Shown here piece by piece: positions 1 through 64,000 of a DNA stretch of 64,000 nt; positions within the stretch are counted from its first letter, which is position 1, and every line of letters begins with the position of its first letter. Source of the stretch: a virus (taxonomy: Duplodnaviria; Heunggongvirae; Uroviricota; Caudoviricetes). Below the pieces are notes generated by a model. It did no database searches. It saw only the letters and a program-made list of their open reading frames with translations, and had not been told where the DNA came from. Position numbers and translations under genes: made by a program. The stretch is from the IMG/VR virus record IMGVR_UViG_3300031134_000466; one strand, given 5' to 3'.

Positions 1-42
1 ATCAACGGTAAGATTCGTCCTGTAGAAAAAGCTCAAGGAGCA

Positions 43-1527
43 ATGTTCCAGTTGCGTCCCCACCAGCAAGAAGGTGCAGACCTTATCAAGAAGGCAGGAG
101 CGACCGGTGGACGAGGTTTCATCGTTGCTGACGCCACTGGGGTAGGTAAGAGTCTTACAGGTCTTATAGGGGCGTCAGAGGCTGCAAGAGCTAAAGGCTT
201 CACAGCTCAGAAGAAAGCTAAAATGCTCATCATCTGCCCAAACGGGGCTGTTCCTCACTGGAAGAACACCATTCGTCACTCAGGTGTTGACAATCTTCGA
301 TGCCTGGTCATCAACTACGAGCAATACAAGAAACTACTTACCGTTCCCAAATCTGCTGAGACAGTGAAGAAGACAAAAACGAAGAACAAGCACATTGCTG
401 AATCAGGGAAACCTTACATTTTGTGGGACTTCATTATCTGTGACGAGTCGCATAAAATCAAAAATCAGACTTCCCAGCGAACGCAGGCATTCGAACGGGT
501 TGCTCAATACAGTGCTGACGCATCCCGTGCACCTTTCGTGATTTGGATGTCAGCTACCATCGGGCAGACACCCTTAGAGTTAGGTTACTTAGCCCCACTG
601 ATTGGTCAATTCGCTGGACAGAATTTGACTATGGAAACTTACCCTGCTTGGTTGCATGCGAATGGTTTCCATGTGAAGAAATCAAAGAGTGGCACTTGGA
701 CTTGGGTGAAACCAGCAAGTCCTGAAGATGCAGTATCCAGAGCTCAACAGAAGCAGGACGTTGAAAGACTTGCTGCTACTCTGTTCCATCCTAAAGCTCC
801 TTCCATCCGCCGTAAACCAGAAGACATTGCCGGCTGGCCATCAGTGAACCGCATTGCTTTGCCAGTTACTTTAGGCATGGAGGCAGAGAAGGAATACCAG
901 AAACTGTGGACAGAGTTCCGCAAAGCCATGAATTTGAAGATGAAAGGTAAAAACCCTACATCAGTTCTTGCTGAGCAACTCAGATTCTCGCAGAAAGCAT
1001 CTCTGTTACGAACTGCACAAACAGTTGACAACATTGTTGATTTGTTAGAAAACGGCTACCAGGTTGCTGTTTCGGTTCGATTCATTGAGAGTCTGGAAGC
1101 CATCAAAAGTTCACTGAGCAAACTGGGAGTGGATGTATCAGAATACTCTGGACGTAAATTCATCAACAAAGAGCATGAAAGAATTCTGTTCCAGAAAGGT
1201 GACAACAAAGTTATCTTGTTCACAGTTGAAGAAGCAGTTTCTTTCCATGCGAAAGAGCAACTCCCTGACGGTTCGTTAGCTTCGCCATTCCCACGAGCCA
1301 CTCTTATTCATGACATGCGTTACTCCGCATTGTCCATGACTCAAATTATTGGTCGTACCCACCGTGATGGCCAGTTAGCTAACGCTTACTTCTTGTACGC
1401 AGAGGGTACTGTGGAGAAGACAATTATGGATATCATGCTGAACAAGATGGAGAATATGACTATTTTGTCGGGGGATGAAGAGGAAGATTCCATTATGGAA
1501 ATCATGGAGTCTGTCCTGGCAGGCTAA
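43..1527 (+). CDS. SNF2/DExH-family helicase (possibly 5'-truncated: frame is open to nt 1)
   Basis: Motif I-like LRPHQxEG, Walker A-like GVGKS, DExH box ICDESHK, motif VI QIIGRTHRDGQ; no stop between nt 1 and the first ATG. Confidence 0.8.
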   Translation: MFQLRPHQQEGADLIKKAGATGGRGFIVADATGVGKSLTGLIGASEAARAKGFTAQKKAKMLIICPNGAVPHWKNTIRHSGVDNLRCLVINYEQYKKLLTVPKSAETVKKTKTKNKHIAESGKPYILWDFIICDESHKIKNQTSQRTQAFERVAQYSADASRAPFVIWMSATIGQTPLELGYLAPLIGQFAGQNLTMETYPAWLHANGFHVKKSKSGTWTWVKPASPEDAVSRAQQKQDVERLAATLFHPKAPSIRRKPEDIAGWPSVNRIALPVTLGMEAEKEYQKLWTEFRKAMNLKMKGKNPTSVLAEQLRFSQKASLLRTAQTVDNIVDLLENGYQVAVSVRFIESLEAIKSSLSKLGVDVSEYSGRKFINKEHERILFQKGDNKVILFTVEEAVSFHAKEQLPDGSLASPFPRATLIHDMRYSALSMTQIIGRTHRDGQLANAYFLYAEGTVEKTIMDIMLNKMENMTILSGDEEEDSIMEIMESVLAG

Positions 1528-1533
1528 CTATAA

Positions 1534-1569
1534 TGGATAAGGGTCCTCCAAAATAAGGACCCTTATCCA
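1534..1569 (+). terminator. stem-loop (13-14 bp stem) downstream of helicase gene
   Basis: Inverted repeat tggataagggtcc ... ggacccttatcca immediately after the stop codon; no strong T-tract. Confidence 0.35.
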
Positions 1570-1635
1570 TTCATGAGTATGAATTGACCGATAAAGAGTA
1601 AGTAATTTCCTTTATCCCCTTGAAAGTTTCTATTC

Positions 1636-2751
1636 ATGCTTGCCCTCAATAAGGTTTTGCAGTCCTCTAAAGCTGCTATTGATTTAGCATCAATTATGGT
1701 TGGTGTCATCATCATTGGTTTGATCGGTGGTGTTATCGCTGCTACTGTTTTCGCTGTCATTCCTTGGTCTCAAGACAAAGCAGCGAAGCAGCAGCTGGAT
1801 TCTGTCCATACTGCAGAGAACGCGTTCTTTGGTTTATCCTCTGACCCAAGCCAGAATCTTGTTGGAGGCAAAAAGAACAGCTTTACGAACTCAGCTGAAT
1901 TAGCTTCAAATAATTTGCTGACTTCAAATGCTAACTACTGCGCAGTGAACACTGTTGACGGCAAAGACTACCACGCTTATGCTAAGTCTAGTTCAGGTAA
2001 AACATTCTATGCTTTGAACAGTAACAAACAAGCCCAGGTCTTCACTGGTGCCTACCCTTGTATCACTGATGCTAACGGAGTAGTTATTGTTGACCCTACC
2101 GTCGATAACGGCACAACTCCAGTGGGAACAACTCCTGGAACTGCCCCAACTACTCCTACCCCAACACCTGGTTCAGATTACGGAGTACCAGTCGGCACAG
2201 TAGTTTATTCTACTGATTTTGAAGGAGAAGCTTTCAACGCTCTTCCAGCTGGCTGGAATTACTATAATTCCAGCGGTACTAATGGCACTGGTGCGAACTT
2301 GAAAGTTAAGACAACAGACTCTAACGCAATATCCGCTAACCGGGCTCAATACTCTGGATTGTACGCAAACTTCAGTAGAATAAACGCCACAAAAGCCCTC
2401 GAAATGCGAAACGCAGCAAATAATGGTTATATAACCGGACCTACAGTAACTCTTACTCCAGGTACATATTCAGCTTCTGGTTATACGGCAAAAGGTGCAA
2501 ACGGTTCTTGGAACACCTGGACTTTGAGTGCTAAAAAAACTACTGGTGCAACAGTAGCATCGACAACATGGACTCCAGGGTTCCAATCTAACGGAGGGAC
2601 TTCAGCTTATGTTTGGGAGACCCATGGAGTAGATTTCACTGTAACAGAAGAAGGCACTTACTATCTCAACTGGACTGGAACTGATGCAGGGGAGACTACT
2701 TCTTATCTCATGATTGACGACGTGAAGATTATTAAGACCGGAACACTCTAA
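1636..2751 (+). CDS. Pilin/pseudopilin-like (TadE-like N-terminus) membrane-anchored surface protein, paralog A
   Basis: N-term basic stretch then AAIDLAS-IMVGVIIIGLIGGVIAATVF hydrophobic helix and VIPWSQDKAAKQQL, resembling type IV pilin/TadE N-terminal helix; Thr/Pro linker TPVGTTPGTAPTTPTPTPGS; C-terminal Gly/Thr-rich domain; first ~170 aa about 75% identical to the next ORF. Confidence 0.55.
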   Translation: MLALNKVLQSSKAAIDLASIMVGVIIIGLIGGVIAATVFAVIPWSQDKAAKQQLDSVHTAENAFFGLSSDPSQNLVGGKKNSFTNSAELASNNLLTSNANYCAVNTVDGKDYHAYAKSSSGKTFYALNSNKQAQVFTGAYPCITDANGVVIVDPTVDNGTTPVGTTPGTAPTTPTPTPGSDYGVPVGTVVYSTDFEGEAFNALPAGWNYYNSSGTNGTGANLKVKTTDSNAISANRAQYSGLYANFSRINATKALEMRNAANNGYITGPTVTLTPGTYSASGYTAKGANGSWNTWTLSAKKTTGATVASTTWTPGFQSNGGTSAYVWETHGVDFTVTEEGTYYLNWTGTDAGETTSYLMIDDVKIIKTGTL

Positions 2752-2846
2752 GTTATATAAAAATACGATAGAGATTCCAACAGTCAACTTAGAATCGTCG
2801 CAACCAATATCTTATCAAAATTATCCCCTAAAGAAAGTACCTAACT

Positions 2847-4235
2847 ATGCTTACCCTGAATAAGGTTTTGCAGTCCTCCAAAGCTGCTATTGACTTAGCT
2901 TCCATTATGGTTGGTGTCATCATCATTGGTTTAATCGGTGGAGTCATCTCAGCAACAGTTTTTGCTGTTATCCCTTGGTCCCAGGACAAAGCAGCAAAAC
3001 AGCAGTTAGAATCAATTCACACAGCTGAGAACGCTTTCTACGGCTTTAGTGCTGATGCGTCGACTACGCTGAAAAATAAAACAAACAGCACCCGCGAACT
3101 CAGGAATACATTTGCCGATTCAGCTGAACTGGCTTCCAACGCACTCCTGACATCAAACCCTAACTATTGTGTTGTACCTACTGCTGATGGCAAAGACTAT
3201 CACGCTTATTCAAAGTCTGGTTCAGGTAAGACTTTCTATGCTTTGAACAGCAACAAGCAAGCACAAGTTTTCACAGGCGCTTTCCCCTGTGTCGTTGACG
3301 CCTCTACTGGTGTTGTGGGTGTCGACCCAGCTGTAGACAACGGAACCTCCCCTGTAGGTGTTACTCCAGGAAGCACTGGCGGAACAGGTGGCGGAACAAC
3401 TGCACCTGGCACTGGTTCTGGTGGCACTGGCGGAGGAACAACTCCTACGGCTCCTGTGAATCCTCTTGCTTTGACCATCAACTGCCCTGCAAATATCAAT
3501 AAATATGCAACCCCAACAATTGATTTTGTCGGTAAAGCCCTTCTCAGCGATGGAGTAGAAAAAACTTACACGTCTCCTTCTAACCCAATTTTTGATGTCA
3601 CCCCAGGCAAAACTTACACTATTCAGATGACTGGTACTTACAGTCAGATGAGCAGTATTAGTGTAGCCAGTGCCCCTTGCTTGGTAAGTGTCGATTCATG
3701 GGGAGATACTTCTAAGTTCAACAACATCGCAAACGGTTTTTACGGTTCTACTAACTTAGTATCAGTTCCAGATACATTACCTCCGCTTATTACTACTTTA
3801 GCAAACACCTTTTACGGGGCAACTAAGTTCAACAGTCCCAACGTATCCAAATGGGACACCAGTAACGTAACAAAGATGAACAACACTTTCCGAGAAAATA
3901 CTGTGTTCAACCAAGATTTGAGCAAGTGGAACACCAGTAACGTAACAGATATGGTTGGTATGTTCTGGTTAGCTAATGCTTTCAATAGCAACATTAGTTC
4001 ATGGGACACCAGTAAAGTGACTGATATGTTTGCAATGTTCTACAAAGTGACATCGTTCAACCAAGACATCAGTGGATGGAACACCGTCAATGTGACTCGT
4101 ATGGCATCTATGTTTGATGGGGCTAAAGCTTTCAAGCAAAACCTGAGTGGATGGAATGTAGCGAAAGTTACAAATTATTCCAGCTTCAATACGAACGGCT
4201 TGTTGGTTGCAGCTGAACTTCCTAAGTTCAAGTAA
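2847..4235 (+). CDS. Pilin/pseudopilin-like anchored surface protein, paralog B, with C-terminal BspA/DUF285-type repeats
   Basis: Same N-terminal 170-aa module as paralog A; Gly-rich linker GSTGGTGGGTT...; about six repeats of the x(SKW/SSW/SGW)(D/N)TSNVT(x)M..MF..A..FNQDIS type typical of the Mycoplasma/BspA-like DUF285 LRR family. Confidence 0.55.
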   Translation: MLTLNKVLQSSKAAIDLASIMVGVIIIGLIGGVISATVFAVIPWSQDKAAKQQLESIHTAENAFYGFSADASTTLKNKTNSTRELRNTFADSAELASNALLTSNPNYCVVPTADGKDYHAYSKSGSGKTFYALNSNKQAQVFTGAFPCVVDASTGVVGVDPAVDNGTSPVGVTPGSTGGTGGGTTAPGTGSGGTGGGTTPTAPVNPLALTINCPANINKYATPTIDFVGKALLSDGVEKTYTSPSNPIFDVTPGKTYTIQMTGTYSQMSSISVASAPCLVSVDSWGDTSKFNNIANGFYGSTNLVSVPDTLPPLITTLANTFYGATKFNSPNVSKWDTSNVTKMNNTFRENTVFNQDLSKWNTSNVTDMVGMFWLANAFNSNISSWDTSKVTDMFAMFYKVTSFNQDISGWNTVNVTRMASMFDGAKAFKQNLSGWNVAKVTNYSSFNTNGLLVAAELPKFK

Positions 4236-4243
4236 CACTAATT

Positions 4244-4287
4244 AAATAGTTGAAGCCCTACTGAATTCAGTAGGGCTTCAACTATTT
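4244..4287. terminator. Perfect 22-bp-arm palindrome between convergent genes (bidirectional terminator candidate)
   Basis: aaatagttgaagccctactgaa|ttcagtagggcttcaactattt centred on GAATTC. Confidence 0.5.
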
Positions 4288-5107
4288 AACGACCGACATA
4301 ATGCTCTTTCAAAGCACTCCAAGACATAGGGATGATTTCCAAATCAAGAGTTGACAACTCCAAAAGAGCAAGGTTGTTTTTCGAACCATCCATGTCCAAC
4401 CCGATGCTGTGAAGAGTGTACTCATTCAGTCCATCATTCAGCACAGTTTCATGGTCTGCAAAGAAATGGTAATGACCATGAAGGAATAAGTCAGGTTTTA
4501 CTCCATCAACAGCTTGACGCATCATTGCACGTGACTGGTTTGCGTAACGCATCTCTGTTGGAGACCAGATACCATGGTCTTCTCGATGAGACCCGAACAG
4601 GTTCACCCCTGCAGGGCAGTCATGCGCCAGCATGATGTCAGCATGACCATGCATCACTGTCTTGAAGACATCATCCAGAGTAATCTGCTCAGCCTTCCAC
4701 CAGGTTCTATTCTCGGTACGACCAGTGAAGTCAATGCTGTTTGCTCCTCCAAGAGAGACAAAGGTACGACCATTCCACTCCCACCTTGCTCCACGGTCAG
4801 CTACAAGAATGTGAGGGTACTCAGGGTTGTAACGCCAGCCAGGGAACTGTGACGGTTGCAGCTGGCTGATTTGTACATAGTCCTCATGATTGCCCAAAGT
4901 CACGTACAAAACTTGCCCATTTGCCGCGAGACGTTTGTTAGTCTTGTAAAGATACTTTTGCCCATTGTTACCTGGCCAGAAACCGAAATCACCCAGATGA
5001 AGGATGTGCTTAATTCCAAGCTCAGCAAAACGTGCGATTGCGATACCAGCCCAGCCAGTATTACCATGCCAATCGCCTGCTACGCCAACAATGTCAAAAG
5101 TTTCCAT
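4286..5107 (-). CDS. Calcineurin-like metallophosphoesterase
   Basis: GDWHGN, GDFGFWPG, GNHED, HGHYH metal-ligand motifs in canonical order. Confidence 0.8.
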   Translation of the reverse strand: METFDIVGVAGDWHGNTGWAGIAIARFAELGIKHILHLGDFGFWPGNNGQKYLYKTNKRLAANGQVLYVTLGNHEDYVQISQLQPSQFPGWRYNPEYPHILVADRGARWEWNGRTFVSLGGANSIDFTGRTENRTWWKAEQITLDDVFKTVMHGHADIMLAHDCPAGVNLFGSHREDHGIWSPTEMRYANQSRAMMRQAVDGVKPDLFLHGHYHFFADHETVLNDGLNEYTLHSIGLDMDGSKNNLALLELSTLDLEIIPMSWSALKEHYVGR

Positions 5108-5148
5108 GACACAAGTGTATCACAGATGTTTGAAGAAAAGAACAAGAC

Positions 5149-5838
5149 TTAAGAACGCACAGCGATAGGGTTCAGTAAACCGTCAGTAGTTGGTGCCACT
5201 GGAGGGTTCTGCTCATCCCGTTCGGAAGAATACTTATTGGCGTTATCCATGAAGTCTTGGAAGGTTGGTTCTGAGAAAGCCATGCATGTTTGAGTTGCTC
5301 CCCATTGACTGAAAGCAATCAAACGACCAGAAGGCATGTCAGCATCAGCTGGCCAACTCAGAACAAGTAGCTTATCTTCATGAGTGTCATTCCATTTGTC
5401 AGCAAAGTCTCGAACGAACTCATACCCATCATCAGGGTAGTTAGTGGAAGTCCAAATAACTTTGTGACCTTCCCATTCAGCACGAAGAATCTCTTCGTTA
5501 CTGTAAGGATTACCTCGTGGTTCGATGCTCTCTATAGAGTCAGCGTCAAACGGAGCGGGTGACATGTACCCGTAAGCAGGGATAATCATTGGATGGCGGG
5601 GAACTTCTTCAGTGTAGTCTTCAGGAATGGTCCCGTACTGACCGTCCTTAGGGCTGAACACGAAAGTGTCACCACACTGGGTCAGGATACCGTTAGATGC
5701 GGGCGGAACACTGATACTGCCATAAGCGCTGTTCTGCTCAAGATTAGCTGAAGGTTGACTCAACGCTCCGAAAGCAAGCATAGAAACACCTGCCAGCAGA
5801 AAGCCAGACAAGATAAGTTTAGTTCCACGGTATAGCAT
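5149..5838 (-). CDS. Secreted protein of unknown function
   Basis: N-terminal signal peptide-like hydrophobic segment LILSGFLLAGVSMLAFGALS; no recognisable catalytic motif. Confidence 0.45.
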   Translation of the reverse strand: MLYRGTKLILSGFLLAGVSMLAFGALSQPSANLEQNSAYGSISVPPASNGILTQCGDTFVFSPKDGQYGTIPEDYTEEVPRHPMIIPAYGYMSPAPFDADSIESIEPRGNPYSNEEILRAEWEGHKVIWTSTNYPDDGYEFVRDFADKWNDTHEDKLLVLSWPADADMPSGRLIAFSQWGATQTCMAFSEPTFQDFMDNANKYSSERDEQNPPVAPTTDGLLNPIAVRS

Positions 5839-5887
5839 GATGACGTACTTATCGGCTTACACGTATAACCAGCCTATAATAGAGGTT

Positions 5888-6619
5888 ATGAATGATGTGG
5901 TTAGTGTCAACAGTCTGTTAGTGAAATACGAAGAGTTCACAGCAGTGAAAGATGTTTCTTTTTCCGTGGAAGCTGGTGAAGTGCGTGGTGTTCTGGGCGG
6001 AAACGGTGCAGGTAAATCCACAACCCTTCGAGTCCTTGGTGGAGTCATTAAACCCACCGCTGGTGAAATCACCATTGGAGGAGTGAGCACGAAAAGTTTC
6101 AAAGGCGCCAACAAAGCAAGAACGCTGACAGGGTATTGTCCTGACGTAGGTGGGCTTATTTCAGGAGCCACTCCTTTGGAACATGTTCGGCTTTTAGCTT
6201 CACTCCATCGAGACAAATCGCTGTATGAAAAAGGCCAAGTTGAAATCGAACGATTCAACTTAGCCGAATTTAAAAACACTCCAGTCTCTGGGTTCTCTCA
6301 CGGAATGATGAGACGACTCAGTGTTCTCCTTGCTTACATTTCAGCAGACAAATTACTCATTCTTGATGAGCCTTTCGACGGGGTTGACCCTCTTGGTGTT
6401 GACATTATTAACGCAGCTATCAGTGATGCTCGTGAAGCAGGCACAGCTGTCATTGTTTCCACACATCTTCAGAATCTTCTTGTTGATGTGTCAGACTCGG
6501 TAAACATCATGTCCAAAGGTGAACTGTTGCAGATTATCCCAGCTTCAGAGCTCATCGGTCCTGAAGGTGTGAACCGTTACACAACCATGCTGACTACCCA
6601 CACAGAGAAGAATGCATAA
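5888..6619 (+). CDS. ABC transporter ATP-binding protein (ABC-2/DrrA-like)
   Basis: Walker A GGNGAGKST, signature-like FSHGMMRRLSV, Walker B LLILDEPFDGVD, H-loop STHL; ATG at 5888 preceded by AGAGG; longer ORF begins 5837. Confidence 0.85.
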   Translation: MNDVVSVNSLLVKYEEFTAVKDVSFSVEAGEVRGVLGGNGAGKSTTLRVLGGVIKPTAGEITIGGVSTKSFKGANKARTLTGYCPDVGGLISGATPLEHVRLLASLHRDKSLYEKGQVEIERFNLAEFKNTPVSGFSHGMMRRLSVLLAYISADKLLILDEPFDGVDPLGVDIINAAISDAREAGTAVIVSTHLQNLLVDVSDSVNIMSKGELLQIIPASELIGPEGVNRYTTMLTTHTEKNA

Positions 6620-8191
6620 ATGAAACTGTTCTTTGCTGGGTTGAACGACTCATTCACTTTACTTGCCTTCCGTTTCGCTAACGCAAAACCATGGATGCAA
6701 ATAGCAGGCTTACTCTTCTTGCTTGGTGCAATCGGGGCTATTGCAGCGTCGCTGCAGACAACCTCATTCATCAGAGCAATCATGACAGCAACTCTGCCCG
6801 ATGATCCGACAGCAGAGACAGCCAGAGAGTTACAACAATTCCTGTCTGTATACCTGGAAATGTATACGACAGGTAACATGGAAGTATTCGTAACAGTAGC
6901 TGTAGCTCTGCTGTTAGGTTCCATTATCTTCGTACCGTTCTCAGGGTACGTAATTCACGGTATGGTGTCCCATAGTGAAATGGTTATTGTCAAGAATGGT
7001 GACACTTATAAAATCGGTGACAGTGTTCTGTTCCAGGTTATTTCATCCTTCACCCTTATCCAGCTCACTGGGTTGACCATTGCTGCCCAGCTGATAACTT
7101 TCGACTCGGCCTACCCTTCCTACGCTGTCATTTTTGCTTGGGGTATCTGGGTGTTCATGACAATCGTTACTGCTTTAGTTTCCTGGGTTGTCGAGTTCAT
7201 TTCCCGTAAGTTCGGTCGCAAAATGAGACTGTTGTTCTTAGGCATGTTCGTAGCAGTACTTGGACTTGTTCTGCTGATTGACCCTAAGCACGGAACCACA
7301 TTGTTCGGTGGAGCTAACACCGTGTTCGACTTCTTGAATCAGTTAGCAACTGGTGATGGAAAACTGCTGGTTGCATCGTTGGTCATCATTGCAGGCTTGA
7401 CAGCTGTTGCCATTTCAGCGTTGTCTTTGATGGCGTCACATACATTACAAATTCCAGAACCTTTGACGGTTTCTAAGACCAATGAGAAGCAAATCTCTGG
7501 AAGCTCTGTTCCTTTGAGTCCATTAGTGCTACTTACTCGTTTACTCTTCCGTTACAGCACTGTAACCAAACCAGTCATGACTTCCCTTGCATTCTCTCTC
7601 ATCATTGTTCTTCTACTCAAAGGTGAAAATGCTTTAACCACAACAATGATTGTGTTACCTCTTGCTGTTGGTGTTTCTTTCGGAGCGAACATCTTTGGTC
7701 TGATTAGCGGTTCAATCAACTGGTTGTTGTCAATCAACAAATGGCGGAGCAAGATGTTGAACGCTGGAATGATTGTCATTCTTGCCTCAATCGTCATCAT
7801 CTACGCTATTGTTTACGGCGTTGGTTTAGCTATTGGAACCATCGAATGGGACCAGTTGGTAAAAGTGATTCCCGCACTTATTTCTGTGACATCAGCAACA
7901 ACAATCATCTCCATCTACCTTTCAGTGAAGAAGCCTTTACCATTCTCAGGTAAATCTCGTGAGAACCTCATTTCTTCACCCACAGCTTTGATTGGTTATG
8001 TGTTTGTGCTGCTTGTCGGTGCCGGCGGTGCTGGTAACGTTGCACTCTTTGCCCCATCCCCATCATCATGGATTATCGCAGGAACAACACTGTTCATCAG
8101 CGTCATGAGCTACTTGTTACTTTACCGTACATGGATGAATACTGAAAAGTACACTAAGCGACTGTTGAAAGAAACCATCAACGCCGGTTAA
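6620..8191 (+). CDS. Polytopic membrane protein, probable ABC-2-type permease partner
   Basis: ATG overlaps/abuts the ATPase stop (TAAATG coupling); at least 10 predicted hydrophobic helices. Confidence 0.55.
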   Translation: MKLFFAGLNDSFTLLAFRFANAKPWMQIAGLLFLLGAIGAIAASLQTTSFIRAIMTATLPDDPTAETARELQQFLSVYLEMYTTGNMEVFVTVAVALLLGSIIFVPFSGYVIHGMVSHSEMVIVKNGDTYKIGDSVLFQVISSFTLIQLTGLTIAAQLITFDSAYPSYAVIFAWGIWVFMTIVTALVSWVVEFISRKFGRKMRLLFLGMFVAVLGLVLLIDPKHGTTLFGGANTVFDFLNQLATGDGKLLVASLVIIAGLTAVAISALSLMASHTLQIPEPLTVSKTNEKQISGSSVPLSPLVLLTRLLFRYSTVTKPVMTSLAFSLIIVLLLKGENALTTTMIVLPLAVGVSFGANIFGLISGSINWLLSINKWRSKMLNAGMIVILASIVIIYAIVYGVGLAIGTIEWDQLVKVIPALISVTSATTIISIYLSVKKPLPFSGKSRENLISSPTALIGYVFVLLVGAGGAGNVALFAPSPSSWIIAGTTLFISVMSYLLLYRTWMNTEKYTKRLLKETINAG

Positions 8192-8236
8192 ACGAATGAA
8201 GGCTGGAAGCCATATGACTTCCAGCCTTCATTCGTT
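8191..8236. terminator. 19-bp perfect stem-loop between convergent genes
   Basis: aacgaatgaaggctggaag ... cttccagccttcattcgtt. Confidence 0.5.
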
Positions 8237-8245
8237 TGTTACAGG

Positions 8246-8998
8246 TTAGCGAATCTGACGGTTTGCACGCTGCACCTGGATGTACTCAGGGTATTCGTCA
8301 AGGAGAGCGTTGTACAGCTCGGTGCTGGTCAGCTTGTCCACATCGCCAACAGGCTTGTAGTCAGCGTTGTCCACGTAACGAGTCTTCAGGTCGTCCAGCT
8401 TCACGAGGAAGGGGAACTCCTCGCTACCGATGGAGAGGAACTGCCAGAAGATGGGGACGAAGGAAGCCTTCACCAGGGACTCCTGGGCCAGCTTACGGCT
8501 GTCAGGGCTACCGTCTGTCAGGAAGGTGACGTGAACAGGAAGCTCAGCAGGAGCGGAGAGAGGAGCGTTAGGAGTGGCAGTCTTGCCGAAGAGGCCGCCG
8601 AGACCCTTCTTGGTGGGGAAGTAGTGGTCGCGGATGAGGTCGAAGGCAGCGTGGTAAGCGGTGCTGGTCTTGCGGCGGTTGCCAAGAAGCTTAGCGAGAC
8701 CGTCACGGAAGTTGTCGATGGTCAGTTCGCCCAGGTACTCAGCCTCACGACCGAAGATGAAGATGTCAATAGCACCATCATCGTCAATCTGCGAACCGAA
8801 AGCCAGAACCTTCTCAGCAAGACGCTGCATTGCACCGCTGTTGTAGTGGTTGGTCATGGACATGGAGAAGTCAAGGCAGAGGGCAACCTTCGCACGGTGA
8901 CCCTCCAGACCCTTGCTCTTCAGGGTGTGGTTAGCGTTCTTGGAGAGACTCAGAAGCTCAGGAGCCTTCTGCTCAATCTTATCAAGTGAAATAGCCAT
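8246..8998 (-). CDS. von Willebrand factor A (vWA) domain protein
   Basis: MIDAS motif D-x-S-x-S (LDFSMSM), later Thr and LTDGSPDS; overall vWA-like order. Confidence 0.65.
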   Translation of the reverse strand: MAISLDKIEQKAPELLSLSKNANHTLKSKGLEGHRAKVALCLDFSMSMTNHYNSGAMQRLAEKVLAFGSQIDDDGAIDIFIFGREAEYLGELTIDNFRDGLAKLLGNRRKTSTAYHAAFDLIRDHYFPTKKGLGGLFGKTATPNAPLSAPAELPVHVTFLTDGSPDSRKLAQESLVKASFVPIFWQFLSIGSEEFPFLVKLDDLKTRYVDNADYKPVGDVDKLTSTELYNALLDEYPEYIQVQRANRQIR

Positions 8999-9095
8999 AA
9001 CGGGTAAACCTTTCTAAAACTAATTGTTGTTACGTAAGTATTCGGTTCAAAACTGCAATAACTAAACCTTAGTCATCACAAAAGGGAAAGTCAAG

Positions 9096-9545
9096 TCAGT
9101 CCAGCAAAGACTCAATCTTTACTACCAACGGAGTCTTAGCAAGCCAGGTGTGAGCTGTCATGTCGATACATTTAGTTGCTTCTTCAATAAAATCTCGACG
9201 CTCCTGCTCAGAAGGCTTCAAATAATCATTCATGAACAGCATGATGTTAGTAGCATACCAGTCGATAATAGCAACCTGGTAATTTTCTGCTTCATTGAAG
9301 ATGAAACCCAGCACATTCACAAGGTAATCACGGTCCATTGATTCAAGCTTGAACACATCCCCTGTAATGTTCACCCAAAACTCATCCTGCATGAACACGC
9401 GTAAGTCAATACTACCATCAGTATGCTTTTCTTTAGGTTCAGGGAACTCTGGAAGCAAACCAGCTTCCACTAACCAAGTGTCATTCTGCACCTTCAAGGG
9501 CTGCCTCCTTCTCCTTGAATGCAATCCACTTCGGGCTAACCTCAT
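9096..9545 (-). CDS. Hypothetical protein
   Basis: ORF only; overlaps upstream gene end by 65 nt (11 nt if a GTG at 9491 is used). Confidence 0.4.
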   Translation of the reverse strand: MRLARSGLHSRRRRQPLKVQNDTWLVEAGLLPEFPEPKEKHTDGSIDLRVFMQDEFWVNITGDVFKLESMDRDYLVNVLGFIFNEAENYQVAIIDWYATNIMLFMNDYLKPSEQERRDFIEEATKCIDMTAHTWLAKTPLVVKIESLLD

Positions 9546-10065
9546 CCACGTAGGTGTTCACGTGGTCAAGAAGCTCGGCAAGGGTTGCGTACTGAATCTT
9601 ACCGTCAAAGCTCGGGGCGAAAGGCTGACCCTGCCATGTCATGCGACGGTAAACCCAGCCATGCTCACGCTTAGCGAAAGTGATGGTGTTGACACCAGAG
9701 TCGATGTCAAGCGAGCGGGCTTCAACCTGCTTCAGGTACCAACCAGTAAGCTGGGTCTTACGGTAACGGATGTACTGGGCGACAAGCTTAGCGTCTTCCT
9801 CATCAGGAGCAAGGTAGTTCATGTAGTTGCTGTACTCACTGCTGTTATCAGGAACCACCAGAGCAGCGATGAAGAACGTGCCTACATGCATGTCCCTAAC
9901 GACAGGGACACGGTACTGGGCGACCCACGGGTGGTTGATGTCAACCTGGCTCAGGGTGGTCTCAGTGTAACCTTCGGCAATATCTGTACTCATTTGAAGA
10001 ACTCCAATATGATGGGGAACAGGACGTATTAGCTCTACTCTACCAGACGCAGGTTCTAAAATCAA
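9481..10065 (-). CDS. Hypothetical protein
   Basis: ORF, 4-nt overlap with downstream-strand neighbour at 10062-10065. Confidence 0.5.
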   Translation of the reverse strand: MILEPASGRVELIRPVPHHIGVLQMSTDIAEGYTETTLSQVDINHPWVAQYRVPVVRDMHVGTFFIAALVVPDNSSEYSNYMNYLAPDEEDAKLVAQYIRYRKTQLTGWYLKQVEARSLDIDSGVNTITFAKREHGWVYRRMTWQGQPFAPSFDGKIQYATLAELLDHVNTYVDEVSPKWIAFKEKEAALEGAE

Positions 10066-10685
10066 CCCTTGTTCTGTTTAGCCCATTCTACACCAGCAAG
10101 GAAAGCATCACGAGGACGCTCGTCCTTCCAGGAATCAGCAATGGCAGCAGCTTCAGGGTCAACATCGTCCTTCGTCTTCACGAAAACATCGCTCACCAGC
10201 ATGAAAGTGATACGAAGTCTATCCTGCATGAACATCACATCTCGGGAAATGTACTCAAGCCCATCTTTGTACTTGACCTGCATAGGACTCTCATTGAGAA
10301 TTCCATCAGAAATAAAGTCGTCAATCTCCCAGCCTTTTGCCTGAAGTCGCTCAGTGATTGTCGATGCGTACTCAGTACGGTAAGCGTAACGCTCTTTCTT
10401 CTTTCGGTCGAAGTACTTGTCGCCGTAGCGATATGCAACGTAAAGACCTGCTGCAATGACTGCAAAACCGATGACGGTGCCAAAGAACTCGTTCACTGTC
10501 TTACCGAACATGGTGAAAAAGGGAACAAGGATGACAAGCGAGCCCAGGATGCCGGCAAGCATGAACAGGTTAGCTCGAAGCTTCTCGTCCCAGTCACTGA
10601 GACCGTAGAATCGCTTCATGTCAGGGTCAAAACTAATCCACTGCTCTTTGTAACGAGGAACAGGCTTGAAAGTCTCTACAGACAT
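10062..10685 (-). CDS. Membrane protein (2 TM), unknown function
   Basis: Two long hydrophobic helices (LFMLAGILGSLVILVPFF; VIGFAVIAAGLYVAY). Confidence 0.5.
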   Translation of the reverse strand: MSVETFKPVPRYKEQWISFDPDMKRFYGLSDWDEKLRANLFMLAGILGSLVILVPFFTMFGKTVNEFFGTVIGFAVIAAGLYVAYRYGDKYFDRKKKERYAYRTEYASTITERLQAKGWEIDDFISDGILNESPMQVKYKDGLEYISRDVMFMQDRLRITFMLVSDVFVKTKDDVDPEAAAIADSWKDERPRDAFLAGVEWAKQNKG

Positions 10686-10758
10686 TATGAATCTCCCAAA
10701 ATAAGTCTGGCGAATAATATAGTCGTCAGTCTACCAAGGAAAAGCAGGAAAAGCAACC

Positions 10759-11367
10759 TTAGTCGTCAGATACTTGCTGCCACGCAACTGCAGCATCATT
10801 CCACTCCAGAGCATTGTCGATGTCACCAACCCATTCTCTTACTGATGGCAGCCGGTCACCATTCAAGAAGTTCCGCTTGATTTTCAAGCGTGGGACATAG
10901 AAGCCACCGACTTTTTCTAAGGAACTATGCAAGTTCTCAGTGGGAAGGAACTTGTCAAGGATAGCTGCAAATTCGGGCACAGCTAACCATAGATTGTTCA
11001 CGGAAAGGAACGGAGCAGTGTCAACATGGATAGCACGGTAGAAGTTTACGTCTGAATCGTACATGTAACCGCTTGCTATCCCACCAAAGATTTGCGGTTC
11101 AAATTTGGGGCGGTAAGTGACTTTTCTTGTTTCACTCAACGGAGCATCAATTTTTATCAAGTCAGGAACATATCTTGATGCAGACTTCTCTGTTTTTAGG
11201 TGAAGCAGGTAACCTGTTTGGTCCCAAAAGATTAGACTGTTAGGTACGCTTTTCATCTGTTTCTTGCTCAATAAGTCAAGTTTCGCAAGTTCAGATTTTA
11301 GACTCAACCGACTGATGTCAGGATCGTTCGATAGCTCTTTTGTGTAAGAGTGTGAGGTAATGTTCAT
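10759..11367 (-). CDS. Hypothetical protein
   Basis: ORF only. Confidence 0.45.
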   Translation of the reverse strand: MNITSHSYTKELSNDPDISRLSLKSELAKLDLLSKKQMKSVPNSLIFWDQTGYLLHLKTEKSASRYVPDLIKIDAPLSETRKVTYRPKFEPQIFGGIASGYMYDSDVNFYRAIHVDTAPFLSVNNLWLAVPEFAAILDKFLPTENLHSSLEKVGGFYVPRLKIKRNFLNGDRLPSVREWVGDIDNALEWNDAAVAWQQVSDD

Positions 11368-11369
11368 GA

Positions 11370-12155
11370 TTAGTTATTCACCGTTTCAAAGTAGTATCTA
11401 TTATCGTCATGTTCAACGAAGTGACGTTCAGAAATGTTCTCATTCCCATCTACATACACTTTCAGCTTCCCGCTTCGAACAGTTCCTTCTGTGATAACGG
11501 AAGACTCTCGTCTGGTGGTGCCGTATTCAGTAGAAGCAACATTGTAGTTAGTGAGAATCCATTTTTCGACATCAGTACTGCTGTTGTCAGTGAACCATCC
11601 ACCAGGTAGGAACACTGATACCACAGCCGCGACCGCAAAAATAGATGTCAGAAGAGCTACATGAGCTCCCAGCACATGACCAACAACCTCTTTCCTCTCA
11701 CCCTTAGAGAAGACAACAAAAACCATAGCTAACAAACCAGCAAAAATGACTATGGCCACAACTCGTGCCACCCAGGTGATGATAGACGTTGAACCATCAA
11801 CCCACTCTAAATATTGTGGGTTGGTATAGATCAGATGACCTTTTACCCGAGGTCCGAACAAACCAAGAGAAATAGAGGTGATGTAGAACACAACCCCCAG
11901 GATGGCTAACCAGATCAGTGCTTTTGATTTGGATTTAGAATAAGCAGTTCCAATGTCATTGGCAGTGTCTTTGAAAAATGCTTTACTGTCACCAATCATA
12001 TTTTCTGGACTCAGAGGATCAGTTGAAGTGTTGGAAACAGTTTTAGGCTCAGGCTTTTTCTCTTCAAAATCATTTTTGGAGAAGCCGGTAATAAGATCAT
12101 CAGACATAGTATGTGATCCTATCATGAGTGCATTAGACGCATGAATAAAAGTCAA
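11370..12155 (-). CDS. Membrane protein, unknown function
   Basis: Three hydrophobic segments in the central region; 3-nt spacing from downstream gene. Confidence 0.5.
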   Translation of the reverse strand: MTFIHASNALMIGSHTMSDDLITGFSKNDFEEKKPEPKTVSNTSTDPLSPENMIGDSKAFFKDTANDIGTAYSKSKSKALIWLAILGVVFYITSISLGLFGPRVKGHLIYTNPQYLEWVDGSTSIITWVARVVAIVIFAGLLAMVFVVFSKGERKEVVGHVLGAHVALLTSIFAVAAVVSVFLPGGWFTDNSSTDVEKWILTNYNVASTEYGTTRRESSVITEGTVRSGKLKVYVDGNENISERHFVEHDDNRYYFETVNN

Positions 12156-12331
12156 ATCTTTAGCAAAAGAAAGTGTTTTAGGGGAATCAAAAATACTTTC
12201 TTAGCGTTATACAAAGACCACCAATACCCGATAGTTATTAACCCCATACCGCTCAATTTATCAAGTCTCAAAAACGTGCCTCAAAACAGGACGATGGTAG
12301 ACTTCCCGTACTGAACTACTAAGAAGGAAAC

Positions 12332-13324
12332 ATGTCAGAAGAAAACAACCTCGAACCTCGTGAGCAGCAGCACCCAGCTTATGAGGCAATCAACTGGAAC
12401 AACGTCGATGAGTTCGACAACGCTGTTTGGCAGAAACTTACCAGTAACTTCTGGTTGCCAGAAAAAGTCTCTGTTTCCAACGACCGTAAAACATGGGAAA
12501 CCTTGTCTGATGCAGAAAAGAAGCTGGTTCTCCATGTCTTTACTGGTCTGACAATGCTTGACACCATTCAGGGTCGTTTCGGTGCTTTGAGTATTATGAA
12601 AGATGCAACTTCGTTGTTCGAAGAAGCTGTGTACACAAACATTGCGTTTATGGAGAATGTTCACGCTAAGAGCTACTCTTCTATCTTCTCTACTCTGTCC
12701 ACCACAAAGGACATTAACCAGTCCTTCAACTGGTCACAGCATAATGAGTTCCTTCGTAAGAAGGAAGAAATCATCATGTCCTACTACCGCGACACCGAGC
12801 ACCCTTTAGCTCCTCAGCGTCGTAAGATTGCTTCAACCCTGCTTGAATCCTTCTTGTTCTACTCAGGTTTCTACCTTCCTCTGTACATGAACTCACAGGC
12901 TAAGCTCACAAACTCAGCTGACATCATCAAGCTGATTATTCGTGACGAAGCAGTTCACGGTTTCTACATTGGTAAAAAGTACCAGGACAGCATTGAAGAA
13001 CTGGATGAGGCTACTAAAGCTGAACTCAAAGACTTCACCTACGAATTGCTTCTCGACTTGTTCGATAACGAAATTCGTTACACTCAGGACTTGTATGATG
13101 AGTTCGGTCTTACCGAAGACGTAATTGCTTTCTTGAAGTACAACGCAAACAAGGCTCTTGCTAACTTGGGCTATGAGCCTTTGTTCCCTGACCCTGAAGT
13201 ATCTGCAGCTATCACTTCGCAGCTCAACGCAGGTTCTGACACGCACGACTTCTTCAGTGGAAGTGGAGCATCCTACGTGATGACCACTCGTGAAGAGTTG
13301 GCTGAAGAGGACTGGGACTTCTAA
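12332..13324 (+). CDS. Ribonucleotide reductase class I small (beta/R2) subunit
   Basis: Two ExxH di-iron ligand motifs (MENVHAKSY, RDEAVHGFY), radical Tyr-region SYSSIF, C-terminal acidic tail EEDWDF. Confidence 0.9.
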   Translation: MSEENNLEPREQQHPAYEAINWNNVDEFDNAVWQKLTSNFWLPEKVSVSNDRKTWETLSDAEKKLVLHVFTGLTMLDTIQGRFGALSIMKDATSLFEEAVYTNIAFMENVHAKSYSSIFSTLSTTKDINQSFNWSQHNEFLRKKEEIIMSYYRDTEHPLAPQRRKIASTLLESFLFYSGFYLPLYMNSQAKLTNSADIIKLIIRDEAVHGFYIGKKYQDSIEELDEATKAELKDFTYELLLDLFDNEIRYTQDLYDEFGLTEDVIAFLKYNANKALANLGYEPLFPDPEVSAAITSQLNAGSDTHDFFSGSGASYVMTTREELAEEDWDF

Positions 13325-13347
13325 TCTACACTGACATGTAGCTTCTT

Positions 13348-13391
13348 AGGAGGGCTGACACTGAATACAAATTTTCAGTGTCAGCCCTCCT
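13348..13391 (+). terminator. 16-bp stem-loop after RNR gene
   Basis: aggagggctgacactg ... cagtgtcagccctcct. Confidence 0.5.
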
Positions 13392-13537
13392 TGTGTTAAC
13401 AGACCAGAAACGTATCCCATTAGCCGCAGACGCCCATCTGCTGCCCTAATACCCTTCATTCACTCAAGTGGACGGCTTACACTACCCAACCTCTTAGACG
13501 CCGTTTTAGTAAGAAACTGCTTTATAGGGTTACCGAG

Positions 13538-14050
13538 TTGCATTCTTCGGACCTTCCTGCTAAGGTAAGGAACATACAGTCCTTATTCGTTCCACCAGGA
13601 AGAAACAAAGCTTTTATGTTTGATGAGATTGGCTCGGCGCCTCAGACCCGGTACAAGCCCCGTGCGGGCGTTGTGCAGTTCCCTGAGAAGACTGCTCTTT
13701 CCAACCGTCAGCGTTCCTACCTGGATATTGCTGTTCGCCTCGCTGAGTCCTCGGATGCAAGCTTCAAGCACGGAGCAGTTATTGTTCGTGGCGGCAGCGT
13801 TCTTGCTGTCGGAGTGAACAAGTGGAAGAATCGTGACCTTCCTCCGACTCCCCCTGATGTGTACAACCCTGACATCACTGTCCACGCTGAGATTGATGCT
13901 CTTTCCCGAGTGAAGGACGCTCGCGGAACCACTGTCTACATTGCCCGAGTCACCCGTAGCGGCGACGAGCGTTTCTCTCGCCCCTGCAACCGTTGCGAGA
14001 AGGCTCTCATCGAGGCTGGAGTCAAGCGGGTCGTCTACACGGTAGGCTAA
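13538..14050 (+). CDS. dCMP/CMP deaminase (CDA fold)
   Basis: Zinc-binding HAE (HAEIDAL) and PCxxC (PCNRCEKAL) motifs with dCMP-deaminase spacing; true start may be an internal Met. Confidence 0.8.
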   Translation: MHSSDLPAKVRNIQSLFVPPGRNKAFMFDEIGSAPQTRYKPRAGVVQFPEKTALSNRQRSYLDIAVRLAESSDASFKHGAVIVRGGSVLAVGVNKWKNRDLPPTPPDVYNPDITVHAEIDALSRVKDARGTTVYIARVTRSGDERFSRPCNRCEKALIEAGVKRVVYTVG

Positions 14051-14127
14051 GACAAATAATTCCTAAGGCTGAACGTTTTACTGATAAAGTAAACGTTCAG
14101 CCTTATCTGTTTAACGAAAGAACCCTG

Positions 14128-14343
14128 ATGACTTGTCCACACTGTGCAATGGTAAACGAATGGCATCAATACAATTGCCCCACTGTACCCAAATTCGAAG
14201 ACATCTATGATGGACACCATTATTGGATTGCCTTCATGGATAGCCCTTATGCTTCATGTGCCTGGTGTGGAAAGATGAAAGGCAAACTTTCGTCAGCCCC
14301 AGATGCCCAATGTCGAGGAATCGTAAGAGTAGGATTACGTTAA
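14128..14343 (+). CDS. Small Cys-rich zinc-ribbon-like protein
   Basis: CPHC ... C ... CAWC arrangement; ATG at 14128 with purine-rich RBS; longer overlapping ORF from 13993 is probably not used. Confidence 0.4.
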   Translation: MTCPHCAMVNEWHQYNCPTVPKFEDIYDGHHYWIAFMDSPYASCAWCGKMKGKLSSAPDAQCRGIVRVGLR

Positions 14344-14388
14344 CTGAAAGAAGCCCTGACTTATAACCAGTCAGGGCTTCTTTCAGTT
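14342..14388. terminator. 20-bp perfect stem-loop between convergent genes
   Basis: aactgaaagaagccctgact ... agtcagggcttctttcagtt. Confidence 0.5.
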
Positions 14389-14394
14389 AATCAG

Positions 14395-16512
14395 TTACAG
14401 TTCACGACGACCTGTACGCAGTTCACGAAGCATACGCTCGTAAGCATATCCTGTCATTTCAGCGTCATTGTAAGCACGGTGAGCGCCAAGGTAAGGAACA
14501 TTGTAGCGGGCAGTGAATGAAGAGAGCTTATCGTTCGGAACATCAGTCAGAAGACGACGAGACAGTTTCAAAGTGTCAAGAATTTTGATTTTCTTGTGCT
14601 TCACAGCATCAGCAAAACCAGGAACATGTGTGGACATCCAACGCTGTTCAAAAGTCTTGTTGTGAGCCATCATGATACCAACATTTGTCAGCTGGTCAAG
14701 AACAGCAGTACCTTCAGCAGGGTTCAAGAACTGACGCTTCTTCGCAATCTGAGTTTCAGTAATACCATGCACTTCACTGTTGCCTGTGCTGCGAGTCAGG
14801 AGAGCTTTCTTCGAAAGACCGTAAAGCTTGCTTGTCTTAGCTTTCTCAGTGTCATTACGAGTCAGAGTAGAGTTACGGTAGTTGGTACGAACGGATGCAC
14901 CATACTCGATGATGCTACCTGAAGTAGGCTGAGAACCGGCAGTTTCCAAATCAACACTCACATAGTCAGGAAGCGTTTCCTGCTTAGCTGCCGTGACGTA
15001 GAGGCTACGAAGCTGAGCCGCAACATAGGTTCGGTCTTTGCGATTCTCATCATCGAAGTTGCCAGCAAACTCCTGCTCAACAACCTTAGAATCAACACCA
15101 CGCATTGTTGCAACTTCAGTGAAGATTTCCTGCTTCTCTTTGTTACTCAAGCTGGAGTTCAGAGCGTTCTGAGAGAAACCACGAGCGCGGTTACGTCCTT
15201 CCCAAGTACCAGCCTTACGGGAAGCAAGCTCGGTGTTGAACTTCTTCACAGCTTCAAGGTTGCCAGCAGCTTCCTGCTCAAGCTCAGGAGTCATAGTGAA
15301 ATGGTATTCACGGTATTCACGGTCGTCAATGACAACTGCAACCATACCACGCTTGAAACCAGCAGCCTGAGCATACCAAAGAGTCTGAGCTCGGTAAGTG
15401 TCAGGAACACCATCCAAACCATCTTCAGGGTTACCCCATTTGCCAGCAACAGAAGCAGTCTTGATTTCGACAATACCGTCAGGGTTACCATCCTTGTCAG
15501 CCATCAGACCGTCAAAGTTAGCAAACTGGAACTCGTTCTCGTTGTGCTTCCAAGAAGACTTGCAGAAAGTGATGTTGTCGTCAGGGTTGTTCTGCACAAC
15601 CTGGAGGAAGATTCGCTTCTCCCAAGCGTTACCACGACCAGCCGCGCCAGCATACTCTTCGTTGTTCAGTGCCTGCTCAGCAACCTGCTCATCAGTGATG
15701 GGTTCAAGCTTGGACTGCATGATTTCTTCATAGCTGTTGTAAGCACCCTTGACTCGCTTGATGGCTCCAACATCTGAACCACCAATACCTTTCTGACGCT
15801 GCTCAAGCCATTCACGAGTACCTGACTCGAACTCAGCAGTCTTAGTGAGTTCATTCAGCGTCTCTTTGTCATACTCACGCCATTCGCCAGCTTCACGAAG
15901 ACGGTTCTCTTCAAGGTCGGCAAGGTGAGCCACAACAGGTGCTGCAACGTCTTTGTACTCGTTAATCTGACGGCGGAGGAGACTGACTTCTTCGTTGATG
16001 TCAATCATCGCAAGTTCCTTCTGACGAACATCTTCGTAAAGGAACGCAGGGTCTTCTTCCCACTTCTTCTTCAGAAGGTCACGGTCAGCTTTAGTCTCCT
16101 CAAGAAGCTGCATGTTTGCATCACGCTTCTCAAGCAGGGCAGTAAAGTCTTCAGAGTTGATACGGTCCTGGATGAAGCTTTCCATGGCTTCCTCATCACC
16201 TGATTCAATCAGGCGGGCAGCTTCAGCTTTATCCTCTTCAACGGTCTTCAGAGCTTTCTGGTGACCGTAGGAACTAACAGGAGTGTAGGTACGCTCCATA
16301 GCTTCCTTCAAAATAGACATAGCAAGCAGGCTCTCAACATCGTTTGTGTTGTTCAGCTGCTTCTCAACCAGCTCAGCATTCTTGTGCTGATGATACTGGT
16401 ACTCAGTCATGTGTTCTCCGTTTATCAGTGTGCATTTCTTCTGTGCAGGGCAACGGACCCAATCGCCTTGCCTCTTGCCTGATTGCTGTTTATGGTAGTT
16501 CTTCATGGTCAA
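14395..16512 (-). CDS. Dual exonuclease: YqaJ/lambda-Exo-like PD-(D/E)xK domain fused to C-terminal DnaQ-like DEDDh 3'-5' exonuclease, with N-terminal coiled-coil
   Basis: GIGGSDVGAI motif, DG...DGIVEIK, Y..Q.Q (YqaJ family); then DLETAG (Exo I), AHNKTFE (Exo II), HRAYNDAEMT (Exo III, DEDDh). Confidence 0.7.
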   Translation of the reverse strand: MTMKNYHKQQSGKRQGDWVRCPAQKKCTLINGEHMTEYQYHQHKNAELVEKQLNNTNDVESLLAMSILKEAMERTYTPVSSYGHQKALKTVEEDKAEAARLIESGDEEAMESFIQDRINSEDFTALLEKRDANMQLLEETKADRDLLKKKWEEDPAFLYEDVRQKELAMIDINEEVSLLRRQINEYKDVAAPVVAHLADLEENRLREAGEWREYDKETLNELTKTAEFESGTREWLEQRQKGIGGSDVGAIKRVKGAYNSYEEIMQSKLEPITDEQVAEQALNNEEYAGAAGRGNAWEKRIFLQVVQNNPDDNITFCKSSWKHNENEFQFANFDGLMADKDGNPDGIVEIKTASVAGKWGNPEDGLDGVPDTYRAQTLWYAQAAGFKRGMVAVVIDDREYREYHFTMTPELEQEAAGNLEAVKKFNTELASRKAGTWEGRNRARGFSQNALNSSLSNKEKQEIFTEVATMRGVDSKVVEQEFAGNFDDENRKDRTYVAAQLRSLYVTAAKQETLPDYVSVDLETAGSQPTSGSIIEYGASVRTNYRNSTLTRNDTEKAKTSKLYGLSKKALLTRSTGNSEVHGITETQIAKKRQFLNPAEGTAVLDQLTNVGIMMAHNKTFEQRWMSTHVPGFADAVKHKKIKILDTLKLSRRLLTDVPNDKLSSFTARYNVPYLGAHRAYNDAEMTGYAYERMLRELRTGRREL

Positions 16513-16555
16513 TCTCTAACCTACCGCATTAACGTTTGAACCGCAAATCGAGCTT

Positions 16556-17479
16556 TTAGTGAAGATGGGAGAAGTTTTTTACAGCATCAACAGAAACACC
16601 GTTGACTAACGGCTCTAACTCTTTAAGGAAAGAGTTCAGTTCACCTTCATCAGTAGCATGGAGTGTTTTTGAAGCGATTGTCAAAGCTCTACGACCAAGA
16701 AGAAGAGCTGCAAACTGATTCAAACCGTAATCACTCACTGATCTGCCCAGAAGAGTCTCATATTCTTGACGAGCAACTGTCCACAGTTCAGGACGACGCA
16801 TCCGGTGAACCAGGTGAAGATACAGATGAGCTAAATCATATTCGCGTGGAGCAGCTCTTGATTCTTCGAAGGAAGTCCAGACAACACTGTAGTCTTCTTT
16901 CATCACTAAGTTCTCTGGTGTGGCACGTCCATGACTGACAACATTGATTTCAGGTGTTGAAGAAATCATGTTGGTAACAGGCTGAATAATTACTTTGAAC
17001 AAATCCCGTAAACGGTTCTGATTCTCAGCAGTCAAATACTTGAACGAAGGAGAACCCAGCTTCTCTCCGTAGCGTAAGTAGTCATCATTGGAGCTTTCAT
17101 TCAACTGAGGATACTTCAAGCTGTTGTGGATGTAGAACAGTTCCCGTGCTGCGTGAGCTGCTTGCATGGGGTTCATGTTAGTCCCAATTGGATACAGACG
17201 TTCCCATTCCCAAGCGGACAGTACAAGAGGTAACCCTCGTGATGACCTATGGTGAACATTGTCGAATAGAGGGTTTGTACCGTAAGTGGTGTTTACTGCG
17301 AAATCAATTTCTGTTTGCAGAGGAGCTGGGTTAGTTTCTGGCCGGAGGAGCTTGACAAATACACGTTCGTTATCACTGAGAATGTGATGAGGGGAACGGT
17401 TCAAAGAGTCTAATCTCACGATACCGTAGGTGATGTAATTCTGGCTAAGAATTCGGCACACTTCGTGAACAAGATTCAT
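16556..17479 (-). CDS. Protein-kinase-like fold (APH/choline-kinase family-like) protein, possibly with altered catalytic Asp
   Basis: HGRATPENLV resembling HGDxxPGN catalytic loop with Asp replaced by Arg; downstream SFEES and YDLAHL resembling the DFE/DLA motifs. Confidence 0.3.
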   Translation of the reverse strand: MNLVHEVCRILSQNYITYGIVRLDSLNRSPHHILSDNERVFVKLLRPETNPAPLQTEIDFAVNTTYGTNPLFDNVHHRSSRGLPLVLSAWEWERLYPIGTNMNPMQAAHAARELFYIHNSLKYPQLNESSNDDYLRYGEKLGSPSFKYLTAENQNRLRDLFKVIIQPVTNMISSTPEINVVSHGRATPENLVMKEDYSVVWTSFEESRAAPREYDLAHLYLHLVHRMRRPELWTVARQEYETLLGRSVSDYGLNQFAALLLGRRALTIASKTLHATDEGELNSFLKELEPLVNGVSVDAVKNFSHLH

Positions 17480-17597
17480 GGGGGTTGGCGACTTCTTTCT
17501 TCCAGGTGCAAAGGCGTAACCCTTCTATTATCGGGTAATGAAAGCCTTACTGCAGAAACTGTGGCAAAAAGAGTTGATCCGATAGACTATTTTTACT

Positions 17598-18269
17598 ATG
17601 ACTGATAAGAAAACCTACCCCTCCCCTTCACTCCTGGTCCTTGCTTTCCACGAAACCTACGGCCAGCCTGTTCGCACTGAACCTGTTTATGATGTTCCTG
17701 AGAAGCTTATGCGATCCGAACTGATCCTTGAAGAAGCAAGCGAGTTCTGGGACGCCAACAAAGCTAACGATTTAGTCGAAATGGCTGATGCTTTAGCTGA
17801 CCTTGTTTACGTAGCTTACGGTGCAGCAATCACCCATGGTGTCGACGTTGACGCTTCCTTCGGTGGACACAAAGAAACCCCTGCTGAGGTCTTGCGTGTT
17901 GTTCACCGCCGCCAGCGTCAGAAGATTCGTCCAATTCCAACATTGAACGTTCTTTCCCGCAACATGACTGCCTCAGGTTTGAACAAAACAGCTGTTGCTT
18001 ACGACAACTACGTTCGTCACACTCTTGAAGGTAACCCAGACCAGATTCGTGCGTTATTGACCACAATCATCTCCAGTGCTTACTTTGCAGCTTTTTCCTT
18101 AGGCATCGACTTGGATGACGTTCTGGAAGAAGTGCAGCGTTCCAACATGTCCAAGCTTGGTGAAGACGGCAAGCCAATCTACCGTGAAGATGGAAAGGTT
18201 CTCAAAGGACCAAACTTCTTCACACCTGACATTGCAGCTGTTTTGAAGCGTCAAGGTTGGAAAGGCTGA
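17598..18269 (+). CDS. MazG-like nucleoside triphosphate pyrophosphohydrolase
   Basis: EExxE...E/D metal-binding helix pattern LILEEASEFWDA ... VEMADALADLVYVAYG typical of MazG/HisE all-alpha NTP-PPase. Confidence 0.7.
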   Translation: MTDKKTYPSPSLLVLAFHETYGQPVRTEPVYDVPEKLMRSELILEEASEFWDANKANDLVEMADALADLVYVAYGAAITHGVDVDASFGGHKETPAEVLRVVHRRQRQKIRPIPTLNVLSRNMTASGLNKTAVAYDNYVRHTLEGNPDQIRALLTTIISSAYFAAFSLGIDLDDVLEEVQRSNMSKLGEDGKPIYREDGKVLKGPNFFTPDIAAVLKRQGWKG

Positions 18270-18294
18270 AAAGCCCTGAACATTGAATTGTAAT

Positions 18295-18327
18295 TTTGTC
18301 CCCCACAAGAACCTTGTGGGGGACAAA
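18295..18327 (+). terminator. 15-bp stem-loop after mazG-like gene
   Basis: tttgtcccccacaag ... cttgtgggggacaaa. Confidence 0.5.
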
Positions 18328-18429
18328 ATACTTTAATAAACTTTCACTCACCCTTGGTTCAAACTGGCTTTTGTCGGAGGTTTCCGATAGAATAAAGTAA
18401 CCCAGTAAACAAGAAAGCAGGCACATTCG

Positions 18430-21147
18430 ATGGCCACCCTCATCGGCGTATCAGGAAAAATTGCGTCAGGTAAAGATTACTTGACTGACAAGCTTGTAAA
18501 CGAACTGAAACGTCTTGGTTTTACCATCGACTACACAGCCTTCGCTGCACCCCTGAAGCAGGAACTCAACGAAATCATCTCTCTGATTCGAGCTTTCCCT
18601 GAACAGGATGAACTGACTCTTTCTTTCTCCATCGCTCGTAATCTGGACATCAACTACGATGATGCTCTTCTGATTGCTACTAATCTGAGAACAGAAGTGC
18701 TTGCAGATGAAACTCTCAACGGTTACTCACGAACAGTCAAAATTCGTGAATCTCTTCAGTATCTTGGTACAGAGATTCGCAGGAAGCAGCGTCCTGAATA
18801 CTGGACTGACTTGTTCTTGAACTTCGTCAACAATTCAGAAACAGATTTCATTTTCGTTTCAGATGCACGTTTTCCTAATGAAATGGACACGGTTGTCGAC
18901 AATCAAGGTGTTGCTCTACGTCTTGACATTCCAGAAGAAGTTCTTGCAGAGCGTCGAAACAAGCGTGACGGCATCAAATACACTGATGAGCAGTTGAATC
19001 ATATCTCAGAAACTGCACTGGATGATTACACCAAATTTGACATGATGATTGGTGTGCAGTTCAACGAACGTGAAATCGTAGAGAATATCCTGAAAAAAGT
19101 TGAACGACTTCAGGAACTTCCTGCAAAAGCTTCTCGCGTCCTGAAAGCCAAAATCGCAGAGCATACACCTTCAGTGTCAGATAAGAAAGATGTTTACCCA
19201 GAGGTGAATTTACCTGAAGGCCAGTACAAAGTGTTGTCTTTGTTTGCAGGTGCAGGTGGATTAGATTTAGGTTTTGAGTTAGCTGGATTAGAAGCAGTTC
19301 ACGGTAAAGAAAAAGTGGACGCTGCTTACAAAGACAAAAAAGCATTTGACGAGCTCCGCAAAGAGAACCTCATTCACACGGTCTACGTAAATGACAACTT
19401 CAAAGATGCAATAGCTTCCTACCGTCAGAACTTTCCTGAAACGTTTATTGACGAACGAGATATCAAAAAAATCAGCAGCTTCCCTGATGCAGACCTTCTG
19501 TTAGGTGGATTCCCTTGCTTCCCTAAAGGAACAGGTGTAGCTACAGAGACAGGTTACAAAAACATTGAAGATGTCGAGAAAGGTGATTTTGTTCTCACTC
19601 ATGAAGGTCGTTACCGTGAAGTAACAGACACCATGACACGCAATGTGAACAAATCAGCCACTCTACATGCTTACGGTTCTCTTCCTTTGGTCTCAACGGT
19701 GAATCATCCTTACTGGGTGAAAGAAACTGTCGATTCTGAACCTAAATGGGTTCATGCTGAGAACATTCAGCCAGGTTGGTTTGTGTCTCATCCAATCAGC
19801 ACATTCAGTACAGATGAAGTAACCGAAAAAGAAGCCAAGTTTGCTTACTTAGCCGGCGTCTTCGCTCAGTGTGGTACAAAAACTTTGAACGACGAGCACA
19901 AGCCAAGCTATCTCACTCCTTACAATGATGAGGAGTTCCTGGCTTTGCTGGCTGAAATTGATGCTGTCTGTTCAAAAGAAGGCAAAAACGTCATCGTCCA
20001 CAGTGAACAGCTGAACAAGATGATGAAATTGTTCGGAACTACCAAATGGAACAAAGTCATTCCTGAAGAGGTCCACCAGAAACCACGAGCTTGGCAGAAA
20101 GCTTTCCTTGACGGCTTCCTGTTCCACAACTCTGACCAGGAAGTGCACAGCAAGAACTTGGCTGTTGGCGTGGCTCGAATTATTCGTAGTTTGAACCCTA
20201 CACAGGATGTTATCGTGTCCTCACCCAAATACAGTTCCTGGATTGTAACTGCAACTGACACTACCGTAGCTCATCATGATGACAACTATGTATGGGTTCC
20301 TGTGGAGCGTTTGCAAGTAAGAAACGAAATGGGAGTACTTCCTGTTTACGATATTACTGTAGCCGAAGACGAATCATTCGTAGCAGATGGATTTGTAGTT
20401 CACAACTGCCCTGGCTTCTCAGCAGCAGGTCTTCGCATGTTAGATGACCCTCGCAACTTCCTGTACCTGCATTTCGTACGAGCTGTTGTTGACGCTCAAC
20501 CAAAGATTTTCGTAGCAGAAAACGTAAAAGGTCTACTCACTCATGGTCAAGGTGAAGCTTTCAACCAGATAGTCGAAGACTTTGCAGCAGCAGGTTACAC
20601 CATCTACTACAAGCTGATGAAAGCAATTCAGCATGGTGTACCTCAGATGAGAGAGCGATTGATTATTGTTGGTGTGCGAAACGACATTGATTTTGAATAC
20701 CAGCATCCTGCTGCCACTCATGGTGAAGGTCTACTTCCATACAAAACTCAAAGAGACGCTTTCTACGATTTGAGGGACCTGAACGATGAACACTACGAAG
20801 GAGACTTCTCTTCTCGCTACCGTTCCAGAAGGTTCAAACTGGACTGGGATGTACCGTCAAAGACCATTTTGGCAACAGGGCGGCACCTGCCTTTGCACCC
20901 TGACGGAGTGCCTCAGGAGAAGCTGGAGCAGGACTTGTGGAGTTTAGACGCTGCAGACCGTAGATTCACTGTAAGAGAAGCTGCACGAATCCAGACATTC
21001 CCTGACTGGTATGATTTCGTGACAACCTCTCGCGGAACAACCAACACAGTCCTGGAGAAACAGTACCGTCAGATAGGTAACGCTGTTCCTGTCGAACTGG
21101 GACGAGTTGTTGCTGAACCTATTGTTCAGTTCCTGAAAAGTCTGTAA
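18430..21147 (+). CDS. Fusion protein: T4 gp1-like dNMP kinase (N-terminal) + DNA (cytosine-5)-methyltransferase interrupted by an intein
   Basis: N-term GVSGKIASGKDY...AAPLKQEL and SDARFPNEMD match dNMP-kinase P-loop and DxR motifs; MTase motif I FAGAGG, motif IV GGFP-C...PGFSAAG (split by intein), ENV (motif VI), QMRER (VIII), GNAVPV (X); one continuous frame. Confidence 0.85.
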   Translation: MATLIGVSGKIASGKDYLTDKLVNELKRLGFTIDYTAFAAPLKQELNEIISLIRAFPEQDELTLSFSIARNLDINYDDALLIATNLRTEVLADETLNGYSRTVKIRESLQYLGTEIRRKQRPEYWTDLFLNFVNNSETDFIFVSDARFPNEMDTVVDNQGVALRLDIPEEVLAERRNKRDGIKYTDEQLNHISETALDDYTKFDMMIGVQFNEREIVENILKKVERLQELPAKASRVLKAKIAEHTPSVSDKKDVYPEVNLPEGQYKVLSLFAGAGGLDLGFELAGLEAVHGKEKVDAAYKDKKAFDELRKENLIHTVYVNDNFKDAIASYRQNFPETFIDERDIKKISSFPDADLLLGGFPCFPKGTGVATETGYKNIEDVEKGDFVLTHEGRYREVTDTMTRNVNKSATLHAYGSLPLVSTVNHPYWVKETVDSEPKWVHAENIQPGWFVSHPISTFSTDEVTEKEAKFAYLAGVFAQCGTKTLNDEHKPSYLTPYNDEEFLALLAEIDAVCSKEGKNVIVHSEQLNKMMKLFGTTKWNKVIPEEVHQKPRAWQKAFLDGFLFHNSDQEVHSKNLAVGVARIIRSLNPTQDVIVSSPKYSSWIVTATDTTVAHHDDNYVWVPVERLQVRNEMGVLPVYDITVAEDESFVADGFVVHNCPGFSAAGLRMLDDPRNFLYLHFVRAVVDAQPKIFVAENVKGLLTHGQGEAFNQIVEDFAAAGYTIYYKLMKAIQHGVPQMRERLIIVGVRNDIDFEYQHPAATHGEGLLPYKTQRDAFYDLRDLNDEHYEGDFSSRYRSRRFKLDWDVPSKTILATGRHLPLHPDGVPQEKLEQDLWSLDAADRRFTVREAARIQTFPDWYDFVTTSRGTTNTVLEKQYRQIGNAVPVELGRVVAEPIVQFLKSL
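19516..20406 (+). mobile_element. Intein (297 aa) with LAGLIDADG homing-endonuclease motifs, inserted at the catalytic Pro-Cys of MTase motif IV
   Basis: Starts with Cys (CFPKGTGVATETG...GDFVL block A), block B TVNH, two dodecapeptide motifs (YLAGVFAQCGT; FLDGFLFHNSD), ends VVHN followed by +1 Cys; excision restores GGFPCPGFSAAG. Confidence 0.8.
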
Positions 21148-21762
21148 TCAGTTGATGGCGTGAATGCGGTTCAACGGCCACATCACGAACTTAGGCTGGC
21201 CCAGGATGCTATCCACTGGCACGAAAGGGTCATTAGGGTGGTACCTGGAGTCAGCTGAGTTCAACCGGTTGTCGCCCAGGACAAACACTTGCCCTGCTGG
21301 GACAGTGTAAGAGAATTCTTTGTTGACATCGTTCACACCATCTTTGATGTAATTCTCATTAAGTTCCTCGCCATTGAGAAGAAGCTTCCCATCATCAGAG
21401 CAGCAAGAGATGGTGTCACCACCAACAGCTATCACACGTTTCACAAACACTGTTCCAGCAGGTTCACCCCAAGATGCTGGAGGGTTGAAAACGACAACAG
21501 TGCCACGGTCAGGAGCCTGCCTGTTGTCCAAAGCAGGAACAGATACCATGTAATCCTTGACTTGCAAAGTATTCGTCATGGAGGAAGAAGGGACAACATA
21601 GCTGTCCACGAAGAATAGATTCAGAATGATTCCTACTACCAGACCAAAGATGATCGTGTCGAGGAAACCAATTTTGTGTTTTTTCTTAGAACGAGTTACA
21701 ACCTCAGAGGAGGGGGTAATGTCGTCGTCCATCAAAATTCTTCCTATCATTACAGTAACCAT
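21148..21762 (-). CDS. Signal peptidase I (S26 family)
   Basis: N-terminal TM anchor, catalytic Ser box SSSMTNTL, Lys box VFVKRVIAVGGD, box D/E GDNRLNSADSRY. Confidence 0.8.
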   Translation of the reverse strand: MVTVMIGRILMDDDITPSSEVVTRSKKKHKIGFLDTIIFGLVVGIILNLFFVDSYVVPSSSMTNTLQVKDYMVSVPALDNRQAPDRGTVVVFNPPASWGEPAGTVFVKRVIAVGGDTISCCSDDGKLLLNGEELNENYIKDGVNDVNKEFSYTVPAGQVFVLGDNRLNSADSRYHPNDPFVPVDSILGQPKFVMWPLNRIHAIN

Positions 21763-21881
21763 TCTGGGTACTGGATCGTTCTATATGTCTGCCGTGCTGA
21801 TATTAGAAACAGCAGCAAAGTGGGCTAAATCAGAAAAACTGTAGAATAGCTACAGTGTAACACAACAAATTAGGGTTTTCA

Positions 21882-23186
21882 TTGATTTCAACACTACGAC
21901 ACTCCCAGAAATTTCAAGACAGCTTTGTTGTCTGGATTTTTGTACTTCTTTTCGCCGGTCAGGGTTTCAGGAACCTAATCGGCCTCATCTGTTACGGCAC
22001 TATCAGCCTGGTGACTGTAAGCGTAGCCGTTTGGCTCTTTTGGAATACCTGGAGTAAACGCCGAACCCCGTTTTTGCTGGGTGCTTTTGTAACTTTAGCA
22101 GCTCTGTCCACAATTTGGTCCACTTACCGTCTGGAAACATTCATAGCCAGTATCATTCTGGCGGCCACCAGCCTCATAGGACTTTTAGTTGCCTCAGCTT
22201 ACAAATGGAAAAAACTGATAGTCCTTTTAGGTTACGGACTGCAAATCTGCGTGGTCGGCAGTTTAGTCTTTGAAACAATCGTCGCCACTGTGTTTAGGAG
22301 ACCAGTTCTACCTGTCTTCATGGAATTTGTGGGCCTTACTGACATTGAGAAAAATTCTGGTGTGTTGAACTGGTCAGAGAACAATTTGTTTGCAGGTGGT
22401 CCAATTCAGGGTTTCATGGGTAACAGAAACTTGTTAGGTTTTGTTGCATTGCTTCTAATTGTTGTGTCAGTAGTGACTTTGTTGGAGAAACTCACAAACA
22501 AATGGGTGAGCCTTAGCTGGATAGCTGTAGGGTTAGGAACACATTTTCTGACAGTCTCAGCTACCATCTCTTTGGCTCTGCTGGCTGTTGTCATCATCGT
22601 TGCTGGTGCGATGTTTATACGATTTACGCCAGAAAAGTTCAGACGGATAACATCCTGGTCCTTCGTGGGACTCTGTATCGTTCTTGGTGTTGCTGCGTTG
22701 AAGAACTACGACAAACTGTTTGGTGTTTTTGACCGTGACCCGAACCTTACTAACCGCACTGAAATCTGGAAACGAGTGGCTGATCTGGCTTTGCAGAAAC
22801 CTGAAGGTTGGGGATGGGTTAGTTACTGGCCTGTATGGAAAGAGCCTTTCAACGGAATACTCACATTAGGTGGAGTGCCTGTAGCTCATGCCCATAATGC
22901 ATATTTGGATGTATGGTTCCAACTGGGTGTAGTTGGCGTCATTCTTCTAGCAGCTATGACTTTGTACATTTTAGGAAGCTCTTGGCGTTTAGTGGAACAT
23001 GCAGGAAGGAGTTCAAGCTTCTTACCTCTTGGTTTGTTCCTTCTTGGTGGTTGCTTGTTCATTCAAGCTCTTACAGAATCCCGTCTGCTACTTGAGGGTA
23101 ATTGGATGCTGTTGACTGTGTTGCTTGTGTATACGCCATCTGCTTTCCGAAAAACAAACCTGAAGGCGTTAGAGCCGATATCGTAA
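21882..23186 (+). CDS. O-antigen ligase/Wzy_C-family polytopic membrane protein (PglL/PilO-like O-oligosaccharyltransferase candidate)
   Basis: About 10 TM helices and a periplasmic-loop motif AHAHNAYLDVWFQLGVVG matching the Wzy_C H-N-x-x-L signature. Confidence 0.55.
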   Translation: MISTLRHSQKFQDSFVVWIFVLLFAGQGFRNLIGLICYGTISLVTVSVAVWLFWNTWSKRRTPFLLGAFVTLAALSTIWSTYRLETFIASIILAATSLIGLLVASAYKWKKLIVLLGYGLQICVVGSLVFETIVATVFRRPVLPVFMEFVGLTDIEKNSGVLNWSENNLFAGGPIQGFMGNRNLLGFVALLLIVVSVVTLLEKLTNKWVSLSWIAVGLGTHFLTVSATISLALLAVVIIVAGAMFIRFTPEKFRRITSWSFVGLCIVLGVAALKNYDKLFGVFDRDPNLTNRTEIWKRVADLALQKPEGWGWVSYWPVWKEPFNGILTLGGVPVAHAHNAYLDVWFQLGVVGVILLAAMTLYILGSSWRLVEHAGRSSSFLPLGLFLLGGCLFIQALTESRLLLEGNWMLLTVLLVYTPSAFRKTNLKALEPIS

Positions 23187-23188
23187 CC

Positions 23189-23380
23189 ATGACTACGAAT
23201 GACCTTGCTCCCATGCAACTACCTCCTTTTAAAGAGGGGGAAATGAAGAAAGTTGCTTTAGGGTTCCGTGAAGTTGACGGTAAAGTGGAAGTGACAGTGA
23301 CTTCACACAATATGAACGATGATATTAACGAAATTGCTGTGTTCTTGTCATTTGCGTTGGAAAAAATGCTCGAAGACTGA
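23189..23380 (+). CDS. Small hypothetical protein (63 aa)
   Basis: ATG 2 nt after upstream stop; longer in-frame ORF from 23102 overlaps the previous gene. Confidence 0.3.
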   Translation: MTTNDLAPMQLPPFKEGEMKKVALGFREVDGKVEVTVTSHNMNDDINEIAVFLSFALEKMLED

Positions 23381-23433
23381 TATGGTGTGCAGCAGATAAG
23401 ATTTTTCTTGCTATCTGTTAGGAATACAAAACT

Positions 23434-24246
23434 ATGTGCAAACGCAAACCATACCCTCGTTGCAGCTACCATGCTCGCATCAAACTTGAAGCTGCAGAAA
23501 AGTCTGGTGATCTTGAACGCATCAAGCTTGCAAGAAGGAACTATTTCACTTCATTAGCTGGTATTGCTGACCTCAAAGCTCAGGGTAAAGATGCATTAGC
23601 TGCAAAATATGAGACTCGTAGAGCAAATCTCATTGCTCAAGCTGAACGTGAGACTAACCTCCGCAAGACACCCCTGGTTTTGGCGTTGGATGTAGACAAC
23701 ACCAGTGGTGACTTCACAGAATCCATTCGTAACCATGTCATGAAGACACAAGGACTTACTCCTGAACAGGCTGAAACACTTCTTCCTAGCCCTCCAACTC
23801 ACTACTCTTTCGTAGACTCAGGCTGGTTCACTGACGTTAACTCATTCCTGGATGCTTTCCATTCAGCGGAAGAGAATGGTGTTTACTCCAAGATGAAAGC
23901 TTTTGACGGAGTAAGCAAGACTCTTCGCACTTTGGTCAGTAATCGTGACGTTGAAGTTCGTGTTGTGACGGCCCGTGGTAACAGATGGAATGAAGAGACC
24001 CGTCAGTGGTTGCGTCGTCATCGTATTCCTTTCACTTCCATCACTCACACTGAGGACAAAGAGAAAGTCCCAGGTATCGATGTGTACATTGATGACTCTG
24101 ACAAGCAGATTAACACTCTGCAGAAGAACGGTAAGACAGTTATTGCGTTCGAGAATGCATACAACGCAACTGTTCCTTCTAAGTATCGTGTAAAGAAGTG
24201 GAAAGAAGTGCCGGCAGTTCTGAAACTCATCGCACAAGCCAAATAA
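23434..24246 (+). CDS. HAD-superfamily phosphatase carrying the N-terminal Cys-KP-RCS-H module shared with the three ADP-ribosyltransferases
   Basis: N-term MCKRKPYPRCSYHA; HAD motif I LDVDNT, motif II VVTARG, motif IV YIDDSD. Confidence 0.7.
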   Translation: MCKRKPYPRCSYHARIKLEAAEKSGDLERIKLARRNYFTSLAGIADLKAQGKDALAAKYETRRANLIAQAERETNLRKTPLVLALDVDNTSGDFTESIRNHVMKTQGLTPEQAETLLPSPPTHYSFVDSGWFTDVNSFLDAFHSAEENGVYSKMKAFDGVSKTLRTLVSNRDVEVRVVTARGNRWNEETRQWLRRHRIPFTSITHTEDKEKVPGIDVYIDDSDKQINTLQKNGKTVIAFENAYNATVPSKYRVKKWKEVPAVLKLIAQAK

Positions 24247-24260
24247 CAAACCATCAATAT

Positions 24261-24300
24261 GGCGGTCCAGGATGCTAATTGTCCTGGGCCGCCCTTGTTT
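24261..24300 (+). terminator. 12-bp stem-loop (one G.U) followed by T-tract
   Basis: ggcggtccagga ... tcctgggccgcc cttgtttt. Confidence 0.5.
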
Positions 24301-24391
24301 TCTCAATTAGGTGTTATGGGAACCTGTGAAAAGCTTGTTAATTACCGATACTTTTTTCAGCTACCTAACCCCCTTAGAGAGAAGAATCTGT

Positions 24392-26083
24392 ATGTCTGCT
24401 GGCAGCACGCACCCGACTATTCAAAACTACACAAAAATACGAGCAGCTTTTAGCTCCTCACAAGCCGCTATCGACTTAGCTTCCATCATGGTGGGTGTCA
24501 TCGTAATCGGACTTATTGGTGGAGTAATCTCTGCCACAGTATTCGCTATCATTCCTTGGGCACAGGACAAAGCAGCGAAAGCATCTCTCTCCTCAGTACA
24601 CACAGCAGAATCAGCATATGCTGGGTTCAGTGTTGGTGATGACGGAGAGAAGAAACAAACTTTTGGTAACTACGACGACTTGAAAGCTGAACATGGAGGT
24701 TTGCTTCAAGAATCTGAACGTCTAATAGTTTCCACCGGAACAAACAACAAAGACTGCTATGTTGCTGTCATTACCTCAGAGACAGGAAACCGTTTCTGGA
24801 TTGACAACAAGATCAGTGCACCTCGCATGTACCAAGAAGGTGACCAGTCAGAGTGTCTGAACCTTGAAGACATGTTCGGTGATGACAACGGTGGTATTGG
24901 ATACAACTCCTCCCTTGATGGTACTTACTTCGAAGGGCAAGGTTTTGCAGCTGTTGTTCACATTCGTAACAGTGCAATCAACTATGGTGTTGAACCAGAC
25001 CCAACTTGTGAGCCTACTGACCCAGCCACACAGGTAACACAGGTAAAAGCTTACTTAGACAGTGAAGAAATTGAAATTGCTGGTAGCTGGGAATACATGC
25101 AATCATCAGACGGAATTCAGACAGCAGTAGGCATCCAAACCACTAACGGATACATTGGTGCTACCACAGAGGAAGCTCAAACTTTCGCTGAAAGAGGACA
25201 AGTAATTTTCTTACCAGCTGGTTGTGCTGATTCAATCACCATCAACGTATCAGGAACATCCACTCCTCCAGGTGGTGACGACGGCGGTGGTGACCAACCT
25301 GTTGAACTATGCAGCAAGTACAATAACATGTTCACTGACGCCCAAACAACCAGTGAAACCACTGGAACTACTTTCTATGTTGACCCAAGCTGCAACACCA
25401 GCATGACTGCAATGTTCACATCCTTTGAGTCGATGTTCCAAACAATGGGACAGCCAACACTTACCGCTCGTACTGACGGTTGCTGGTCAGAACAGGGAAC
25501 TTATAAGAAAGTTGCCTGTGACCCAACAGGACAAGCTTACTACTACAGCCCAGGAAGCATGGAACAGTTCTGGACTTCAGCTAACGGAACAACAGTTGAA
25601 TTGTACCTCAACGGTTCAAGTACCCCATTCTTCTCCCAGGCATCAAACACTCCAAGTGAGTTCTACTACGAAGTTCCTCGTGAAGATAGGACAGATTCCT
25701 ACACTCAGAGCTCATACAACGCTGACGCTCCAACTGTCGGAATTGATGTCACAAGTAGCTACAGAATGACCAACTTCTACCGTGCAGCTAAACCAGCTGC
25801 AGGAACAACTTCAAACTCTTGCTTGGATGAACTTCAAGCGGGTAAGCTTCCAACCACTTACCAAGGCGAGTATGGTGTAGCTAACTGCCAAGGTGAAGAT
25901 GACTTCCGTATCTATGACTGGGACATCTCAGGTAACTTCGGTAATGCCGATGAAGCAACTTACGAAAACATCAAAACAGTCAGTGAACAAGGCGGTATGG
26001 TCAAGTTCACAACAACAGAAGGTAAAACTTCAACCATCCAGCTGAACCCAGGAGCTTTGAACCCAGAACCACAAGCTTCATAA
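24392..26083 (+). CDS. Pilin/pseudopilin-like anchored surface protein, paralog C, with Cys-rich C-terminal domain
   Basis: SSSQAAIDLASIMVGVIVIGLIGGVISATVFAIIPWAQDKAAK...VHTAESAYAGF matches first 60 aa of paralogs A/B; rest unrelated, at least 10 Cys; ATG 24392 chosen over the longer TTG-initiated ORF at 24311. Confidence 0.55.
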   Translation: MSAGSTHPTIQNYTKIRAAFSSSQAAIDLASIMVGVIVIGLIGGVISATVFAIIPWAQDKAAKASLSSVHTAESAYAGFSVGDDGEKKQTFGNYDDLKAEHGGLLQESERLIVSTGTNNKDCYVAVITSETGNRFWIDNKISAPRMYQEGDQSECLNLEDMFGDDNGGIGYNSSLDGTYFEGQGFAAVVHIRNSAINYGVEPDPTCEPTDPATQVTQVKAYLDSEEIEIAGSWEYMQSSDGIQTAVGIQTTNGYIGATTEEAQTFAERGQVIFLPAGCADSITINVSGTSTPPGGDDGGGDQPVELCSKYNNMFTDAQTTSETTGTTFYVDPSCNTSMTAMFTSFESMFQTMGQPTLTARTDGCWSEQGTYKKVACDPTGQAYYYSPGSMEQFWTSANGTTVELYLNGSSTPFFSQASNTPSEFYYEVPREDRTDSYTQSSYNADAPTVGIDVTSSYRMTNFYRAAKPAAGTTSNSCLDELQAGKLPTTYQGEYGVANCQGEDDFRIYDWDISGNFGNADEATYENIKTVSEQGGMVKFTTTEGKTSTIQLNPGALNPEPQAS

Positions 26084-26095
26084 ATAACCAAACTG

Positions 26096-26136
26096 TTGAA
26101 GCCTCCCACCTGTAGTAATAAGGTGGGAGGCTTCAA
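26096..26136 (+). terminator. 16-bp perfect stem-loop
   Basis: ttgaagcctcccacct ... aggtgggaggcttcaa. Confidence 0.5.
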
Positions 26137-26336
26137 CCATGCTAAGATGTATGAAACCCCATACCTAACGAAAGAAATCTATGGACGAGTATTCAGCTTT
26201 TGAGAAACGAAACAAAGTAATTCGAGTCGTCGCAATTGTCACAGTAATAGCTGTTGCCGGCTCAGGAATCGCAGCAGCCTTCTTCGGAGCATTCTAAAAA
26301 TACCTGATGAGAGCGTCTTTTTGATTCAAAATTAGA

Positions 26337-26365
26337 GTTGCAAACCTCCGAAAACGTGCTATAAT
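26337..26365 (+). promoter_or_regulatory. Near-consensus sigma-A/sigma-70-type promoter (TTGC(C)A - 16/17 nt - TATAAT) ending about 7 nt before the PARP ATG; implies a leaderless transcript
   Basis: ttgc(c)aaacctccgaaaacgtgc TATAAT aagagc ATG; no room for a Shine-Dalgarno. Confidence 0.45.
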
Positions 26366-26371
26366 AAGAGC

Positions 26372-27676
26372 ATGGGAAAAATCATTGAAGAGACAATGCT
26401 TGTCATGGTTGACACAAAGAACAACAACAACAAGTTCTACCATGTCACATTGGATGATGCTAACGTCGTCACCAAGCGCTGGGGACGTGTAGGAGCTGAA
26501 GGAGCGAGTTCCGTCGAGACAACAGGCAAGATTGGTTACGAGCGAGCCATCAAGTCCAAAGAGAAAAAGGGCTACAAGGTCTCACCTATTGTTAGCACAG
26601 GTGTCACAGTCAAGAGTTCTGTCAACCACCTTGACGAAGTAGCTAAGAAGTTTCTGTCCAAGGACAGCGGAGACAGCCTTATCAGCAACCTCATTGACCG
26701 ACTCATCGCATCAAACCAGCACCAGATTATGGAGCAGTCCGGTGGTATGATTAAGATTACCGACGACGGAACCGTAAAGACCGCTCTCGGTGTTGTTGAC
26801 CTTTGCTCCATCAACTCTGCCCGAGACCTCATTGGTGAGATGCAGAAGAAGAAAACAGGGCAGACCAAGCTCCTGGAAGATTACCTCACCCTCATTCCTC
26901 AGAACATTGGGTACCGTCGTGGTTGGGAAGAGGACTTCCTGAAGACGGAAAACTTTGCCAAGCAGATGGACTTCTTGAAGCAGCTTGAGGATTCTGTGCA
27001 GTGGCGAAACACCACCGCACAGGTCACCACAGATGACGAAGACAAGTTCGACATCGATGCTCACAAAGACCTGTTCCGCATGAACCTTGCGAAGATTTCC
27101 GACAGCGGAAAAGACTTCGACCGTATCAACAAGATGTTTAAAGAAACACGCAACAACATGCACACATCACGTAACCTCAAACTTGTGAACGTGTATGCAG
27201 TGGAAGATGTCAAGGGCAAGGAAGCTTACGAAGCTGCTCAGAAGAAGTATGGAAACGTACGTGAACTCTGGCACGGAACAAAAGCCTCCAATGTTCTCTC
27301 CATTCTCACAAAGGGATTGTTCGTGCCTAACGCAGGTAGCGGTATCCCTGTGACAGGAAGAATGTTCGGTGATGGTGTCTACTTCAGTGACCAGAGCACC
27401 AAAAGCTTGAACTACGCCAACGGTTACTGGGATGGTTCACGCACCAGCCAGAACTGTTTCATGCTTCTGAACGATGTTGTCATGGGTCATGAGTACCGCC
27501 CTCAGCGTTGGGACTACAGCTCTCTCCGTCAGGCACACAAGGGCGTTGGAACTTCAGGTAAGCCTTACCAGTCCATCAGCGTTCGTGGTGGAACCTGTAA
27601 CGTTCGAAACAACGAAATGATTATTTGGAACACTGACCAGGTGGCTGTACGTTACCTCTGCGAATTTGGTAGCTAA
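26372..27676 (+). CDS. Poly(ADP-ribose) polymerase (PARP)-like protein: WGR domain + helical regulatory region + catalytic domain with H-Y-E triad
   Basis: WGR motif KFYHVTL...VVTKRWGRVGAEG...KKGYKV; catalytic LWHGTKASNVLSIL (His), GVYFSDQSTKS (Tyr), YANGY, NEMIIWN (Glu) in PARP order. Confidence 0.85.
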   Translation: MGKIIEETMLVMVDTKNNNNKFYHVTLDDANVVTKRWGRVGAEGASSVETTGKIGYERAIKSKEKKGYKVSPIVSTGVTVKSSVNHLDEVAKKFLSKDSGDSLISNLIDRLIASNQHQIMEQSGGMIKITDDGTVKTALGVVDLCSINSARDLIGEMQKKKTGQTKLLEDYLTLIPQNIGYRRGWEEDFLKTENFAKQMDFLKQLEDSVQWRNTTAQVTTDDEDKFDIDAHKDLFRMNLAKISDSGKDFDRINKMFKETRNNMHTSRNLKLVNVYAVEDVKGKEAYEAAQKKYGNVRELWHGTKASNVLSILTKGLFVPNAGSGIPVTGRMFGDGVYFSDQSTKSLNYANGYWDGSRTSQNCFMLLNDVVMGHEYRPQRWDYSSLRQAHKGVGTSGKPYQSISVRGGTCNVRNNEMIIWNTDQVAVRYLCEFGS

Positions 27677-27745
27677 TTGACAGCTTTTAGCCTATCTGCT
27701 GAAAATCACCAGAAAAGAAATATCGTATCAGTGATGCTGGTAAAG

Positions 27746-28399
27746 CTAATTGTGTTTTTTTGCAGGTACAGGTCTACTCATTGAATTTGCACTTCCTAAT
27801 ATGAATATTAACGCTGTGCTGGCTAAATTCAATATATTACTAAACGTTAAAACTAAATTTAGCCTTGATTGTTTTGTTTCACGGATTTCAGGATTGTAAA
27901 CATATTCTGGTACTTCTGCCAAGCATTTTTCTTTAGGAGTTAGGTTGTTGTACCAGGCAGCTGTTTGGGGCATGGAACCGGCACTATTTGAAACATTCGC
28001 ACATCGTTCGGCGGGAGTCATATTCTCTATTCGGGCGTCATTCAAAGAAGTTCCAATTACAATACTTTGCAGAAGGAAAGATATAACACTCAAAGTCAAG
28101 ATAAGACCAGGTAATTTTGATAAAGATTTTGTGTCATTGCCTCTTCTAAACCATAGGCTAATTGTAGGGGCTAAAATAGCTATAGTGAATATCAACGTGA
28201 GTACGTAAAATTGTTTCGTACTTATAAACTCAGCATATCGCATAAGTAACAAAACGATATTTACAGAAACATAAAATAACATCCAATACCAAAATTCACT
28301 TTTACTGGCTGTTCCTTGGGGCTTGAAACTACGTTCAAATCCATGGCGTATTGCTCTGAAAAAATTAACAGATTCTGCAACAGGGGGTATATAAGTCAT
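27746..28399 (-). CDS. Membrane protein (4-5 TM), unknown function
   Basis: Multiple hydrophobic helices; no motif recognised. Confidence 0.45.
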   Translation of the reverse strand: MTYIPPVAESVNFFRAIRHGFERSFKPQGTASKSEFWYWMLFYVSVNIVLLLMRYAEFISTKQFYVLTLIFTIAILAPTISLWFRRGNDTKSLSKLPGLILTLSVISFLLQSIVIGTSLNDARIENMTPAERCANVSNSAGSMPQTAAWYNNLTPKEKCLAEVPEYVYNPEIRETKQSRLNLVLTFSNILNLASTALIFILGSANSMSRPVPAKKHN

Positions 28400-28538
28400 A
28401 CATCTATATTCGGTTCAAAAGAACAAAATAACACTTAGATAACAGGCTATTGATCGGATGTAGAGAGGATGACATGTTTCTATAGTGCGTGTATCTCAGA
28501 TAATCTAAGGTTGTAATTCGCCTTGTTAGACATAAACT

Positions 28539-29579
28539 ATGACCACTGCTACTAAATGTGCCAAACCAAAAGGGGTATATTGCCGTTTGCACAACCCTGA
28601 ACCTCGTGGGTATGCTTCTGCATCAGAAGCGTTAAATAAAGCAGAGCAGGACTTCAACAAAGCCAACCCGATCAAATCTTCTTCTCCTGGTGTTTCTTTT
28701 CATAAAAACGGTGAGACTCGCACATTGCACAAAAGTGTTCCAGAGAACATTGCTGACCATATTGCTTTGAATCAAGAACAACTGTCTCACTTGTCAGACA
28801 TGCAGAAGAAAGCTTTGAACGGTTACACCGGCTTTGCTGCAGGTGTTTGCAATAGTGTGTTGTTAGCAAAAGAATTCGCTTATGAGTATTACGAAGATGC
28901 CCCTCTATGGAAAGAAGCCCCAGGAGGAGCGTGTGACTTTGTTTCTCGTGAAGATTTAGTTGACTACATGGAAACAATGGATGGTATCCTTGCTTCCCGC
29001 CAGGAACAATCCCGAGTTCTATACCGTGGTATTCCTATTTACTCAGAACTGCATGACGAGATTGGTAATGGCATAGGTAAAAAGCTGCCTTTCGCTGATG
29101 CTACTGGCTTAGCAGAGGGTTTGAGTGAATATTACAAGCCTGGTACTGTCATTAAGCATGACCATTACTTGTCCACAACAGCATCAGCGTATTATGCAGC
29201 TGACCGTACAGACAATTCCATCGGGACAAAAAAGAGCTATTACGATAGCAATGATGTACCAGTCGGTATTGTCTTTGAGCTGAAAACCAATGCTGGTTTG
29301 GATGTTACAGCTGCAGCTCGTCATCATTCTTATGAACGTGAAGTGGTGTTACCTCGTGAAACTTACTTCAAAGTTGTCAACGTGGACGTGAATCCACAAG
29401 CTTATGACACTGTTTCAGGATTCGATACGCTCAACCATCCTGAGGAGCGAGAGCAGAAAACTTTCACTCGCTTAGCTGCTGTTGTTCAGATGGTCGAAGT
29501 AGACAAAAACGGCAAAGAAATAACAGGTACTGCACCTCATAATCCAGAGAGAAAAATCAGCGACATCATTCCTGGATGA
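28539..29579 (+). CDS. Mono-ADP-ribosyltransferase (R-S-E class) with N-terminal Cys-KP-C-H module
   Basis: N-term KCAKPKGVYCRLH; Arg motif VLYRGI, Ser-Thr motif YLSTTAS, catalytic YEREVVLPRETYFKVV (E-x-E). Confidence 0.7.
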   Translation: MTTATKCAKPKGVYCRLHNPEPRGYASASEALNKAEQDFNKANPIKSSSPGVSFHKNGETRTLHKSVPENIADHIALNQEQLSHLSDMQKKALNGYTGFAAGVCNSVLLAKEFAYEYYEDAPLWKEAPGGACDFVSREDLVDYMETMDGILASRQEQSRVLYRGIPIYSELHDEIGNGIGKKLPFADATGLAEGLSEYYKPGTVIKHDHYLSTTASAYYAADRTDNSIGTKKSYYDSNDVPVGIVFELKTNAGLDVTAAARHHSYEREVVLPRETYFKVVNVDVNPQAYDTVSGFDTLNHPEEREQKTFTRLAAVVQMVEVDKNGKEITGTAPHNPERKISDIIPG

Positions 29580-29610
29580 CAGCACCTTTGTTGGATTACT
29601 CCAAATATAG

Positions 29611-29660
29611 TTAAAAAGCTGTGGCGCCACCTCTACAAAGGTGGCGCCACAGCTTTTTAA
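29611..29660. terminator. 21-bp perfect stem-loop between convergent genes
   Basis: ttaaaaagctgtggcgccacc tctacaaa ggtggcgccacagctttttaa. Confidence 0.55.
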
Positions 29661-29884
29661 CTTCTCATTTTCCTCTTATTAGCCATCTCCAATATTCTGT
29701 TGTATTCAACAACCTGCAGTAGAGCAGCACGTAGAGTATCTTCTAAGAACGCACCGTCTTTGTTTCGGTAGTCGGTACTGACTGAGATGTGATTGCCGTT
29801 CACAGTGAAGCGGATGAAGTTGGCTTCATGAGGCTGTGAGGCCGGGGATGGTTTTCCGAGGTGGAGTGATACGTTTTTTGACAT
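29657..29884 (-). CDS. Small hypothetical protein (75 aa)
   Basis: ATG at 29884 with GAAAGGA RBS; longer ORF to 29953 lacks RBS. Confidence 0.35.
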   Translation of the reverse strand: MSKNVSLHLGKPSPASQPHEANFIRFTVNGNHISVSTDYRNKDGAFLEDTLRAALLQVVEYNRILEMANKRKMRS

Positions 29885-30049
29885 GGTTATCCTTTCAGTT
29901 GGTGTTATTGACTGAAAAGATAAATTTGCGTTACATGTCTTAGATAGTATCACATTCGTTTAGGACTCGGACAGAATCACTTATCGGCTACTTGCTCGAA
30001 AGTGTGATGTTTTCAACTAAGCTGCATTCAAATATGGTAACCTGTAATT

Positions 30050-30460
30050 ATGACTAACGAAAACCTGACCATGCATGATGTCGAAGTTGATGACCAAGTA
30101 GAAATTATTTTCACTAACGGTGACCGAATCACAGGGACTGTGACTTCTCCTAACATCAGCTCCACAATGCGTATCCAGACCATTTTTGCTGGGGACACAT
30201 ACATCTCTTTGCACAACGTAGACAGCTACACGGTAAAGAAGGTCCACGACAAGCAGGAACCTTTCGAACCTGAAGGTGAAGGAGAAATCTGGGGTTACAT
30301 CCAGTACCAGGTTCGAGGTTTCGCTGCAATCAACAAGAAGCAGGTCCACCGTGACGCTAAGGGGCTATGGCACATGGATGGCAAGTCAGGAACCTGGGCG
30401 AGACTTCAGTTCAACATTGGTCAGGACTTCACATTTGTTCAGTTGGTGGAAGCTAACTGA
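30050..30460 (+). CDS. Hypothetical protein
   Basis: ORF only. Confidence 0.45.
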   Translation: MTNENLTMHDVEVDDQVEIIFTNGDRITGTVTSPNISSTMRIQTIFAGDTYISLHNVDSYTVKKVHDKQEPFEPEGEGEIWGYIQYQVRGFAAINKKQVHRDAKGLWHMDGKSGTWARLQFNIGQDFTFVQLVEAN

Positions 30461-30499
30461 GGTTGGTAGCATATGCTTACATCTTGTTAGAGATTAGGT

Positions 30500-31465
30500 A
30501 TGTGCTACCCCAAACCTGGTCCTCGCTGTTCAGCTCATGCTGCAGTTAAACTGGCGACTGTAAAACTCGCTTCTACCAGCGGTAGTCAAGATTTTGCCGA
30601 GTACTTAGCTCATCAGGAGCGTCTTGAAGAAGCTCAGCTGGAGTATGACATCACGCCAGCAGGTTTGAAAGATTTACAGGATTTAGTGGGTCAACGAAAT
30701 GACCCTGACGCTGAGCTCCGTTATTCCAAAGCTAAAGCCCTGAGAGCAAAGAAGTTGGCTTTGTTGCATGAAGACCAGAAACAAGAGCAAGGTCATACTC
30801 TTGCAAGGGTTCAAGGGGTAAATGAAGATTTTTGTTCTGATGAAATTGTTCGTTCTAACAAAGATGCTGGAATCACATCCGCAGCTTTAGTAGCTGAAGC
30901 TGAACCGTGGTTTAATCAGTTGAACGATGATGAACTTTCTCAAATGCACTGGATGACCGACTATGGTTCAATGGAAGCTAATACGCACATCGCAGGAACC
31001 AATGACCATAAACGTTTTGGTGGTCTATTCTCTGCAGAGAACTTGGAATCTCGTATGGTTCAAGTTGACTCGGCTTTGAGTAAGTTTGAGTCACATCATG
31101 ATGAAGTTGTCTACAGGGGCTTTCGTGAAGGCTCTCTTCCCTCTGCTATGGCAAACAACTACCGGGTATCAGATGATGTGAAGCAAGCTGCAGTTCTGAA
31201 ATCTTTCACCGTAGGTGAAGTCTACAAGTCTGATTTCTACATGCCAACTTCTGTACAGCCTGAAGAGGCTGCTCGTTTTGCTGATTTCGGTTGCGTCATG
31301 GAAATCAAAACCCGCAAAGCTGCTCCTGTATCTGCCATTTCTGAAGTTCCCCGTGAGTCAGAAAAACTGATTGGTCGTAACAGTGAATTCAAAGTCGTGG
31401 CAATCAAAGAGAACATCATGTACGGCATTAAGAGAATGACTGTTGTTCAGTTAGAGCAACTCTAA
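30500..31465 (+). CDS. Mono-ADP-ribosyltransferase (R-S-E class) with N-terminal MCYPKPGPRCSAHA module
   Basis: Arg motif VVYRGF, Ser-Thr motif YMPTSV, catalytic PRESEKLIGRNSEFKVV (E-x-E). Confidence 0.7.
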   Translation: MCYPKPGPRCSAHAAVKLATVKLASTSGSQDFAEYLAHQERLEEAQLEYDITPAGLKDLQDLVGQRNDPDAELRYSKAKALRAKKLALLHEDQKQEQGHTLARVQGVNEDFCSDEIVRSNKDAGITSAALVAEAEPWFNQLNDDELSQMHWMTDYGSMEANTHIAGTNDHKRFGGLFSAENLESRMVQVDSALSKFESHHDEVVYRGFREGSLPSAMANNYRVSDDVKQAAVLKSFTVGEVYKSDFYMPTSVQPEEAARFADFGCVMEIKTRKAAPVSAISEVPRESEKLIGRNSEFKVVAIKENIMYGIKRMTVVQLEQL

Positions 31466-31547
31466 TTTTCATTCATAAGCCTTTTCTGAGGCGTTTCACA
31501 AGAATCTGCTAGGCTCCTGCTAAGAAACATTAGTTAAGGAGACTCTC

Positions 31548-32480
31548 TTGGTCGGTTTCATTATTTTTGCAGTGATCGCGTTCATCGCTGTTATTGTTTG
31601 GCGTAAATTCTCTAAACAGTCAAAACTTGTCAGTCGCACAGCCGGCGGTGCAGGTGTTCTGTTCGGTCTGATCGCTGCAGCATGCCTGGTAGGGGCTATG
31701 GCGTACACTCAGGACCCTGGTGAGGCTGTTGTGCAGCGTGACACCATCACAGGTAAGATCGTCGGTCAGACGACCACTGAAGGCTTGTACTTCAAAGCTC
31801 CTTGGGTTGACACTGTGACTTTCAACATTCGAAACCAGAAAGTATCTTTCGCTGGAAGTGCTGAGACCGGCTACAACGACAACGCTGGTGGTGCAGCTGA
31901 CGGAGCTCAGGTCACTGTGCAGGACAAAGAAGGTGTTTCTTCCAACATTGACATCACCTTACGTTATTCGATCAAAGCTGATTCAGTGACTGACATCTAC
32001 CGTCAGTTCAAAGATGAAGACAACTTCAAGAGTTCCTTCATTACTCAGGACATCCGTTCCGTAGTTCGTTCAGTGCCAACACAGTTCACAACCCTTGAAC
32101 TCATCACTAAGCGAGGCGAAATCGAAGCTCAGATTCTTGAAGCTTTGGAAGACCGTTGGAAATCAGAAGGCGTCATCATTGATTCAATCTCCTTACAGGA
32201 AATCCGAGTACCTGAAAGCGTGAAAGAAGCTTACGCTTCAGCCCAAGAAGCTCAGATTAACGTTGAGAAAGAACGATCCAACTTGGAAGCTGAAGAAGTG
32301 AAAGCTCAGCAGAAAGTCGCTAACGCTACAGCTGAAGCAGAAGCTAACCGACTGCTTACCGAATCTTTGAACGACAACGTTCTGAAGCAGCGATACCTGG
32401 ACACTTTGAGTGAACTTGGTAAAGACGGTAACGTCATTGTTGTTCCTGAAGGATTCAACGCTTTAGGTTCAATCAAGTAA
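31548..32480 (+). CDS. SPFH/Band-7 (stomatin/prohibitin/HflK-like) membrane protein
   Basis: N-terminal TM helix, SPFH core, C-terminal Ala/Glu-rich coiled coil (EAQINVEKERSNLEAEEVKAQQKVANATAEAEANRLL). Confidence 0.7.
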   Translation: MVGFIIFAVIAFIAVIVWRKFSKQSKLVSRTAGGAGVLFGLIAAACLVGAMAYTQDPGEAVVQRDTITGKIVGQTTTEGLYFKAPWVDTVTFNIRNQKVSFAGSAETGYNDNAGGAADGAQVTVQDKEGVSSNIDITLRYSIKADSVTDIYRQFKDEDNFKSSFITQDIRSVVRSVPTQFTTLELITKRGEIEAQILEALEDRWKSEGVIIDSISLQEIRVPESVKEAYASAQEAQINVEKERSNLEAEEVKAQQKVANATAEAEANRLLTESLNDNVLKQRYLDTLSELGKDGNVIVVPEGFNALGSIK

Positions 32481-32486
32481 TTTCTC

Positions 32487-32542
32487 CTTAACTAAGTAAC
32501 GGGAACCCATAGATATTACTGGGTTCCCGTTACTTAGTTAAG
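32487..32542. terminator. 23-bp perfect stem-loop between convergent genes
   Basis: cttaactaagtaacgggaaccca ... tgggttcccgttacttagttaag. Confidence 0.55.
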
Positions 32543-32545
32543 CTG

Positions 32546-32866
32546 TTAGTCGCAGCCGCCGCCTCCACCGCTGTCGCTACTGCCGCCTGAATCGCTTCCG
32601 CCAGAGTAACCTCCGCTGGAGCCGCTGTCACCAGAGTAGCTGCTGAACCAGGTGGAAGTTCCAGAATCTGAAGAACTTGAGCTGAAAGATGAACGAGACG
32701 AACGACCAGCGCTTGAACGGTGAGTGGTCTGAGTTGAGTTGAAACTCTCAGAAAGAGTAGGCTCTCGGTACGTCTGCGAAGATGACCTACTGCGGAACAC
32801 CAGCACTGCGATAACAGCTACAACAGCGATAGCTGCCAGAATCAGGATAATAGTAAGGGTTGTCAT
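32546..32866 (-). CDS. Small single-TM protein with Ser/Gly-rich low-complexity tail
   Basis: MTTLTIILILAAIAVVAVIAVLVF anchor then SSxSSSDSGGG repeats. Confidence 0.4.
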   Translation of the reverse strand: MTTLTIILILAAIAVVAVIAVLVFRSRSSSQTYREPTLSESFNSTQTTHRSSAGRSSRSSFSSSSSDSGTSTWFSSYSGDSGSSGGYSGGSDSGGSSDSGGGGGCD

Positions 32867-32920
32867 GGTCTGATGCTAACATAGAAGGAAGGCAAAAGTC
32901 AACAACCCGATAAGGTAGAC

Positions 32921-33580
32921 ATGGTAGACGTAAAGATTTTAGACTCATTTCCTTCTTCTGAAGAGCTGCAAAAGCGTGCAGAGTTGTCAGTAGAGATTCA
33001 GTTAGCGTTAGAAGAAAGTCAAGGCTGGACTCATCCGTTCAGTAAGAAAGATTTGTTTTCTCAGAAGTCAGACTCGGTTGGTGGTTACACTGAATACCAT
33101 TGGGAAGATGGTGGTGGACAGTCACTGACAATTTTCTTTGCAGACAACCAAATTCTCTTACTGGCTTATGACCACGAATGCTCATCTAACTTCTATTCAG
33201 GGGAAGACGAAGATATTGCTAATCAAATTGCTATGTATGAAGGCGTACCAGAAAACCTGATGCGTTTTGTCTCTAACGTAGATGAAAATCCTTGGAATCT
33301 GAACATCGAACTGGATGATGACGGAGAAAAGACAATCTCTTCTGCTTCGTTCGTTGCATGGTTTGATGGTGAAAAGTGGAACCATGCACCTAACCTGGAA
33401 CAGTTACTGGGTAGATACAATGAAGACGGCGGGTTAGGGTATTGTTCAGCACATCTCGTCCCAGAAGAAAAGGTTCTGTCCGAAGAAAGCGTTCGTCAGT
33501 ACTATTTCGAAGCTGGTTATGACGAAGACGAACTGCTGGAGGTAGTTGTAGCAACGTACAGAAAGTTCATGGCTTCATGA
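32921..33580 (+). CDS. Hypothetical acidic protein
   Basis: ORF; 4-nt overlap with next gene. Confidence 0.45.
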   Translation: MVDVKILDSFPSSEELQKRAELSVEIQLALEESQGWTHPFSKKDLFSQKSDSVGGYTEYHWEDGGGQSLTIFFADNQILLLAYDHECSSNFYSGEDEDIANQIAMYEGVPENLMRFVSNVDENPWNLNIELDDDGEKTISSASFVAWFDGEKWNHAPNLEQLLGRYNEDGGLGYCSAHLVPEEKVLSEESVRQYYFEAGYDEDELLEVVVATYRKFMAS

Positions 33581-34143
33581 GAGAACAAGAAGAACTGTTC
33601 TTCCAAGCACTAAGAGCTAAACACAACAAAGCAGCCATCCTCAAAGAAGTCACCATGCCTGACGAACCAGCTGCATTAATTTACCGCACTCGTCAAGCAC
33701 AATCGTCTCCACGGTACAGAGCCTGGTTCGATAAAAAAGGACTTACTTACGATGGTGTGGTTCCTGATGATTACGACATGGCTAAAGCTAAGCTCACCAG
33801 ACGTATTGACTTTCTCATGTTCGAAGGCCCCTCAGTAACAGCCATCGAGATGAAAGTTTCCAAAGCTGATTTCAGAAGAGATACTGAGGACAAAAGGAGA
33901 GCTTGGAAAGCTGTCACAAACCGATTTGTTTACCTCACGCCTAAAGGATTGTTATCCCCTGAGGATATCCCCGAAGGTTGCGGGTTGTGGGAGTTTGAGA
34001 ATGGAAAAATTGTTGTCATCAAAAAGTCTAAAACGAATAACGATCCAGAGCCTTTCCCAGCATCCATGGTGAAATATTTTGCTTGGAGAGCCTTCGCTGC
34101 TGAAGCAACTAATCCAAGAAGAGCCAGAAGACGTAGACGCTAA
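33577..34143 (+). CDS. Hypothetical protein, possible PD-(D/E)xK nuclease-like core, basic C-terminal tail
   Basis: D...EMKVSKADF arrangement; RRARRRRR tail; weak call. Confidence 0.3.
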   Translation: MREQEELFFQALRAKHNKAAILKEVTMPDEPAALIYRTRQAQSSPRYRAWFDKKGLTYDGVVPDDYDMAKAKLTRRIDFLMFEGPSVTAIEMKVSKADFRRDTEDKRRAWKAVTNRFVYLTPKGLLSPEDIPEGCGLWEFENGKIVVIKKSKTNNDPEPFPASMVKYFAWRAFAAEATNPRRARRRRR

Positions 34144-34350
34144 ATCGCTGAAAATGACTTTACCTCAAAAAAGCTGTTAAACTTATGGGGCAGTAGAAAA
34201 ACGGCAAGCGTCATCAAATTTCTTTTGAAGAAAATACCTTTTAGTTCGGTTAAGGATGAAAATCGTCCGATAACATTAAAAGGTTAGTTCTTCTTGATTC
34301 GGGGGATAAAGAAAACTGATGACATGTGTAACTTTCTTCCGTTACACACT

Positions 34351-34392
34351 GCGGGGCCCAGGTACTAAGTACTTGGGCCCCGCATCTTTTTT
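34351..34392 (+). terminator. GC-rich 16-bp stem-loop followed by T6 run (classic intrinsic terminator)
   Basis: gcggggcccaggtact aa agtacttgggccccgc atctttttt. Confidence 0.55.
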
Positions 34393-34403
34393 ACCTGTAA
34401 CAG

Positions 34404-35891
34404 TTAGCCTACGAAGGTTACTCCAGTAGTGGTTCTGTCATACTGTGTCCATGTTGTTCCGTTGGATGGTCCATAGAAATGGGTAGTCAAACTACCTGTC
34501 TTTGTATCAAACTCCAGAGTTCGTACAGGGTTGGTGGTGTTTGAATGGAATGTTCCCAGGTAAGAAACAATCTTGTTGCCGTTCACTCCCACATCTTCAC
34601 GGTAACCAGCTTCACCGACATGGCCAGATAAGACAACTTTGATGTTTGGGTACTGCTTGACAAGGTTGTCATACACATACTGAGCTGAGTTACTTCCATA
34701 ACTGGCTGACTGGTCAATACTTCCATCACCGTTCAAATACGAATGAGTGGAAACAATAACATTGTAGTCAGGATGTGCAGCTACGACAGTTTTTGCCCAG
34801 TCAACGACCTCAGTGCGTGGCCAGAGTTCCAGAGTCAAAACCAACCACTTTTTGTCAGCAGCGTTGAAAGTCTGGTAAGCATTGTCAACTTTTCCAGTTT
34901 CGAAGGTTGTGATACCTGGGTAACGTGAAGGACTGAAGTAGCTATTGAAAGTGGTGGTGTTTCGCACTAAAGTGCGAGTGTTCTTAGGGTCAGCAGCAGA
35001 ACCGCCAACACCTACAGCAGCTGTATCATGGTTTCCGATGGTAAGAGAATTCTGGATTTTGTTGTCATCTAACACCTTCATGGCTTTGGATGCAACAGCG
35101 TACTGTTCGTGATTTGGAGTATCCCAATTGACGACATCACCAGTATGGTTCACATATCGCAAATCTAAAGCGTTTTTGTTATCAACAAGCCATTGTGTAC
35201 GGTTCACAAATCGAGTGTCTGTTCCAACTTCTTGTTGGGTGTCTGGAATCACAGCCATTGTGAACTTGCCGTCAGCATCAGCAGGATTTACTGGCGGAGT
35301 TGTTGGTGGTGTAACAACAGGGGAAGGTTTAGCTCCGTAGAATGAGATTCCTTCGGCTGCCCAGCCGGCTGTTGTCAGGGCAGTTCTTTCGGCTTCAGTT
35401 GTCGCATAACGATGCTTACCACTTTTTTGGAAACGGTAGACTGGTTGGCTGCCAGAAAGGTTTTTGGTTGAAGCGTAGAAATTGATTCCTTGCTCTGTGT
35501 AACCATATTTACTTTGGGCAACGGCAAGTTCATTAGAGGAAGAAGATTTTGCTATCCAGATGAAATCGCCGTTCTTGTGAAGACGGTAGACTGGCACTAA
35601 CCCTGTTTTTTGGTCGTGGTTAGCTTTGAAAACAATCCCTTTGGTTTCTGTGAAGCCATAGCTGTTTTTAGCACTGTCAATTTCTTTTGAGTTGACAGTG
35701 AGTAGATTAGCTTGGCTTTTAGGGTTGATTGACTGATAAACATCTGTCGTCATTGAAGACAGAATAGATGCATCAGAGGGAGCGGTCGCAGCTGAAGCGG
35801 ATGTAGCTGTAGCGAAAGGTAGAACAAGTGTAGCTAATAGTACGACGCCTAAAGTCCTAAATCGGACAGGTTGCGTTTGATTGTGGTTCAC
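34404..35891 (-). CDS. Secreted metallophosphoesterase with N-terminal tandem ~45-aa repeats
   Basis: Signal peptide; repeats PVYR(L/F)xKxG....Y....E........GW..EGI.FY x2-3; C-terminal AVIPDTQQE, NHTGDVVN, GNHD, STHSY, GHVGE phosphoesterase motifs. Confidence 0.7.
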   Translation of the reverse strand: MNHNQTQPVRFRTLGVVLLATLVLPFATATSASAATAPSDASILSSMTTDVYQSINPKSQANLLTVNSKEIDSAKNSYGFTETKGIVFKANHDQKTGLVPVYRLHKNGDFIWIAKSSSSNELAVAQSKYGYTEQGINFYASTKNLSGSQPVYRFQKSGKHRYATTEAERTALTTAGWAAEGISFYGAKPSPVVTPPTTPPVNPADADGKFTMAVIPDTQQEVGTDTRFVNRTQWLVDNKNALDLRYVNHTGDVVNWDTPNHEQYAVASKAMKVLDDNKIQNSLTIGNHDTAAVGVGGSAADPKNTRTLVRNTTTFNSYFSPSRYPGITTFETGKVDNAYQTFNAADKKWLVLTLELWPRTEVVDWAKTVVAAHPDYNVIVSTHSYLNGDGSIDQSASYGSNSAQYVYDNLVKQYPNIKVVLSGHVGEAGYREDVGVNGNKIVSYLGTFHSNTTNPVRTLEFDTKTGSLTTHFYGPSNGTTWTQYDRTTTGVTFVG

Positions 35892-35979
35892 GTATTACCC
35901 CTTTATTATCCCCTGTTTAGGTTGCAAAGGTAATCGGCTTCTATCCCTCGTTTGGGGGTCAAGAACGTGAATTTATTAT

Positions 35980-36441
35980 TTAATACTCTGTACGCAGCTG
36001 ATACTCGCCCCAAGTCGTGAAAGGCTGAACAGAATTGTCCAGGATAATTCGTTCAGCAACATCACCAGATGCAAGCTTCTCATAAAATGCTGCATCGTCA
36101 AAACCAGCATTCGCCGCATCATAACGGTCAGCAGAAAACACAATACGGTCAACACGAGACCATAAAGCAGCACCTAAACACATAGGGCAAGGTTCACAGG
36201 ATGAATAAAGAACACATCCTTCCAGGTTGAACACTTTAGCCTTGGCACAAGCAGCCCTAATAGCATTCACTTCCGCATGAGCGGTAGGGTCAATCGTGGT
36301 GGTGACAGAGTTTCCCGCAGCAACCGTGCTGCCGTTAGGGAAAAGGATTACAGCCCCAAAAGGTCCACCATTGCCGCTTTCCACGTTCTTTACAGCTGTA
36401 TCAATAGCAAGCTTAAGATAGTCAGCGTCGTTCATATTCAA
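35980..36441 (-). CDS. CDA-fold nucleoside/nucleotide deaminase (TadA/guanine-deaminase-like)
   Basis: HAEVNAIR and CEPCPMCLGA zinc-binding motifs. Confidence 0.8.
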   Translation of the reverse strand: MNMNDADYLKLAIDTAVKNVESGNGGPFGAVILFPNGSTVAAGNSVTTTIDPTAHAEVNAIRAACAKAKVFNLEGCVLYSSCEPCPMCLGAALWSRVDRIVFSADRYDAANAGFDDAAFYEKLASGDVAERIILDNSVQPFTTWGEYQLRTEY

Positions 36442-36526
36442 AACTCCTCAATAGTGACAACTTCATTTTATGGCACTTTTCAGGTAAAAGCAAATCGCAG
36501 CAACAAACCTGTTAGAATGAATCATC

Positions 36527-37519
36527 ATGCTTACAGTCTCCTCTTCCCTGAAAAGCTATAAAGCGTCAGGGTTATTCTTTGGGAGTCTACTACTCATACT
36601 GGCAGCGTTTGCTCTACTCCCTAAGAAGAGCTTCACTGGGTTGCTGAATGATTTCTTCATGCTTAGCTTCAGTGTGATTGTTGAATCTGTGCCGTTCTTG
36701 ATCCTGGGTAGCGTCCTTGCTGCACTGGTGCAAATTTTTGTCTCGTTTACCTGGCTGACAAGAATACTCCCTAACAACCCTCACCTGAAACGCTTCTTCC
36801 TGTCATTGTTCGGTGTTTTCTTACCGGTATGCGAATGCGGGAACATTCCTATGGCTCGGGGACTGATGCTAAAAGGATTCACTGTGTCAGAAGCAATGGT
36901 CTTTTTGCTCGCTGCACCCATTGTTAACCCTGTCACCATAATCACAACCCATCAAGCTTTTGGATGGGATTCAGGCATCCTCATTTGCCGTATTTTAGGT
37001 GGACTTGCCATAGCGAACTTCATTGGCTGGCTCTTCTCCCGCCAACAAGATGCAACCCAGTTTCTCACCCCTTCATTCGAACATTCATGTCGAGTTGAAG
37101 CAGGCGTTGTAGAAAAGAAAAGCATTTTCAACATAGCAAACAAAACAGCCTCGGAGCTGATCCTTCTATTCCCAGCTTTGATCGTGGGTGCAGGCATTGC
37201 TGCGTTCATTCAAGTGATTGTACCGAGGAGTACATTGTTAGCCATTGGTGAAGACCCAGTACTCTCAGTTCTTGTTATGCTCCTACTGGGAATCATCGTA
37301 GCAATATGTTCAAACGTGGATTCATTCTTTGCTCTATCATTCGCTAGCACTTTCACGAATGGAAGCCTCATCACATTCCTTCTGGCAGGTCCCTTAGTCG
37401 ATGTGAAGATGATCGCATTGATGAAATCCACTTTCACATCCAGAGCTGTCCTATATATTGTACTACTGGTGGTATGTGCCAGCGTTAGCATTGGGTTAGG
37501 AGTCAATCTTGTCTCTTGA
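36527..37519 (+). CDS. DUF318-family (ArsP-like) permease
   Basis: 8 TM helices and the family's VCECGNIP Cys-x-Cys motif in a loop. Confidence 0.65.
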   Translation: MLTVSSSLKSYKASGLFFGSLLLILAAFALLPKKSFTGLLNDFFMLSFSVIVESVPFLILGSVLAALVQIFVSFTWLTRILPNNPHLKRFFLSLFGVFLPVCECGNIPMARGLMLKGFTVSEAMVFLLAAPIVNPVTIITTHQAFGWDSGILICRILGGLAIANFIGWLFSRQQDATQFLTPSFEHSCRVEAGVVEKKSIFNIANKTASELILLFPALIVGAGIAAFIQVIVPRSTLLAIGEDPVLSVLVMLLLGIIVAICSNVDSFFALSFASTFTNGSLITFLLAGPLVDVKMIALMKSTFTSRAVLYIVLLVVCASVSIGLGVNLVS

Positions 37520-38231
37520 TAAGATAACTAAAACCCTACAATGGGTGACACTTGCAGTAACTATGAGCTTCATCCTCTGGCTCATATTCACAGGTAAGCT
37601 GTCATTGTTCATTCATCCTCGATATAACCTCTTCACCGCCATCATGGTTATTCTGGGAGCAGCTTTAGTGACAATAAGCTTTACTAAGAAGCAACCTTCA
37701 GGACATGAACATCAGCATGATGAGAAAAAGAACCCAAAACAGAAGCTGGTGATTGCTGCAATCGTTTTGGTAGCCACTTCCAGCATGTTCGTTGTCGCCC
37801 CAGGAGCTTTATCTTCCACCTTTGCTTCAGATAAAGTTGTCAACGGAGGGGTAGTGTCCACAAATCAAGACCTTGCTAATCCTGAAGGAGACTACCAAGA
37901 TTTTACTGTCAAAGACTGGGCTTTACTTGCCGAATCTGACATCAAGTATGAGTTCACAGGAAAAGAAGTCGATTTAGTAGGATTTGTTGTTCCCATTGAT
38001 GAAAACAATTTCTACTTGTCTCGATTTGTTGTGTACTGCTGTGCTGTTGACGCCCAACCAGTTGGTGTGCCAGTACATCAAGAGAATTGGCAGCAAGATT
38101 TCCAAGAAAATGATTGGGTTGAAGTGAAAGGGGAGTTCAGTGATACTACAAGTAACAGCGGTTATCAAGCTGAGCTCATCCCTGTTCGTGTTACTAAAAC
38201 TGTAGAACCAGAGGCTCCTTATGAGTACTGA
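37509..38231 (+). CDS. TIGR03943-like membrane protein, conserved partner of DUF318 permeases
   Basis: Two N-terminal TM helices, His-rich loop, C-terminal VVYCCAVDAQP Cys pair; 11-nt overlap with permease gene. Confidence 0.5.
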   Translation: MSLDKITKTLQWVTLAVTMSFILWLIFTGKLSLFIHPRYNLFTAIMVILGAALVTISFTKKQPSGHEHQHDEKKNPKQKLVIAAIVLVATSSMFVVAPGALSSTFASDKVVNGGVVSTNQDLANPEGDYQDFTVKDWALLAESDIKYEFTGKEVDLVGFVVPIDENNFYLSRFVVYCCAVDAQPVGVPVHQENWQQDFQENDWVEVKGEFSDTTSNSGYQAELIPVRVTKTVEPEAPYEY

Positions 38232-39276
38232 ACAAACCAAATCTCAGCATAGTCTAAACCGCAGTATAGTGGTGTCATTGTTACTCGTCCTGGCGTTAGT
38301 TGCTGCTTTGTTCGTCAAAGATGGCATCGCTCAGCAAACAAAAGTAAACAATGTTGACGGCTACTATTTAGCTGATTCCTCTTTCTACCATCAAAAAGGA
38401 ACCAACCCAGGTGAGGAAGTCTACTCTGGTCCAGAGTCAATTCTTTCTTTTTCATTGACTCATTCACATGCGTTACTCGTTACCTCTGCCCAGAAGATAC
38501 TACTTGTAGATTTAGCTTCAGGTAAATCTGAGGACATCACTACTCCTGGTTGTTCTGTACTTCAGACCAGCTCTGCATTCGACAGGTATTTTGTGTACCT
38601 AAACTCTTGCGATACAGACACAACAGCCCAACGTTTTGTTTCATATGACACTCAAACGAATAAGGAAACAACAACAGAAGTACAAGCATCCTCACAATGG
38701 CAAGTGAACCCTAAAACAGGAAACGTTGTATACCAGGCTGGTTTGACCAGTACTGTTTATTCAGGAAACATGGATAAGTCTGGCCAATGGCAACCGTTTG
38801 TGCAGTTAGGTCAGATGGGTTATCTCGGAGGTTTCTACAACAAAGGGAACACTTTGTTCTTATGGGGAACCGAAGCTGATGCTTCAACCCCAATCTCGTA
38901 TAACCTAAACGACTTGAATACTGTGAAGCTAGTTTTACCTGAAGCTGCAGATTCTAAAACACAGATAGCGTCAGGAACAACTGCTATTGATAGAACCAGT
39001 ATTTTGTGGGCTGTGACCGCTTATTCTCCAGAAGAAGATGCATATTACGAGTACGTCATCAAAGACACAAATCTTGGAGCTACTTTACTGGTTGACTTAT
39101 CTACTCTCGGGTATACGTTAGGTAACCGATTATCGTATGATGCAAAGAATGATGTAGTTGCAATTCCGGTGACACAGTACAACGGCGGGGATGTGTCTAC
39201 ACTGTTTGCTGATGCAGAAACAGGAAAAATTCTTTACCAGTTGCAGTTCACTACAGCGTTTCAATTTGCACCTTAA
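38221..39276 (+). CDS. N-terminally anchored extracytoplasmic protein, unknown function
   Basis: Single N-terminal TM (IVVSLLLVLALVAALFV); overlaps upstream gene by 11 nt. Confidence 0.45.
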   Translation: MSTEQTKSQHSLNRSIVVSLLLVLALVAALFVKDGIAQQTKVNNVDGYYLADSSFYHQKGTNPGEEVYSGPESILSFSLTHSHALLVTSAQKILLVDLASGKSEDITTPGCSVLQTSSAFDRYFVYLNSCDTDTTAQRFVSYDTQTNKETTTEVQASSQWQVNPKTGNVVYQAGLTSTVYSGNMDKSGQWQPFVQLGQMGYLGGFYNKGNTLFLWGTEADASTPISYNLNDLNTVKLVLPEAADSKTQIASGTTAIDRTSILWAVTAYSPEEDAYYEYVIKDTNLGATLLVDLSTLGYTLGNRLSYDAKNDVVAIPVTQYNGGDVSTLFADAETGKILYQLQFTTAFQFAP

Positions 39277-39277
39277 A

Positions 39278-39326
39278 TTATGAAAGCCGACCCGACAGAA
39301 ATTCTTTGTCAGGTCGGCTTTCATAA
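39278..39326. terminator. 15-bp stem-loop between convergent genes
   Basis: ttatgaaagccgacc ... ggtcggctttcataa. Confidence 0.5.
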
Positions 39327-39327
39327 T

Positions 39328-40449
39328 TCAGTCAGCAGTTTTTCCGTTCAAGTTCCAGAATGGCTTCTCAAACTCAGGCTGAATCATTTTCCAGATGATG
39401 TCAGAGATTTTCTTCTCAGACCTGGTATCAAAATGACCTCCGCTGTGACGAGAGAATAACAAACCAGTAATGCGTTTGTCTTCTTTCTGTACAGCTGCAG
39501 CGTAGTCCTTCTGAGTGTATCCTTCAGGAAGTTCAGAAAGAATACGGTTGTAAGTTTCCTCAACTGTTGCACGCAATTCAGCATGCTCTGCAAGTAGTCG
39601 GTCACGAGTTGTTTCGACATACTCAACGAACTCATCAGGGAGACCAACAATCCATGAAGTGAAGTCACCGTCAGCTACAAGCAGCTCCCAGATGCGACGC
39701 GAAGAAGCACCTGTGATGACACGGTGAAGCTGAACGTAGTCATCCTGTTTCACTTTCACTCGAACATCACTATCCAGGAAGTGAACAACAACGCCTTCTT
39801 TGTTCTCACGACCAGGAGCGGCCAAAGCTTCAGTAAGGCTGTTGTATTCAAACTGCTCAACCTTCAACCAAGTCCATTCATCAACCTGTGATGCTGGTAC
39901 AGAGCGACCTGTTGCTGTGTTCACTCGGGCAATCAAGATGAGGTCATCCAAATCACCGTAGTTAACAACGATACGGTTTGTAGGGTAGATGATTTCCCAG
40001 ATGTAAGTTTCACCAGCAAGTGGCTCCCATTTTCCGTCGTACAGCTCCTGGTAACGTGCTGTGGCATGCAGAGCCTGCTCAGAGCTGAATGAACCTCGTG
40101 TGGAGATGTTCAGTCGACCAGTTTCAGGGTTTACATATGAAACACCCATAGAACCATCTGCTTTGTCTGTGACAACGATAGGTCCAGTCAGTGCATCCTG
40201 AGGAACATCTGGTTCGCCGTGGTTAAAGAACTTACCAAGAGGGCGGGAGACAATCTCCTGGGTGGAACCGTCAACGATAAGTCCTCGTGAAGCTAATGTT
40301 GCAGCGTTCCAGGCTCGGTCAAACTGGCATACCTGTGAGTAGTCAAAGATAGCCAGGTCAAGCGTAGGGTGAACCTGACGATTGATGTGCTTGTTCTGGA
40401 ATTCAGCTGCCCAAAGTTCAGCAGGAGCGATATCGTAAATGTGTACCAT
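39328..40449 (-). CDS. ATP-dependent RNA ligase (Rnl family), paralog 1
   Basis: Nucleotidyltransferase motif I TDKADGSMG (KxDG), same order of downstream motifs as ORF 54122. Confidence 0.7.
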   Translation of the reverse strand: MVHIYDIAPAELWAAEFQNKHINRQVHPTLDLAIFDYSQVCQFDRAWNAATLASRGLIVDGSTQEIVSRPLGKFFNHGEPDVPQDALTGPIVVTDKADGSMGVSYVNPETGRLNISTRGSFSSEQALHATARYQELYDGKWEPLAGETYIWEIIYPTNRIVVNYGDLDDLILIARVNTATGRSVPASQVDEWTWLKVEQFEYNSLTEALAAPGRENKEGVVVHFLDSDVRVKVKQDDYVQLHRVITGASSRRIWELLVADGDFTSWIVGLPDEFVEYVETTRDRLLAEHAELRATVEETYNRILSELPEGYTQKDYAAAVQKEDKRITGLLFSRHSGGHFDTRSEKKISDIIWKMIQPEFEKPFWNLNGKTAD

Positions 40450-40536
40450 GATGGTTCTTTCGTTAGATCAGTATTTCATCAACGATAGCAGAAGACAGGT
40501 CTCCAAGTCAACTAATATGCATCCGATTGTTTAGAG

Positions 40537-40809
40537 ATGGATGTTAGAAGAATGAGCGTTACTGATTTAGTAGCGATTGTCGTGGCTGCGGGCAAAAAAC
40601 CTCGACATGCTCAAAATGTTTTGCTTCGTCATGTTGTTACTGAACAGGTTGCTGTTACTTCCGATCATTACATTGAAGACAGTGAAGGCTCAGTATCAAC
40701 AATGCTATTGTTCTTTTTTGCTAAGTATAAGATTGATTACGATAAGCTCATCGATCATCCGGAGTTGAGTTTCGAAATCAAACAAAGGCTTTATCAACTT
40801 ACGGTATAA
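40537..40809 (+). CDS. Hypothetical protein
   Basis: ORF only. Confidence 0.35.
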   Translation: MDVRRMSVTDLVAIVVAAGKKPRHAQNVLLRHVVTEQVAVTSDHYIEDSEGSVSTMLLFFFAKYKIDYDKLIDHPELSFEIKQRLYQLTV

Positions 40810-40813
40810 AAGA

Positions 40814-41173
40814 TTGGTTATGACGTTTATGAATACTACAACACTATGGCGCCCAGTAGGACCAAAAGAACTGGAACTAATAGCTCAGACTGGATTTACC
40901 CATTTCCCACCCAGATTACCAGAACAACCCATTTTTTATCCTGTGCTGAATCAGGAATACGCAGTAAAGATTGCTAAAGAATGGAACGTAAAACATGATG
41001 GTGCTGGTTATGTGAGCGAATTCCAAGTAGAAACCAGCTTTTTGTCTAATTACCCTATCCAGCAAGCTGGAGGTAGAACCATTCTCGAATATTGGATACC
41101 TGCAGAGGATTTAGATGCTTTCAACGATTCGATAGTGGGTATTATTAAAATCGTCAACACTTTTCTTTCTTGA
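40814..41173 (+). CDS. Hypothetical protein
   Basis: ORF only. Confidence 0.45.
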   Translation: MVMTFMNTTTLWRPVGPKELELIAQTGFTHFPPRLPEQPIFYPVLNQEYAVKIAKEWNVKHDGAGYVSEFQVETSFLSNYPIQQAGGRTILEYWIPAEDLDAFNDSIVGIIKIVNTFLS

Positions 41174-41178
41174 AACCT

Positions 41179-41213
41179 TTATGTTGTAGTTTTTTACAGA
41201 TACTACAACATAA
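41179..41213 (+). terminator. 12-bp AT-rich stem-loop
   Basis: ttatgttgtagt ... actacaacataa. Confidence 0.4.
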
Positions 41214-41293
41214 GGAACCGCCTAATTTGCTTGTCATTGAAATATAATGTAAGCTGGTGCTAACGTTCAAAATACGGAAAGATTACTGTTATT

Positions 41294-42706
41294 ATGCCAA
41301 TTGGTCAAAAAATTGTAGGAGTAGCTGTAGCAGCTACAGTTTCATTAAGTGCGGTAGCTTTTGTGGCTTCTCCAGCACTTGCTGATGAGGCAGCTCCTAC
41401 GACAACACAAGACGTTCCTACGGAAGTAGAAACTGGGACTGAGGGAGTTGCTCCAGCAGCTGACCCTGTTGAGGAAGAAGTACCTGCTCCTGAGGTTGCA
41501 GTACCAGAAGAGACTGAACCTGAAGTAGTTGTTCCATCTGAAGAAGCACCAGTAGAAGAAGTACCTACTGAAGAAGCACCTGTTGAAGAAGTTCCTGTCG
41601 AAGAGGTCCCTGCAGAGGAAAATGCTTTGGTAGCAACAACATTTGCTTTGACTTTTGGTGGTGACACATCAACTGTTCCTGAAAACCTGACACTTGAAGT
41701 TCACTATACTTCTTTGGTGAATGATGAAGTGCAGGATAATGTTGTTTACCTAACCCGCGATGTCCCTCCTACTGCCATTGACATCCCTGAAGGTTCTACA
41801 GTTCAGGTTTCAGTAACTGGTTTACCTGACATCGAAAACACAACACTAAACCCAGTTGTTCTGCTCAATGGGAATCCTTTGCCTGCTGATGGTGTTACAT
41901 TAGTGTCTGGTGAAGTGTATGATTTTTCTGTAGCTATTGATGCAGTAACAGAAAACCCTGCACCTTCAGACGCTCCTGCTATTCAGCAGGATGAAGCTCT
42001 TCCTGTTGATGTAGAAAACCTTATTTCTGTAAATGCTGCAGTTGCTTTCCCTGGTGACACTATAACTGTTTCTGCTTCAAGCGTTGCTACTCCTGAATCT
42101 TGGGTTTCAGTATGGCTTCATTCCACTCCTGTGCTTCTCGCTGGTTGGGTTCAGACTGACGTGAATGGAAACATTGATGTCACAATTCCAGCAGGTACCG
42201 AAACTGGTGAACACCGTATTGTTGTGTCTGACGCAGACAACAACATTGTAGGTTGGACAAGCATTCTTGTTGTCAACCAGGATGATGAAGTTATCGTTCC
42301 TGGAGAAGACCCTGAAACCCCTGTAGACCCTGAAACGCCTACAGACCCTACCCTTCCTGTGGACCCTACAACTCCTACTGACCCAGAAGTGCCAGTTACT
42401 CCTACAAACCCAGATGCAGGAGTAACTCCTGAGACTGAACCAGAAACAACTCCTCGTGACCCTTCTTCTGGCGGAGTATCCATCATTCCTGAGGAAGAGT
42501 TCAACACTGGAGGTTACGACAATGATGAGTTGGGTAACGTAACAGACCGTGGTGACCGCTCAGACATTAACACCAGAGCTTTGGCTTACACTGGTTCTGA
42601 CTCCAACTCCACGGTGTTCCTCACCTTCATGGGTGGTCTCATGTTGATTGGTGGTTTCGTCCTCCGCAGACTTCCTCGTCTGCGTGCTGCACGTCGCAAT
42701 AGCTGA
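41294..42706 (+). CDS. Cell-wall-anchored surface protein with LAxTG sorting signal and acidic Pro/Glu/Val repeats
   Basis: Signal peptide; EEAPVEEVPTEEAPVEEVPVEEVPAEE repeats; DPxTPTDP repeats; C-terminal LAYTG + hydrophobic segment + RRLPRLRAARRNS tail. Confidence 0.75.
   Translation: MPIGQKIVGVAVAATVSLSAVAFVASPALADEAAPTTTQDVPTEVETGTEGVAPAADPVEEEVPAPEVAVPEETEPEVVVPSEEAPVEEVPTEEAPVEEVPVEEVPAEENALVATTFALTFGGDTSTVPENLTLEVHYTSLVNDEVQDNVVYLTRDVPPTAIDIPEGSTVQVSVTGLPDIENTTLNPVVLLNGNPLPADGVTLVSGEVYDFSVAIDAVTENPAPSDAPAIQQDEALPVDVENLISVNAAVAFPGDTITVSASSVATPESWVSVWLHSTPVLLAGWVQTDVNGNIDVTIPAGTETGEHRIVVSDADNNIVGWTSILVVNQDDEVIVPGEDPETPVDPETPTDPTLPVDPTTPTDPEVPVTPTNPDAGVTPETEPETTPRDPSSGGVSIIPEEEFNTGGYDNDELGNVTDRGDRSDINTRALAYTGSDSNSTVFLTFMGGLMLIGGFVLRRLPRLRAARRNS
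41527..41625 (+). repeat. Imperfect ~30-nt tandem repeats encoding (E/V)E(A/V)P(V/T)EE
   Basis: gaagaagcaccagtagaagaagtacctact / gaagaagcacctgttgaagaagttcctgtc / gaagaggtccctgcagaggaa. Confidence 0.5.
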
Positions 42707-42720
42707 GAATAGCAAATAAG

Positions 42721-42751
42721 AAAAACCTGAGTCACCACGACTCAGGTTTTT
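42721..42751 (+). terminator. 13-bp stem-loop followed by T-rich tract
   Basis: aaaaacctgagtc accacg gactcaggttttt cttattt. Confidence 0.55.
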
Positions 42752-42761
42752 CTTATTTAAT

Positions 42762-42790
42762 TTGTCTTATCCCCCAAAATGGTGTACTAT
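42762..42790 (+). promoter_or_regulatory. Candidate promoter TTGTCT-17-TACTAT upstream of dnaK, containing the TTATCCCCC motif
   Basis: ttgtct tatcccccaaaatggtg tactat; about 35-nt leader with AAAGAAAGGG RBS. Confidence 0.3.
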
Positions 42791-42792
42791 GA

Positions 42793-44685
<1,893 letters not shown>

Positions 44686-44697
44686 TTTCTGAGATAC

Positions 44698-44741
44698 TCT
44701 GAAAGGGACGCTACTGTGATAATGGTAGCGTCCCTTTCAGA
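44698..44741 (+). terminator. 17-bp perfect stem-loop after dnaK
   Basis: tctgaaagggacgctac ... gtagcgtccctttcaga. Confidence 0.5.
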
Positions 44742-44761
44742 TTGCATTTAAACGATAAAGT

Positions 44762-44795
44762 AGAAAGGCCCTGACTAAAGAGTCAGGGCCTTTCT
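44762..44795. terminator. Second 15-bp stem-loop between dnaK and convergent gene
   Basis: agaaaggccctgact aaag agtcagggcctttct. Confidence 0.45.
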
Positions 44796-44797
44796 AC

Positions 44798-45427
44798 TTA
44801 GTTCTTTTTAGCTATGTATTCCCAGGTGATGATACCTTTTTCACAAGTCAGAACATAATGGCTATTGTACCATTCTCCACCTGCGTTGTAGTTATATTCA
44901 TGATAACCAGTTGTGTATCCTTTTGCTACCCATGTGTCTGCAGATGGAGGAACATCTTGATGAGGTCGAGCGTCAGAAGGCTGGAAGCTTTGTACCTGAT
45001 TGATTCGTAACTTCAATTCCTTATGAAGTTCTTCGAACTTGATAGCGACAGACTTACGTCCCTGTTCATCTTCATTCACATACAGAGAAGTATCACTTTC
45101 GTTCCAACCATTGCTGTCACCTAACATGCTCAGGCGGTAAGAAATAACCACAGTAACCTGAAGTTCTGCTCCTGTGCGTTGAGCTTCAAAGATTTCATCT
45201 AAAGTCAATGCAGTGACTACTCGTGTAGCTTCAGGAACTGGGATAAGCTTAGCCCATTCGCCATGAGCGTAATGAGCAAGTTCTCTTTTAGGTAATGTGC
45301 CGAGGACATCAGCTATTTTAGCTGGTCGTTTGTTCGTTTCTTTAGCCATTAGGTGTTTCAACCATTCTGTCTTGGTATCCAAGTATATCAAACAAATTAG
45401 GTAAAAGGCATAAATAGTGTGGAACAA
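44798..45427 (-). CDS. Hypothetical protein
   Basis: ORF begins with TTG; internal ATG at 45349 (MAKETNK...) may be the true start. Confidence 0.4.
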   Translation of the reverse strand: MFHTIYAFYLICLIYLDTKTEWLKHLMAKETNKRPAKIADVLGTLPKRELAHYAHGEWAKLIPVPEATRVVTALTLDEIFEAQRTGAELQVTVVISYRLSMLGDSNGWNESDTSLYVNEDEQGRKSVAIKFEELHKELKLRINQVQSFQPSDARPHQDVPPSADTWVAKGYTTGYHEYNYNAGGEWYNSHYVLTCEKGIITWEYIAKKN

Positions 45428-45511
45428 AGAAATGGCATAGTTCGGCCTGGGTCATCACCATTGTGTTACAATTGACCTGTACAACACCAATAAAGCGTAA
45501 CAGGAGTTACC

Positions 45512-46171
45512 ATGGACAACATTAAAGTAGAAGCTAACGGTAAATGGGTCAAGCTGGTAGAAAAAGCAGCATATGATGCACCTCCTACGTGGCATTTGGA
45601 AACCCCAGAGGGCGAGTTCCATATTTCTGTACCTATGCAGTCCACTCAGTTTGAATTGGTAAAACAATACCAGCGTGTATATGACAGTCAGAAAGATATA
45701 GGAATTCCTATTGCTGACGACTTAATGGTTGAGTTAGTTGAATCCGACTGGGGTTTTGTCGGTAACGAAGATGATGTATGGAAGTTCATCTTTACTTCTG
45801 TTGGTTATGACCAGAAGAATCTGATTGAGGACAAAGCAGAGCTGAAAGAACTGGTTCAGGATGCAGCTGAGCAGTTAGAAATCCTCAAACATGATGTTGA
45901 AGCCTCTGCTATCAGCTTCGACCCTGAAGTTGACACTAACACTGGCGATTTCTTTGAGTTTACATCTGCAACATTGAGTGATATGACAAAGCTACTTGCT
46001 GAAACTAAAAAGTCTTTGAAGCGTTACAAGGTACTTTTAGAAGCAGCTGAAAGATGGGTAGCTAAAGAATCGATGGGCCTGAACTGGACTAACGAGACAT
46101 TCCTTAGTAACTATGGTGAAACTCCTGAAGCTAAAAGGCTAATGGCTACGTACGAAGCACACCAAAAGTAG
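45512..46171 (+). CDS. Hypothetical acidic protein
   Basis: ORF with AGGAG RBS 8 nt upstream. Confidence 0.5.
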   Translation: MDNIKVEANGKWVKLVEKAAYDAPPTWHLETPEGEFHISVPMQSTQFELVKQYQRVYDSQKDIGIPIADDLMVELVESDWGFVGNEDDVWKFIFTSVGYDQKNLIEDKAELKELVQDAAEQLEILKHDVEASAISFDPEVDTNTGDFFEFTSATLSDMTKLLAETKKSLKRYKVLLEAAERWVAKESMGLNWTNETFLSNYGETPEAKRLMATYEAHQK

Positions 46172-46365
46172 CGAACAACATACCAAAAAGTTGTCAGAGT
46201 GGAGTAAAGATGGTAGACTTGTCTCAGTTGGCGATAACAGTCGCCCGTCTCAAGTGGTTACTCCTACGCGGTTTCGCTGTTGAGAGCAAGGTCCCGAGGA
46301 TTCTGTTATCTCACCATCATTCTATTTGACGGTTGAGCGTAGGTTGACTGTCAGAAAATAGGTAA

Positions 46366-47154
46366 ATGATGACTACAAACAGTTTCCAGAAAAAAGCCAT
46401 TCGTGAACGAATGAAGCACACTGGTGAACCGTACCTCGAAGCTTCCCGCCAGCTTTATGGAACCTCTGACAAGTTTCCTACTCCATGGTCTGAACTCAAT
46501 AAAGTTTTGGACGGTGGACTAAGAAAAGGTTCAGTTACTCTTCTTGGCTCTGGACCAGGAGGAGGTGCCACAAGCACAGCTATCAGCATCGCAGAAGGTG
46601 CTAAAAATAAGAGAGCTTTGTATGTTTCCTCGGAAATCTATGGACAAGAATTTCGCACTTTGGACAGTAAGCGGGATGATGATTCTTCTGACCTTATTTT
46701 CATCTACATCGGGCGAGAACAGTTTGGTAACTTAGTCGGCTCTTTGAAAGGGATGGTGTCATCAGTACATGACATCAAAGATGAACCTGATGTCGAGCTT
46801 ATTGTTATTGACTCTTTCGACTTTCTGACTCCTGAACTGCCTACGGTCCAAGAAGCAGCTGCTATGTCTGCTCAAATTAAGAAAATGGCTATCGAGCTTA
46901 ACCTTCCAGTAGTTCTTCTTACTCATTTGAGTACACAATCTGCACACGAAAAAAACCACTTCAGACATTCTTCTGATTTGGTCCAAGACTCTGATGTAAT
47001 ACTCACCTCTCATGTTGAAGGAGAGGGTGTCAACTTAGTTGTTCGCAAAAACAGATTCGGGGACTACGGTCAAAAGATTGCTTTAGATTGGGACAAAAAG
47101 AACTGCTTAATGACATCGAAAAAGTCTACTAATAACTCCTCAGAAACCAACTGA
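46366..47154 (+). CDS. DnaB-helicase C-terminal-domain-like (RecA-fold) protein with degenerate Walker A
   Basis: LNKVLDGGLRKGSVTLLGSGPGGGATS (Walker A without Lys), Walker B ELIVIDSFDFL, LPVVLLTHLS, and DnaB hallmark VVRKNRFGDYGQKIALDWD; no N-terminal DnaB domain. Confidence 0.55.
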   Translation: MMTTNSFQKKAIRERMKHTGEPYLEASRQLYGTSDKFPTPWSELNKVLDGGLRKGSVTLLGSGPGGGATSTAISIAEGAKNKRALYVSSEIYGQEFRTLDSKRDDDSSDLIFIYIGREQFGNLVGSLKGMVSSVHDIKDEPDVELIVIDSFDFLTPELPTVQEAAAMSAQIKKMAIELNLPVVLLTHLSTQSAHEKNHFRHSSDLVQDSDVILTSHVEGEGVNLVVRKNRFGDYGQKIALDWDKKNCLMTSKKSTNNSSETN

Positions 47155-47248
47155 CGTTAGATATAGTAGTGCAGGTAAAACTGTGTTATCTAACTCCTTT
47201 ATTGCGCCGCCTTCTCACTGAGGCGGCGCAATTGGTTAAATTGCCGAC

Positions 47249-47668
47249 ATGAAGAAAACAAGCTATAATCATTGCATGCTCCCTGAAGGTATAATCACCC
47301 ATCGTAAGATCATTCAACTGCAATTTACTGATATTGCAGGCGATAATTACAGTATTGCTCAAATGGATGACAGCAATGCAGCTGTTGGACATTGCGAAGA
47401 TGTTTCCAGAACCATTCTCAACTCAGGTCTTCTTGAAAATGCTGAGTTAGTAAGTGTCGAAGCTCTCACAGGGAGTGAAGTCTGGTGGCATGTAGCGGTA
47501 GGTATCACTGATCCTGTTTCAGAAGAGCTCACAGTGTACGACTACACTGCACGTCAATTCAGTGCTAATTTGCCTTTCCCTTTAATTCAGCATTATGACA
47601 CATGGGTAAACACCATTGAAACACACGCTAAGAAAGGAACGCTGGCTTTCAGCGAACTCGTATGGTAA
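47249..47668 (+). CDS. Hypothetical protein
   Basis: ORF only. Confidence 0.4.
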   Translation: MKKTSYNHCMLPEGIITHRKIIQLQFTDIAGDNYSIAQMDDSNAAVGHCEDVSRTILNSGLLENAELVSVEALTGSEVWWHVAVGITDPVSEELTVYDYTARQFSANLPFPLIQHYDTWVNTIETHAKKGTLAFSELVW

Positions 47669-48114
47669 ACATGACCCCAACACTTGACTTGAAAGAAAGT
47701 TTCACAGTCCAACGCTTCTACTCTGAGCTGAAAAGGCTAATCAGTTCTTTGGAAGCTGGCACACCAGTTACTGATGACGAGCGTATTTGGCTTATCGTGT
47801 TGAATGCAGGACTTGATAACTTCCAAGGCAGTTTCTATGCAGCAGAAGAACCTCAGCCAGACACTGTAGAAAACTGGTTACTTTTTGCGAACAACATTCA
47901 GATTAGCTTGTACGCATTATCCGATGAACAAGGATGGTTCTTCTTTAGAACAGGAACTCCAGGTGCAACGGTAAAAGAACTGCTCAAGTCTGAAGTGTCA
48001 TCCAACCTTCTTTCATCTACTGATTGGGATGCTTTGGTGTCCCAGCTGGAGAATGATGAGAGTAACGAAATGTTTATCGATGGCGAAGTGTACGTTTGTA
48101 ACGTGCGGTTCTAA
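47662..48114 (+). CDS. Hypothetical protein
   Basis: ORF; 7-nt overlap with upstream ORF. Confidence 0.4.
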   Translation: MVNMTPTLDLKESFTVQRFYSELKRLISSLEAGTPVTDDERIWLIVLNAGLDNFQGSFYAAEEPQPDTVENWLLFANNIQISLYALSDEQGWFFFRTGTPGATVKELLKSEVSSNLLSSTDWDALVSQLENDESNEMFIDGEVYVCNVRF

Positions 48115-48133
48115 GAATCCGATATAGGTCGAC

Positions 48134-48655
48134 ATGAATAAACTTGTAGTTGCCTGTGATGGTTCATGCCTAAAAAATCCAGGCGGCGCAATTGGATGGT
48201 CCTGGGCGGACAGCAAAGGACGCTGGCAAGCAAACGGTTTACCCACCGGGACAAACCAGGTAGCTGAACTTATTGGGTTATTGTCTGTCCTTTACGCTTT
48301 TCCTAATACAGACCTTCACATCAAAATTGACTCACGTTACGCTATGGACATCTCAACCAAATGGATGTTTACCTGGAAGAAGAATGGTTGGTGGCGTGAC
48401 ACTCAGCAGACAAAAGCAGTTAGCAACCTCACCCACGTGAAAGCTCTTTATGAAGCTCTTCGAATTAGAAAAAAGAAGAACCTTGTAACAACATTCGAAT
48501 GGGTGAAAGGCCATGCTTCTGACACTTTGAACAACAAAGCCGACAAAGAAGCTCAAGCAGCTGCCAGGCGAGTCAAAGCCGGCAAACTAGCGTATGCTGA
48601 CTCAGCAAAGAACACAACTTCTGAACGACAAACAAGAATGTTAGAAACCCTGTGA
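48134..48655 (+). CDS. rnhA: Ribonuclease HI
   Basis: DEDD catalytic set in RNase H order: VACDGSC..NPG.GG, NQVAEL, IKIDSRY, KGHASDTLNNKADKEA. Confidence 0.85.
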   Translation: MNKLVVACDGSCLKNPGGAIGWSWADSKGRWQANGLPTGTNQVAELIGLLSVLYAFPNTDLHIKIDSRYAMDISTKWMFTWKKNGWWRDTQQTKAVSNLTHVKALYEALRIRKKKNLVTTFEWVKGHASDTLNNKADKEAQAAARRVKAGKLAYADSAKNTTSERQTRMLETL

Positions 48656-49461
48656 CTCTCACTATTGCTTCATACAACATCCAAGTGCCTGCCGCTAAAG
48701 CTGAATTCCATGGCTGGGAGGGGAGGAAAGAAGAACTGTTGGCAACGTTGCCAACTTTAGGTGATCTGTTTGGTTTACAAGAAGTTTCATACGTAGATAC
48801 TCAAGGGTCAGAGGTTTCAACCCAGCTACGTAACAACGGATTTGATGGTTATGAACCTTCACATAACGACTTTAGCGAATATGATGACGAATTCCATCAG
48901 AGAAATCCTATCTTCTGGAAAGCTGACAAATTTGAACTCAAACAAAGCCATGTAAGGCTACTCACTACAGGAACTGTCGAAGAGCAGCAAGAGCTTCCCA
49001 ATATTGAAAACAGATACAGCACTCACGTATTGCTGGAGCATGTTTCAGGTGATTTGATCCATTTCTTCAACCTTCACCAGCAGCATGTTCCCATTGAACT
49101 AACAGATGAAGAACTCATTGCCAAATATGCAGCGGTGCAGGTAAAAGGTCTGATAGCTTTGCACGAATTTGCTCAGGAAGTCAACCCAGAAAATAATCCT
49201 GCAATCATTGTTGGAGATTTCAACTCTGTTTCCCCAACTGTCATGGGGTTCACCTGTGCCAAGAAAGCCGCTAACGAAAACGTGAATGGCCAGTACAACA
49301 GCTACCACGGCTATGTAGAAGAAACGGCTGCTAACGGTGACTACATAATTGACCATATACTGTCAAATTTCCCAGCTGGTGACATTCTTCGCACTGAGAC
49401 TTTGATAGAAGACAAAGGCAGCGACCATTACCCTCTGCAAGCATCATTCAAACACTGCTGA
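48652..49461 (+). CDS. Endonuclease/exonuclease/phosphatase (EEP) family protein
   Basis: TIASYNIQ N-terminus, GDFNS, SDHYPL motifs; 4-nt overlap with rnhA. Confidence 0.7.
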   Translation: MTLTIASYNIQVPAAKAEFHGWEGRKEELLATLPTLGDLFGLQEVSYVDTQGSEVSTQLRNNGFDGYEPSHNDFSEYDDEFHQRNPIFWKADKFELKQSHVRLLTTGTVEEQQELPNIENRYSTHVLLEHVSGDLIHFFNLHQQHVPIELTDEELIAKYAAVQVKGLIALHEFAQEVNPENNPAIIVGDFNSVSPTVMGFTCAKKAANENVNGQYNSYHGYVEETAANGDYIIDHILSNFPAGDILRTETLIEDKGSDHYPLQASFKHC

Positions 49462-49519
49462 CGATAGTAAAAAATAGACTTCCGGTAGACTTGAACTCTG
49501 CCTAACCAGATTTGGAACC

Positions 49520-50176
49520 ATGAGAATAGTAGTAGCTGATTGTTCAGTCATTTACACAGGAAGAGGAGACACCCGTCTTCCCCGAGCAGTCCGAGCGATC
49601 ATTGTCAAAGATGATGGTTCAATCTCAGTGCATAACGACAAAAGTAACAAACCTTTGAACTATATGGGTAAAGGTAACGAGCTTTCAGAAGTTGAGCTGG
49701 AAGATTGTAAACTATGGTTCTTTGACACAAGGCAAGAAAGTCTCCGCATTACTTTACATGAAGTTATTTCTGACACTGATTTCCTCCTTGATCGAAACGA
49801 TGAAGGACTGATCCGTGACGGCACAGAGAAGCAGCTGCAGGCTTGGTTAGCAGAGAACCCAGAAGCATTAGGTGAAGGCTATACTTTCGTTCAAAGAGAA
49901 TATCAGACAGGTGCAGGAGCTGTTGATTTGTTAGTCACTGACCCTGAAGGTAACCCTGTGGCGGTAGAAGTGAAACGAGTGGCCATGATTAACAGTGTGA
50001 GCCAGACACAACGTTATGTTGAGTCGATGAAAGAGGACCCTGAGTTTGCCAATACCACTGGCATTATCGCCGCTTTAGACATTCGACCTAACACTGTGAA
50101 GTTAGCGGACAAAAAGAAAATCCGCTGTGTCACTTTACCAACATGGTGGCGTGACCCAGCGGATACTTCAATGTAA
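49520..50176 (+). CDS. NucS/EndoMS-like PD-(D/E)xK nuclease
   Basis: N-terminal beta-rich region then GAVDLLVTDPEGNPVAVEVKR (D...EVK) C-terminal RecB-like core. Confidence 0.5.
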   Translation: MRIVVADCSVIYTGRGDTRLPRAVRAIIVKDDGSISVHNDKSNKPLNYMGKGNELSEVELEDCKLWFFDTRQESLRITLHEVISDTDFLLDRNDEGLIRDGTEKQLQAWLAENPEALGEGYTFVQREYQTGAGAVDLLVTDPEGNPVAVEVKRVAMINSVSQTQRYVESMKEDPEFANTTGIIAALDIRPNTVKLADKKKIRCVTLPTWWRDPADTSM

Positions 50177-50177
50177 T

Positions 50178-50666
50178 TCAGCCGTCAAACTTTTCGACAT
50201 CTTGAGGTGCTACACGGTAAGCGTATTCTGTTTTTGCTGACAGGTAGTACACGTACAGCTTGTCAGTTTTGTCAGTACTGGTTTCCAGAATGTAATTACG
50301 TTTTGCATCTTCATCCAAGAACCCGTTCTGATTGTGAAGCATCTCAAGCGATTCTTCTTTTGTAAGGCCAAGATAAGAGTAGTTCTTGTCAAACCATTTC
50401 AAATAGCTTTTTTCTGAAATAGCTACTTTCTGTTGGGGCTGGAAGAATGAAATGTGCCAGAAGCTGAAACCGGCAGCTCCTACAAGAAGGAGAGTGAATA
50501 GCCAGGTCAGGATAACAGGAAGTTGCCTGATGGCAGGGATAATCATGCCCAGGATGAGTAACCCTGCTGGGATGAGGAGGAACCAGAAGTTGAAGTTCTC
50601 ATACCCAGATAGATCATGAGGAGGCAACCAACCAGTGAGGTCTTCCAGTGTGATGTCGTTGGGCAT
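50178..50666 (-). CDS. Membrane protein (3 TM), unknown
   Basis: Hydrophobic helices in N-terminal half. Confidence 0.45.
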   Translation of the reverse strand: MPNDITLEDLTGWLPPHDLSGYENFNFWFLLIPAGLLILGMIIPAIRQLPVILTWLFTLLLVGAAGFSFWHISFFQPQQKVAISEKSYLKWFDKNYSYLGLTKEESLEMLHNQNGFLDEDAKRNYILETSTDKTDKLYVYYLSAKTEYAYRVAPQDVEKFDG

Positions 50667-50800
50667 GATTCTAATGTTCCTTAATCGTTGTCAGCTTTAT
50701 GAGCGGTCAAAGAATTCTATCATCAACGGCTAAAGCACATAGTATTTGACAGCTGGCTGGGTTTCATGGTAAGTTGGAGTATCTTAAGTTAGGAAACAAA

Positions 50801-51706
50801 ATGTCACAGATAATGCGGATTCACCGTGGAGTGCAAGGCTCTGGTAAATCCACAGAAGCCATCCGTTGGGTGAACCAGGACCCGTTAAACCGTGCCCGTG
50901 TGAACCGTGATGACATTCGTCTCAGCCAGTTCGGCTCCTACGAGCTTCCTCAGGAACTCGAAGTTGCTGTTACCAAAGTAGAGCATGCCATCATCACCGC
51001 ACTTCTTGCTGCACGCAAAAGTGTTGTTGTTGACAATGTGAACCTGAAAGCCAAGTACGTTAAAGAGTACCTGCTTATTGCGGAGAAAGCCAACGTACCT
51101 GTTGTGCATCAGGACTTCCCTGTGGAGTTGGAGACAGCTCTTGCTCGTAACGCTGCTCGTGACCGTAAAGTCCCTGCACATGTGATTGAGACAACATTCA
51201 AGCGTTACATTCAGAGTGGCAAGTTCCCTCCGTTCCCCGTACTTGACTACGAAGCCGCTGCAGCAGGAATCTATGTTCCTGATGAGACTCTGCCTAAAGC
51301 TATCCTTTTGGATGTTGACGGCACAGCCATGAAGATGGGTTCACATCGTGGACCGTTTGACTGGCACAAAGTCATTGATGACGAGCCTAACCCGCCTGTT
51401 GTTGAAACAGTAAAAGCTTTGCATGCTCAGGGCTACAAAGTTGTTGTCATGTCTGGTCGTGATGAAGTCTGCAAAACAGACACGTTACTTTCTCTGGAAG
51501 TAGCTGGTGTTCCTGTGGATGAAATCTACATGAGACCCCACAACGATTACCGTAAAGACAACATCATCAAGCGTGAACTTTTTGATGCTCACATTCGGGA
51601 GCGTTTCAACATCCTGTTAGCTTTGGATGACCGGAACCAGGTTGTGGACGCTTACCGTCGTGAGCTGGGTCTTCCTGTCTTTCAGGTTGACTACGGAGAC
51701 TTCTAA
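50801..51706 (+). CDS. Polynucleotide 5'-kinase/3'-phosphatase (T4 Pnkp architecture)
   Basis: N-terminal P-loop GVQGSGKST and kinase core, C-terminal HAD phosphatase LLDVDGT ... MSGRDE ... LDDRNQ; ATG 50801 with AGGAAA RBS. Confidence 0.8.
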   Translation: MSQIMRIHRGVQGSGKSTEAIRWVNQDPLNRARVNRDDIRLSQFGSYELPQELEVAVTKVEHAIITALLAARKSVVVDNVNLKAKYVKEYLLIAEKANVPVVHQDFPVELETALARNAARDRKVPAHVIETTFKRYIQSGKFPPFPVLDYEAAAAGIYVPDETLPKAILLDVDGTAMKMGSHRGPFDWHKVIDDEPNPPVVETVKALHAQGYKVVVMSGRDEVCKTDTLLSLEVAGVPVDEIYMRPHNDYRKDNIIKRELFDAHIRERFNILLALDDRNQVVDAYRRELGLPVFQVDYGDF

Positions 51707-51717
51707 GTCAGCATGAG

Positions 51718-51752
51718 TAAAGCCCCGAATCGTAACTTGATTCGGGGCTTTA
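51718..51752. terminator. 14-bp stem-loop between convergent genes
   Basis: taaagccccgaatc ... gattcggggcttta. Confidence 0.5.
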
Positions 51753-51757
51753 CCTGT

Positions 51758-52729
51758 TTAAATTTCTCGCAGCTGCACAATTGTCAGTTCAGTTGCTTCA
51801 CCTTTTTTATTGACCCTTTTGACTTTCACATCATTAGCAACAACTTCGAATTTTGCACCACGAGGAATGATGAACTCATACTCTCTTGGACCTTGCGATG
51901 AAATAGCTGTGATTGGGGCTCCACTTTTTGTAAGAATCTGTAAAGAAACATTGATGTTGTCTTTGGAAGGTAAATCTTGAGGATTCAAACTTGTCGATAA
52001 GAAGAATTTAGGTTCGTAAGTGCTACCAACAGGGAAATGTTTGTCGAGGTTTTGAGCGTCATCACTTGAATGATATCCTTTTTCATCATAAAGATGATGA
52101 CGGCGGTAAACCATCACGCCTTCTTCTGCTGGTTCGTGTTTAGCAAAAGCATCATCCAGGATAGTTACAGCTGCATCCAACGTTTCAGGTGCAACATTTT
52201 TTGCGTACGGATTTGTTGAAGCTGAAAGATGGCCGTTGATGTCAGCATAGCCATCTTCTGAATACCAGCGAAGAGTAGCTATTTCAGTATCATCCAGTTT
52301 GGCACTCCAGTTTTGGGAATCTGCCATGCTGTTCAACAGGTCAGCATGTTTGTAATGCATCTCTTCAAGAGTGTCACCAGTTTCGAAAAACGTCGGAGAA
52401 GTGTAAGCAGCTTTTTGTGCTTTTTTGTGGGTGATGACTTTACGATCCGCAACAGCAGCTAATCTTCTGGCTCGTTCTTGAGAAAGCGCTTCGTATTCTT
52501 CTGCATGCCATTCCTGCGTTGGATTCTTTTTGATCTGTCTTTCCAAAGACTTTAGATAAGCTGGTGTTAGTTTGTACTCTGCTTCAGCTTTTCTTCTTAC
52601 CGCTATTAGCTTCTCAAGCTCTGGGTCTTTGCGGTTGTCCATGAAAGCACTGAGAACCGCTTGATGAGCTTTAGCGTAGGTGGCTGCAGCATGAGCTGAA
52701 CAACGGGGACCAGGTTTTGGGTAACACAT
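51758..52729 (-). CDS. Mono-ADP-ribosyltransferase (R-S-E class) with N-terminal MCYPKPGPRCSAHA module
   Basis: Arg motif MVYRRH, classic STS motif FLSTSLN, catalytic PREYEFIIPRGAKFEVV (E-x-E); N-terminal 100 aa paralogous to ORF 30500. Confidence 0.7.
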   Translation of the reverse strand: MCYPKPGPRCSAHAAATYAKAHQAVLSAFMDNRKDPELEKLIAVRRKAEAEYKLTPAYLKSLERQIKKNPTQEWHAEEYEALSQERARRLAAVADRKVITHKKAQKAAYTSPTFFETGDTLEEMHYKHADLLNSMADSQNWSAKLDDTEIATLRWYSEDGYADINGHLSASTNPYAKNVAPETLDAAVTILDDAFAKHEPAEEGVMVYRRHHLYDEKGYHSSDDAQNLDKHFPVGSTYEPKFFLSTSLNPQDLPSKDNINVSLQILTKSGAPITAISSQGPREYEFIIPRGAKFEVVANDVKVKRVNKKGEATELTIVQLREI

Positions 52730-52811
52730 GCTCCATTTCTAACAGCTTGACATCCCATCATTTATCCGATACTGTTGTTACTATACGAACCGAATAGCAG
52801 ATTGAGGTTAT

Positions 52812-53015
52812 ATGCCTGGAATGATGGCTTCCAACAAGAACCGTGCCGTGAACAACGTTGACAGCACTATGTTCGATGATGGTTTCTGGCAGCACCGACA
52901 CTTCAAAGGTAAGCGTCGCACTGGAGCTGCAACTGGTGGTCGCGGTTGGCGTCGAGCTCTTCGCAAGAAGGAGAAGCAGAGCGTCAAAAAGGACATCCGT
53001 AACGACGAAATGTGA
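52812..53015 (+). CDS. Small highly basic protein (67 aa)
   Basis: Lys/Arg-rich (GKRRTGAATGGRGWRRALRKKEKQ); followed directly by a terminator hairpin; alternative antisense ORF exists. Confidence 0.3.
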   Translation: MPGMMASNKNRAVNNVDSTMFDDGFWQHRHFKGKRRTGAATGGRGWRRALRKKEKQSVKKDIRNDEM

Positions 53016-53021
53016 ACTGTA

Positions 53022-53065
53022 AATAGGGTCAAAATCCTGATAAACTCAAGGATTTTGACCCTATT
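53022..53065 (+). terminator. 16-bp stem-loop followed by T-tract
   Basis: aatagggtcaaaatcc ... ggattttgaccctatt ttgtt. Confidence 0.5.
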
Positions 53066-53146
53066 TTGTTGCTGGATACCGTGTTCTGTGGTAGACTTGA
53101 GTAACATACAACGCAGCATCACACAGTTCACTGAAAGGGTTCCATT

Positions 53147-54028
53147 ATGACTACAAATTTAGGTTTCAGAGCTGAGGTCTCATACGACGCAGTGAAAGAT
53201 TTGACTCTCATGAGTTCATCATCTTCAGACTTCTCTTCTCCTCTTAACTTTGCCCTCACACGAGGTTCTGACGAGGACAAAGCCGTCAGGGCTCTCCTCG
53301 AAGACCAGGGACGAGTAGAATTCGTCAAGTCAGCGGTTTCTTTGAACAACCTTTCCCAGGTAGGTTCTTTCGGTGTTAGAACAGACGGTAATCCTTCCCG
53401 AGCTGACCTGGGTGTTCACAAGAACCTCACTATCGCAGGTAAAGATGGTTCAGGTGTTCTGAACTTCGTCAGAAACTATCTTCTTTGGGCTTACGCTACA
53501 AACACTCGAATCTATGCTGTGAACGCTCCAGCTGACATGTACGGTGCTGTGAATTACTTGCGTACTGACAAACTGGTTCGTATCGACTCAGGAGATGAGC
53601 CGAACATTGATTCCATCTGGAGTCAGTACGATGCTGATGTTGCTGCTGGTCGTCCTGTGCTTGTGTTGGTGAACAGCATTGGTGATATCGAAGACCAGGA
53701 TGAGGTGGTTGCAAGTTTCCTTGCCCATGTTGACACACGCAAGTTCGAAGTTTACGCTCTTTCTTTCTCAACATTCCAGGAAGAGCTTCCAGAAGACACT
53801 CATTACGAGAACTTCTTCTGGCGAGTTGGTGTTGACGCTGAGCACACTACAGGTTTCATTGGTGACACTCTTCCTGAGATTGCATCTTACATGATGAAAG
53901 AACATGTAGGAATTCCTCATGAGAACCCTCGTGGCGTGCTGTGGTTAAACAGAAATGCTGAGCGTTACGAACGAGTTATCACCTATGTGGTGCCTCGTCG
54001 TTTCTGGGAAGACAGCCTGAACTTCTGA
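53147..54028 (+). CDS. Hypothetical protein
   Basis: ORF only. Confidence 0.5.
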   Translation: MTTNLGFRAEVSYDAVKDLTLMSSSSSDFSSPLNFALTRGSDEDKAVRALLEDQGRVEFVKSAVSLNNLSQVGSFGVRTDGNPSRADLGVHKNLTIAGKDGSGVLNFVRNYLLWAYATNTRIYAVNAPADMYGAVNYLRTDKLVRIDSGDEPNIDSIWSQYDADVAAGRPVLVLVNSIGDIEDQDEVVASFLAHVDTRKFEVYALSFSTFQEELPEDTHYENFFWRVGVDAEHTTGFIGDTLPEIASYMMKEHVGIPHENPRGVLWLNRNAERYERVITYVVPRRFWEDSLNF

Positions 54029-54037
54029 TTTCAGACA

Positions 54038-54080
54038 ATTGAGGGACCTGTGCTTGTAATTAAAGTGCAGGTCCCTCAAT
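54038..54080 (+). terminator. 13-bp stem-loop followed by T5 (intrinsic terminator)
   Basis: attgagggacctg ... caggtccctcaat tttttg. Confidence 0.55.
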
Positions 54081-54121
54081 TTTTTGTATTCTGCTGTCTG
54101 TTTCTTTGTTAGTAATAGGGC

Positions 54122-55363
54122 ATGTCAACTACAAGAAAACCTCCTTATCATCACAGCGATGGTACAAACTGCTGGACTAAAGATTGTTCGATCAGAGGCC
54201 GTGAAGATACAGAAAAAGCTGCTTTCTTCAAGCAAGTAGAAACAGCTGCTGAGACTGTTGTTCCAACCAATGAATTGCCTCCTCTGTCAGCTTTTCAGAA
54301 AGCCTATGATGATGGTCGCATTGAGTGCAGCCGCCACCCTGAACATCCTTATGTGACTTACAAGTATTCCAGAACAACTCAGTTTGCTTCTGACTGGGAT
54401 GATGTGACCTTAGCGTCTCGTGGTGTCATCTTCAATGAGGAGACAGGCGAGATTGTTGCTCGTCCATTTGCTAAGTTCTTCAACCATAACGAACCGTCAG
54501 TTCCCAGAGACAAATTACATGGCCGTATTAGTGTAACTGACAAGCTGGACGGTTCTTTAGGAATTGGTTATGTTGATGAGAACGGTAAGTTCAACATTGC
54601 AACCTCTGGAAGCTTTATCTCTGAACAGGCAAAACGTTCTACAGAGCTCTATCATGAGCGTTATGAAGGCAACTGGAAGCCAAATCCTAAGTTGACCTAC
54701 ATGTGGGAAATCATCTACCCAGAAAATCGTGTCGTGGTCAACTATGGCGATGAAGATGACTTGCATCTCATCGGTGCTGTCAACAAACGAACTGGTAAAT
54801 CAGTTCCGTTGCGTGACATCAAAGAATGGAAGTGGAAAAGAGCTGAAGAGTACAAAGACTTCTCCTCCTTGGATGCTGTTCTTCACTCTCCTGAAAGAGA
54901 AAACCGTGAAGGTTTCATTGTTCATTACATCGATACTGATACCCGCGTGAAATACAAGCATGCAGATTATCTTGAGCTCCATCGTAACCGTACTGGCGTG
55001 ACTTCCAAAACTATCTGGCGTAAAATGCGTATGGGTGAAGATATGGCAGGTTGGAAAGAGAACATGCCTGAAGAGTTCAGTGAGTTCGTATCCACTCGTC
55101 AAGCTAAAATCACTGCCGGATATAACAAAGAAATTGCCCAAATTACTGATGAGCATGGCACTTTCAAAGCAACTCTTCCTGCTGGTTATGACCGTAAGAC
55201 TTTTGCTACCACTTTGAAAAACTCACCTCTTGTACCAGCCGAAAACAAAGCTTTCGTCATGAACCTTGAGTTCAACGGCAGTGCTGTTGGAAGTGTTGTT
55301 CAATCTCATAAGATTTGGGACCGTGTGAAACCTGAGGACGAGAACACCTTGTGGAACATGTAA
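54122..55363 (+). CDS. ATP-dependent RNA ligase (Rnl family), paralog 2
   Basis: Motif I TDKLDGSLG; collinear with ORF 39328 (SRG..F..E....ARP.AKFFNH.EP, GSF.SEQA, YMWEIIYPENRVVVNYGD, REG.VVH). Confidence 0.7.
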   Translation: MSTTRKPPYHHSDGTNCWTKDCSIRGREDTEKAAFFKQVETAAETVVPTNELPPLSAFQKAYDDGRIECSRHPEHPYVTYKYSRTTQFASDWDDVTLASRGVIFNEETGEIVARPFAKFFNHNEPSVPRDKLHGRISVTDKLDGSLGIGYVDENGKFNIATSGSFISEQAKRSTELYHERYEGNWKPNPKLTYMWEIIYPENRVVVNYGDEDDLHLIGAVNKRTGKSVPLRDIKEWKWKRAEEYKDFSSLDAVLHSPERENREGFIVHYIDTDTRVKYKHADYLELHRNRTGVTSKTIWRKMRMGEDMAGWKENMPEEFSEFVSTRQAKITAGYNKEIAQITDEHGTFKATLPAGYDRKTFATTLKNSPLVPAENKAFVMNLEFNGSAVGSVVQSHKIWDRVKPEDENTLWNM

Positions 55364-55364
55364 T

Positions 55365-55652
55365 TCAAGTAAAGAGGTTCCACAAAAAGTCTCCGACCCC
55401 GAAGATAATAAAGAACAAGTTTATCATTAGAGCAGAAAAGAAAATTTTTTGCGAAACATTGGAGGCTTGACTTTGATTATCAATAAGATTACCAGCTCCA
55501 GCAAATAAGAGGACCAAACCCCACCAAGCCGCTCCCTTAAAAACAAAAATATAAATTACAGCCAGAACAACCAAGATAACATAATAAAACGCGGCAAAAT
55601 AAAGAAGTGCTTGAGTATCTTGTTGTTCTTCATTGGTAGAATTAGTTTTCAC
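55365..55652 (-). CDS. Small membrane protein (2 TM)
   Basis: Two hydrophobic helices. Confidence 0.35.
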   Translation of the reverse strand: MKTNSTNEEQQDTQALLYFAAFYYVILVVLAVIYIFVFKGAAWWGLVLLFAGAGNLIDNQSQASNVSQKIFFSALMINLFFIIFGVGDFLWNLFT

Positions 55653-55746
55653 CTTGGACCTCCTAATTTTAAATCGGCTGATTATTTTACGAATTGTACT
55701 GTAATTATAGTCATTCTGACGATAAAGATGGTATGATTAGGATGTT

Positions 55747-56412
55747 ATGAAGAACACATACGGAATTCTCGGCGGATATGGGGCGGTAGCCACCCTACAT
55801 CTCCAGCAGCTGCTCGTGAAGCGAGTCCTCAGCACTGGACAGTACGCTGATATTGCCTTCCCTCGTATGGTAATTTCCAATCTGCCTGAAGACATCATCA
55901 ATGCTGAAGGACATATCAGCAGCCTTGGTAGCCTGCGGACTGAACTTGGTAAAACAGCTCCTCTATTCCAAGGAGCCACAGATGTTTATGTCATTTGTAA
56001 CACCTTCCATGTCGAAGAAGAGTTCATGCAGCGAGTCTTCGCTAACAAACTACATTCTGTTCCGGCTTTAACCAGTCAAGCTGTCGTAGATGCTGGATAC
56101 TCCAAACCTCTTATCGTAGGTTCCAAGCTGACTTCTCAGGATAACCTGTACAGTCATACAGCTTACACCTCAACTAACATGTTTGCGGATGAGCTAATCA
56201 CTGCTGGAATGAAGTACCAGACATCTCACTCTCAGCTGGCAGATGTCATAGCTGCTGCCAAACAGGCTAGCTCAGACTGCATTGTTTTAGGTTGCACAGA
56301 TTTGTCCGTGATGGCTGACACTCTCCGAACCATGACTGCACTTCCCGTAATCGACTCCGTTGAAGCAGTCGCCAACCATATTTACAACTCCCATACGAAA
56401 GATGAATCGTGA
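55747..56412 (+). CDS. Asp/Glu/hydantoin racemase-family protein
   Basis: N-terminal ILGGYGAVATLH (GGMG-type motif) and second-half VLGCTDLS (GCTE-type) with the two catalytic-Cys-region positions. Confidence 0.65.
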   Translation: MKNTYGILGGYGAVATLHLQQLLVKRVLSTGQYADIAFPRMVISNLPEDIINAEGHISSLGSLRTELGKTAPLFQGATDVYVICNTFHVEEEFMQRVFANKLHSVPALTSQAVVDAGYSKPLIVGSKLTSQDNLYSHTAYTSTNMFADELITAGMKYQTSHSQLADVIAAAKQASSDCIVLGCTDLSVMADTLRTMTALPVIDSVEAVANHIYNSHTKDES

Positions 56413-57374
56413 AAGTCTACAACGACACAGTAACCATGACTGCAGAGCTGGCTCAGACCTTAGAGCAATTGAGAGCTGTGCGGGCTTTTGACGCTACAGA
56501 ATGGATTGAGCGTAAGGTTGTCCTAATCAACCAGTACTTCGCTCAGAACAAGCTCTCAGGGGCTGTAGTAGGTGTTTCTGGTGGCATCGACTCAGCTGTA
56601 GCCCTTTCACTTCTTGTCAAAGCATCCCAGCAAGACAACAGCCCAATTCAGAAGATTGTCCCTCTTCTACTTCCTGCTCTTTCTTACGAAGGTGCAACTA
56701 ACCAAGACGGGGCAGTTCAGCAGGCTACTGACCTATGCCAGAACCTTGGACTGAAGCCAGCTGTTTTCACTAAGCTCACATCTCTTTCCCAAGTGATTAC
56801 TTCTGAACTGGAAGACATTCTGGACATCAAATCAACAGACTGGGCTAAAGGACAGCTAGTGGCTTACACCAGAACCCCAGTCCTGTACAACACCTGCTCA
56901 ATCCTTACTGACGCCGGCTACCCTGCACTGGTTGTAGGAACCACAAACCTTTCCGAAGGTGGATACCTCGGTTATGTCGGAAAAGCTTCAGATGGTATGG
57001 TTGACCTGCAAGTAATTTCTGATTTGTACAAGTCAGAAGTGTACAAAGTCGCAGCTTTACTTGAAGTTCCTGAAAGCGTTATGAAAGCTACTCCTACAGG
57101 GGACATGTACGACGGTCGTGAAGATGAAACAGTTTTCGGAGCTTCTTACGACTTCGTAGAGCTGTTTCATCTATGGCTACAGGCACGCAGCGTCCCATTG
57201 AAACTTCTTCGAGATGCCCACTTTGTCACAGGAGCTAAAAACCTGCAAAAACTGCACGACTACAACGCACATAAGTACACCTACGGAACTCCATCCATTC
57301 ACCTGGACATTATGAACGCAGCAATCCCAAACGGATGGAACAATCAGCCTTGGAGGCCCCAGAATGGCAACTAA
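56409..57374 (+). CDS. Divergent NAD+ synthetase (NadE)-like PP-loop amidotransferase
   Basis: PP-loop VGVSGGIDSAVA; GTTNLSEGGYLGYVGKASDGMVDLQVISDLYKSEVYKVA matches NadE GT.N.SE...GY.TKYGDG..D..P; 4-nt overlap with upstream gene. Confidence 0.7.
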   Translation: MKVYNDTVTMTAELAQTLEQLRAVRAFDATEWIERKVVLINQYFAQNKLSGAVVGVSGGIDSAVALSLLVKASQQDNSPIQKIVPLLLPALSYEGATNQDGAVQQATDLCQNLGLKPAVFTKLTSLSQVITSELEDILDIKSTDWAKGQLVAYTRTPVLYNTCSILTDAGYPALVVGTTNLSEGGYLGYVGKASDGMVDLQVISDLYKSEVYKVAALLEVPESVMKATPTGDMYDGREDETVFGASYDFVELFHLWLQARSVPLKLLRDAHFVTGAKNLQKLHDYNAHKYTYGTPSIHLDIMNAAIPNGWNNQPWRPQNGN

Positions 57375-58104
57375 ATTCGTAAACCAAGTCAACTTCGAAA
57401 TCCCTACTGTTGCTCACACAGTTCAAGTGAGACCGTTCCCTGAACTTGACCGTACAGCGGTAGTGATTCCTGAACTCGTCCCTGCCGAGGAAAAAGTCAG
57501 TATCATGGCAGCGTTGGAAGACTCCAACTGGCAGCCAGTGTCAGTGACAGGAATGTCAGGAAACTGGAAAGAAGGTGACCCTATTGGTTCTTACCGTGCT
57601 TCCAACTACACTCCTGAGTATGCTGAAGTTCTGTGGAACAGAATCAAACACGGTTTCCCTACTGTACGCACATTCACAGATGCTGATAACACCGACTTCG
57701 ATGGTCATGAGCTGTGGGAACCCATTGGCGTGTCACCTCTTCTTCGATTCATCAAATATGAAGAAGGCGGCTGGCTTGTAGTTCATTACGATGCTCCGTA
57801 TGTCGAATCAGAAGATGTTCGCACACTCCAAAGCCTTGTCGTATATCTGGAACACCCAGGTGAACTTCACGGAGGAGCAACCCGCTACCTTCATGACCCT
57901 CAGGCTCATCTTCCTGTTACTCAGCGTGAACTCAACGACGAATACCGTGCTGCTGAAGAAGATGAAGTGAGACTCCGCTTCGCTCCTGAAGATGGAACAG
58001 CTGTAGTCTTCGACCACCGCCTTCTGCATGACGCTGAAAAGGTCACAGGAACTGGCACAAAAACAATCATTCGAACAGACATTATGTACAGGAAAGTACG
58101 ATGA
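57364..58104 (+). CDS. 2OG-Fe(II) oxygenase-superfamily-like protein
   Basis: HYDAPY (HxD) and downstream His (LEHPGELHGG) with distal RxS-like region; weak call. Confidence 0.4.
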   Translation: MATKFVNQVNFEIPTVAHTVQVRPFPELDRTAVVIPELVPAEEKVSIMAALEDSNWQPVSVTGMSGNWKEGDPIGSYRASNYTPEYAEVLWNRIKHGFPTVRTFTDADNTDFDGHELWEPIGVSPLLRFIKYEEGGWLVVHYDAPYVESEDVRTLQSLVVYLEHPGELHGGATRYLHDPQAHLPVTQRELNDEYRAAEEDEVRLRFAPEDGTAVVFDHRLLHDAEKVTGTGTKTIIRTDIMYRKVR

Positions 58105-59624
58105 ATTTAGACAGATACTTCCAGGCTCTTTACGAAAGAACCAATAGTAAGCAGGACTTAGTAACAGCAGGTTGGATTGAAAACAAGCCGCTACGCATCA
58201 ACCCGCATGTGCGATTCTACACAACCCCTCTGCAAGCTATTCGTGACGCGGGCAAAAAGGACGTATCTGTCTTGTTCTACCCTGGTTGTTTCGCTCCAGT
58301 CCATGAAGGTCACCTTGGGGCTATGAGGCTGGCCAAAGAAGCAATTGAAACCCAGACAGGCGAGACTGTAGCTGCAGGCTATTTCACCCCTGACCATGAT
58401 AACTACATCATGCGTAAAACTCATGACGAACGTTTCATCGCACCTAACCGCATCGCTCTTCTCCATGAAGCAGTAGAAAATGAACCCTGGATGCAGGTGG
58501 ACGACTGGGCTTCACTGTACGCTCCCACTGATTTGAACTTCACAACACTATATGACAGGTTCAACCTTTACCTGAAGCGTTGGTTACCTGACTTGAACAT
58601 CAAGCTGTACATGGTTTTTGGTGGAGACAACTACATGTTTGCGAACAGTTTCACTGAATACGGACACGGTGTTTGTGTGCCAAGAGAAGGAGCTCAGATG
58701 GACTTGAGCTTAGTTCACCCTGATGCCAAAAAGCGGGTTATTTTCAGCGAAAAAGTCTGTACAGACCATTCTTCTACAGCTGCACGAGCAGCAAACCCTG
58801 GAGCTATCGATATCCACGGCAGAAGTGCATTAGGTTCCACCTATGTACTTCGTGAAGACTTGGACTTAGCTTTCCGAGAGAACCCTACTACTTACTCGAA
58901 CAAAATTATTGCTGACTCTGTAGCTATTCTTTTGCAGGCGCATGTGCCGTACGAGAAAGTCAAAGTGAAAAGAGTTCCCATTATCAGGCAGATGGCTAAC
59001 CATACTGAGACAGAGAATGTGATTTCCTTAGACTGTTTCTGGAAAGCAGAGCAGAACCTTGAAATTTCTCGCCTGTTTTCAACTGGAGGCAGTCAGCACC
59101 ATGCCATCAAATACGTCAACCGTCCTGGCTCGCCGGCTCTTCAAGAGCAGGTAGAAGCAATTCCTGCTGGAGTGTACACTCTCGTAGATGATGACATTGC
59201 TACTGGGGAGACAATGAGTTTTGTTTCCAACATGCTGGAAACGCACGATGTTGTTGTTGATAAGCAGGACAGCCTGATTTCCGAGCTGGGTTCTGACTTG
59301 TACGATGTAGTTGATTTGCGAGACTTTGTTCTTGGAACCGAACACGGCGGACTGACGGTTGCAACTCCTACAGGAGAAACGACAAGAATGCCTTACATCG
59401 CTCCTTATGTGAATCTTGTAAGCCGTGCTCGCATTAACCCTGACCGGGTGTTCAGTTTCTCCACCGAACTGTGGAAATTGAACTATGCACTTTACCGTAA
59501 TACGAAAACTACAGTAGGTGACATCAAAGAACATCAGGACTTCACCATGTTCGGTTTTGCCGAAGACATGACAGTGGCTGACTTGTGCCAAAAGCATCTT
59601 CAATTGATGACTGAATTGCAGTAA
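58101..59624 (+). CDS. Bifunctional NMN/NaMN adenylyltransferase (NadM-type) fused to a type I phosphoribosyltransferase-like domain
   Basis: Nucleotidyltransferase (H/T)xGH motif FYPGCFAPVHEGH and C-terminal SSTAARA motif; second domain with PRPP-binding loop VYTLVDDDIATGETM. Confidence 0.7.
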   Translation: MNLDRYFQALYERTNSKQDLVTAGWIENKPLRINPHVRFYTTPLQAIRDAGKKDVSVLFYPGCFAPVHEGHLGAMRLAKEAIETQTGETVAAGYFTPDHDNYIMRKTHDERFIAPNRIALLHEAVENEPWMQVDDWASLYAPTDLNFTTLYDRFNLYLKRWLPDLNIKLYMVFGGDNYMFANSFTEYGHGVCVPREGAQMDLSLVHPDAKKRVIFSEKVCTDHSSTAARAANPGAIDIHGRSALGSTYVLREDLDLAFRENPTTYSNKIIADSVAILLQAHVPYEKVKVKRVPIIRQMANHTETENVISLDCFWKAEQNLEISRLFSTGGSQHHAIKYVNRPGSPALQEQVEAIPAGVYTLVDDDIATGETMSFVSNMLETHDVVVDKQDSLISELGSDLYDVVDLRDFVLGTEHGGLTVATPTGETTRMPYIAPYVNLVSRARINPDRVFSFSTELWKLNYALYRNTKTTVGDIKEHQDFTMFGFAEDMTVADLCQKHLQLMTELQ

Positions 59625-59641
59625 GATGATAGACATGATGC

Positions 59642-60238
59642 ATGCTTGAAATACTTACAGCGGTAGGTCTTGCTTTAGCGGCAGGGTTGAACGCTTACAT
59701 TCCTCTGATTGCTGTCAGTTTGTTATCAAAGTTCACTGATTTTTTCACTCTTCCAGGAAACTGGTCATGGATGGAAGACAACTGGACATTAGCGATCTTG
59801 ATTGCTTTAGCTTTAGTAGAGTTCTTTGCTGACAAAATAGCTGCAGTTGACTCGTTGAATGATGTCATCCAAACAGCAGTCCGTCCAACATCAGGCGGAT
59901 TGCTGTTTGCTGCAGGTACCCATGTAACAGATGTTCCTGTGACTCAGATTAGTAATTTTGTGAGTTCTCCAGGCTTTCCTATGTTCATCATTGGTTTGAC
60001 TGTTGCTTTGCTTCCTCATTTGATGAAGATGTTCATCAGGCCGCTTATTAACGCAACGATGAGTGGAATGGTGACACCCATTGTCAGTTTTGGTGAAAAC
60101 ATTCTTACAGTAGGTTTGGTTGCTATGGCTATATTCATTCCAGTGCTGGTACCAGTAGCAGTAATACTGGTCATTGTTATAGGAGTACGGATTTTCCGAA
60201 ACCTCACCGCGAAAAAGAGTAAAACAGCAACAGCCTGA
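59642..60238 (+). CDS. DUF4126-like membrane protein
   Basis: LALAAGLNAYIPLIAVSLL ... LVEFFADKIAAVDSLNDVIQTAVRPTSGGL matches the DUF4126 pattern from memory. Confidence 0.45.
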   Translation: MLEILTAVGLALAAGLNAYIPLIAVSLLSKFTDFFTLPGNWSWMEDNWTLAILIALALVEFFADKIAAVDSLNDVIQTAVRPTSGGLLFAAGTHVTDVPVTQISNFVSSPGFPMFIIGLTVALLPHLMKMFIRPLINATMSGMVTPIVSFGENILTVGLVAMAIFIPVLVPVAVILVIVIGVRIFRNLTAKKSKTATA

Positions 60239-60330
60239 AGTTGTTCCGATAGACTGAGTTAGCATGCTTAGCATGTCTGCCCTGGCAGTAAACCAGTTTA
60301 TTCGATTTAGACAACAAAGGAGTACCTATC

Positions 60331-61548
60331 ATGGTGCAAAAACCAGAACGCGGGCGTTACTTAGAGCTTGAAGGTGTACGTGTTTCGTATAAACACAAAG
60401 ATGATTCCATCCACCTCACAGCAACAGACCCAGATGTTCCTCAGATAAACATCACCCTAAACAAAGGGACAGCGACAGAAGATTCGCTTAGAGATTTGCT
60501 CGTAGAGTACGGTTTAATTAGAGAATCAGAGTCTAATGCTGTTACCGAAATGGAACCTATCCCATATTACGCGGGTAACCCATTCTCAGCATTGCTGGCA
60601 GAATCACATATCCCGTCAGACAGAGCCAAGAACATTCTTCTTACAGGACAGCCAGGTTCAGGTAAAACCGTGGCCGCATCCTATGCAGCATTTCTTGCAC
60701 AAGGAATGAACATGCCTACTTTCGTCATGGGGCTTGCAGTTGACTATCTGAAAACGCTCAATGAAGACACCCAGGTTCTGATGCTGACAAAAATGGAATC
60801 AGGCTACCTGAATCCATTCAAAACAAAAATGTCAACAGAGCAGATTCTTCACTTTATCAACACTTTGACACTTCCAAGAGATGCTTACTATCAAGCACGA
60901 GCAAACCAGACGATAACAACACTCATCAAACAACAGTATGAAACTAAGCAGCCTTCATTGACTGGACTGCTACAAGTAATCAGCAAGTATGAAGAACTCC
61001 AATATGAAACAGCTGCTCTTTCCCATTTGGGTCTTAGCCCTGTAGGAGCTCCATTCTTTGGATACTCAGAGAACGTATTAGTGATTGATCCTGACAAGGA
61101 TTATGTCTTTGATGCCGCTGAAGTTCCGCTTGTAGCACCAGTAGAAGCATTGGACACTACTCAGGCAAGACAGAACACTGCAATCATTCAAGCAGTGTTC
61201 CATTTTGTTAGACAGCATTCACGACCAAGTAGTCAACCAAAAATGCTGATTGTCGACGGGAGGAATTACCAGTATGTTACTGAACTGAACCAGCTCAGTA
61301 GGTTAGCCCGAAGCCTAAATTTGGTTATGCTCACAGTAGGTGAACTTGAAGAAAATAACAGTCAATACTCTGACTTCATGGCTTACCGCTCTTCAACCGC
61401 AGAGACATCTGAACTTTTTGGTAAAAGGCTTGACACGCTTTCTTCAGGTCAATCTTATTGGAGAAACGAAGACGGAGAGGTCTTCTTTGTCCCTCGACCT
61501 ACCCTTCCAGCATCGTTTGCAAGAATTTTTGACACAATACCCAGATAA
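60331..61548 (+). CDS. P-loop NTPase of unknown function
   Basis: Walker A LLTGQPGSGKTVAAS; Walker B-like LIVIDPD/MLIVDG. Confidence 0.45.
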   Translation: MVQKPERGRYLELEGVRVSYKHKDDSIHLTATDPDVPQINITLNKGTATEDSLRDLLVEYGLIRESESNAVTEMEPIPYYAGNPFSALLAESHIPSDRAKNILLTGQPGSGKTVAASYAAFLAQGMNMPTFVMGLAVDYLKTLNEDTQVLMLTKMESGYLNPFKTKMSTEQILHFINTLTLPRDAYYQARANQTITTLIKQQYETKQPSLTGLLQVISKYEELQYETAALSHLGLSPVGAPFFGYSENVLVIDPDKDYVFDAAEVPLVAPVEALDTTQARQNTAIIQAVFHFVRQHSRPSSQPKMLIVDGRNYQYVTELNQLSRLARSLNLVMLTVGELEENNSQYSDFMAYRSSTAETSELFGKRLDTLSSGQSYWRNEDGEVFFVPRPTLPASFARIFDTIPR

Positions 61549-61590
61549 TACCTGCCAAACACACAGGTTATCTCATGGTAGAATAGTTAA

Positions 61591-62238
61591 ATGAACACCA
61601 TCCAGTTCCACGCCCAACACGGTGAAGACCCAAACACTGTAACTATTCAGCCCAGTGAAAGTAGCAAGTTTGCTGACATTATCAACAATATAGGTAAAGC
61701 TTTTCTTCAGCCTGCCTGGAATCAAGACATCCTTCGTAAAGCAATAGCAGCAGAGAACTCTCTTTCGCAAGAGACAAGAGATATAGTGCGCTGGGCTGAA
61801 CAGTTCACCACTAAGTTCAATAACAAGGAATTCAACCTTGTTGTAGAAGAGCAGGTATTGGATAGTTACAGTATCAACTTGAACACAGTGCAAAGCGTTG
61901 GCAACAACAGTATGAAACTCCTTGCCAGGCTTCACCATGCGACCCGAATGTGGATTGCTGTAGAAGATACAGACTGGGTAGCAGATATCATCCAAGATGC
62001 CCACCCCGACATCTTTCAGAAGGACAAAGGCTGGCTGGATGTCATCAATCTTCTCAGACAGAATCATGCTGTCCCTGTCATTGTCACCAGTAATAACAAC
62101 AGTTGGAATTGGAACACAGATAAGGCTGAAGAGTTGACGTTTGAACAGCAGCTCACTCCGCACACATGGGAAAGTTACATGTATGGGCACGGATATGATG
62201 CATTGGCAGTCGTTCGAAAACTTTCTCAAAGGAAATAG
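61591..62238 (+). CDS. Hypothetical protein
   Basis: ORF only. Confidence 0.45.
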
Positions 62239-62312
62239 TCACAAAAACGTGCTTTTTCGTCAATATGACGATATACTGTAATAAGAATGGTCTAAGGAAG
62301 GAAACCCGTATC

Positions 62313-63158
62313 ATGACCAAGCTCCAGAAACAGATTATTAACACTCTTGGGGTAAAACCCGTCATCAATGCCGAACAGGAGCTACGCACTCGTGTAGATT
62401 TCCTCAAAGACTTCACCCGTAATGCTGGCACCAGAGGATTTGTACTTGGAATCAGTGGTGGACAGGACTCTGCTCTTGCCGGCTACATTGCACAGACAGC
62501 TGTCCGTGAACTCCGCGACGAGACGGGTGAGAACTACCAGTTCTTAGCTCTTCTTCTTCCTTACGGGACTCAGAAAGACGCTGATGATGCAATCACCATC
62601 GCCCGTGACTTCATCAAGGCTGACCAGGTAATTGAGTACAACATCAAGCCTGCAGTGGATGCTTTCACTGACCAGTACAATGACATCGCTGGCTGGTCAG
62701 GCGATGAAGCTGATAACCTCAGCGATTACCATAAAGGTAACGTCAAAGCCCGCACCCGTGCCGTAACACAGTACGCTTACGCTGGTACCCATCAGCTGCT
62801 TGTTGTAGGTACAGACCATGCTGCTGAGGCAGTATCAGGCTTCTTCACCAAGTTCGGTGACGGTGCAGCTGACGTTCTCCCTTTGAGCGGTTTGAACAAA
62901 CGTCAGGGCAAAGAGCTTCTTCGCTTGGCAGGTGCTCCCGAGTTCGTCATCACCAAAGCTCCCACAGCGGACCTTCTGGACAACAAAGCAGGTCAGGCTG
63001 ATGAGACTGAGCTGGGTATTACATACGATGTTCTTGACGACTACCTTGAAGGTAAAGATGTCAATGTAGTTGCAGCTCAGAAAATTGAACTGCGTTACCT
63101 GATGACAGAACACAAGCGTCAACTCCCAGTTGACCCTGCAGCAACATGGTGGAAGTGA
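62313..63158 (+). CDS. nadE: NH3-dependent NAD+ synthetase
   Basis: Near-collinear with E. coli NadE from the N-terminus ([34 protein letters not shown]...[13 protein letters not shown]); ATG 62313 with AAGGAAGG RBS. Confidence 0.9.
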
Positions 63159-63173
63159 CCCTCTACTGAACAA

Positions 63174-63224
63174 TAGCGTTAGTGCTACAACTCCGTGTGA
63201 TATGGATTTGTAGCACTAACGCTA
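63174..63224 (+). terminator. 17-bp stem with 19-nt loop after nadE
   Basis: tagcgttagtgctacaa ... ttgtagcactaacgcta. Confidence 0.4.
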
Positions 63225-63269
63225 CTTAATGGGTGTGTCAACTAAGTGTGGGCTACTCTTGAATAGAGA

Positions 63270-63632
63270 ATGCTGTTACCTACAATTCGAGGTAGCAAAG
63301 TTGACAAGTTGAGCAAAGGTAAAAACGTGGACAGTTACATCTTTTGGAGAGTGTCCAACTCAGAAGACAATATCTCATGGATAGCCGCTCAAGAAGATTT
63401 TGGTGAACACCGAATTTTCGTGTGGGTAGGCAATACAAGACTTTGGCATCATCACGACGATTTGGAAAATGATTTCTATAACCGTGACAGAATAATGACC
63501 TACCTAAGGATCACTGCTGAAGAAGTAAATAGTCAGCTACCGTTCCAAGCATTGTTTGGTGAACGAACTGAGTGGATTTTGGACATTCTAAAGCAAGCTC
63601 CTGTTCGAACACATCAAGAAATAGGGTTATAA
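63270..63632 (+). CDS. Hypothetical protein
   Basis: ORF only. Confidence 0.4.
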   Translation: MLLPTIRGSKVDKLSKGKNVDSYIFWRVSNSEDNISWIAAQEDFGEHRIFVWVGNTRLWHHHDDLENDFYNRDRIMTYLRITAEEVNSQLPFQALFGERTEWILDILKQAPVRTHQEIGL

Positions 63633-63655
63633 CAATTTGACTTACTTTCAACTGA

Positions 63656-63973
63656 ATGGTAGAATCAGATATGACTATCAATATTGCTATTAACAGTCCC
63701 CTTACCGAGAACTATTCTTTGGATCAGAAGAACGCTTTAGCTAAACAAATTCTTGCTTTGATTGAAGCCAACAAAATCGATTTTGTCACCACTGTTGGAG
63801 AAGCTCGTCCTTACATTGGTCGGAATATCAGCATGTGGAGTTTTTCTGGGAACGATATTGAAGGTGTCCTGGAGCAGGTTGGATTCTCCGCTCAGGATAA
63901 TCGAGACTACGTTGTCGTAGACGGTAAAACTCATTACACTATCAAATCTTTCCCTATTACTGTAAAGCCTTAG
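63656..63973 (+). CDS. Hypothetical protein
   Basis: ORF only. Confidence 0.4.
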   Translation: MVESDMTINIAINSPLTENYSLDQKNALAKQILALIEANKIDFVTTVGEARPYIGRNISMWSFSGNDIEGVLEQVGFSAQDNRDYVVVDGKTHYTIKSFPITVKP

Positions 63974-64000
63974 CCTGGAGTCCCCTACCCTCATCATGAT

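What the first reader, a model, noticed from the sequence alone, without database searches (positions are those of the whole stretch)
46366..47154. DnaB C-terminal-domain-like protein lacking the Walker A lysine and the N-terminal helicase domain
The DnaB hallmarks are present: LDGGLRKGSVTLLGSG, Walker B LIVIDSFDFL, and the KNRFG.YGQ.I.LDWD tail. The P-loop, however, reads GSGPGGGATS with no Lys/Thr pair, and the protein has only 262 aa. Such a protein could not hydrolyse ATP normally. It might co-assemble with and poison or redirect the host replicative helicase, acting as a DnaB mimic or loader.
Basis: partly seen in the sequence, partly recalled or inferred. Interest (0 to 1): 0.5.

Follow-up and report, generated by a model that had tools for sequence, protein, structure and literature searches.

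The report
ATPase-dead DnaB-like protein, swappable core
This is a real, selectively maintained gene of a huge (about 0.8 Mb) phage-like element that encodes the motor domain of a DnaB-type replicative helicase whose own ATP site is disabled, so it most likely works by binding DNA or a helicase partner and not by unwinding.

Summary
ORF 46366-47154 (+) encodes a 262-aa DnaB/RadA-type RecA core with no DnaB N-terminal domain. The Walker A lysine is Ala68, but the following Thr69 is kept. The H3 sensor Gln is also lost. Walker B Asp149, Glu90 and the KNRFG motif, which acts on the neighbouring subunit, are intact.

The gene is not a pseudogene: dN/dS is 0.09, in the lysine-less core as well.

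It belongs to a previously undescribed family in which a portable ~30-aa two-helix N-terminal peptide replaces the DnaB collar domain. 13 of 27 family representatives have lost the lysine, in at least six different ways, while K-N-R-x-G is kept. All 126 other DnaB-type hits (mostly full-length) keep the lysine.

In two separate lineages of 0.7-0.8 Mb elements, genomes 93-98% identical over ~20 kb show no DNA similarity across this gene's core. Synonymous sites are saturated too, so whole core cassettes have been exchanged by recombination.

The best reading is a non-hydrolysing oligomeric subunit that binds DNA or a helicase partner, a natural counterpart of the RadA K101A mutant. Poisoning of the host DnaB is possible but untested.

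Verdict: a new variant of a known kind. Interest 0.5.

The parts
46366..47154 (+). Complete gene: 262-aa N-peptide plus DnaB/RadA-type RecA-core protein, stop codon included
   Evidence: ORF. DnaB_C 3.6e-14, PHROG 19 3e-22. AF2 model pLDDT 77.7, pTM 0.78. Foldseek to DnaB 1e-15. dN/dS 0.09.
46366..46470 (+). Portable N-terminal module (aa 1-35; helices 4-19 and 23-31): MMTTNSFQKKAIRERMKHTGEPYLEASRQL
   Evidence: It holds most of the invariant family columns: M2, T3, K9, R13, M16, A26. It is predicted as a helical hairpin. The same peptide is fused to unrelated domains and occurs as free-standing ORFs. No Pfam model covers it.
46546..46575 (+). Degenerate Walker A / P-loop GSGPGGGATS (aa 61-70). 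Ala68 (46567-46569) replaces the lysine; Thr69 is retained.
   Evidence: Alignment to RadA GGDPGIGKST. Motif table over 153 sequences.
46633..46635 (+). Glu90, at the position of the catalytic glutamate (S-x-E)
   Evidence: Nearly invariant in A3.
46798..46827 (+). Walker B LIVIDSFDFL (aa 145-154); Asp149 at 46810-46812
   Evidence: Asp149 is invariant in A3 and at least 90% conserved in A1.
46912..46944 (+). H3 region VLLTHLSTQSA (aa 183-193). The sensor Gln of DnaB (SQLNR) is His187.
   Evidence: the Gln is kept in 120/126 other DnaBs but in only 3/13 lysine-less family members.
47047..47061 (+). KNRFG (aa 228-232): trans-acting Lys 'piston' and Arg finger / DNA-sensor motif, fully retained
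   Evidence: K228 is invariant; N229, R230 and G232 are at least 90% conserved in the family. In lysine-less members they are kept in 13/13, 11/13 and 13/13. The role in RadA is from PMC5512693.
46593..46966 (+). Divergence island (exchangeable core cassette): no nucleotide similarity to the allele in L001, although the flanks are 93% identical. At the protein level divergence already starts at the P-loop (aa 61, nt 46546).
   Evidence: blastn. Codon analysis. Repeated with L021 against L001, and in a second lineage with L013 against L016.

Best explanation
The gene encodes a non-catalytic ('pseudo-helicase') member of the DnaB/RadA branch of the RecA superfamily. A short, portable two-helix N-terminal module replaces the DnaB collar domain. 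The protein's own nucleotide site is disabled (Walker A Lys to Ala, H3 sensor Gln to His). The fold, the Walker B Asp and the KNRFG loop are kept under purifying selection; in RadA/DnaB that loop reaches into the neighbouring subunit's ATP site and is needed for ssDNA binding. The protein most likely assembles into a DnaB-like oligomer. That oligomer would be either a homo-oligomer or a mixed ring with a catalytically competent DnaB-type partner, which could be an element-encoded paralogue or the host helicase. It would then act by binding, not by translocating: holding ssDNA or a fork, or donating its Lys/Arg fingers to a partner's site, and so loading, capping or restraining a helicase. The N-terminal module probably targets it to a common partner or site. 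The core is exchanged between related genomes as a cassette. SHOWN: the gene is real and under purifying selection; the fold; which motifs are lost and which kept; repeated lysine loss across the family; the cassette mosaic; the portability of the N-peptide. INFERRED: lack of ATP hydrolysis (about 0.8); oligomerisation and DNA or partner binding (about 0.5); the identity of the partner (open).
For: Identity and fold. Cis-acting site disabled: Ala68 and His187. Selection: dN/dS 0.09 overall and 0.09 within the lysine-less core, comparable to neighbouring genes (0.02-0.15); Ala68 appears in four assemblies and the divergent allele has Gly. Family pattern: in 27 N-peptide family representatives, 13 lack the lysine (A, G, S, R, T, E or a deletion), and Fitch parsimony on a rough tree needs at least 8 changes. 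In those 13 the cis elements decay together (H3 Gln 3/13, DNA-loop Arg 5/13, Glu 8/13), while K228, R230 and G232 persist (13/13, 11/13, 13/13). All 126 other DnaB-type hits keep the lysine. Experimental analogue: the RadA Walker A K101A mutant still forms hexamers and binds DNA like wild type but has no ATPase or helicase activity, whereas KNRFG mutants K251A and R253A lose ssDNA binding; K251 and R253 act on the neighbouring protomer (PMC5512693). Partner idea: related elements have an intact paralogue (GGWKS, Asp, KNRxG) directly followed by a degenerate one.
Against: No biochemistry was done, and no multimer model could be run. No full-length DnaB or intact paralogue lies in the 64-kb window, and the rest of the ~0.8 Mb genome could not be read, so a partner is hypothetical. 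Thr69, Glu90 and Asp149 are retained, so nucleotide binding, or even weak hydrolysis, cannot be excluded. Retention of KNRFG fits two different roles (trans-acting finger or DNA binding) that cannot be told apart here. The function of the N-peptide is unknown. The strong cassette divergence suggests a conflict-type or specificity interaction that this explanation does not itself predict.
Confidence: 0.5

Rival explanations
1. Host-helicase mimic. The protein inserts into, or caps, the host DnaB hexamer through CTD-CTD contacts. It thereby poisons host replication, or opens the ring as a loader, for the benefit of the element.
For: It has a DnaB-type CTD fold with intact trans-acting KNRFG and a dead cis site. 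There is no NTD, so a mixed ring would lack a complete collar. No helicase gene is seen in the window.
Against: The N-terminal segment is a portable module found on unrelated proteins, not a DnaB linker helix. The core, which would form the interface, is only ~30-35% identical between alleles in otherwise 93-98% identical genomes, which is hard to reconcile with fitting one conserved host protein. An element-encoded intact paralogue exists next to a degenerate one in relatives. The host is unknown.
Confidence: 0.15
2. ATP-independent DNA-structure-processing protein, like mycobacteriophage D29 Gp65. Gp65 is a free-standing RecA-core protein reported to be a fork-specific nuclease that does not need ATP.
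For: Same superfamily and the same single-domain architecture in actinophage-type elements (PMC4523182). hhalign probability 95% between the family profile and Gp65. The neighbourhood is rich in nucleic-acid repair genes: RNase H, an EEP nuclease, NucS, PNKP and ligases.
Against: There is no BLASTP similarity to Gp65 (E = 11). Gp65 keeps GKS and lacks the N-peptide. No nuclease motif was identified. Neighbourhoods differ between family members, so the context argument is weak.
Confidence: 0.15
3. Conflict protein. The protein is a decoy for, a target of, or an inhibitor of a host defence or a competing element, and the exchangeable core is its specificity determinant under diversifying or frequency-dependent selection.
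For: Divergence islands confined to this gene in two independent lineages, with allele type uncoupled from background divergence. The constant-N, variable-C architecture recalls polymorphic effector systems. The surrounding region is full of ADP-ribosyltransferases, PARP and RNA-repair genes typical of conflict loci.
Against: No match to any PADLOC defence model. Within an allele, selection is strongly purifying. The mosaic could simply reflect recombination seeded by the conserved N-terminal coding sequence.
Confidence: 0.12
4. Still an active ATPase or helicase that uses a non-canonical P-loop, analogous to minimal helicases such as RSF1010 RepA or the N-terminally truncated Wildcat Gp80.
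For: Thr69, Glu90, Asp149 and the Arg finger are retained. RecA-core-only helicase activity has a precedent (PMC4523182).
Against: K-to-A in the same motif abolished activity in Wildcat Gp80 K201A and in RadA K101A. The H3 Gln is also lost, and the DNA-loop Arg is not conserved between alleles. No compensating lysine exists.
Confidence: 0.06
5. Decaying remnant of a helicase gene with no function.
For: Catalytic motifs are lost. Many family members are degenerate.
Against: dN/dS is 0.09 in every segment of the gene. The ORF is intact in at least 5 assemblies and in two deeply divergent alleles. The N-peptide and KNRFG are invariant.
Confidence: 0.02

Closest known systems
DnaB-family replicative helicase, C-terminal RecA domain (Pfam PF03796; structures 2r6a, 4esv, 2q6t)
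   Same: Fold and motif order: (P-loop)-SxE-Walker B-H3-(R)xSxxxxQDxD-KxRxG. It is the best sequence and fold match.
   Different: No N-terminal collar domain (PF00772). Walker A Lys to Ala and H3 Gln to His. It scores 42-57 bits against NCBIfam DnaB models whose cut-offs are 385-499. It carries a portable 30-aa N-terminal module instead.
RadA/Sms branch-migration helicase, and specifically its engineered Walker A mutant K101A (PMC5512693)
   Same: Exact KNRFG motif. It is the best single PDB sequence hit (5lkm, 5e-6) and the best core superposition (8rxc, 2.9 A over 226 columns). K101A shows the expected phenotype of such a protein: a hexamer that binds DNA without ATPase or helicase activity.
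   Different: No C4 zinc finger and no Lon-like P domain. TIGR00416 scores 36 bits against a cut-off of 403. Here the loss of the lysine is natural and evolutionarily maintained.
D29 Gp65-type free-standing RecA-core proteins of actinophages (PMC4523182)
   Same: A single-domain DnaB-related RecA core in phage-like elements of Actinobacteria. An ATP-independent activity has been reported.
   Different: No pairwise similarity. Gp65 keeps GKS and has no N-peptide. The relationship is at superfamily level only.
Non-catalytic RecA-family paralogues that work in hetero-oligomers (RAD51 paralogue complexes BCDX2/CX3; archaeal RadB)
   Same: A RecA core with auxiliary, partly ATPase-compromised subunits acting alongside an active relative. 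RAD51D and RAD51B appear among the sequence and fold hits. An active/degenerate gene pair is seen in relatives.
   Different: They belong to a different branch of the superfamily (recombinase, not SF4 helicase). Hetero-oligomerisation here is only inferred.
RSF1010 RepA and N-terminally truncated Wildcat Gp80 (minimal DnaB-like helicases)
   Same: A RecA core with only a ~30-aa N-terminal segment (as described in PMC4523182).
   Different: Those proteins are active and depend on the Walker A lysine (K201A is inactive).

Membership tests
DnaB replicative helicase (TIGR00665 / PF00772 + PF03796) | C-terminal RecA-type helicase domain PF03796 | tested here: met
   53.2 bits against a cut-off of 27, E 3.6e-14. 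Foldseek to DnaB 1e-15.
DnaB replicative helicase (TIGR00665 / PF00772 + PF03796) | N-terminal collar / primase-binding domain PF00772 | tested here: not met
   No PF00772 hit. Only 35 aa precede the core. The ORF cannot be extended. The upstream ORF has no Pfam or PHROG hit.
DnaB replicative helicase (TIGR00665 / PF00772 + PF03796) | Walker A GxxxxGK[ST] lysine | tested here: not met
   Ala68. All 126 other DnaB-type hits have Lys.
DnaB replicative helicase (TIGR00665 / PF00772 + PF03796) | Walker B Asp, catalytic Glu, Arg finger (KxRxG) | tested here: met
   D149, E90, K228 and R230.
DnaB replicative helicase (TIGR00665 / PF00772 + PF03796) | H3 sensor Gln (SQLNR) | tested here: not met
   His187.
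DnaB replicative helicase (TIGR00665 / PF00772 + PF03796) | Curated equivalog score | tested here: not met
   TIGR00665: 41.7 bits against 385. TIGR03600 phage_DnaB: 57.1 against 499.
DnaB replicative helicase (TIGR00665 / PF00772 + PF03796) | ATP-driven 5'-3' unwinding as a hexamer | not testable with these tools
   Needs biochemistry.
RadA/Sms | KNRFG motif | tested here: met
   aa 228-232 read KNRFG exactly.
RadA/Sms | N-terminal C4 zinc finger and C-terminal Lon-like P domain | tested here: not met
   The protein ends 30 aa after KNRFG and has no Cys cluster. TIGR00416 scores 36 bits against 403, and the match covers only the ATPase region.
D29 Gp65-like RecA-core-only clade | Significant pairwise similarity to Gp65 (the paper's criterion is BLAST E < 0.001) | tested here: not met
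   BLASTP E = 11. Only profile-level similarity: hhalign 95%, E 1.8e-8.
D29 Gp65-like RecA-core-only clade | Fork-specific, ATP-independent nuclease activity | not testable with these tools
   Reported for Gp65.
N-peptide + DnaB_C-core family (defined here) | N-terminal MTxNxxxKxxIRxRMxxTGExYxxAxR module directly followed by (T)PWxxL(N/D)xxxxGG and a DnaB_C core of 240-290 aa ending in KNRxG | tested here: met
   All invariant columns are present: M2, T3, K9, R13, M16, A26, K228. The 26 other N-peptide family representatives aligned with the focal protein were among the hits of the exhaustive search.
Known anti-phage defence system components (PADLOC) | Match to any PADLOC model | tested here: not met
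   No hit at E <= 0.01 for the focal protein, its alleles or its neighbours.

The most novel reading that the evidence does not exclude
Huge (0.7-0.8 Mb) phage-like elements of Actinomycetota-type hosts carry a dedicated family of DnaB-derived pseudo-helicases. In this reading the subunits are tagged by a portable targeting peptide and have repeatedly given up their own ATP site while keeping the fingers that act on a neighbour. They would work as exchangeable, allele-specific regulatory subunits of a heteromeric ring helicase. This would be a prokaryotic-virus analogue of RAD51-paralogue or MCM-type division of labour, with the swappable core setting partner or self/non-self specificity between competing elements.
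Probability: 0.15. Interest if true: 0.8.

Novelty: new variant of a known kind. Interest (0 to 1): 0.5.

Why it matters
Hexameric SF4 helicases (DnaB, T7 gp4, RadA) are generally treated as homo-oligomers of six equivalent, active subunits.

A naturally occurring, selectively maintained DnaB-type subunit with a dead cis site but intact trans-acting fingers would be a useful natural experiment. It recurs many times within one family, and in some genomes it sits next to an intact paralogue. Such a protein could show how many active sites a ring helicase needs and how accessory subunits load, brake or cap it.

The cassette-like exchange of the core between nearly identical giant genomes marks this locus as a specificity or conflict determinant. 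The portable N-terminal peptide is widespread in Actinomycetota and their phages and has no family model. It is a candidate targeting or interaction tag that could be tested directly.

If the protein instead simply binds forks like RadA K101A, it is an ordinary accessory DNA-binding protein and of modest interest.

Tried and rejected
- Searches of the phage genome collection gave no DNA match for window 40-55 kb. At protein level there were only weak partial hits to DnaB-like genes, so there is no annotated close relative.
- The word-indexed protein search found only two orthologues. A family-profile search with the same tool returned mostly full-length DnaBs and missed the short family. The exhaustive HMMER search was needed to find it.
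- The search for related loci with the 22-sequence alignment failed because it had no sufficiently conserved stretch. It worked with an 8-sequence alignment.
That search returned only short proteins, so it does not sample fusions to long proteins.
- tblastn of six full-length DnaBs and of the focal protein against the window and L001 found no paralogue and no second helicase.
- The idea that the upstream 219-aa ORF is a split-off DnaB N-domain was rejected. It has no Pfam or PHROG hit, and the upstream gene is different in the second lineage.
- In-situ rapid evolution as the cause of the island was rejected. Codon identity at conserved residues falls to 0.25-0.56 in the core, against 0.83-0.93 in the N-terminus. 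Allele type is also uncoupled from background divergence.
- A DGR was not considered plausible, because the island contains indels and total divergence, not A-specific changes. No dedicated test was run.
- The context look-up for P0020, a full-length DnaB sharing the PTPWSxLN motif, gave only a 2.7-kb contig.
- The PADLOC scan was negative.
- The promoter/terminator scan around the gene gave no more sites than shuffled sequence.
- Model coordinates are not exposed, so 3D distances from other lysines to the P-loop could not be measured.
Full report
**1. The observation**

It matches Pfam DnaB_C (53.2 bits, cut-off 27, E 3.6e-14) and more weakly AAA_25 and KaiC. It also matches PHROG 19 'DnaB-like replicative helicase' (3e-22) and NCBIfam DnaB, phage_DnaB, RadA and RadB models, all far below their equivalog cut-offs. 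No DnaB N-terminal domain is detected.

In PDB sequence space the best hits are S. pneumoniae RadA (5lkm, 5e-6) and several DnaBs. The RadA alignment places GSGPGGGATS opposite GGDPGIGKST. The Walker A lysine is therefore Ala68, and the following Ser/Thr is retained as Thr69. A 153-sequence alignment gives the same register.

The correction is that only the Lys of the 'Lys/Thr pair' is missing. The addition is that the H3 sensor Gln is also lost (His187).

**2. Structure**

AlphaFold2, run on a 37-sequence alignment, gives pLDDT 77.7 and pTM 0.78. The model has an N-terminal helical hairpin (residues 4-19 and 23-31) followed by a RecA-type alpha/beta core. Foldseek against the PDB returns DnaB structures (2r6a, 4esv, 2q6t, 9dls) at about 1e-15 and RadA helicase 8rxc at 2.9 A over 226 columns. 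RAD51 paralogues and Dmc1 rank lower. In BFVD the best matches are phage DnaB-type helicases.

**3. Is the gene functional?**

A 95%-identical orthologue on an independent contig (L003) gives dS 0.267 and dN 0.024, so dN/dS is 0.09. The ratio is uniform across the gene: 0.10 for residues 2-60, 0.09 for the lysine-less core 61-200, and 0.08 for 201-262. Neighbouring genes lie in the same range, 0.02-0.15. Ala68 is present in the window, L003, L021 and L022. The gene is under strong purifying selection, and the pseudogene reading is rejected.

**4. The replicon**

The window has no close relative among deposited phages. The orthologues lie on metagenomic contigs of 776 kb (L001) and 789 kb (L021), with the same gene order. 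Other family members lie on contigs of 674, 698, 727 and 791 kb, with GC from 36 to 62%.

Genes recognised in the window:
- an SNF2 helicase, a YqaJ-RNase T fusion and an RNR small subunit;
- a dNMP-kinase/intein/C5-methylase ORF;
- a WGR-PARP, four candidate ADP-ribosyltransferases (one of them weak) and two NAD synthases;
- two Rnl1-type RNA ligases, PNKP, RNase H and NucS;
- a DnaK whose sequence looks actinobacterial (from my own knowledge of DnaK sequences);
- many ORFs with no family match.

No tRNA genes were found. This looks like the accessory region of a huge phage-like element of an Actinomycetota-type host. However, no structural genes were seen in the sequence available, so 'phage' is an inference. 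No full-length DnaB or paralogue of the focal gene lies in the 64 kb.

**5. The family**

An exhaustive HMMER search of 1.84 billion representatives found 1607 hits at E <= 1e-3. Most of the 150 best hits listed are ordinary full-length DnaBs matching only the core. The best hits after the orthologue are short proteins (240-290 aa) that align from residue 1. They share an N-terminal peptide, MT(K/T)Nx(3)Kx(2)IRxRMxxTGEPYSVAAR, followed by (T)PWxxL(N/D)xxxxGG and the core.

In a 22-sequence alignment the invariant columns are M2, T3, K9, R13, M16, A26 and K228. Columns N5, R15, T19, G20, E21, R28, G51, G67, D149, N229, R230 and G232 are at least 90% conserved. The family is thus defined by the N-peptide, the Walker B Asp and K-N-R-x-G, and not by the Walker A lysine.

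Motif retention by group:

| Motif | Lys-retaining family members (14) | Lys-less family members (13) | Other DnaB-type hits (126) |
|---|---|---|---|
| Walker A Lys | 14/14 | 0/13 | 126/126 |
| Walker A Ser/Thr | 11/14 | 8/13 | 125/126 |
| Catalytic Glu | 13/14 | 8/13 | 120/126 |
| Walker B Asp | 11/14 | 11/13 | 126/126 |
| H3 Gln | 9/14 | 3/13 | 120/126 |
| DNA-loop Arg | 9/14 | 5/13 | 116/126 |
| K228 | 14/14 | 13/13 | 124/126 |
| R230 | 12/14 | 11/13 | 120/126 |
| G232 | 12/14 | 13/13 | 110/126 |

The 13 lysine-less members carry A, G, S, R, T, E or a deletion at that position. Their cis-acting elements decay together, while the trans-acting K-N-R-x-G is retained.

A rough NJ tree puts the family in one clade apart from full-length DnaBs, and Fitch parsimony needs at least 8 changes of lysine status. 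The tree is poorly resolved, so that number is only indicative. Positional orthologues of one locus carry K (P0009), R (P0013), G (P0004) and S/G (P0005).

**6. A recombinational cassette**

blastn of L001 against the window aligns at 92.8% identity over L001 2-10227 (= window 36404-46592) and at 92.8% over L001 10614-19036 (= window 46967-55365). Nothing aligns in between. The gap, window 46593-46966, lies inside the focal gene, and protein divergence begins exactly at the P-loop (residue 61).

Among residues conserved between the two alleles, codon identity is 0.83-0.93 in residues 1-60 and only 0.25-0.56 in the core. Synonymous sites are therefore saturated too. This is replacement by a deeply divergent allele, not fast in-situ evolution.

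L021 carries allele A, like the window. It is 93.4% identical to the window straight through the gene. Against L001 (allele B) its flanks are 94-95% identical and the same ~360-nt gap appears. Allele type is thus uncoupled from background divergence.

The pattern repeats independently in a second lineage. L013 (P0004) and L016 (P0005) are 97-98% identical over ~20 kb, yet they share no nucleotide similarity from codon ~59 to the stop codon of this gene.

All four alleles lack the lysine. In the tree, the two alleles of each locus are each other's nearest relatives. The loss is therefore older than the allelic split, and it has been maintained.

**7. The N-terminal peptide is a portable module**

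Scans seeded with the peptide found it in the following settings:
- fused to unrelated C-terminal regions in Nocardia, Micromonosporaceae and Phytohabitans genomes;
- on T2SSF-like 151-165-aa proteins;
- on 176-aa Cys-rich proteins, one of them on the same 789-kb contig as the focal orthologue;
- on another P-loop protein.

A profile search also found 118 free-standing ORFs of 29-74 aa. Some sit in the early or replication region of a temperate-actinophage-like contig, beside HTH repressors, Prim-Pol and RusA. No Pfam model covers the peptide.

The peptide is therefore not a DnaB linker helix. It is most simply read as an autonomous two-helix interaction, targeting or nucleic-acid-binding module. 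Its function remains unknown.

**8. Comparison with known proteins**

Free-standing RecA-core DnaB relatives are known in actinophages. D29 Gp65 is reported as a fork-specific nuclease that acts without ATP. An N-terminally truncated Wildcat Gp80 retains helicase activity, which a Walker A K201A substitution abolishes (PMC4523182). The focal protein has no BLASTP similarity to Gp65 (E = 11), Gp65 keeps GKS and has no N-peptide, and the profile comparison shows only superfamily-level similarity. It is not a member of that clade.

The most useful experimental analogue is RadA (PMC5512693):
- K251 and R253 of its KNRFG motif are the 'piston' and arginine finger for the neighbouring protomer;
- the K251A and R253A mutants bind ssDNA only minimally;
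- the Walker A K101A mutant still forms hexamers and binds DNA like wild type, but has no ATPase or helicase activity;
- RadA binds DNA with higher affinity without ATP.

The focal protein is in effect a natural K-to-A variant with KNRFG preserved.

A comparative survey of jumbo phages describes divergent but active DnaBs and no inactive ones.

**9. Mechanism**

Putting these results together, the best-supported reading is a non-hydrolysing DnaB/RadA-type subunit that acts by binding. The strongest argument is the asymmetry in the family: cis-acting residues decay, while trans-acting and DNA-sensing residues persist under purifying selection. Two concrete versions fit the data:
- a homo-oligomer that holds ssDNA or forks without translocating, like RadA K101A;
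- a subunit that joins or caps a ring formed by a catalytically competent partner and donates K228/R230 to the partner's site.

The second version gains some support from L023/L024. There an intact paralogue (GGWKS, Asp, KNRxG; 371-374 aa) is immediately followed by a degenerate one (Walker B Asp to Asn, H3 Gln to Thr, KNR eroded).

Whether the partner is element-encoded or the host DnaB cannot be decided, because only 64 kb of a ~0.8 Mb genome could be read. The cassette exchange suggests that the core carries a specificity or conflict function. A PADLOC scan found no link to known defence systems.

My estimates for the steps:

| Step | Estimated probability |
|---|---|
| DnaB-type core lacking the NTD and the Walker A lysine | ~0.97 |
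| Functional gene | ~0.95 |
| No meaningful ATP hydrolysis | ~0.8 |
| Acts as an oligomeric DNA- or helicase-binding subunit | ~0.5 |
| Partner is specifically host DnaB | ~0.15 |

**10. Verdict**

The functional speculation is reasonable but untested, and it is not the only reading or the best-supported one.

The protein is a new variant of a known kind (free-standing DnaB/RecA-core proteins of actinophage-like elements). Three features appear to be undescribed:
- the portable N-terminal module;
- repeated, selectively maintained loss of the cis ATP site with the trans-acting motif retained;
- a recombinationally exchanged core cassette seen in two lineages of 0.7-0.8 Mb elements.

Interest is moderate (0.5). 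It would be high if the heteromeric-ring model were confirmed.

Noticed in passing
window 46366-46470; also L004 6931-7386, L005-L008 near 10001, L010 9739-9906, L027/L028/L038 at 4001, L029, L030, L033, L035-L037, L039: A ~30-aa N-terminal peptide, MT(K/R)(N/D)x(3)Kx(2)IRxRMxxTGEPYSVAAR, predicted as a helical hairpin, is a portable module with no Pfam model. It is fused to DnaB_C cores, Cys-rich 176-aa proteins, T2SSF-like proteins, another P-loop protein and assorted actinobacterial proteins. It also occurs as 118 free-standing 29-74-aa ORFs. Its function is unknown.
   Followed up: partly
whole window; L001, L013, L021, L024, L026, L038: The window is ~93% identical to part of a 789-kb metagenomic contig (Ga0308164_10000007). 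Relatives are contigs of 674-791 kb with GC of 36-62%, which suggests a clade of ~0.7-0.8 Mb phage-like elements with actinobacterial affinities. No capsid or terminase genes were seen in the sequence available, so what these elements are is unproven.
   Followed up: partly
L023 4001-6093 and L024 4001-6106: Tandem paralogues of the family: an apparently intact 371-374-aa protein (Walker A GGWKS, with a C-terminal extension) is immediately followed by a degenerate 255-260-aa paralogue (Walker B Asp to Asn, eroded KNR).
   Followed up: partly
window 18430-21147 (+): A single 905-aa ORF combines a dNMP-kinase-like N-terminus, a Hint/intein segment and a C5 cytosine DNA methyltransferase. This looks like an intein-interrupted or fused nucleotide-modification enzyme.
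   Followed up: no
window 26372-27676, 28539-29579, 30500-31465, 51758-52729 (-), 56409-57374, 62265-63158: A dense NAD+/ADP-ribosylation gene set: a WGR-domain PARP, three exoenzyme-type ADP-ribosyltransferases (one of them weak) and two NAD synthase genes.
   Followed up: no
window 39328-40449 (-), 50774-51706, 54122-55363: An RNA-repair set: two T4 Rnl1-type RNA ligases and a polynucleotide kinase-phosphatase. This suggests a counter-measure against tRNA/RNA-cleaving defences.
   Followed up: no
window 42826-44685 and 49520-50176: A full-length DnaK/HSP70 whose sequence looks actinobacterial (judged from memory, not tested) and a NucS/EndoMS mismatch endonuclease. Both are unusual cargo for a phage-like element.
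   Followed up: no
window 14395-16512 (-): A 705-aa fusion of a YqaJ/RecE-like recombination exonuclease with an RNase T / DnaQ-like 3'-5' exonuclease domain.
   Followed up: no
window 42714-42754, 44695-44744, 44758-44799: Short intergenic sequences flanking dnaK also match the related contig L001 in inverted orientation (88-98% identity). They are therefore near-palindromic and may be bidirectional terminators or a repeated regulatory element.
   Followed up: no
window 2847-4235 (+) and 8246-8998 (-): A DUF285 (Mycoplasma-type leucine-rich repeat) protein and a TerF-like vWA protein, neither of them usual phage genes.
   Followed up: no

Follow-up and report, generated by a model that had tools for sequence, protein, structure and literature searches.

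A predicted ADP-ribosyltransferase with an undescribed N-terminal leader domain in a very large, putatively phage-like element

ART3, one of three ADP-ribosyltransferase (ART) genes in a 64,000-nucleotide stretch of viral DNA (the window), joins a real and, judged by its motifs and modelled fold, catalytically intact VIP2/C3/Alt-type ART domain to a separate, undescribed domain that makes up its first ~100 residues. By itself the enzyme is ordinary, one more member of a well-known phage and toxin ART clade. The N-terminal domain, here called the leader, represents a large uncatalogued family of at least 1026 clusters at 50% identity with an almost invariant N-terminal decapeptide, and in actinobacterial mobile elements it connects ARTs with exonucleases, RNA ligases and nucleotidases. 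To learn what the leader binds would open hundreds of uncharacterized proteins to functional study at once. From what can be read directly for ART3, namely its open reading frame (ORF), motifs, fold, paralogy, leader distribution and gene neighbourhood, we lean towards an explanation in which it would act as an NAD+-dependent arginine mono-ART inside a bacterial host, with co-encoded NAD synthesis and an adaptor leader, as part of an actinobacterial phage-like element.

The catalytic domain falls clearly within the R-S-E class of ARTs, as an earlier note on this DNA had claimed. Pfam family PF03496 (ADPrib_exo_Tox) matches residues 138–303 at 74.6 bits, far above the cut-off of 23.4 (E = 8.7e-21), and the best sequence matches found by phmmer are VIP2, CDTa and Iota Ia (E = 8e-8 to 3e-5). 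A confident AF2 model (pLDDT 92, pTM 0.90) has the ART fold, and Foldseek aligned it with VIP2 (1qs1, E = 1.6e-10), Certhrax, Plx2A, Tre1, CDTa, C3 and ExoS at E values of 1e-10 to 1e-8 and with a probability of 1.00 for VIP2, Certhrax, C3, CDTa, Tre1 and ExoS. The motifs quoted in the note (YRR, STS and EYE) are present at confirmed coordinates (Table 1); R209, S245-T-S247 and E283-Y-E285 occur in the correct order and line up with the VIP2 motifs, and the STS and ExE of ART3 are indeed the most canonical among the three ARTs. Metagenomes contain 51 ART3 homologs. Across 48 homologs with identities down to 24%, R209, E283 and E285 never vary and S245 hardly does, and in a 20-sequence alignment S245 and S247 are nearly invariant and both glutamates invariant. 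Within this ART clade, enzymes with ExE modify arginine, and those with QxE modify asparagine. We propose that ART3 belongs to the C2/C3/VIP2/Alt-like (R-S-ExE) clade and is active as an NAD+-dependent mono-ADP-ribosyltransferase, one that would ADP-ribosylate arginine residues of a host protein, a specificity suggested by its ExE motif.

Table 1 Features of ART3 and neighbouring genes in the window
Feature	Position	Strand	Basis or remark
ART3 coding sequence	51758..52729	−	ORF list; 323 aa plus stop; ATG start
Near-invariant N-terminal peptide MCYPKPGPRCSAHAA, residues 1–15	52685..52729	−	Identity with ORF 30500; 139 leader proteins
Leader domain, residues 1–101	52427..52729	−	AF2 models and leader profile
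Linker, residues 102–134	52328..52426	−	AF2 secondary structure, mostly non-helical; poorly conserved
ADP-ribosyltransferase catalytic domain, residues 135–323	51761..52327	−	Pfam, Foldseek, phmmer
Catalytic Arg209 within YRR (YRR at 52100–52108)	52103..52105	−	Translation; invariant in 48 family members
S245-T-S247 motif	51989..51997	−	Translation and alignments
E283-Y-E285, ExE of the ARTT loop	51875..51883	−	Translation; both Glu invariant
Promoter-like box TGTTAGAAAT	52735..52744	−	Box ends 5 nt upstream of the ATG; putative function
Bidirectional terminator-like hairpin in the Pnkp/ART3 gap	51719..51751	.	Sequence and folding
Pnkp gene	50774..51706	+	PF25109, E = 6e-48; convergent with ART3
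NadE	56409..57374		
NadE, second copy	62265..63158		
NadD-like gene	58101..59624		
WGR-PARP	26372..27676		

Several of the closest known relatives of ART3 are toxins, which it resembles in some respects and departs from in others. The enzymatic components of the binary toxins, Bacillus VIP2, C. difficile CDTa and C. perfringens Iota Ia (PF03496), have the R/STS/ExE triad of ART3 and the same ART fold, in which helices likewise precede the core; however, they are secreted, carry two tandem ART-fold domains and need a pore-forming B component, whereas ART3 has one ART domain behind a leader with a Cys loop and four helices. No second ART-like adaptor domain appears in the AF2 model, and neither the flanking genes nor the 25 families listed for the other ORFs include a B component. 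Serratia Tre1 and the C3 exoenzymes have, like ART3, one ART domain, of comparable size (Foldseek E about 2e-9 to 4e-9), but C3 has QxE and an asparagine target where ART3 has ExE, and Tre1 has an adjacent immunity gene (Tri1) and T6SS delivery, neither of which is seen for ART3. We considered a lipoprotein or Sec signal and rejected it, as the ART3 N terminus MCYPKPGPRCSAHAA is not hydrophobic and lacks any hydrophobic signal sequence.

These likenesses raise the possibility that ART3 is a secreted toxin, either a 'Trojan horse' actin-ADP-ribosylating toxin directed against eukaryotic grazers or an inter-bacterial polymorphic toxin whose helical leader would be a T7SS-type secretion domain. 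Its best sequence and structure matches include VIP2, CDTa, Iota Ia and the T6SS toxin Tre1, its conserved N terminus joined to variable C-terminal enzymes recalls polymorphic toxins (PMC3482391), and an anti-predator role has been proposed for VIP2-like ARTs of freshwater actinophages (PMC6802176). We nevertheless regard this explanation as highly improbable: ART3 has a single ART domain, its flanks show no B component or signal peptide, and its leader also sits on non-toxic enzymes such as RNA ligase and NT5C. Pfam gave no WXG, LXG, PAAR or Rhs match, or any other trafficking domain, and there is no co-oriented downstream immunity gene because the terminator and the convergent Pnkp gene, behind its hairpin, follow directly. 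In the explanation we favour, ART3 would instead most likely act inside the bacterial cell on an intracellular host target, for host takeover or counter-defence. The case for intracellular action is drawn from the missing hydrophobic signal and second ART-like adaptor domain; on the other side, its nearest relatives of solved structure are toxins that act on eukaryotic actin, and homology alone leaves room for an extracellular role.

The promoter-like box upstream of ART3 has TG and TAGAAA parts placed as in the extended −10 element of a leaderless mRNA, and it recurs at unchanged spacing before ART1, ART2, the RNA ligase gene Rnl 54122, the YqaJ–RNase T gene 16506 and ORF 59642; the NT5C gene has it at a spacing of 8 nt, and ART orthologs in L004, L006 (twice) and L008 are also preceded by it. 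Pnkp is convergent with ART3, as reported earlier, and the 51-nt gap between the two genes contains a hairpin with 13 Watson–Crick pairs by eye. This hairpin is extended in the predicted fold (dG −28.8 kcal/mol, z = −7.1; none of 200 shuffles was as stable), and a simple promoter/terminator scan did not flag it because it lacks a 5-T tail under the rule of the scan. The ART3 transcript would appear to be leaderless, starting from an extended −10-like box and ending at the hairpin shared with Pnkp. Rfam at gathering thresholds gave no match within the 64-kb window, and no tRNAs were found there.

The three ARTs are anciently diverged paralogs of one element. ART3 matches ART2 (ORF 30500..31465) over its full length (BLASTP E = 4e-34), and residues 1–15 are identical in the two proteins, so the N-terminal paralogy noted earlier stands and the identical stretch is one residue longer than the 14 first given. 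The 45 nt that encode this peptide differ at 4 synonymous sites, and therefore the protein has been conserved, rather than the gene recently copied; recent gene conversion was rejected on these differences and on the retention of the peptide in homologs at only 23% identity. Beyond residue 15, identity between ART3 and ART2 is 27.5% in the leader, 12% in the linker and 30.7% in the ART domain. The catalytic domain, described in the earlier note as different, is therefore no more different than the leader, and ART3 and ART2 are, on these alignments, whole-gene paralogs that diverged evenly along their length. Their orthologs in related elements are P0001–P0011 for ART3 and P0029, P0037 and P0038 for ART2. 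ART1 (ORF 28539) has a homologous ART domain (hhalign 99.7%, E = 4.9e-26), and its N terminus carries only a short C-x7-C-x2-H without the helical leader (leader profile hmmsearch E = 0.8). At these distances the catalytic domains are far from near-identical, which speaks against simple duplication. The idea that the family keeps its leader and varies its catalytic domain is not supported for the ARTs, given whole-gene paralogy of ART3 and ART2 and the missing leader domain of ART1, but holds in a broader form, with the leader on many non-ART enzymes.

The leader itself is a well-defined domain of ~100 aa with the consensus MCYxKPGPRC...TPAG...R. In the AF2 model of ART3, residues 1–92 form a four-helix bundle in which a Cys-x7-Cys loop precedes helices 11–31, 37–53, 56–68 and 73–92, with a TPAG-type turn and R86. 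M1, C2, Y3, G7, P8, R9 and C10 are invariant in all 139 leader proteins; in the same column counts R86 is also invariant and a T-P-x-G turn is typical. ART3 is a clear member (leader profile hmmsearch E = 1.4e-29) that departs from the family at Y58, where 138 of the 139 proteins have G. An intramolecular four-ligand zinc site (C2, C10, H13 and H101) was considered and rejected: only the two cysteines are invariant, with His at position 13 in 83% and at position 101 in 38% of the 139 proteins. The leader has no match in Pfam, NCBIfam or PDB, a PDB profile search giving nothing below E = 0.16.

Domain architectures indicate that the leader is an independent N-terminal module carried by many enzymes other than ARTs. 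The 1026-cluster figure comes from an exhaustive profile search of cluster representatives, and in the best 150 of these 1026 matches the leader begins at residue 1 without exception. Its partners include ARTs, YqaJ/RNase T exonucleases, T4-type RNA ligases, DUF7226, HD and, in one case, LPD29; a fourth gene of the window (23434..24246) encodes a leader with an NT5C nucleotidase, and the leader also occurs as stand-alone proteins of 84–85 aa. Linear plasmids of Rhodococcus and Kineococcus carry it, and one leader protein (P0158) has DnaE and LytR as neighbours in a cell-like setting. A scan of GTDB representatives gave a single match, confined to the leader, in Demequina, where the region contains pilin-like genes and a large membrane protein. 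Against INPHARED, tblastn with the leader gave only chance matches (E of 2 or more), and a profile together with two degenerate DNA patterns for M-C-x-x-K-P-G-P-R-C found no leader relative in 2.9 million IMG/VR contigs. 'Effector family' is a conjectural label for these proteins because partners such as RNA ligase and nucleotidase are not toxins. The leader is a separate domain common to enzymes of this element and of actinobacterial mobile elements elsewhere, and from its architectures it may be a shared adaptor through which different enzymes reach one site or partner.

A rival explanation is a virion-packaged, injected effector. The leader would then target proteins to the capsid or for ejection, in the manner of MuF in actinophage ART fusions or of the capsid-targeting sequence that T4 Alt and internal proteins carry, and leader-bearing enzymes (the three ARTs and the nucleotidase here, RNA ligase and exonucleases elsewhere) would enter the cell along with the DNA. 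The placement of the leader at residue 1 in those best-ranked matches, its invariant M1-C2-Y3 and its presence on plasmids and in the Demequina region fit this idea, as does the resemblance of its partners, including the one LPD29 fusion, to the repertoire of polyvalent proteins co-delivered with DNA (PMC5512222). About 44% of phage ARTs lie in contexts suggesting packaging (PMC9503650). The viral structures nearest to ART3 are phage MuF/minor-capsid–ART fusions and VIP2-like proteins of Gordonia phages, and tblastn of ART3 against INPHARED gave one distant match only, to a 'minor capsid and ADP-ribosyltransferase fusion' from a Mycobacterium prophage, at 27.9% identity. Like ART3, these actinobacteriophage proteins set an ART behind an N-terminal non-catalytic module, but the ART3 module is not MuF. 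Packaging is nonetheless unlikely in our judgement, as the window has no head or morphogenesis genes near ART3, no protease cleavage site was identified, and the leader, which none of the phage sequences searched in INPHARED and IMG/VR contains, occurs both in the cell-like locus beside DnaE and as stand-alone proteins.

Alt, ModA and ModB of phage T4 are phage-encoded arginine-directed mono-ARTs for host takeover with several paralogs per genome, and ART3 is likewise multi-paralog, with a weak PHROG match to 'Alt-like RNA polymerase ADP-ribosyltransferase' (phrog_802, E = 1.3e-8). That match covers residues 28–214, however, leaving the catalytic core outside, no homology to the Alt N-terminal region was found, and the context of NAD synthesis and RNA repair, with no head genes adjoining the ORF, is unlike the T4 layout. 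NCBIfam gave no match for any ART or leader protein, and megablast of positions 49000–56000 against INPHARED gave none.

A wider conjecture, which we hold only tentatively and think possible rather than probable, is that the leader is a previously undescribed module for delivery or recruitment, used by giant phage-like elements, linear plasmids and integrated islands of actinobacteria, and that it marks a co-regulated enzyme arsenal. That arsenal would comprise ARTs, the nucleotidase, exonucleases, RNA ligases and acetyltransferase-like proteins, and packaging, ejection or docking to a single shared host structure would be the task of the invariant Cys-x7-Cys loop. If so, a new modular effector system would have ART3 among its warheads and would be carried on 0.64–1.0-Mb elements outside current phage and genome catalogues.

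The neighbourhood of ART3 is rich in NAD and RNA-repair genes. In the adaptor explanation that we favour, NAD+ for ART3 would come from the NAD-synthesis genes a few kilobases away (Table 1), and the ART3 ortholog P0008 is similarly placed, with PnuC and a NadR-like gene on one side and NadE and RNA ligases on the other. The window also contains a T4-type Pnkp, two Rnl1-like ligases, an intein-bearing methylase and NucS. This content resembles the NAD+-centred gene sets of jumbo phages, in which NadE and NadD/NadR-like genes accompany PARP, ARTs and RNA-repair enzymes (PMC11662467; PMC9503650); the passages searched in these two papers do not speak of three leader-type ART paralogs and a leader–NT5C gene that all share a promoter-like box.

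The same neighbours suggest a nucleic-acid-directed ART that would modify RNA or DNA ends or bases alongside Pnkp, RNA ligase and Tpt1, with the leader recruiting all of them to nucleic acid. ART3 is convergent with Pnkp in the window, as is its 51%-identical ortholog in L004, and the ortholog in L002 is convergent with Tpt1/KptA; Thg1, 2H and RNA ligases lie close to other ART3 orthologs; ART3 shares its promoter-like box with Rnl 54122; and elsewhere the leader is fused to T4-type RNA ligases and YqaJ/RNase T exonucleases. Some R-S-E enzymes, such as pierisin and Scabin, modify DNA. We consider this explanation quite improbable, given that the ARTT loop has the ExE typical of arginine-specific protein ARTs, that RNA-repair adjacency is not universal (the neighbours are thymidine kinase in L008 and ORFans in L014 and L016) and that membership of one NAD/ADPr counter-defence island may be enough to account for the clustering. 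As a separate observation on target choice, the existence of R-S-E enzymes acting on nucleic acids and the repeated adjacency of RNA-repair genes count against a protein-directed ART3.

The source of the window is, we infer, a very large mobile element of phage-like character, probably of an actinobacterial host. The window showed no capsid or terminase genes, and this, like the absence of the leader from the IMG/VR contigs and INPHARED phages and the cell-like setting of P0158, counts against a virus. Single contigs of 0.64–1.0 Mb combine the three ART lineages, PARP, two NadE genes and RNA-repair genes. A JGI contig of 776,559 bp carries P0201, which is 97% identical to ART1, and P0006, P0010, P0026 and P0033 lie on contigs of about 0.7–1.0 Mb. 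The phage catalogues searched contain no such contigs and the GTDB representatives almost none, so ART3 marks a class of very large elements that is still unexplored. Among phage records, PARP matches come only from phages of 137–462 kb, the best being jumbo Xanthomonas and Stenotrophomonas phages at 40% identity. The RecE-like domain is nearest to Propionibacterium and Gordonia phages, and the leaders of the Rhodococcus and Kineococcus linear plasmids and of Demequina likewise count towards an actinobacterial identity.

The gene under study, ART3, encodes an ADP-ribosyltransferase (ART), as the earlier note had recognized from its R-S-E motifs; the position given there for the ORF and the YRR, STS and EYE motifs it quoted are likewise borne out. 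PF03496 (ADP-ribosyltransferase exoenzyme) matches residues 138-303 with 74.6 bits against a Pfam cut-off of 23.4, and sequence search finds VIP2, CDTa and Iota Ia as the nearest solved sequences. A confident AlphaFold model built from 48 homologs (pLDDT 92, pTM 0.90) places an N-terminal loop and helices 11-31, 37-53, 56-68 and 73-92 before a mostly non-helical linker (93-128) and an ART fold (129-323), and Foldseek searches with this model retrieve VIP2, Certhrax, Plx2A, Tre1, CDTa, C3 and ExoS from the PDB (E = 1e-10 to 1e-8). Across 48 family members with identity down to 24%, R209, E283 and E285 never vary and S245 hardly does, indicating that the active site is under selection. The catalytic domain is a further member of an already known ART clade. 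In the C2/C3/VIP2-like clade an ExE ARTT loop points to arginine as acceptor, and by this analogy arginine is the likely acceptor of ART3.

R, S-T-S/T and ExE are present in all three ARTs of the window. ART3 and ART2 (ORF 30500..31465) align over their full length (E = 4e-34), with identities of 100% over residues 1-15, 27.5% over the rest of the N-terminal leader domain (residues 1-101), 12% in the linker and 30.7% in the ART domain. The shared N terminus reported earlier is real and extends to 15 residues (MCYPKPGPRCSAHAA) rather than 14; it is the peptide that is maintained, since the 45 nucleotides encoding it differ between the two genes at 4 sites, all of them synonymous. The earlier note erred in calling the catalytic domain different: the full-length alignment and the segment identities demonstrate that it is not a foreign graft on a conserved leader, and ART3 and ART2 are whole-length paralogs, evenly diverged except in the 15-mer. 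Each has separate orthologs elsewhere, from P0001 (97%) to P0011 (47%) for ART3 and P0029 (94%) and P0037/P0038 (48%) for ART2, so the duplication is old and both copies have been maintained. ART1 (ORF 28539) represents a third, larger lineage (109 matches) without the helical leader, retaining only a short N terminus, K-C-x-K-P-x-G-x-Y-C-R-L-H; its ART domain is clearly homologous to that of ART3 (hhalign probability 99.7%, E = 4.9e-26). Comparison of the three catalytic domains, proposed earlier as a check, thus finds them related and not near-identical.

What is unexpected in the architecture is the leader that precedes the ART: it is uncatalogued, widely distributed and near-invariant at its N terminus. 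M-C-Y-P-K-P-G-P-R-C is essentially invariant in the ART3 family, even at 23% overall identity, and some matches align with ART3 over the first ~100 residues only, beyond which they run on into DUF7226 or into sequence of no relation. We searched all 1.84 billion cluster representatives with a profile of residues 1-101, which matched 1026 proteins at E<=1e-3, 396 of them at E<=1e-10; among the matches listed, all 150 start at residue 1, in proteins 84 to 792 aa long. We surveyed Pfam domains in 139 proteins drawn mainly from these matches and observed ADPrib_exo_Tox (50) and ART (23), related models that may fall on the same proteins, together with DUF7226 (4), RNase T (4), YqaJ (2), T4-type RNA ligase (2) and single instances of LPD29, HD and RNase H-like; many had no Pfam domain. 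Across the 139, M1, C2, Y3, G7, P8, R9, C10 and R86 are invariant and P6, S11, A14, A48, T55, P56, G58 and L62 nearly so. The Cys pair may provide a disulfide, an inter-subunit metal bridge, N-terminal Cys chemistry or a rigid recognition loop. The pattern gives no support to a zinc site with four ligands from one molecule, as position 13 is His in 83% and position 101 is His in a mere 38%. Outside the window, 13 records of Rhodococcus linear plasmids carry the leader, Kineococcus radiotolerans pKRAD01 has it in an ORF that is not annotated, and Demequina sediminis has two copies, located near pilin-like genes and a membrane protein of 905 aa.

Within the window, hmmsearch with the leader profile identifies three genes: ART3 (E = 1e-29), ART2 (E = 6e-30) and 23434..24246. 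The last, absent from the earlier note, encodes a C-terminal 5′-deoxynucleotidase, recognizable by a LALDVDNT motif and an NT5C match among the window ORFs. An Rnl1-like RNA ligase (54122) and a YqaJ+RNase T exonuclease (16506) begin with variant Cys pairs, and the canonical MCYxKPGPRC leader is present in their homologs P0144 (495 aa) and P0158 (776 aa). The modularity proposed in the earlier note therefore holds for the leader at family scale, though not for the ART3/ART2 pair, and its partners are not only toxins. Presence of the leader on non-toxic enzymes also counts against ART3 being a secreted toxin directed at grazers or competitors; no signal peptide is apparent in ART3, it has no second adaptor domain, the flanking genes showed no B component, and an immunity gene does not follow, making this role very improbable. 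Foldseek matches among viral models comprise MuF/minor-capsid-ART fusions, Gordonia phage VIP2-like proteins and T4-like Alt proteins. On another reading, which we consider unlikely, the leader could be a capsid or ejection targeting module and ART3 would be injected as an effector in the manner of Alt or of the MuF fusions. The finding would gain importance should the leader turn out to serve in delivery or recruitment.

ART3 lies among genes for NucS, an EEP nuclease, Pnkp (polynucleotide kinase-phosphatase), the Rnl1-like ligase, a racemase, NadE, a 2OG oxygenase and a NadD-like adenylyltransferase; more distant genes encode a second NadE, a second Rnl1-like ligase, a WGR-PARP, RNR-beta, two dCMP deaminases, DnaK, an SNF2 helicase, and membrane and export proteins. 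Two NadE genes, a NadD-like gene, the three ARTs and the PARP together give the window a strong focus on NAD, and both NadE genes and the NadD-like gene lie within 10 kb of ART3. Orthologs of ART3 neighbour Pnkp and Rnl in locus L004, Tpt1 in L002, thymidine kinase in L008 and ORFans in L014 and L016; in L015 (1798-6589) the genes flanking ortholog P0008 encode a PnuC NMN transporter, a NadR-like protein and NadE. Thymidine kinase and Thg1 lie near P0033, a related ART of the same family (29% identical), in L006. The recurrent theme of these neighbourhoods is NAD supply and RNA repair, which is described for viral NAD/ADPr systems in PMC9503650 and for NAD-jumbo phages in PMC11662467. RNA ligases also occur near P0008. 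L006 carries three ARTs, one with a canonical leader adjoining the queried gene and another, with a different N terminus, about 7 kb upstream.

On balance, we think that ART3 is probably an intracellular, arginine-directed mono-ART. It would act inside the host cell, modifying an arginine of a host protein in the service of takeover or counter-defence, with NAD drawn from the element's own synthesis and the leader serving as an adaptor common to several enzymes. ART3 might instead act on nucleic acid alongside the RNA-repair genes, which we judge decidedly unlikely.

As to the source, we favour a giant phage-like element with an actinobacterial host. The phages matched by the window PARP all measure 137-462 kb, and the best matches, at 40% identity, come from jumbo phages of Xanthomonas and Stenotrophomonas; for the RecE-like domain the nearest matches are in phages of Propionibacterium and Gordonia. 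Many metagenomic contigs that carry homologs of the three ARTs reach 0.64-1.0 Mb as single pieces, and their source may be a giant phage, a megaplasmid or a tiny cell; no capsid or terminase gene was seen in the window, and one leader protein (P0158) sits in a cell-like locus with DnaE. Megablast of region 49000-56000 gave no match in INPHARED, the leader was not found in INPHARED or the IMG/VR sequences searched, and it is almost missing from a scan of GTDB representative genomes. The importance would be greater if these elements form a new class of very large actinobacterial elements.

The three ART genes and the NT5C gene, each with a leader or Cys loop, all have a box, T-G/A-T/A-TAG-n-n-A-T, that ends 5 nt before the ATG (8 nt for the NT5C gene); Rnl 54122, YqaJ-RNase T 16506 and ORF 59642 have it too. 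The identical box and spacing precede ART orthologs in L004, L006 (twice) and L008, although the proteins share no more than 30-50% identity. With a transcription start at the A of the ATG, TG would fall at -15/-14 and TA at -12/-11, an extended -10 geometry. Of 68 candidate genes in the window, a rough count gives just 22 with a Shine-Dalgarno-like motif, and several of the others have a comparable TGnTAnnnT-like box a few nucleotides before the ATG, such as TGCTATAAT-N6-ATG at the PARP gene. Leaderless transcription is a habit of Actinomycetota. These boxes, with the Shine-Dalgarno motif often missing, suggest that it may be widespread in this element. The Rnl1-like ligase and YqaJ+RNase T genes both show TTAGnnAT-N5-ATG.

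ART3 is convergent with the Pnkp gene, as previously described, and the hairpin between them (dG -28.8 kcal/mol, z = -7.1, 0 of 200 shuffles as stable) could plausibly terminate transcription in both directions. About 80 bp from the start of ART3 lies a divergent small ORF (52812-53015, +), which has a GAGG Shine-Dalgarno motif, encodes a very basic protein of 67 aa and is followed by a hairpin at about 53030-53075.

Coordinates of ART3, its motifs and associated features in the window and elsewhere
Feature	Position	Strand	Details
ART3 coding sequence	51758..52729	-	ATG start, 323 aa
Y208-R209-R210 of ART3	52100-52108	-	mapped from translation
S245-T-S247 of ART3	51989-51997	-	mapped from translation
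E283-Y-E285 of ART3	51875-51883	-	mapped from translation
T4-type Pnkp	50774..51706	+	PF25109 E=6e-48, PF13671
Hairpin between Pnkp and ART3 stop codons	51719-51751		13 Watson-Crick pairs in 51-nt gap
Leader + NT5C-type 5′-deoxynucleotidase	23434..24246	+	starts MCKRKPYPRCSYHA; hmmsearch E=3e-16
Rnl1-like RNA ligase (54122)	54122-55363	+	variant Cys pair C-x4-C at start
YqaJ+RNase T exonuclease (16506)	14395..16506	-	variant Cys pair C-x5-C at start
Second T4 Rnl1-type RNA ligase	39328-40449	-	phrog_562, E=6e-64
NadE (NAD synthase), two genes	56409-57374; 62265-63158	+	within 10 kb of ART3
NadD-like nicotinate-nucleotide adenylyltransferase, 507 aa	58101-59624	+	within 10 kb of ART3
WGR + PARP catalytic-domain protein, 434 aa	26372-27676	+	0.9 kb upstream of ART1
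C5 cytosine methylase fused to dNMP kinase, 905 aa	18430-21147	+	dNMP-kinase-like N terminus; Hint/intein interrupts methylase
Box TGTTAGnnAT before ART3	52735-52744	-	ends 5 nt before ATG
Box TGTTAGnnAT copies	30485-30494, 28524-28533, 23416-23425, 54107-54116, 59627-59636	+	upstream of ATG
Box TGTTAGnnAT before YqaJ-RNase T	about 16512-16521	-	upstream of ATG
Leader-bearing loci elsewhere	L012 8001-9164; L013 8001-8420; L001 10001-11107 and about 4700-5824		Rhodococcus plasmids, pKRAD01, Demequina
Proteins on 0.64-1.0 Mb ART-homolog contigs	P0201, P0223, P0224, P0244, P0245, P0264, P0282, P0307		metagenomic contigs
Further proteins on such contigs	P0006, P0010, P0026, P0033		metagenomic contigs

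What the first reader, a model, noticed from the sequence alone, without database searches (positions are those of the whole stretch)
55747..59624. Four translationally coupled genes forming an NAD+-related operon: racemase-family enzyme, divergent NadE, 2OG-oxygenase-like protein, NMNAT-PRTase fusion
Successive start/stop overlaps of 4, 11 and 4 nt (56409/56412, 57364/57374, 58101/58104) link an Asp/Glu-racemase-family protein, a 321-aa NadE-like PP-loop enzyme, a 2OG-Fe(II)-oxygenase-like protein and a 507-aa NMNAT(HxGH, SSTAARA) + PRTase(VDDDIATGET) fusion. A canonical NadE lies 3 kb downstream. A second, divergent NadE next to an NMNAT recalls the Francisella NaMN to NMN to NAD route, in which a NadE-like NMN synthetase works with NadM. 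With three ARTs and a PARP in the same window, this looks like a built-in NAD+ supply. It could feed the ADP-ribosylating enzymes or rebuild NAD+ after host abortive-infection NADases such as Thoeris, DSR or SIR2.
Basis: inference. Interest (0 to 1): 0.75.

Follow-up and report, generated by a model that had tools for sequence, protein, structure and literature searches.

The report
NAD-building operon needing an oxidase
A giant phage-like genome carries a four-gene operon for building NAD-type cofactors, and its amide-forming enzyme is almost always paired with an oxygen- or radical-based enzyme across many bacteria and phages, which points to an undescribed way of making the nicotinamide group.

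Summary
Four ORFs sit at exactly the stated coordinates, with 4-, 11- and 4-nt overlaps. HMMs and structure models identify a two-cysteine Asp-type racemase, a divergent NadE, a P4H-type 2OG-Fe(II) oxygenase, and an NMNAT fused to a very divergent type-I PRTase.

The block is a conserved module, not a chance juxtaposition. It recurs in giant phage-like contigs, IMG/VR jumbo phages and cultured bacteria (Variovorax, Streptomyces, Leptospira, Paraliomyxa). NadE-like and 2OG are often fused, and sometimes all four domains form one polypeptide.

In 29 independent loci anchored on NadE-like, 28 carry an oxidative partner. It is a 2OG oxygenase in hosts known to be aerobes, and a radical-SAM enzyme (one family RaSEA-like) in gut and groundwater lineages. 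28 of 29 also carry the PRTase domain.

My best reading is PRPP-dependent synthesis of NMN/NAD+ from a pyridine carboxylate, with amidation that needs an oxidative step. The likely route is amino-acid nitrogen donation followed by C–N cleavage, as in ArcS–RaSEA. That chemistry is inferred, not shown.

It is not NARP1, NARP2 or NARP3. A counter-defence role is untested.

The parts
55708..55737 (+). Promoter-like site (TAGTCA-18-TATGAT with TG) in the 94-nt gap upstream of ORF1
   Evidence: Weak evidence: only 3 sites were found in the region against 10.7 expected in shuffles, so the position is suggestive but not significant. No +-strand terminator-like site lies inside 55747-59624.
55747..56412 (+). 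ORF1, 221 aa: Asp/Glu-racemase-superfamily enzyme with both catalytic cysteines (VICNTFH, LGCTDLS)
   Evidence: PF01177 38.8 bits. Weak hits to cysteate and aspartate racemase models. Best solved relative is aspartate racemase 1jfl. Both Cys are invariant in 22 distinct module-linked homologues. Present in 10 of 12 2OG-type loci and 0 of 13 rSAM-A loci.
56409..57374 (+). ORF2, 321 aa: divergent NadE-family PP-loop ATP pyrophosphatase (SGGIDS), predicted carboxylate-adenylating amidating enzyme
   Evidence: PF02540 1.4e-31; TIGR00552 107.6 bits, above cutoff. 41-51% identical across phages and bacteria. Differs from the window's canonical NadE in the WAxGQ..R segment, a shorter P2 loop, an insert and a C-terminal tail. 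28 of 29 anchored loci carry an oxidative partner.
57364..58104 (+). ORF3, 246 aa: 2OG-Fe(II) oxygenase of the P4H/PKHD clade (H141-x-D143, H218/H222, R237)
58101..58835 (+). ORF4 N-terminal domain (about residues 1-245): NMN/NaMN adenylyltransferase with HEGH and SSTAAR motifs
58836..59624 (+). ORF4 C-terminal domain (about residues 246-507): highly divergent type-I phosphoribosyltransferase-like domain (PRPP loop LVDDDIATGET; invariant R251, D311, R324, Q332, R341, D405, R407, D408, R429, R442)
59642..60238 (+). DUF4126 membrane protein 17 nt downstream of ORF4; possibly co-transcribed, lineage-specific accessory
   Evidence: PF13548 7e-45. Same position in L001/L002 only. A terminator-like site lies at 60151-60171. 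Link to the module not established.
62265..63158 (+). Canonical ammonia-type NadE paralogue (context, not part of the operon)
   Evidence: NF001979 346.9 bits, above cutoff 250. Conserved at a similar distance in L001-L004.

Best explanation
The four genes are one conserved module that builds an amidated pyridine nucleotide (NMN, then NAD+) from a pyridine carboxylate and PRPP. Its amidation step depends on an oxidative enzyme.

Proposed sequence:
1. The C-terminal type-I PRTase-like domain of ORF4 joins nicotinate to PRPP to give NaMN (inferred).
2. The NadE-like ORF2 adenylates the nicotinate carboxylate. The adenylation machinery is conserved; the substrate is inferred. Instead of free ammonia, it couples the carboxylate to the amine of an amino acid, probably an acidic one supplied or stereo-inverted by the ORF1 racemase (inferred).
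3. The ORF3 2OG oxygenase abstracts hydrogen from, or hydroxylates, the carbon next to that nitrogen. The adduct then collapses to the primary amide plus a keto acid (inferred). The precedent is ArcS-RaSEA, where a lysine adduct is cleaved to leave the nitrogen.
4. The NMNAT domain of ORF4 adenylylates NMN to give NAD+. The family assignment is shown; the order of steps is inferred.

In anaerobe-associated lineages, radical-SAM enzymes do the job of ORF3.

My probabilities:
- About 0.65 that this is a pyridine-nucleotide synthesis module with an obligatory oxidative step.
- About 0.3 for the specific mechanism of an amino-acid donor followed by oxidative C-N cleavage.
For: Functional linkage:
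- Same order and overlaps in Variovorax, with Streptomyces, Leptospira and Paenibacillus variants.
- NadE-like and 2OG are fused in L006.
- All four domains lie in one reading frame in Paraliomyxa L022 and eight other loci. About 17 of the top 150 family representatives are 1,069-1,208 aa.

Obligatory oxidant:
- Among 29 de-duplicated NadE-like-anchored loci with enough flank, 28 have a 2OG oxygenase or a radical-SAM enzyme (11 2OG, 13 rSAM-A, 3 RaSEA-like, 1 with both). 28 have the PRTase domain.
- The fusion-anchored set shows the same pattern.
- Loci with the fusion but no NadE-like gene lack both oxidants.
- Host pattern: 2OG in Variovorax, Streptomyces, Myxococcota and Leptospira (aerobes, from established knowledge). 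rSAM in human-gut contigs and groundwater CPR-labelled MAGs.

Mechanistic precedent:
- rSAM-B is homologous to RaSEA (TIGR01210, E about 1e-48).
- RaSEA converts the ArcS-made preQ0-lysine adduct to the amidine. It forms an obligate complex with ArcS, and these ArcS enzymes do not use NH4+, Asn or Gln (PMC11298593).

NAD link:
- nadE model scored above cutoff.
- NrtR-type ADPR-responsive repressors are adjacent in L013, L028, L029, L053, L113 and L127/128.

Acidic amino-acid theme:
- Asp-type racemase with invariant catalytic Cys.
- An AstE/AspA-family N-acyl-Asp/Glu hydrolase gene lies near the module in two bacterial contigs.

Mononucleotide-level amidation:
- L051 and L090/L096 retain NadE-like, the oxidant and the PRPP loop but have a degenerate NMNAT.
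Against: - No substrate or product was observed. All the chemistry is inferred from families and co-occurrence.
- ORF2 passes the nadE equivalog-domain model, so ordinary ammonia use is not excluded.
- The rSAM-A family has no RaSEA affinity.
- The RaSEA-like hits are below the equivalog cutoff (165 bits against 212).
- The racemase is absent from rSAM-A loci and from the closest large relative, L001, so any role in supplying the donor is not universal.
- One chromosome (L130/L132) has NadE-like plus the fusion with no oxidant nearby.
- The phage also keeps a canonical NadE, which could mean ORF2 acts on something other than a nicotinate nucleotide.
Confidence: 0.45

Rival explanations
1. An ordinary Preiss-Handler or Francisella-type route. 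The PRTase makes NaMN, the NMNAT and an ammonia-dependent NadE-like enzyme finish NAD+. The oxygenase and racemase do something peripheral, such as precursor preparation or protein hydroxylation.
For: ORF2 meets the nadE model cutoff and keeps the PP-loop and adenylation motifs. ORF3's nearest folds include protein prolyl hydroxylases. Jumbo phages are known to carry pncB-nadD-nadE clusters (PMC11662467).
Against: It does not explain the 28 of 29 co-occurrence of NadE-like with an oxidant, the repeated NadE-2OG fusions, the replacement by two radical-SAM families, or the absence of oxidants where NadE-like is absent. Canonical NadEs have no such partners, and one coexists in the same genome.
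Confidence: 0.2
2. The oxidative partner is an ammonia generator. It oxidatively deaminates an amino acid (Asp or Glu, with the racemase feeding it) and passes NH3 to the NadE-like synthetase. This would make it a functional analogue of the glutaminase domain of glutamine-dependent NAD synthetases.
Against: The RaSEA homology points to adduct cleavage rather than deamination of a free amino acid. No channel or complex could be modelled here. ORF3's best fold matches are hydroxylases.
Confidence: 0.12
3. The module makes something other than NAD+. Candidates are a modified pyridine (or other carboxamide) mono- or dinucleotide used as an NADase-resistant cofactor, an ART substrate, a signal or a toxin.
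For: The same genome has a canonical NadE, so ORF2 looks non-redundant. The PRTase domain is unlike any NAD-pathway PRTase, all of which are type II (from my own knowledge). The distribution is patchy and HGT-like, on megaplasmids, in Streptomyces and Myxococcota, and beside TIR and Abi genes in Leptospira. A nucleoside-antibiotic oxygenase, PolD, is among ORF3's top fold matches.
Against: NrtR-type NAD regulators are adjacent in several lineages. The NMNAT domain is close to genuine NMN/NaMN adenylyltransferases. In some CPR-like chromosomes the pair sits among housekeeping genes, which suggests a primary-metabolism role.
Confidence: 0.15
4. The four genes are neighbours by chance and the overlaps are incidental.
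For: Short start/stop overlaps are common in compact phage genomes (general knowledge).
Against: The order is conserved at 26-98% identity across phages and at least five bacterial phyla. Gene fusions occur, and the co-occurrence statistics are strong.
Confidence: 0.01

Closest known systems
Preiss-Handler clusters (pncB-nadD-nadE) of 'NAD-jumbo phages' (PMC11662467)
   Same: Large phage genomes carrying clustered genes that would convert a pyridine base to NAD+. Includes a NadE-family amidating enzyme and a nucleotide adenylyltransferase.
   Different: Here the PRTase is a divergent type-I fold fused to the NMNAT, not PncB. The NadE is a separate clade tied to a 2OG oxygenase or radical-SAM enzyme, and often to a racemase. 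None of these features is mentioned in that paper.
Francisella tularensis NMN synthetase (NadE*) plus NadM route
   Same: A NadE homologue next to an NMN-capable adenylyltransferase. Lineages with a dead NMNAT domain suggest amidation at the mononucleotide level.
   Different: There is no specific sequence affinity: 3fiu scores the same as the Pyrococcus horikoshii NadE 2e18. The Francisella enzyme has no oxidative partner. Substrate preference was not testable here.
ArcS-RaSEA archaeosine synthase (PMC11298593)
   Same: A RaSEA-family radical-SAM protein sits beside an enzyme that installs a nitrogen on an activated carbon of a nucleotide base. RaSEA cleaves an amino-acid adduct to leave the nitrogen, and the partners form an obligate complex, which parallels the NadE-2OG fusions.
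   Different: The ligase is a PP-loop NadE homologue, not a TGT-like ArcS. The predicted substrate is a free pyridine nucleotide, not tRNA. Most members use a 2OG oxygenase or a different rSAM family. The RaSEA-like hits are below the equivalog cutoff.
Phage NAD+ reconstitution pathways NARP1 (Adps+Namat), NARP2 (Nampt+Nmnat), NARP3 (PnuC+NadR)
   Same: Phage-borne routes to NAD+. NARP2 also ends with an NMNAT, and NARP1 also uses a type-I-PRTase-fold enzyme (PRPS-like Adps).
   Different: There is no Nampt/Namat, no PRPS-like two-domain Adps, no PnuC or NadR kinase. This module contains an amidation step and an oxidative enzyme, and it is common in bacteria. No anti-defence activity was tested.
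Glutamine-dependent NAD synthetase (NadE fused to a nitrilase-like glutaminase)
   Same: A NadE synthetase domain fused to, or coupled with, a second enzyme that plausibly deals with the nitrogen donor.
   Different: The partner is a 2OG oxygenase or radical-SAM enzyme, not a glutaminase. The chemistry would be oxidative.

Membership tests
NAD synthetase (NadE) family, PF02540 / TIGR00552 | PP-loop SGGxDS ATP-pyrophosphatase domain scoring above the family cutoffs | tested here: met
   PF02540 109.9 bits (cutoff 21). TIGR00552 107.6 bits (cutoff 63.65). SGGIDS present.
NAD synthetase (NadE) family, canonical ammonia-dependent equivalogs | Score above equivalog cutoffs (NF001979 at 250, NF010587 at 255) | tested here: not met
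   ORF2 scores 74 and 122.3 bits. The window's other NadE scores 346.9 bits.
Francisella-type NMN synthetase | Preference for NaMN over NaAD as the amidation substrate | not testable with these tools
   The sequence gives no specific affinity: 3fiu 7.2e-17 against 2e18 1.6e-17. The paper with structural determinants is not held. Indirect support comes from NMNAT-degenerate lineages.
NMN/NaMN adenylyltransferase (NMNAT) | HxGH and ISSTxxR motifs on a HIGH-nucleotidyltransferase fold closest to NMNATs | tested here: met
Type-I phosphoribosyltransferase | PRPP-binding loop (hydrophobic run, two acidic residues, then xxTGxT) on the PRTase core fold | tested here: inconclusive
2OG-Fe(II) oxygenase, P4H/PKHD clade | HxD...H iron triad and a basic residue for the 2OG C5 carboxylate on a double-stranded beta-helix | tested here: met
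Asp/Glu racemase superfamily | Two catalytic cysteines in the CNT.H and GCT[DE] motifs | tested here: met
   VICNTFH and LGCTDLS. Both Cys are invariant in 22 homologues. PF01177 scored above cutoff. Below the equivalog cutoffs for aspartate and cysteate racemases, so substrate unknown.
NARP1 (Adps + Namat) | PRPS-like ADPR pyrophosphokinase plus a Nampt-like transferase | tested here: not met
   No PRPS or Nampt family hit in the operon or the window. Components as described.
NARP2 (Nampt + Nmnat) | Type-II nicotinamide PRTase together with an NMNAT | tested here: not met
   An NMNAT is present, but no Nampt or type-II PRTase. The PRTase-like domain is a type-I fold.
NARP3 (PnuC + NadR-like) | An NR transporter and a bifunctional NR kinase/NMNAT | tested here: not met
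RaSEA (archaeosine radical-SAM lyase), for the partner in sister loci | TIGR01210 equivalog score and partnership with ArcS | tested here: not met
   165-167 bits against a cutoff of 212. The partner is NadE-like, not ArcS. Homologous, but not the same enzyme.

The most novel reading that the evidence does not exclude
The NadE-like enzyme and its oxidative partner form a previously unrecognised, ammonia-independent NMN/NAD+ synthetase. An amino acid is ligated to the adenylated nicotinate carboxylate. A 2OG oxygenase (aerobes) or a radical-SAM enzyme (anaerobes) then cleaves the N-C bond oxidatively to leave nicotinamide. A type-I PRTase replaces the type-II enzymes used by all known NAD pathways. 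This would be a new biochemical route to a universal cofactor, spread by giant phages and megaplasmids.
Probability: 0.3. Interest if true: 0.85.

Novelty: new variant of a known kind. Interest (0 to 1): 0.72.

Why it matters
NAD+ synthesis is regarded as fully mapped, and NAD+ depletion and reconstitution are now central to phage-host conflict.

A widespread module would add a new enzymatic logic to cofactor biosynthesis. The family has at least 672 clusters at 50% identity. In it, amidation is tied to an O2- or radical-dependent enzyme, and a type-I PRTase is fused to the NMNAT.

It would also give names to hundreds of 'hypothetical proteins' in Streptomyces, Variovorax, Leptospira, Myxococcota and jumbo phages. 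And it would give a testable candidate for a fourth kind of phage NAD+ supply.

It is directly testable with four recombinant proteins.

Tried and rejected
- Nucleotide and tblastn searches of about 50,000 deposited phage genomes found no relative of ORF4 and only distant NadEs for ORF2. A single-sequence IMG/VR scan found nothing; the profile was needed.
- ORF3 has no sequence-detectable PDB relative. The fold search gave the clade but no substrate.
- No PADLOC defence model matches beyond a generic 2OG domain.
- I could not obtain the Francisella NMN synthetase paper. My alignment of ORF2 with canonical NadE used a B. subtilis sequence recalled from memory as a guide only. I therefore draw no residue-level specificity conclusion from it.
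- The 220-aa 'C3' protein accompanies the fusion where NadE-like is absent. It has no Pfam, NCBIfam or PDB match.
- PHROG and Pfam scans of the window found no capsid, terminase or tail gene, so 'phage' is not demonstrated from this window.
- Quinolinate or iminoaspartate ideas (oxygenase as a NadB analogue) were considered and set aside. They would put the fused NadE-like and 2OG domains at opposite ends of a pathway, and they need a NadA that is never linked.
- A BFVD fold search found only NMNAT-domain matches and no full-length viral counterpart.
- Literature searches found no description of the module. The library is incomplete, so a prior description cannot be excluded.

Full report
**1. 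The observation**

The ORF listing returns ORFs at exactly 55747-56412 (221 aa), 56409-57374 (321 aa, GTG start), 57364-58104 (246 aa) and 58101-59624 (507 aa), all on the + strand. The junction sequences are GTGA, an 11-nt overlap with a GGAGG 8 nt before the ORF3 ATG, and ATGA. The GTG start of ORF2 is supported by the conserved N-terminus M[KR]VYN in a distant homologue. One promoter-like site lies in the 94-nt gap upstream of ORF1. No +-strand terminator-like site lies inside the block. These scans are weak evidence.

**2. Family assignment**

- **ORF1** passes PF01177 (38.8 bits, cutoff 31). Its closest solved relative is Pyrococcus aspartate racemase 1jfl, and both catalytic-Cys motifs align.
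- **ORF2** passes PF02540 and the TIGR00552 nadE domain model. It fails all full-length NadE equivalog cutoffs. The ORF at 62265-63158 passes NF001979 with 346.9 bits.

**3. Context**

The window also encodes:
- a WGR-PARP
- two strong ARTs and one sub-threshold ART
- PNKP and two Rnl1-like RNA ligases
- NucS, Hsp70 and RNR
- an intein-containing methylase

There is no Nampt, PncB, Prs or Nudix, and no capsid, terminase or tail gene. Near-identical copies of the operon lie on metagenomic contigs of 0.78-0.88 Mb. A giant-phage origin is likely from gene content, but this window does not demonstrate it.

**4. The block is a conserved module**

ORF4 has no relative in about 50,000 deposited phage genomes. 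It does define a family:
- 44 clusters in the word-indexed search.
- 672 representative clusters at E<=1e-30 in the exhaustive search. All top 150 match both domains.

Neighbourhoods of relatives at 42-63% identity keep NadE-like, 2OG and the fusion together. The racemase is present in two of the three lineages.

Profile scans found the family in these places:
- the isolate Paraliomyxa miuraensis and other Myxococcota
- Alpha-, Beta- and Gammaproteobacteria
- CPR-labelled MAGs
- 180-465-kb IMG/VR contigs
- Variovorax megaplasmids
- a Streptomyces linear plasmid
- a Leptospira interrogans replicon
- a phage-like 360-kb Paenibacillus 'plasmid'

Variovorax WDL1 has the identical order racemase-nadE-2OG-'hypothetical protein', with 4-nt overlaps at all three junctions. 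PGAP annotates the fusion as a hypothetical protein everywhere.

**5. Fusions**

- In an Alphaproteobacteria MAG, the NadE-like and 2OG domains are one 590-aa protein. Its stop overlaps the start of the fusion gene.
- In Paraliomyxa and eight other loci, NadE-like, 2OG, NMNAT and PRTase form one reading frame.
- About 17 of the top 150 representatives are 1,069-1,208 aa, with the NMNAT-PRTase match in the C-terminal half.

**6. The oxidative partner**

I clustered neighbouring ORFs across loci and scored them with HMMs built from the families. Every fusion-anchored locus with a NadE-like gene and enough flank also has either a 2OG oxygenase or a radical-SAM enzyme. Loci with the fusion but no NadE-like gene (L034, L035, L037-L040) have neither.

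The radical-SAM partners fall into two families:
- **Family A:** about 291 aa, generic, overlapping the NadE-like start.
- **Family B:** about 370 aa, lying between NadE-like and the fusion in L033. It is homologous to RaSEA (TIGR01210, 165-167 bits, E about 1e-48, below the 212-bit cutoff).

As an independent test, I anchored a metagenome scan on the NadE-like clade: 316 relatives, 80 loci fetched. After 90% de-duplication, 29 loci had at least 1.2 kb upstream and 2.5 kb downstream.

| Feature | Count (of 29 unless stated) |
|---|---|
| Oxidative partner present | 28 |
| - radical-SAM family A | 13 |
| - 2OG oxygenase | 11 |
| - RaSEA-like (family B) | 3 |
| - both 2OG and RaSEA-like | 1 |
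| PRTase domain present | 28 |
| NMNAT domain present | 27 |
| Racemase, in 2OG-containing loci | 10 of 12 |
| Racemase, in family-A loci | 0 of 13 |

The exceptions:
- A CPR-like chromosome has the pair among pyrH, frr and rseP with no oxidant nearby (L130/L132).
- One locus lacks the fusion (L134).

The 2OG versions occur in organisms known to be aerobes (Variovorax, Streptomyces, Myxococcota, Leptospira). The radical-SAM versions occur in human-gut contigs and groundwater CPR-labelled MAGs. This is the familiar aerobic/anaerobic replacement pattern, as with HemF/HemN (established knowledge). It implies that a C-H activating step is integral to whatever the NadE-like enzyme does.

**7. Mechanistic inference**

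PMC11298593 states that ArcS ligates lysine to preQ0 and RaSEA converts the lysine adduct to archaeosine. The two form a complex, without which ArcS is inactive, and these ArcS enzymes do not use NH4+, Asn or Gln. A RaSEA-type enzyme therefore completes an amination in which an amino acid is the nitrogen donor.

By analogy, I propose:
1. The NadE-like enzyme adenylates a nicotinate-nucleotide carboxylate and couples it to an amino-acid amine.
2. The oxidant cleaves the N-C bond to leave the primary amide. With a 2OG oxygenase, this would go by hydroxylation next to the nitrogen and collapse of the hemiaminal, as in N-demethylases and peptidylglycine amidation (my own knowledge).

The donor may be an acidic amino acid. 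The supporting evidence is the Asp-type racemase with invariant catalytic cysteines, and AstE/AspA-family genes near the module in two bacterial contigs.

A close variant is that the oxidant deaminates a free amino acid and hands the ammonia to the synthetase.

None of this chemistry was observed.

**8. Order of steps**

L051 (2OG type) and L090/L096 (rSAM-A type) keep NadE-like, the oxidant and an intact PRPP loop. Their NMNAT domain has lost HxGH and the downstream motifs. So the minimal conserved chemistry is PRTase plus amidation. This favours NaMN to NMN, followed by adenylylation.

**9. The NAD link and its limits**

NrtR-type ADPR-responsive repressors (NF050029: E 2e-57 in Leptospira, 6e-36 in L013) flank the module in several lineages. 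A NAPRTase lies near it in L005.

Against a plain NAD role:
- A canonical NadE coexists in the same genome.
- The distribution is patchy and plasmid-rich.
- The Leptospira copy sits beside TIR, Abi and HNH genes.

A non-NAD product therefore remains possible.

**10. Comparison with known systems**

The module shares no component set with NARP1 (Adps+Namat), NARP2 (Nampt+Nmnat) or NARP3 (PnuC+NadR). It is not among the clusters described for NAD-jumbo phages, nor in the survey of viral NAD-ADPr systems. No PADLOC model matches. BFVD holds no full-length structural counterpart. I found no prior description in the held literature, but that library is incomplete.

**Verdict**

- The feature is a real, widespread and, as far as I could find, undescribed variant of NAD-type nucleotide synthesis.
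- Its distinguishing property is a near-obligatory oxidative partner for the NadE-like enzyme.
- A counter-defence role, or a role in feeding the ARTs, is plausible from context but untested.

Noticed in passing
L056 (Ga0308164_10000007, 788,683 bp); L058/L062 (878,612 and 883,042 bp); P0080 contig 980,546 bp; L131 contig 1,102,766 bp: Near-identical or related copies of the operon sit on single metagenomic contigs of 0.78-1.1 Mb. If these are phages they exceed the 735-kb record cited in PMC11662467. No capsid or terminase gene was seen in this window.
   Followed up: partly
L034-L040 (e.g. L040 10570-11232), L036 9319-9927, L051 10058-10681: A conserved 220-aa protein ('C3'; invariant E19, H22, Y24, D26, D61, D62, C148, W155) accompanies the NMNAT-PRTase fusion in jumbo-phage loci that lack NadE-like. 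It directly follows the fusion in L036 and L051. It has no Pfam, NCBIfam or PDB match.
   Followed up: partly
L112 (metagenome contig Ga0208373_1003768): One locus carries both a NadE-2OG fusion and a RaSEA-like radical-SAM gene next to the NMNAT-PRTase and the racemase, as if equipped for both oxic and anoxic conditions.
   Followed up: no
L053 (Leptospira interrogans sv. Bataviae NZ_CP043881, 4485-12366): The NrtR-nadE-2OG-fusion operon lies next to an HNH endonuclease, a TIR-domain protein, a putative abortive-infection protein and an integrase. This is a defence-island-like setting.
   Followed up: no
L051 (Paenibacillus thiaminolyticus SY20 'plasmid' NZ_CP106993): The 360-kb circular 'plasmid' carries SLOG, RNase H, FtsH, IF-3, macro-domain and SprT genes around the module. 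It looks like a jumbo phage or phage-plasmid. Its NMNAT domain is degenerate (HYGF).
   Followed up: partly
window 18430-21147 (+): A 905-aa ORF combines a dNMP-kinase-like N-terminus with a C5 cytosine DNA methylase that is interrupted by a Hint/intein domain.
   Followed up: no
window 26372-27676, 28539-29579, 30500-31465, 51758-52729: A WGR-PARP (102.7 bits) and two confident ARTs (57 and 74.6 bits) are confirmed.
   Followed up: partly
window 39328-40449 (-), 50774-51706 (+), 54122-55363 (+): Two Rnl1-type RNA ligases and a PNKP form an RNA-repair set next to the NAD genes. L005 adds Thg1, an RNA ligase (PF09414) and 2H-SAK. The link to the NAD module is syntenic in the giant-contig lineage only.
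   Followed up: no
window 59642-60238 (+): A DUF4126 membrane protein starts 17 nt after ORF4 and keeps that position in L001/L002. It could be a lineage-specific transporter or accessory of the operon.
   Followed up: no
L006 5295-6104 and 9747-10586; contig of P0040: In bacterial versions, an AstE/AspA-family (N-acyl-Asp/Glu hydrolase-like) gene and a second 2OG-oxygenase paralogue lie near the module.
   Followed up: no
window 42826-44685 (+): A full-length Hsp70/DnaK homologue (771.7 bits) is encoded in the window. Related contigs carry ClpB and FtsH homologues.
   Followed up: no
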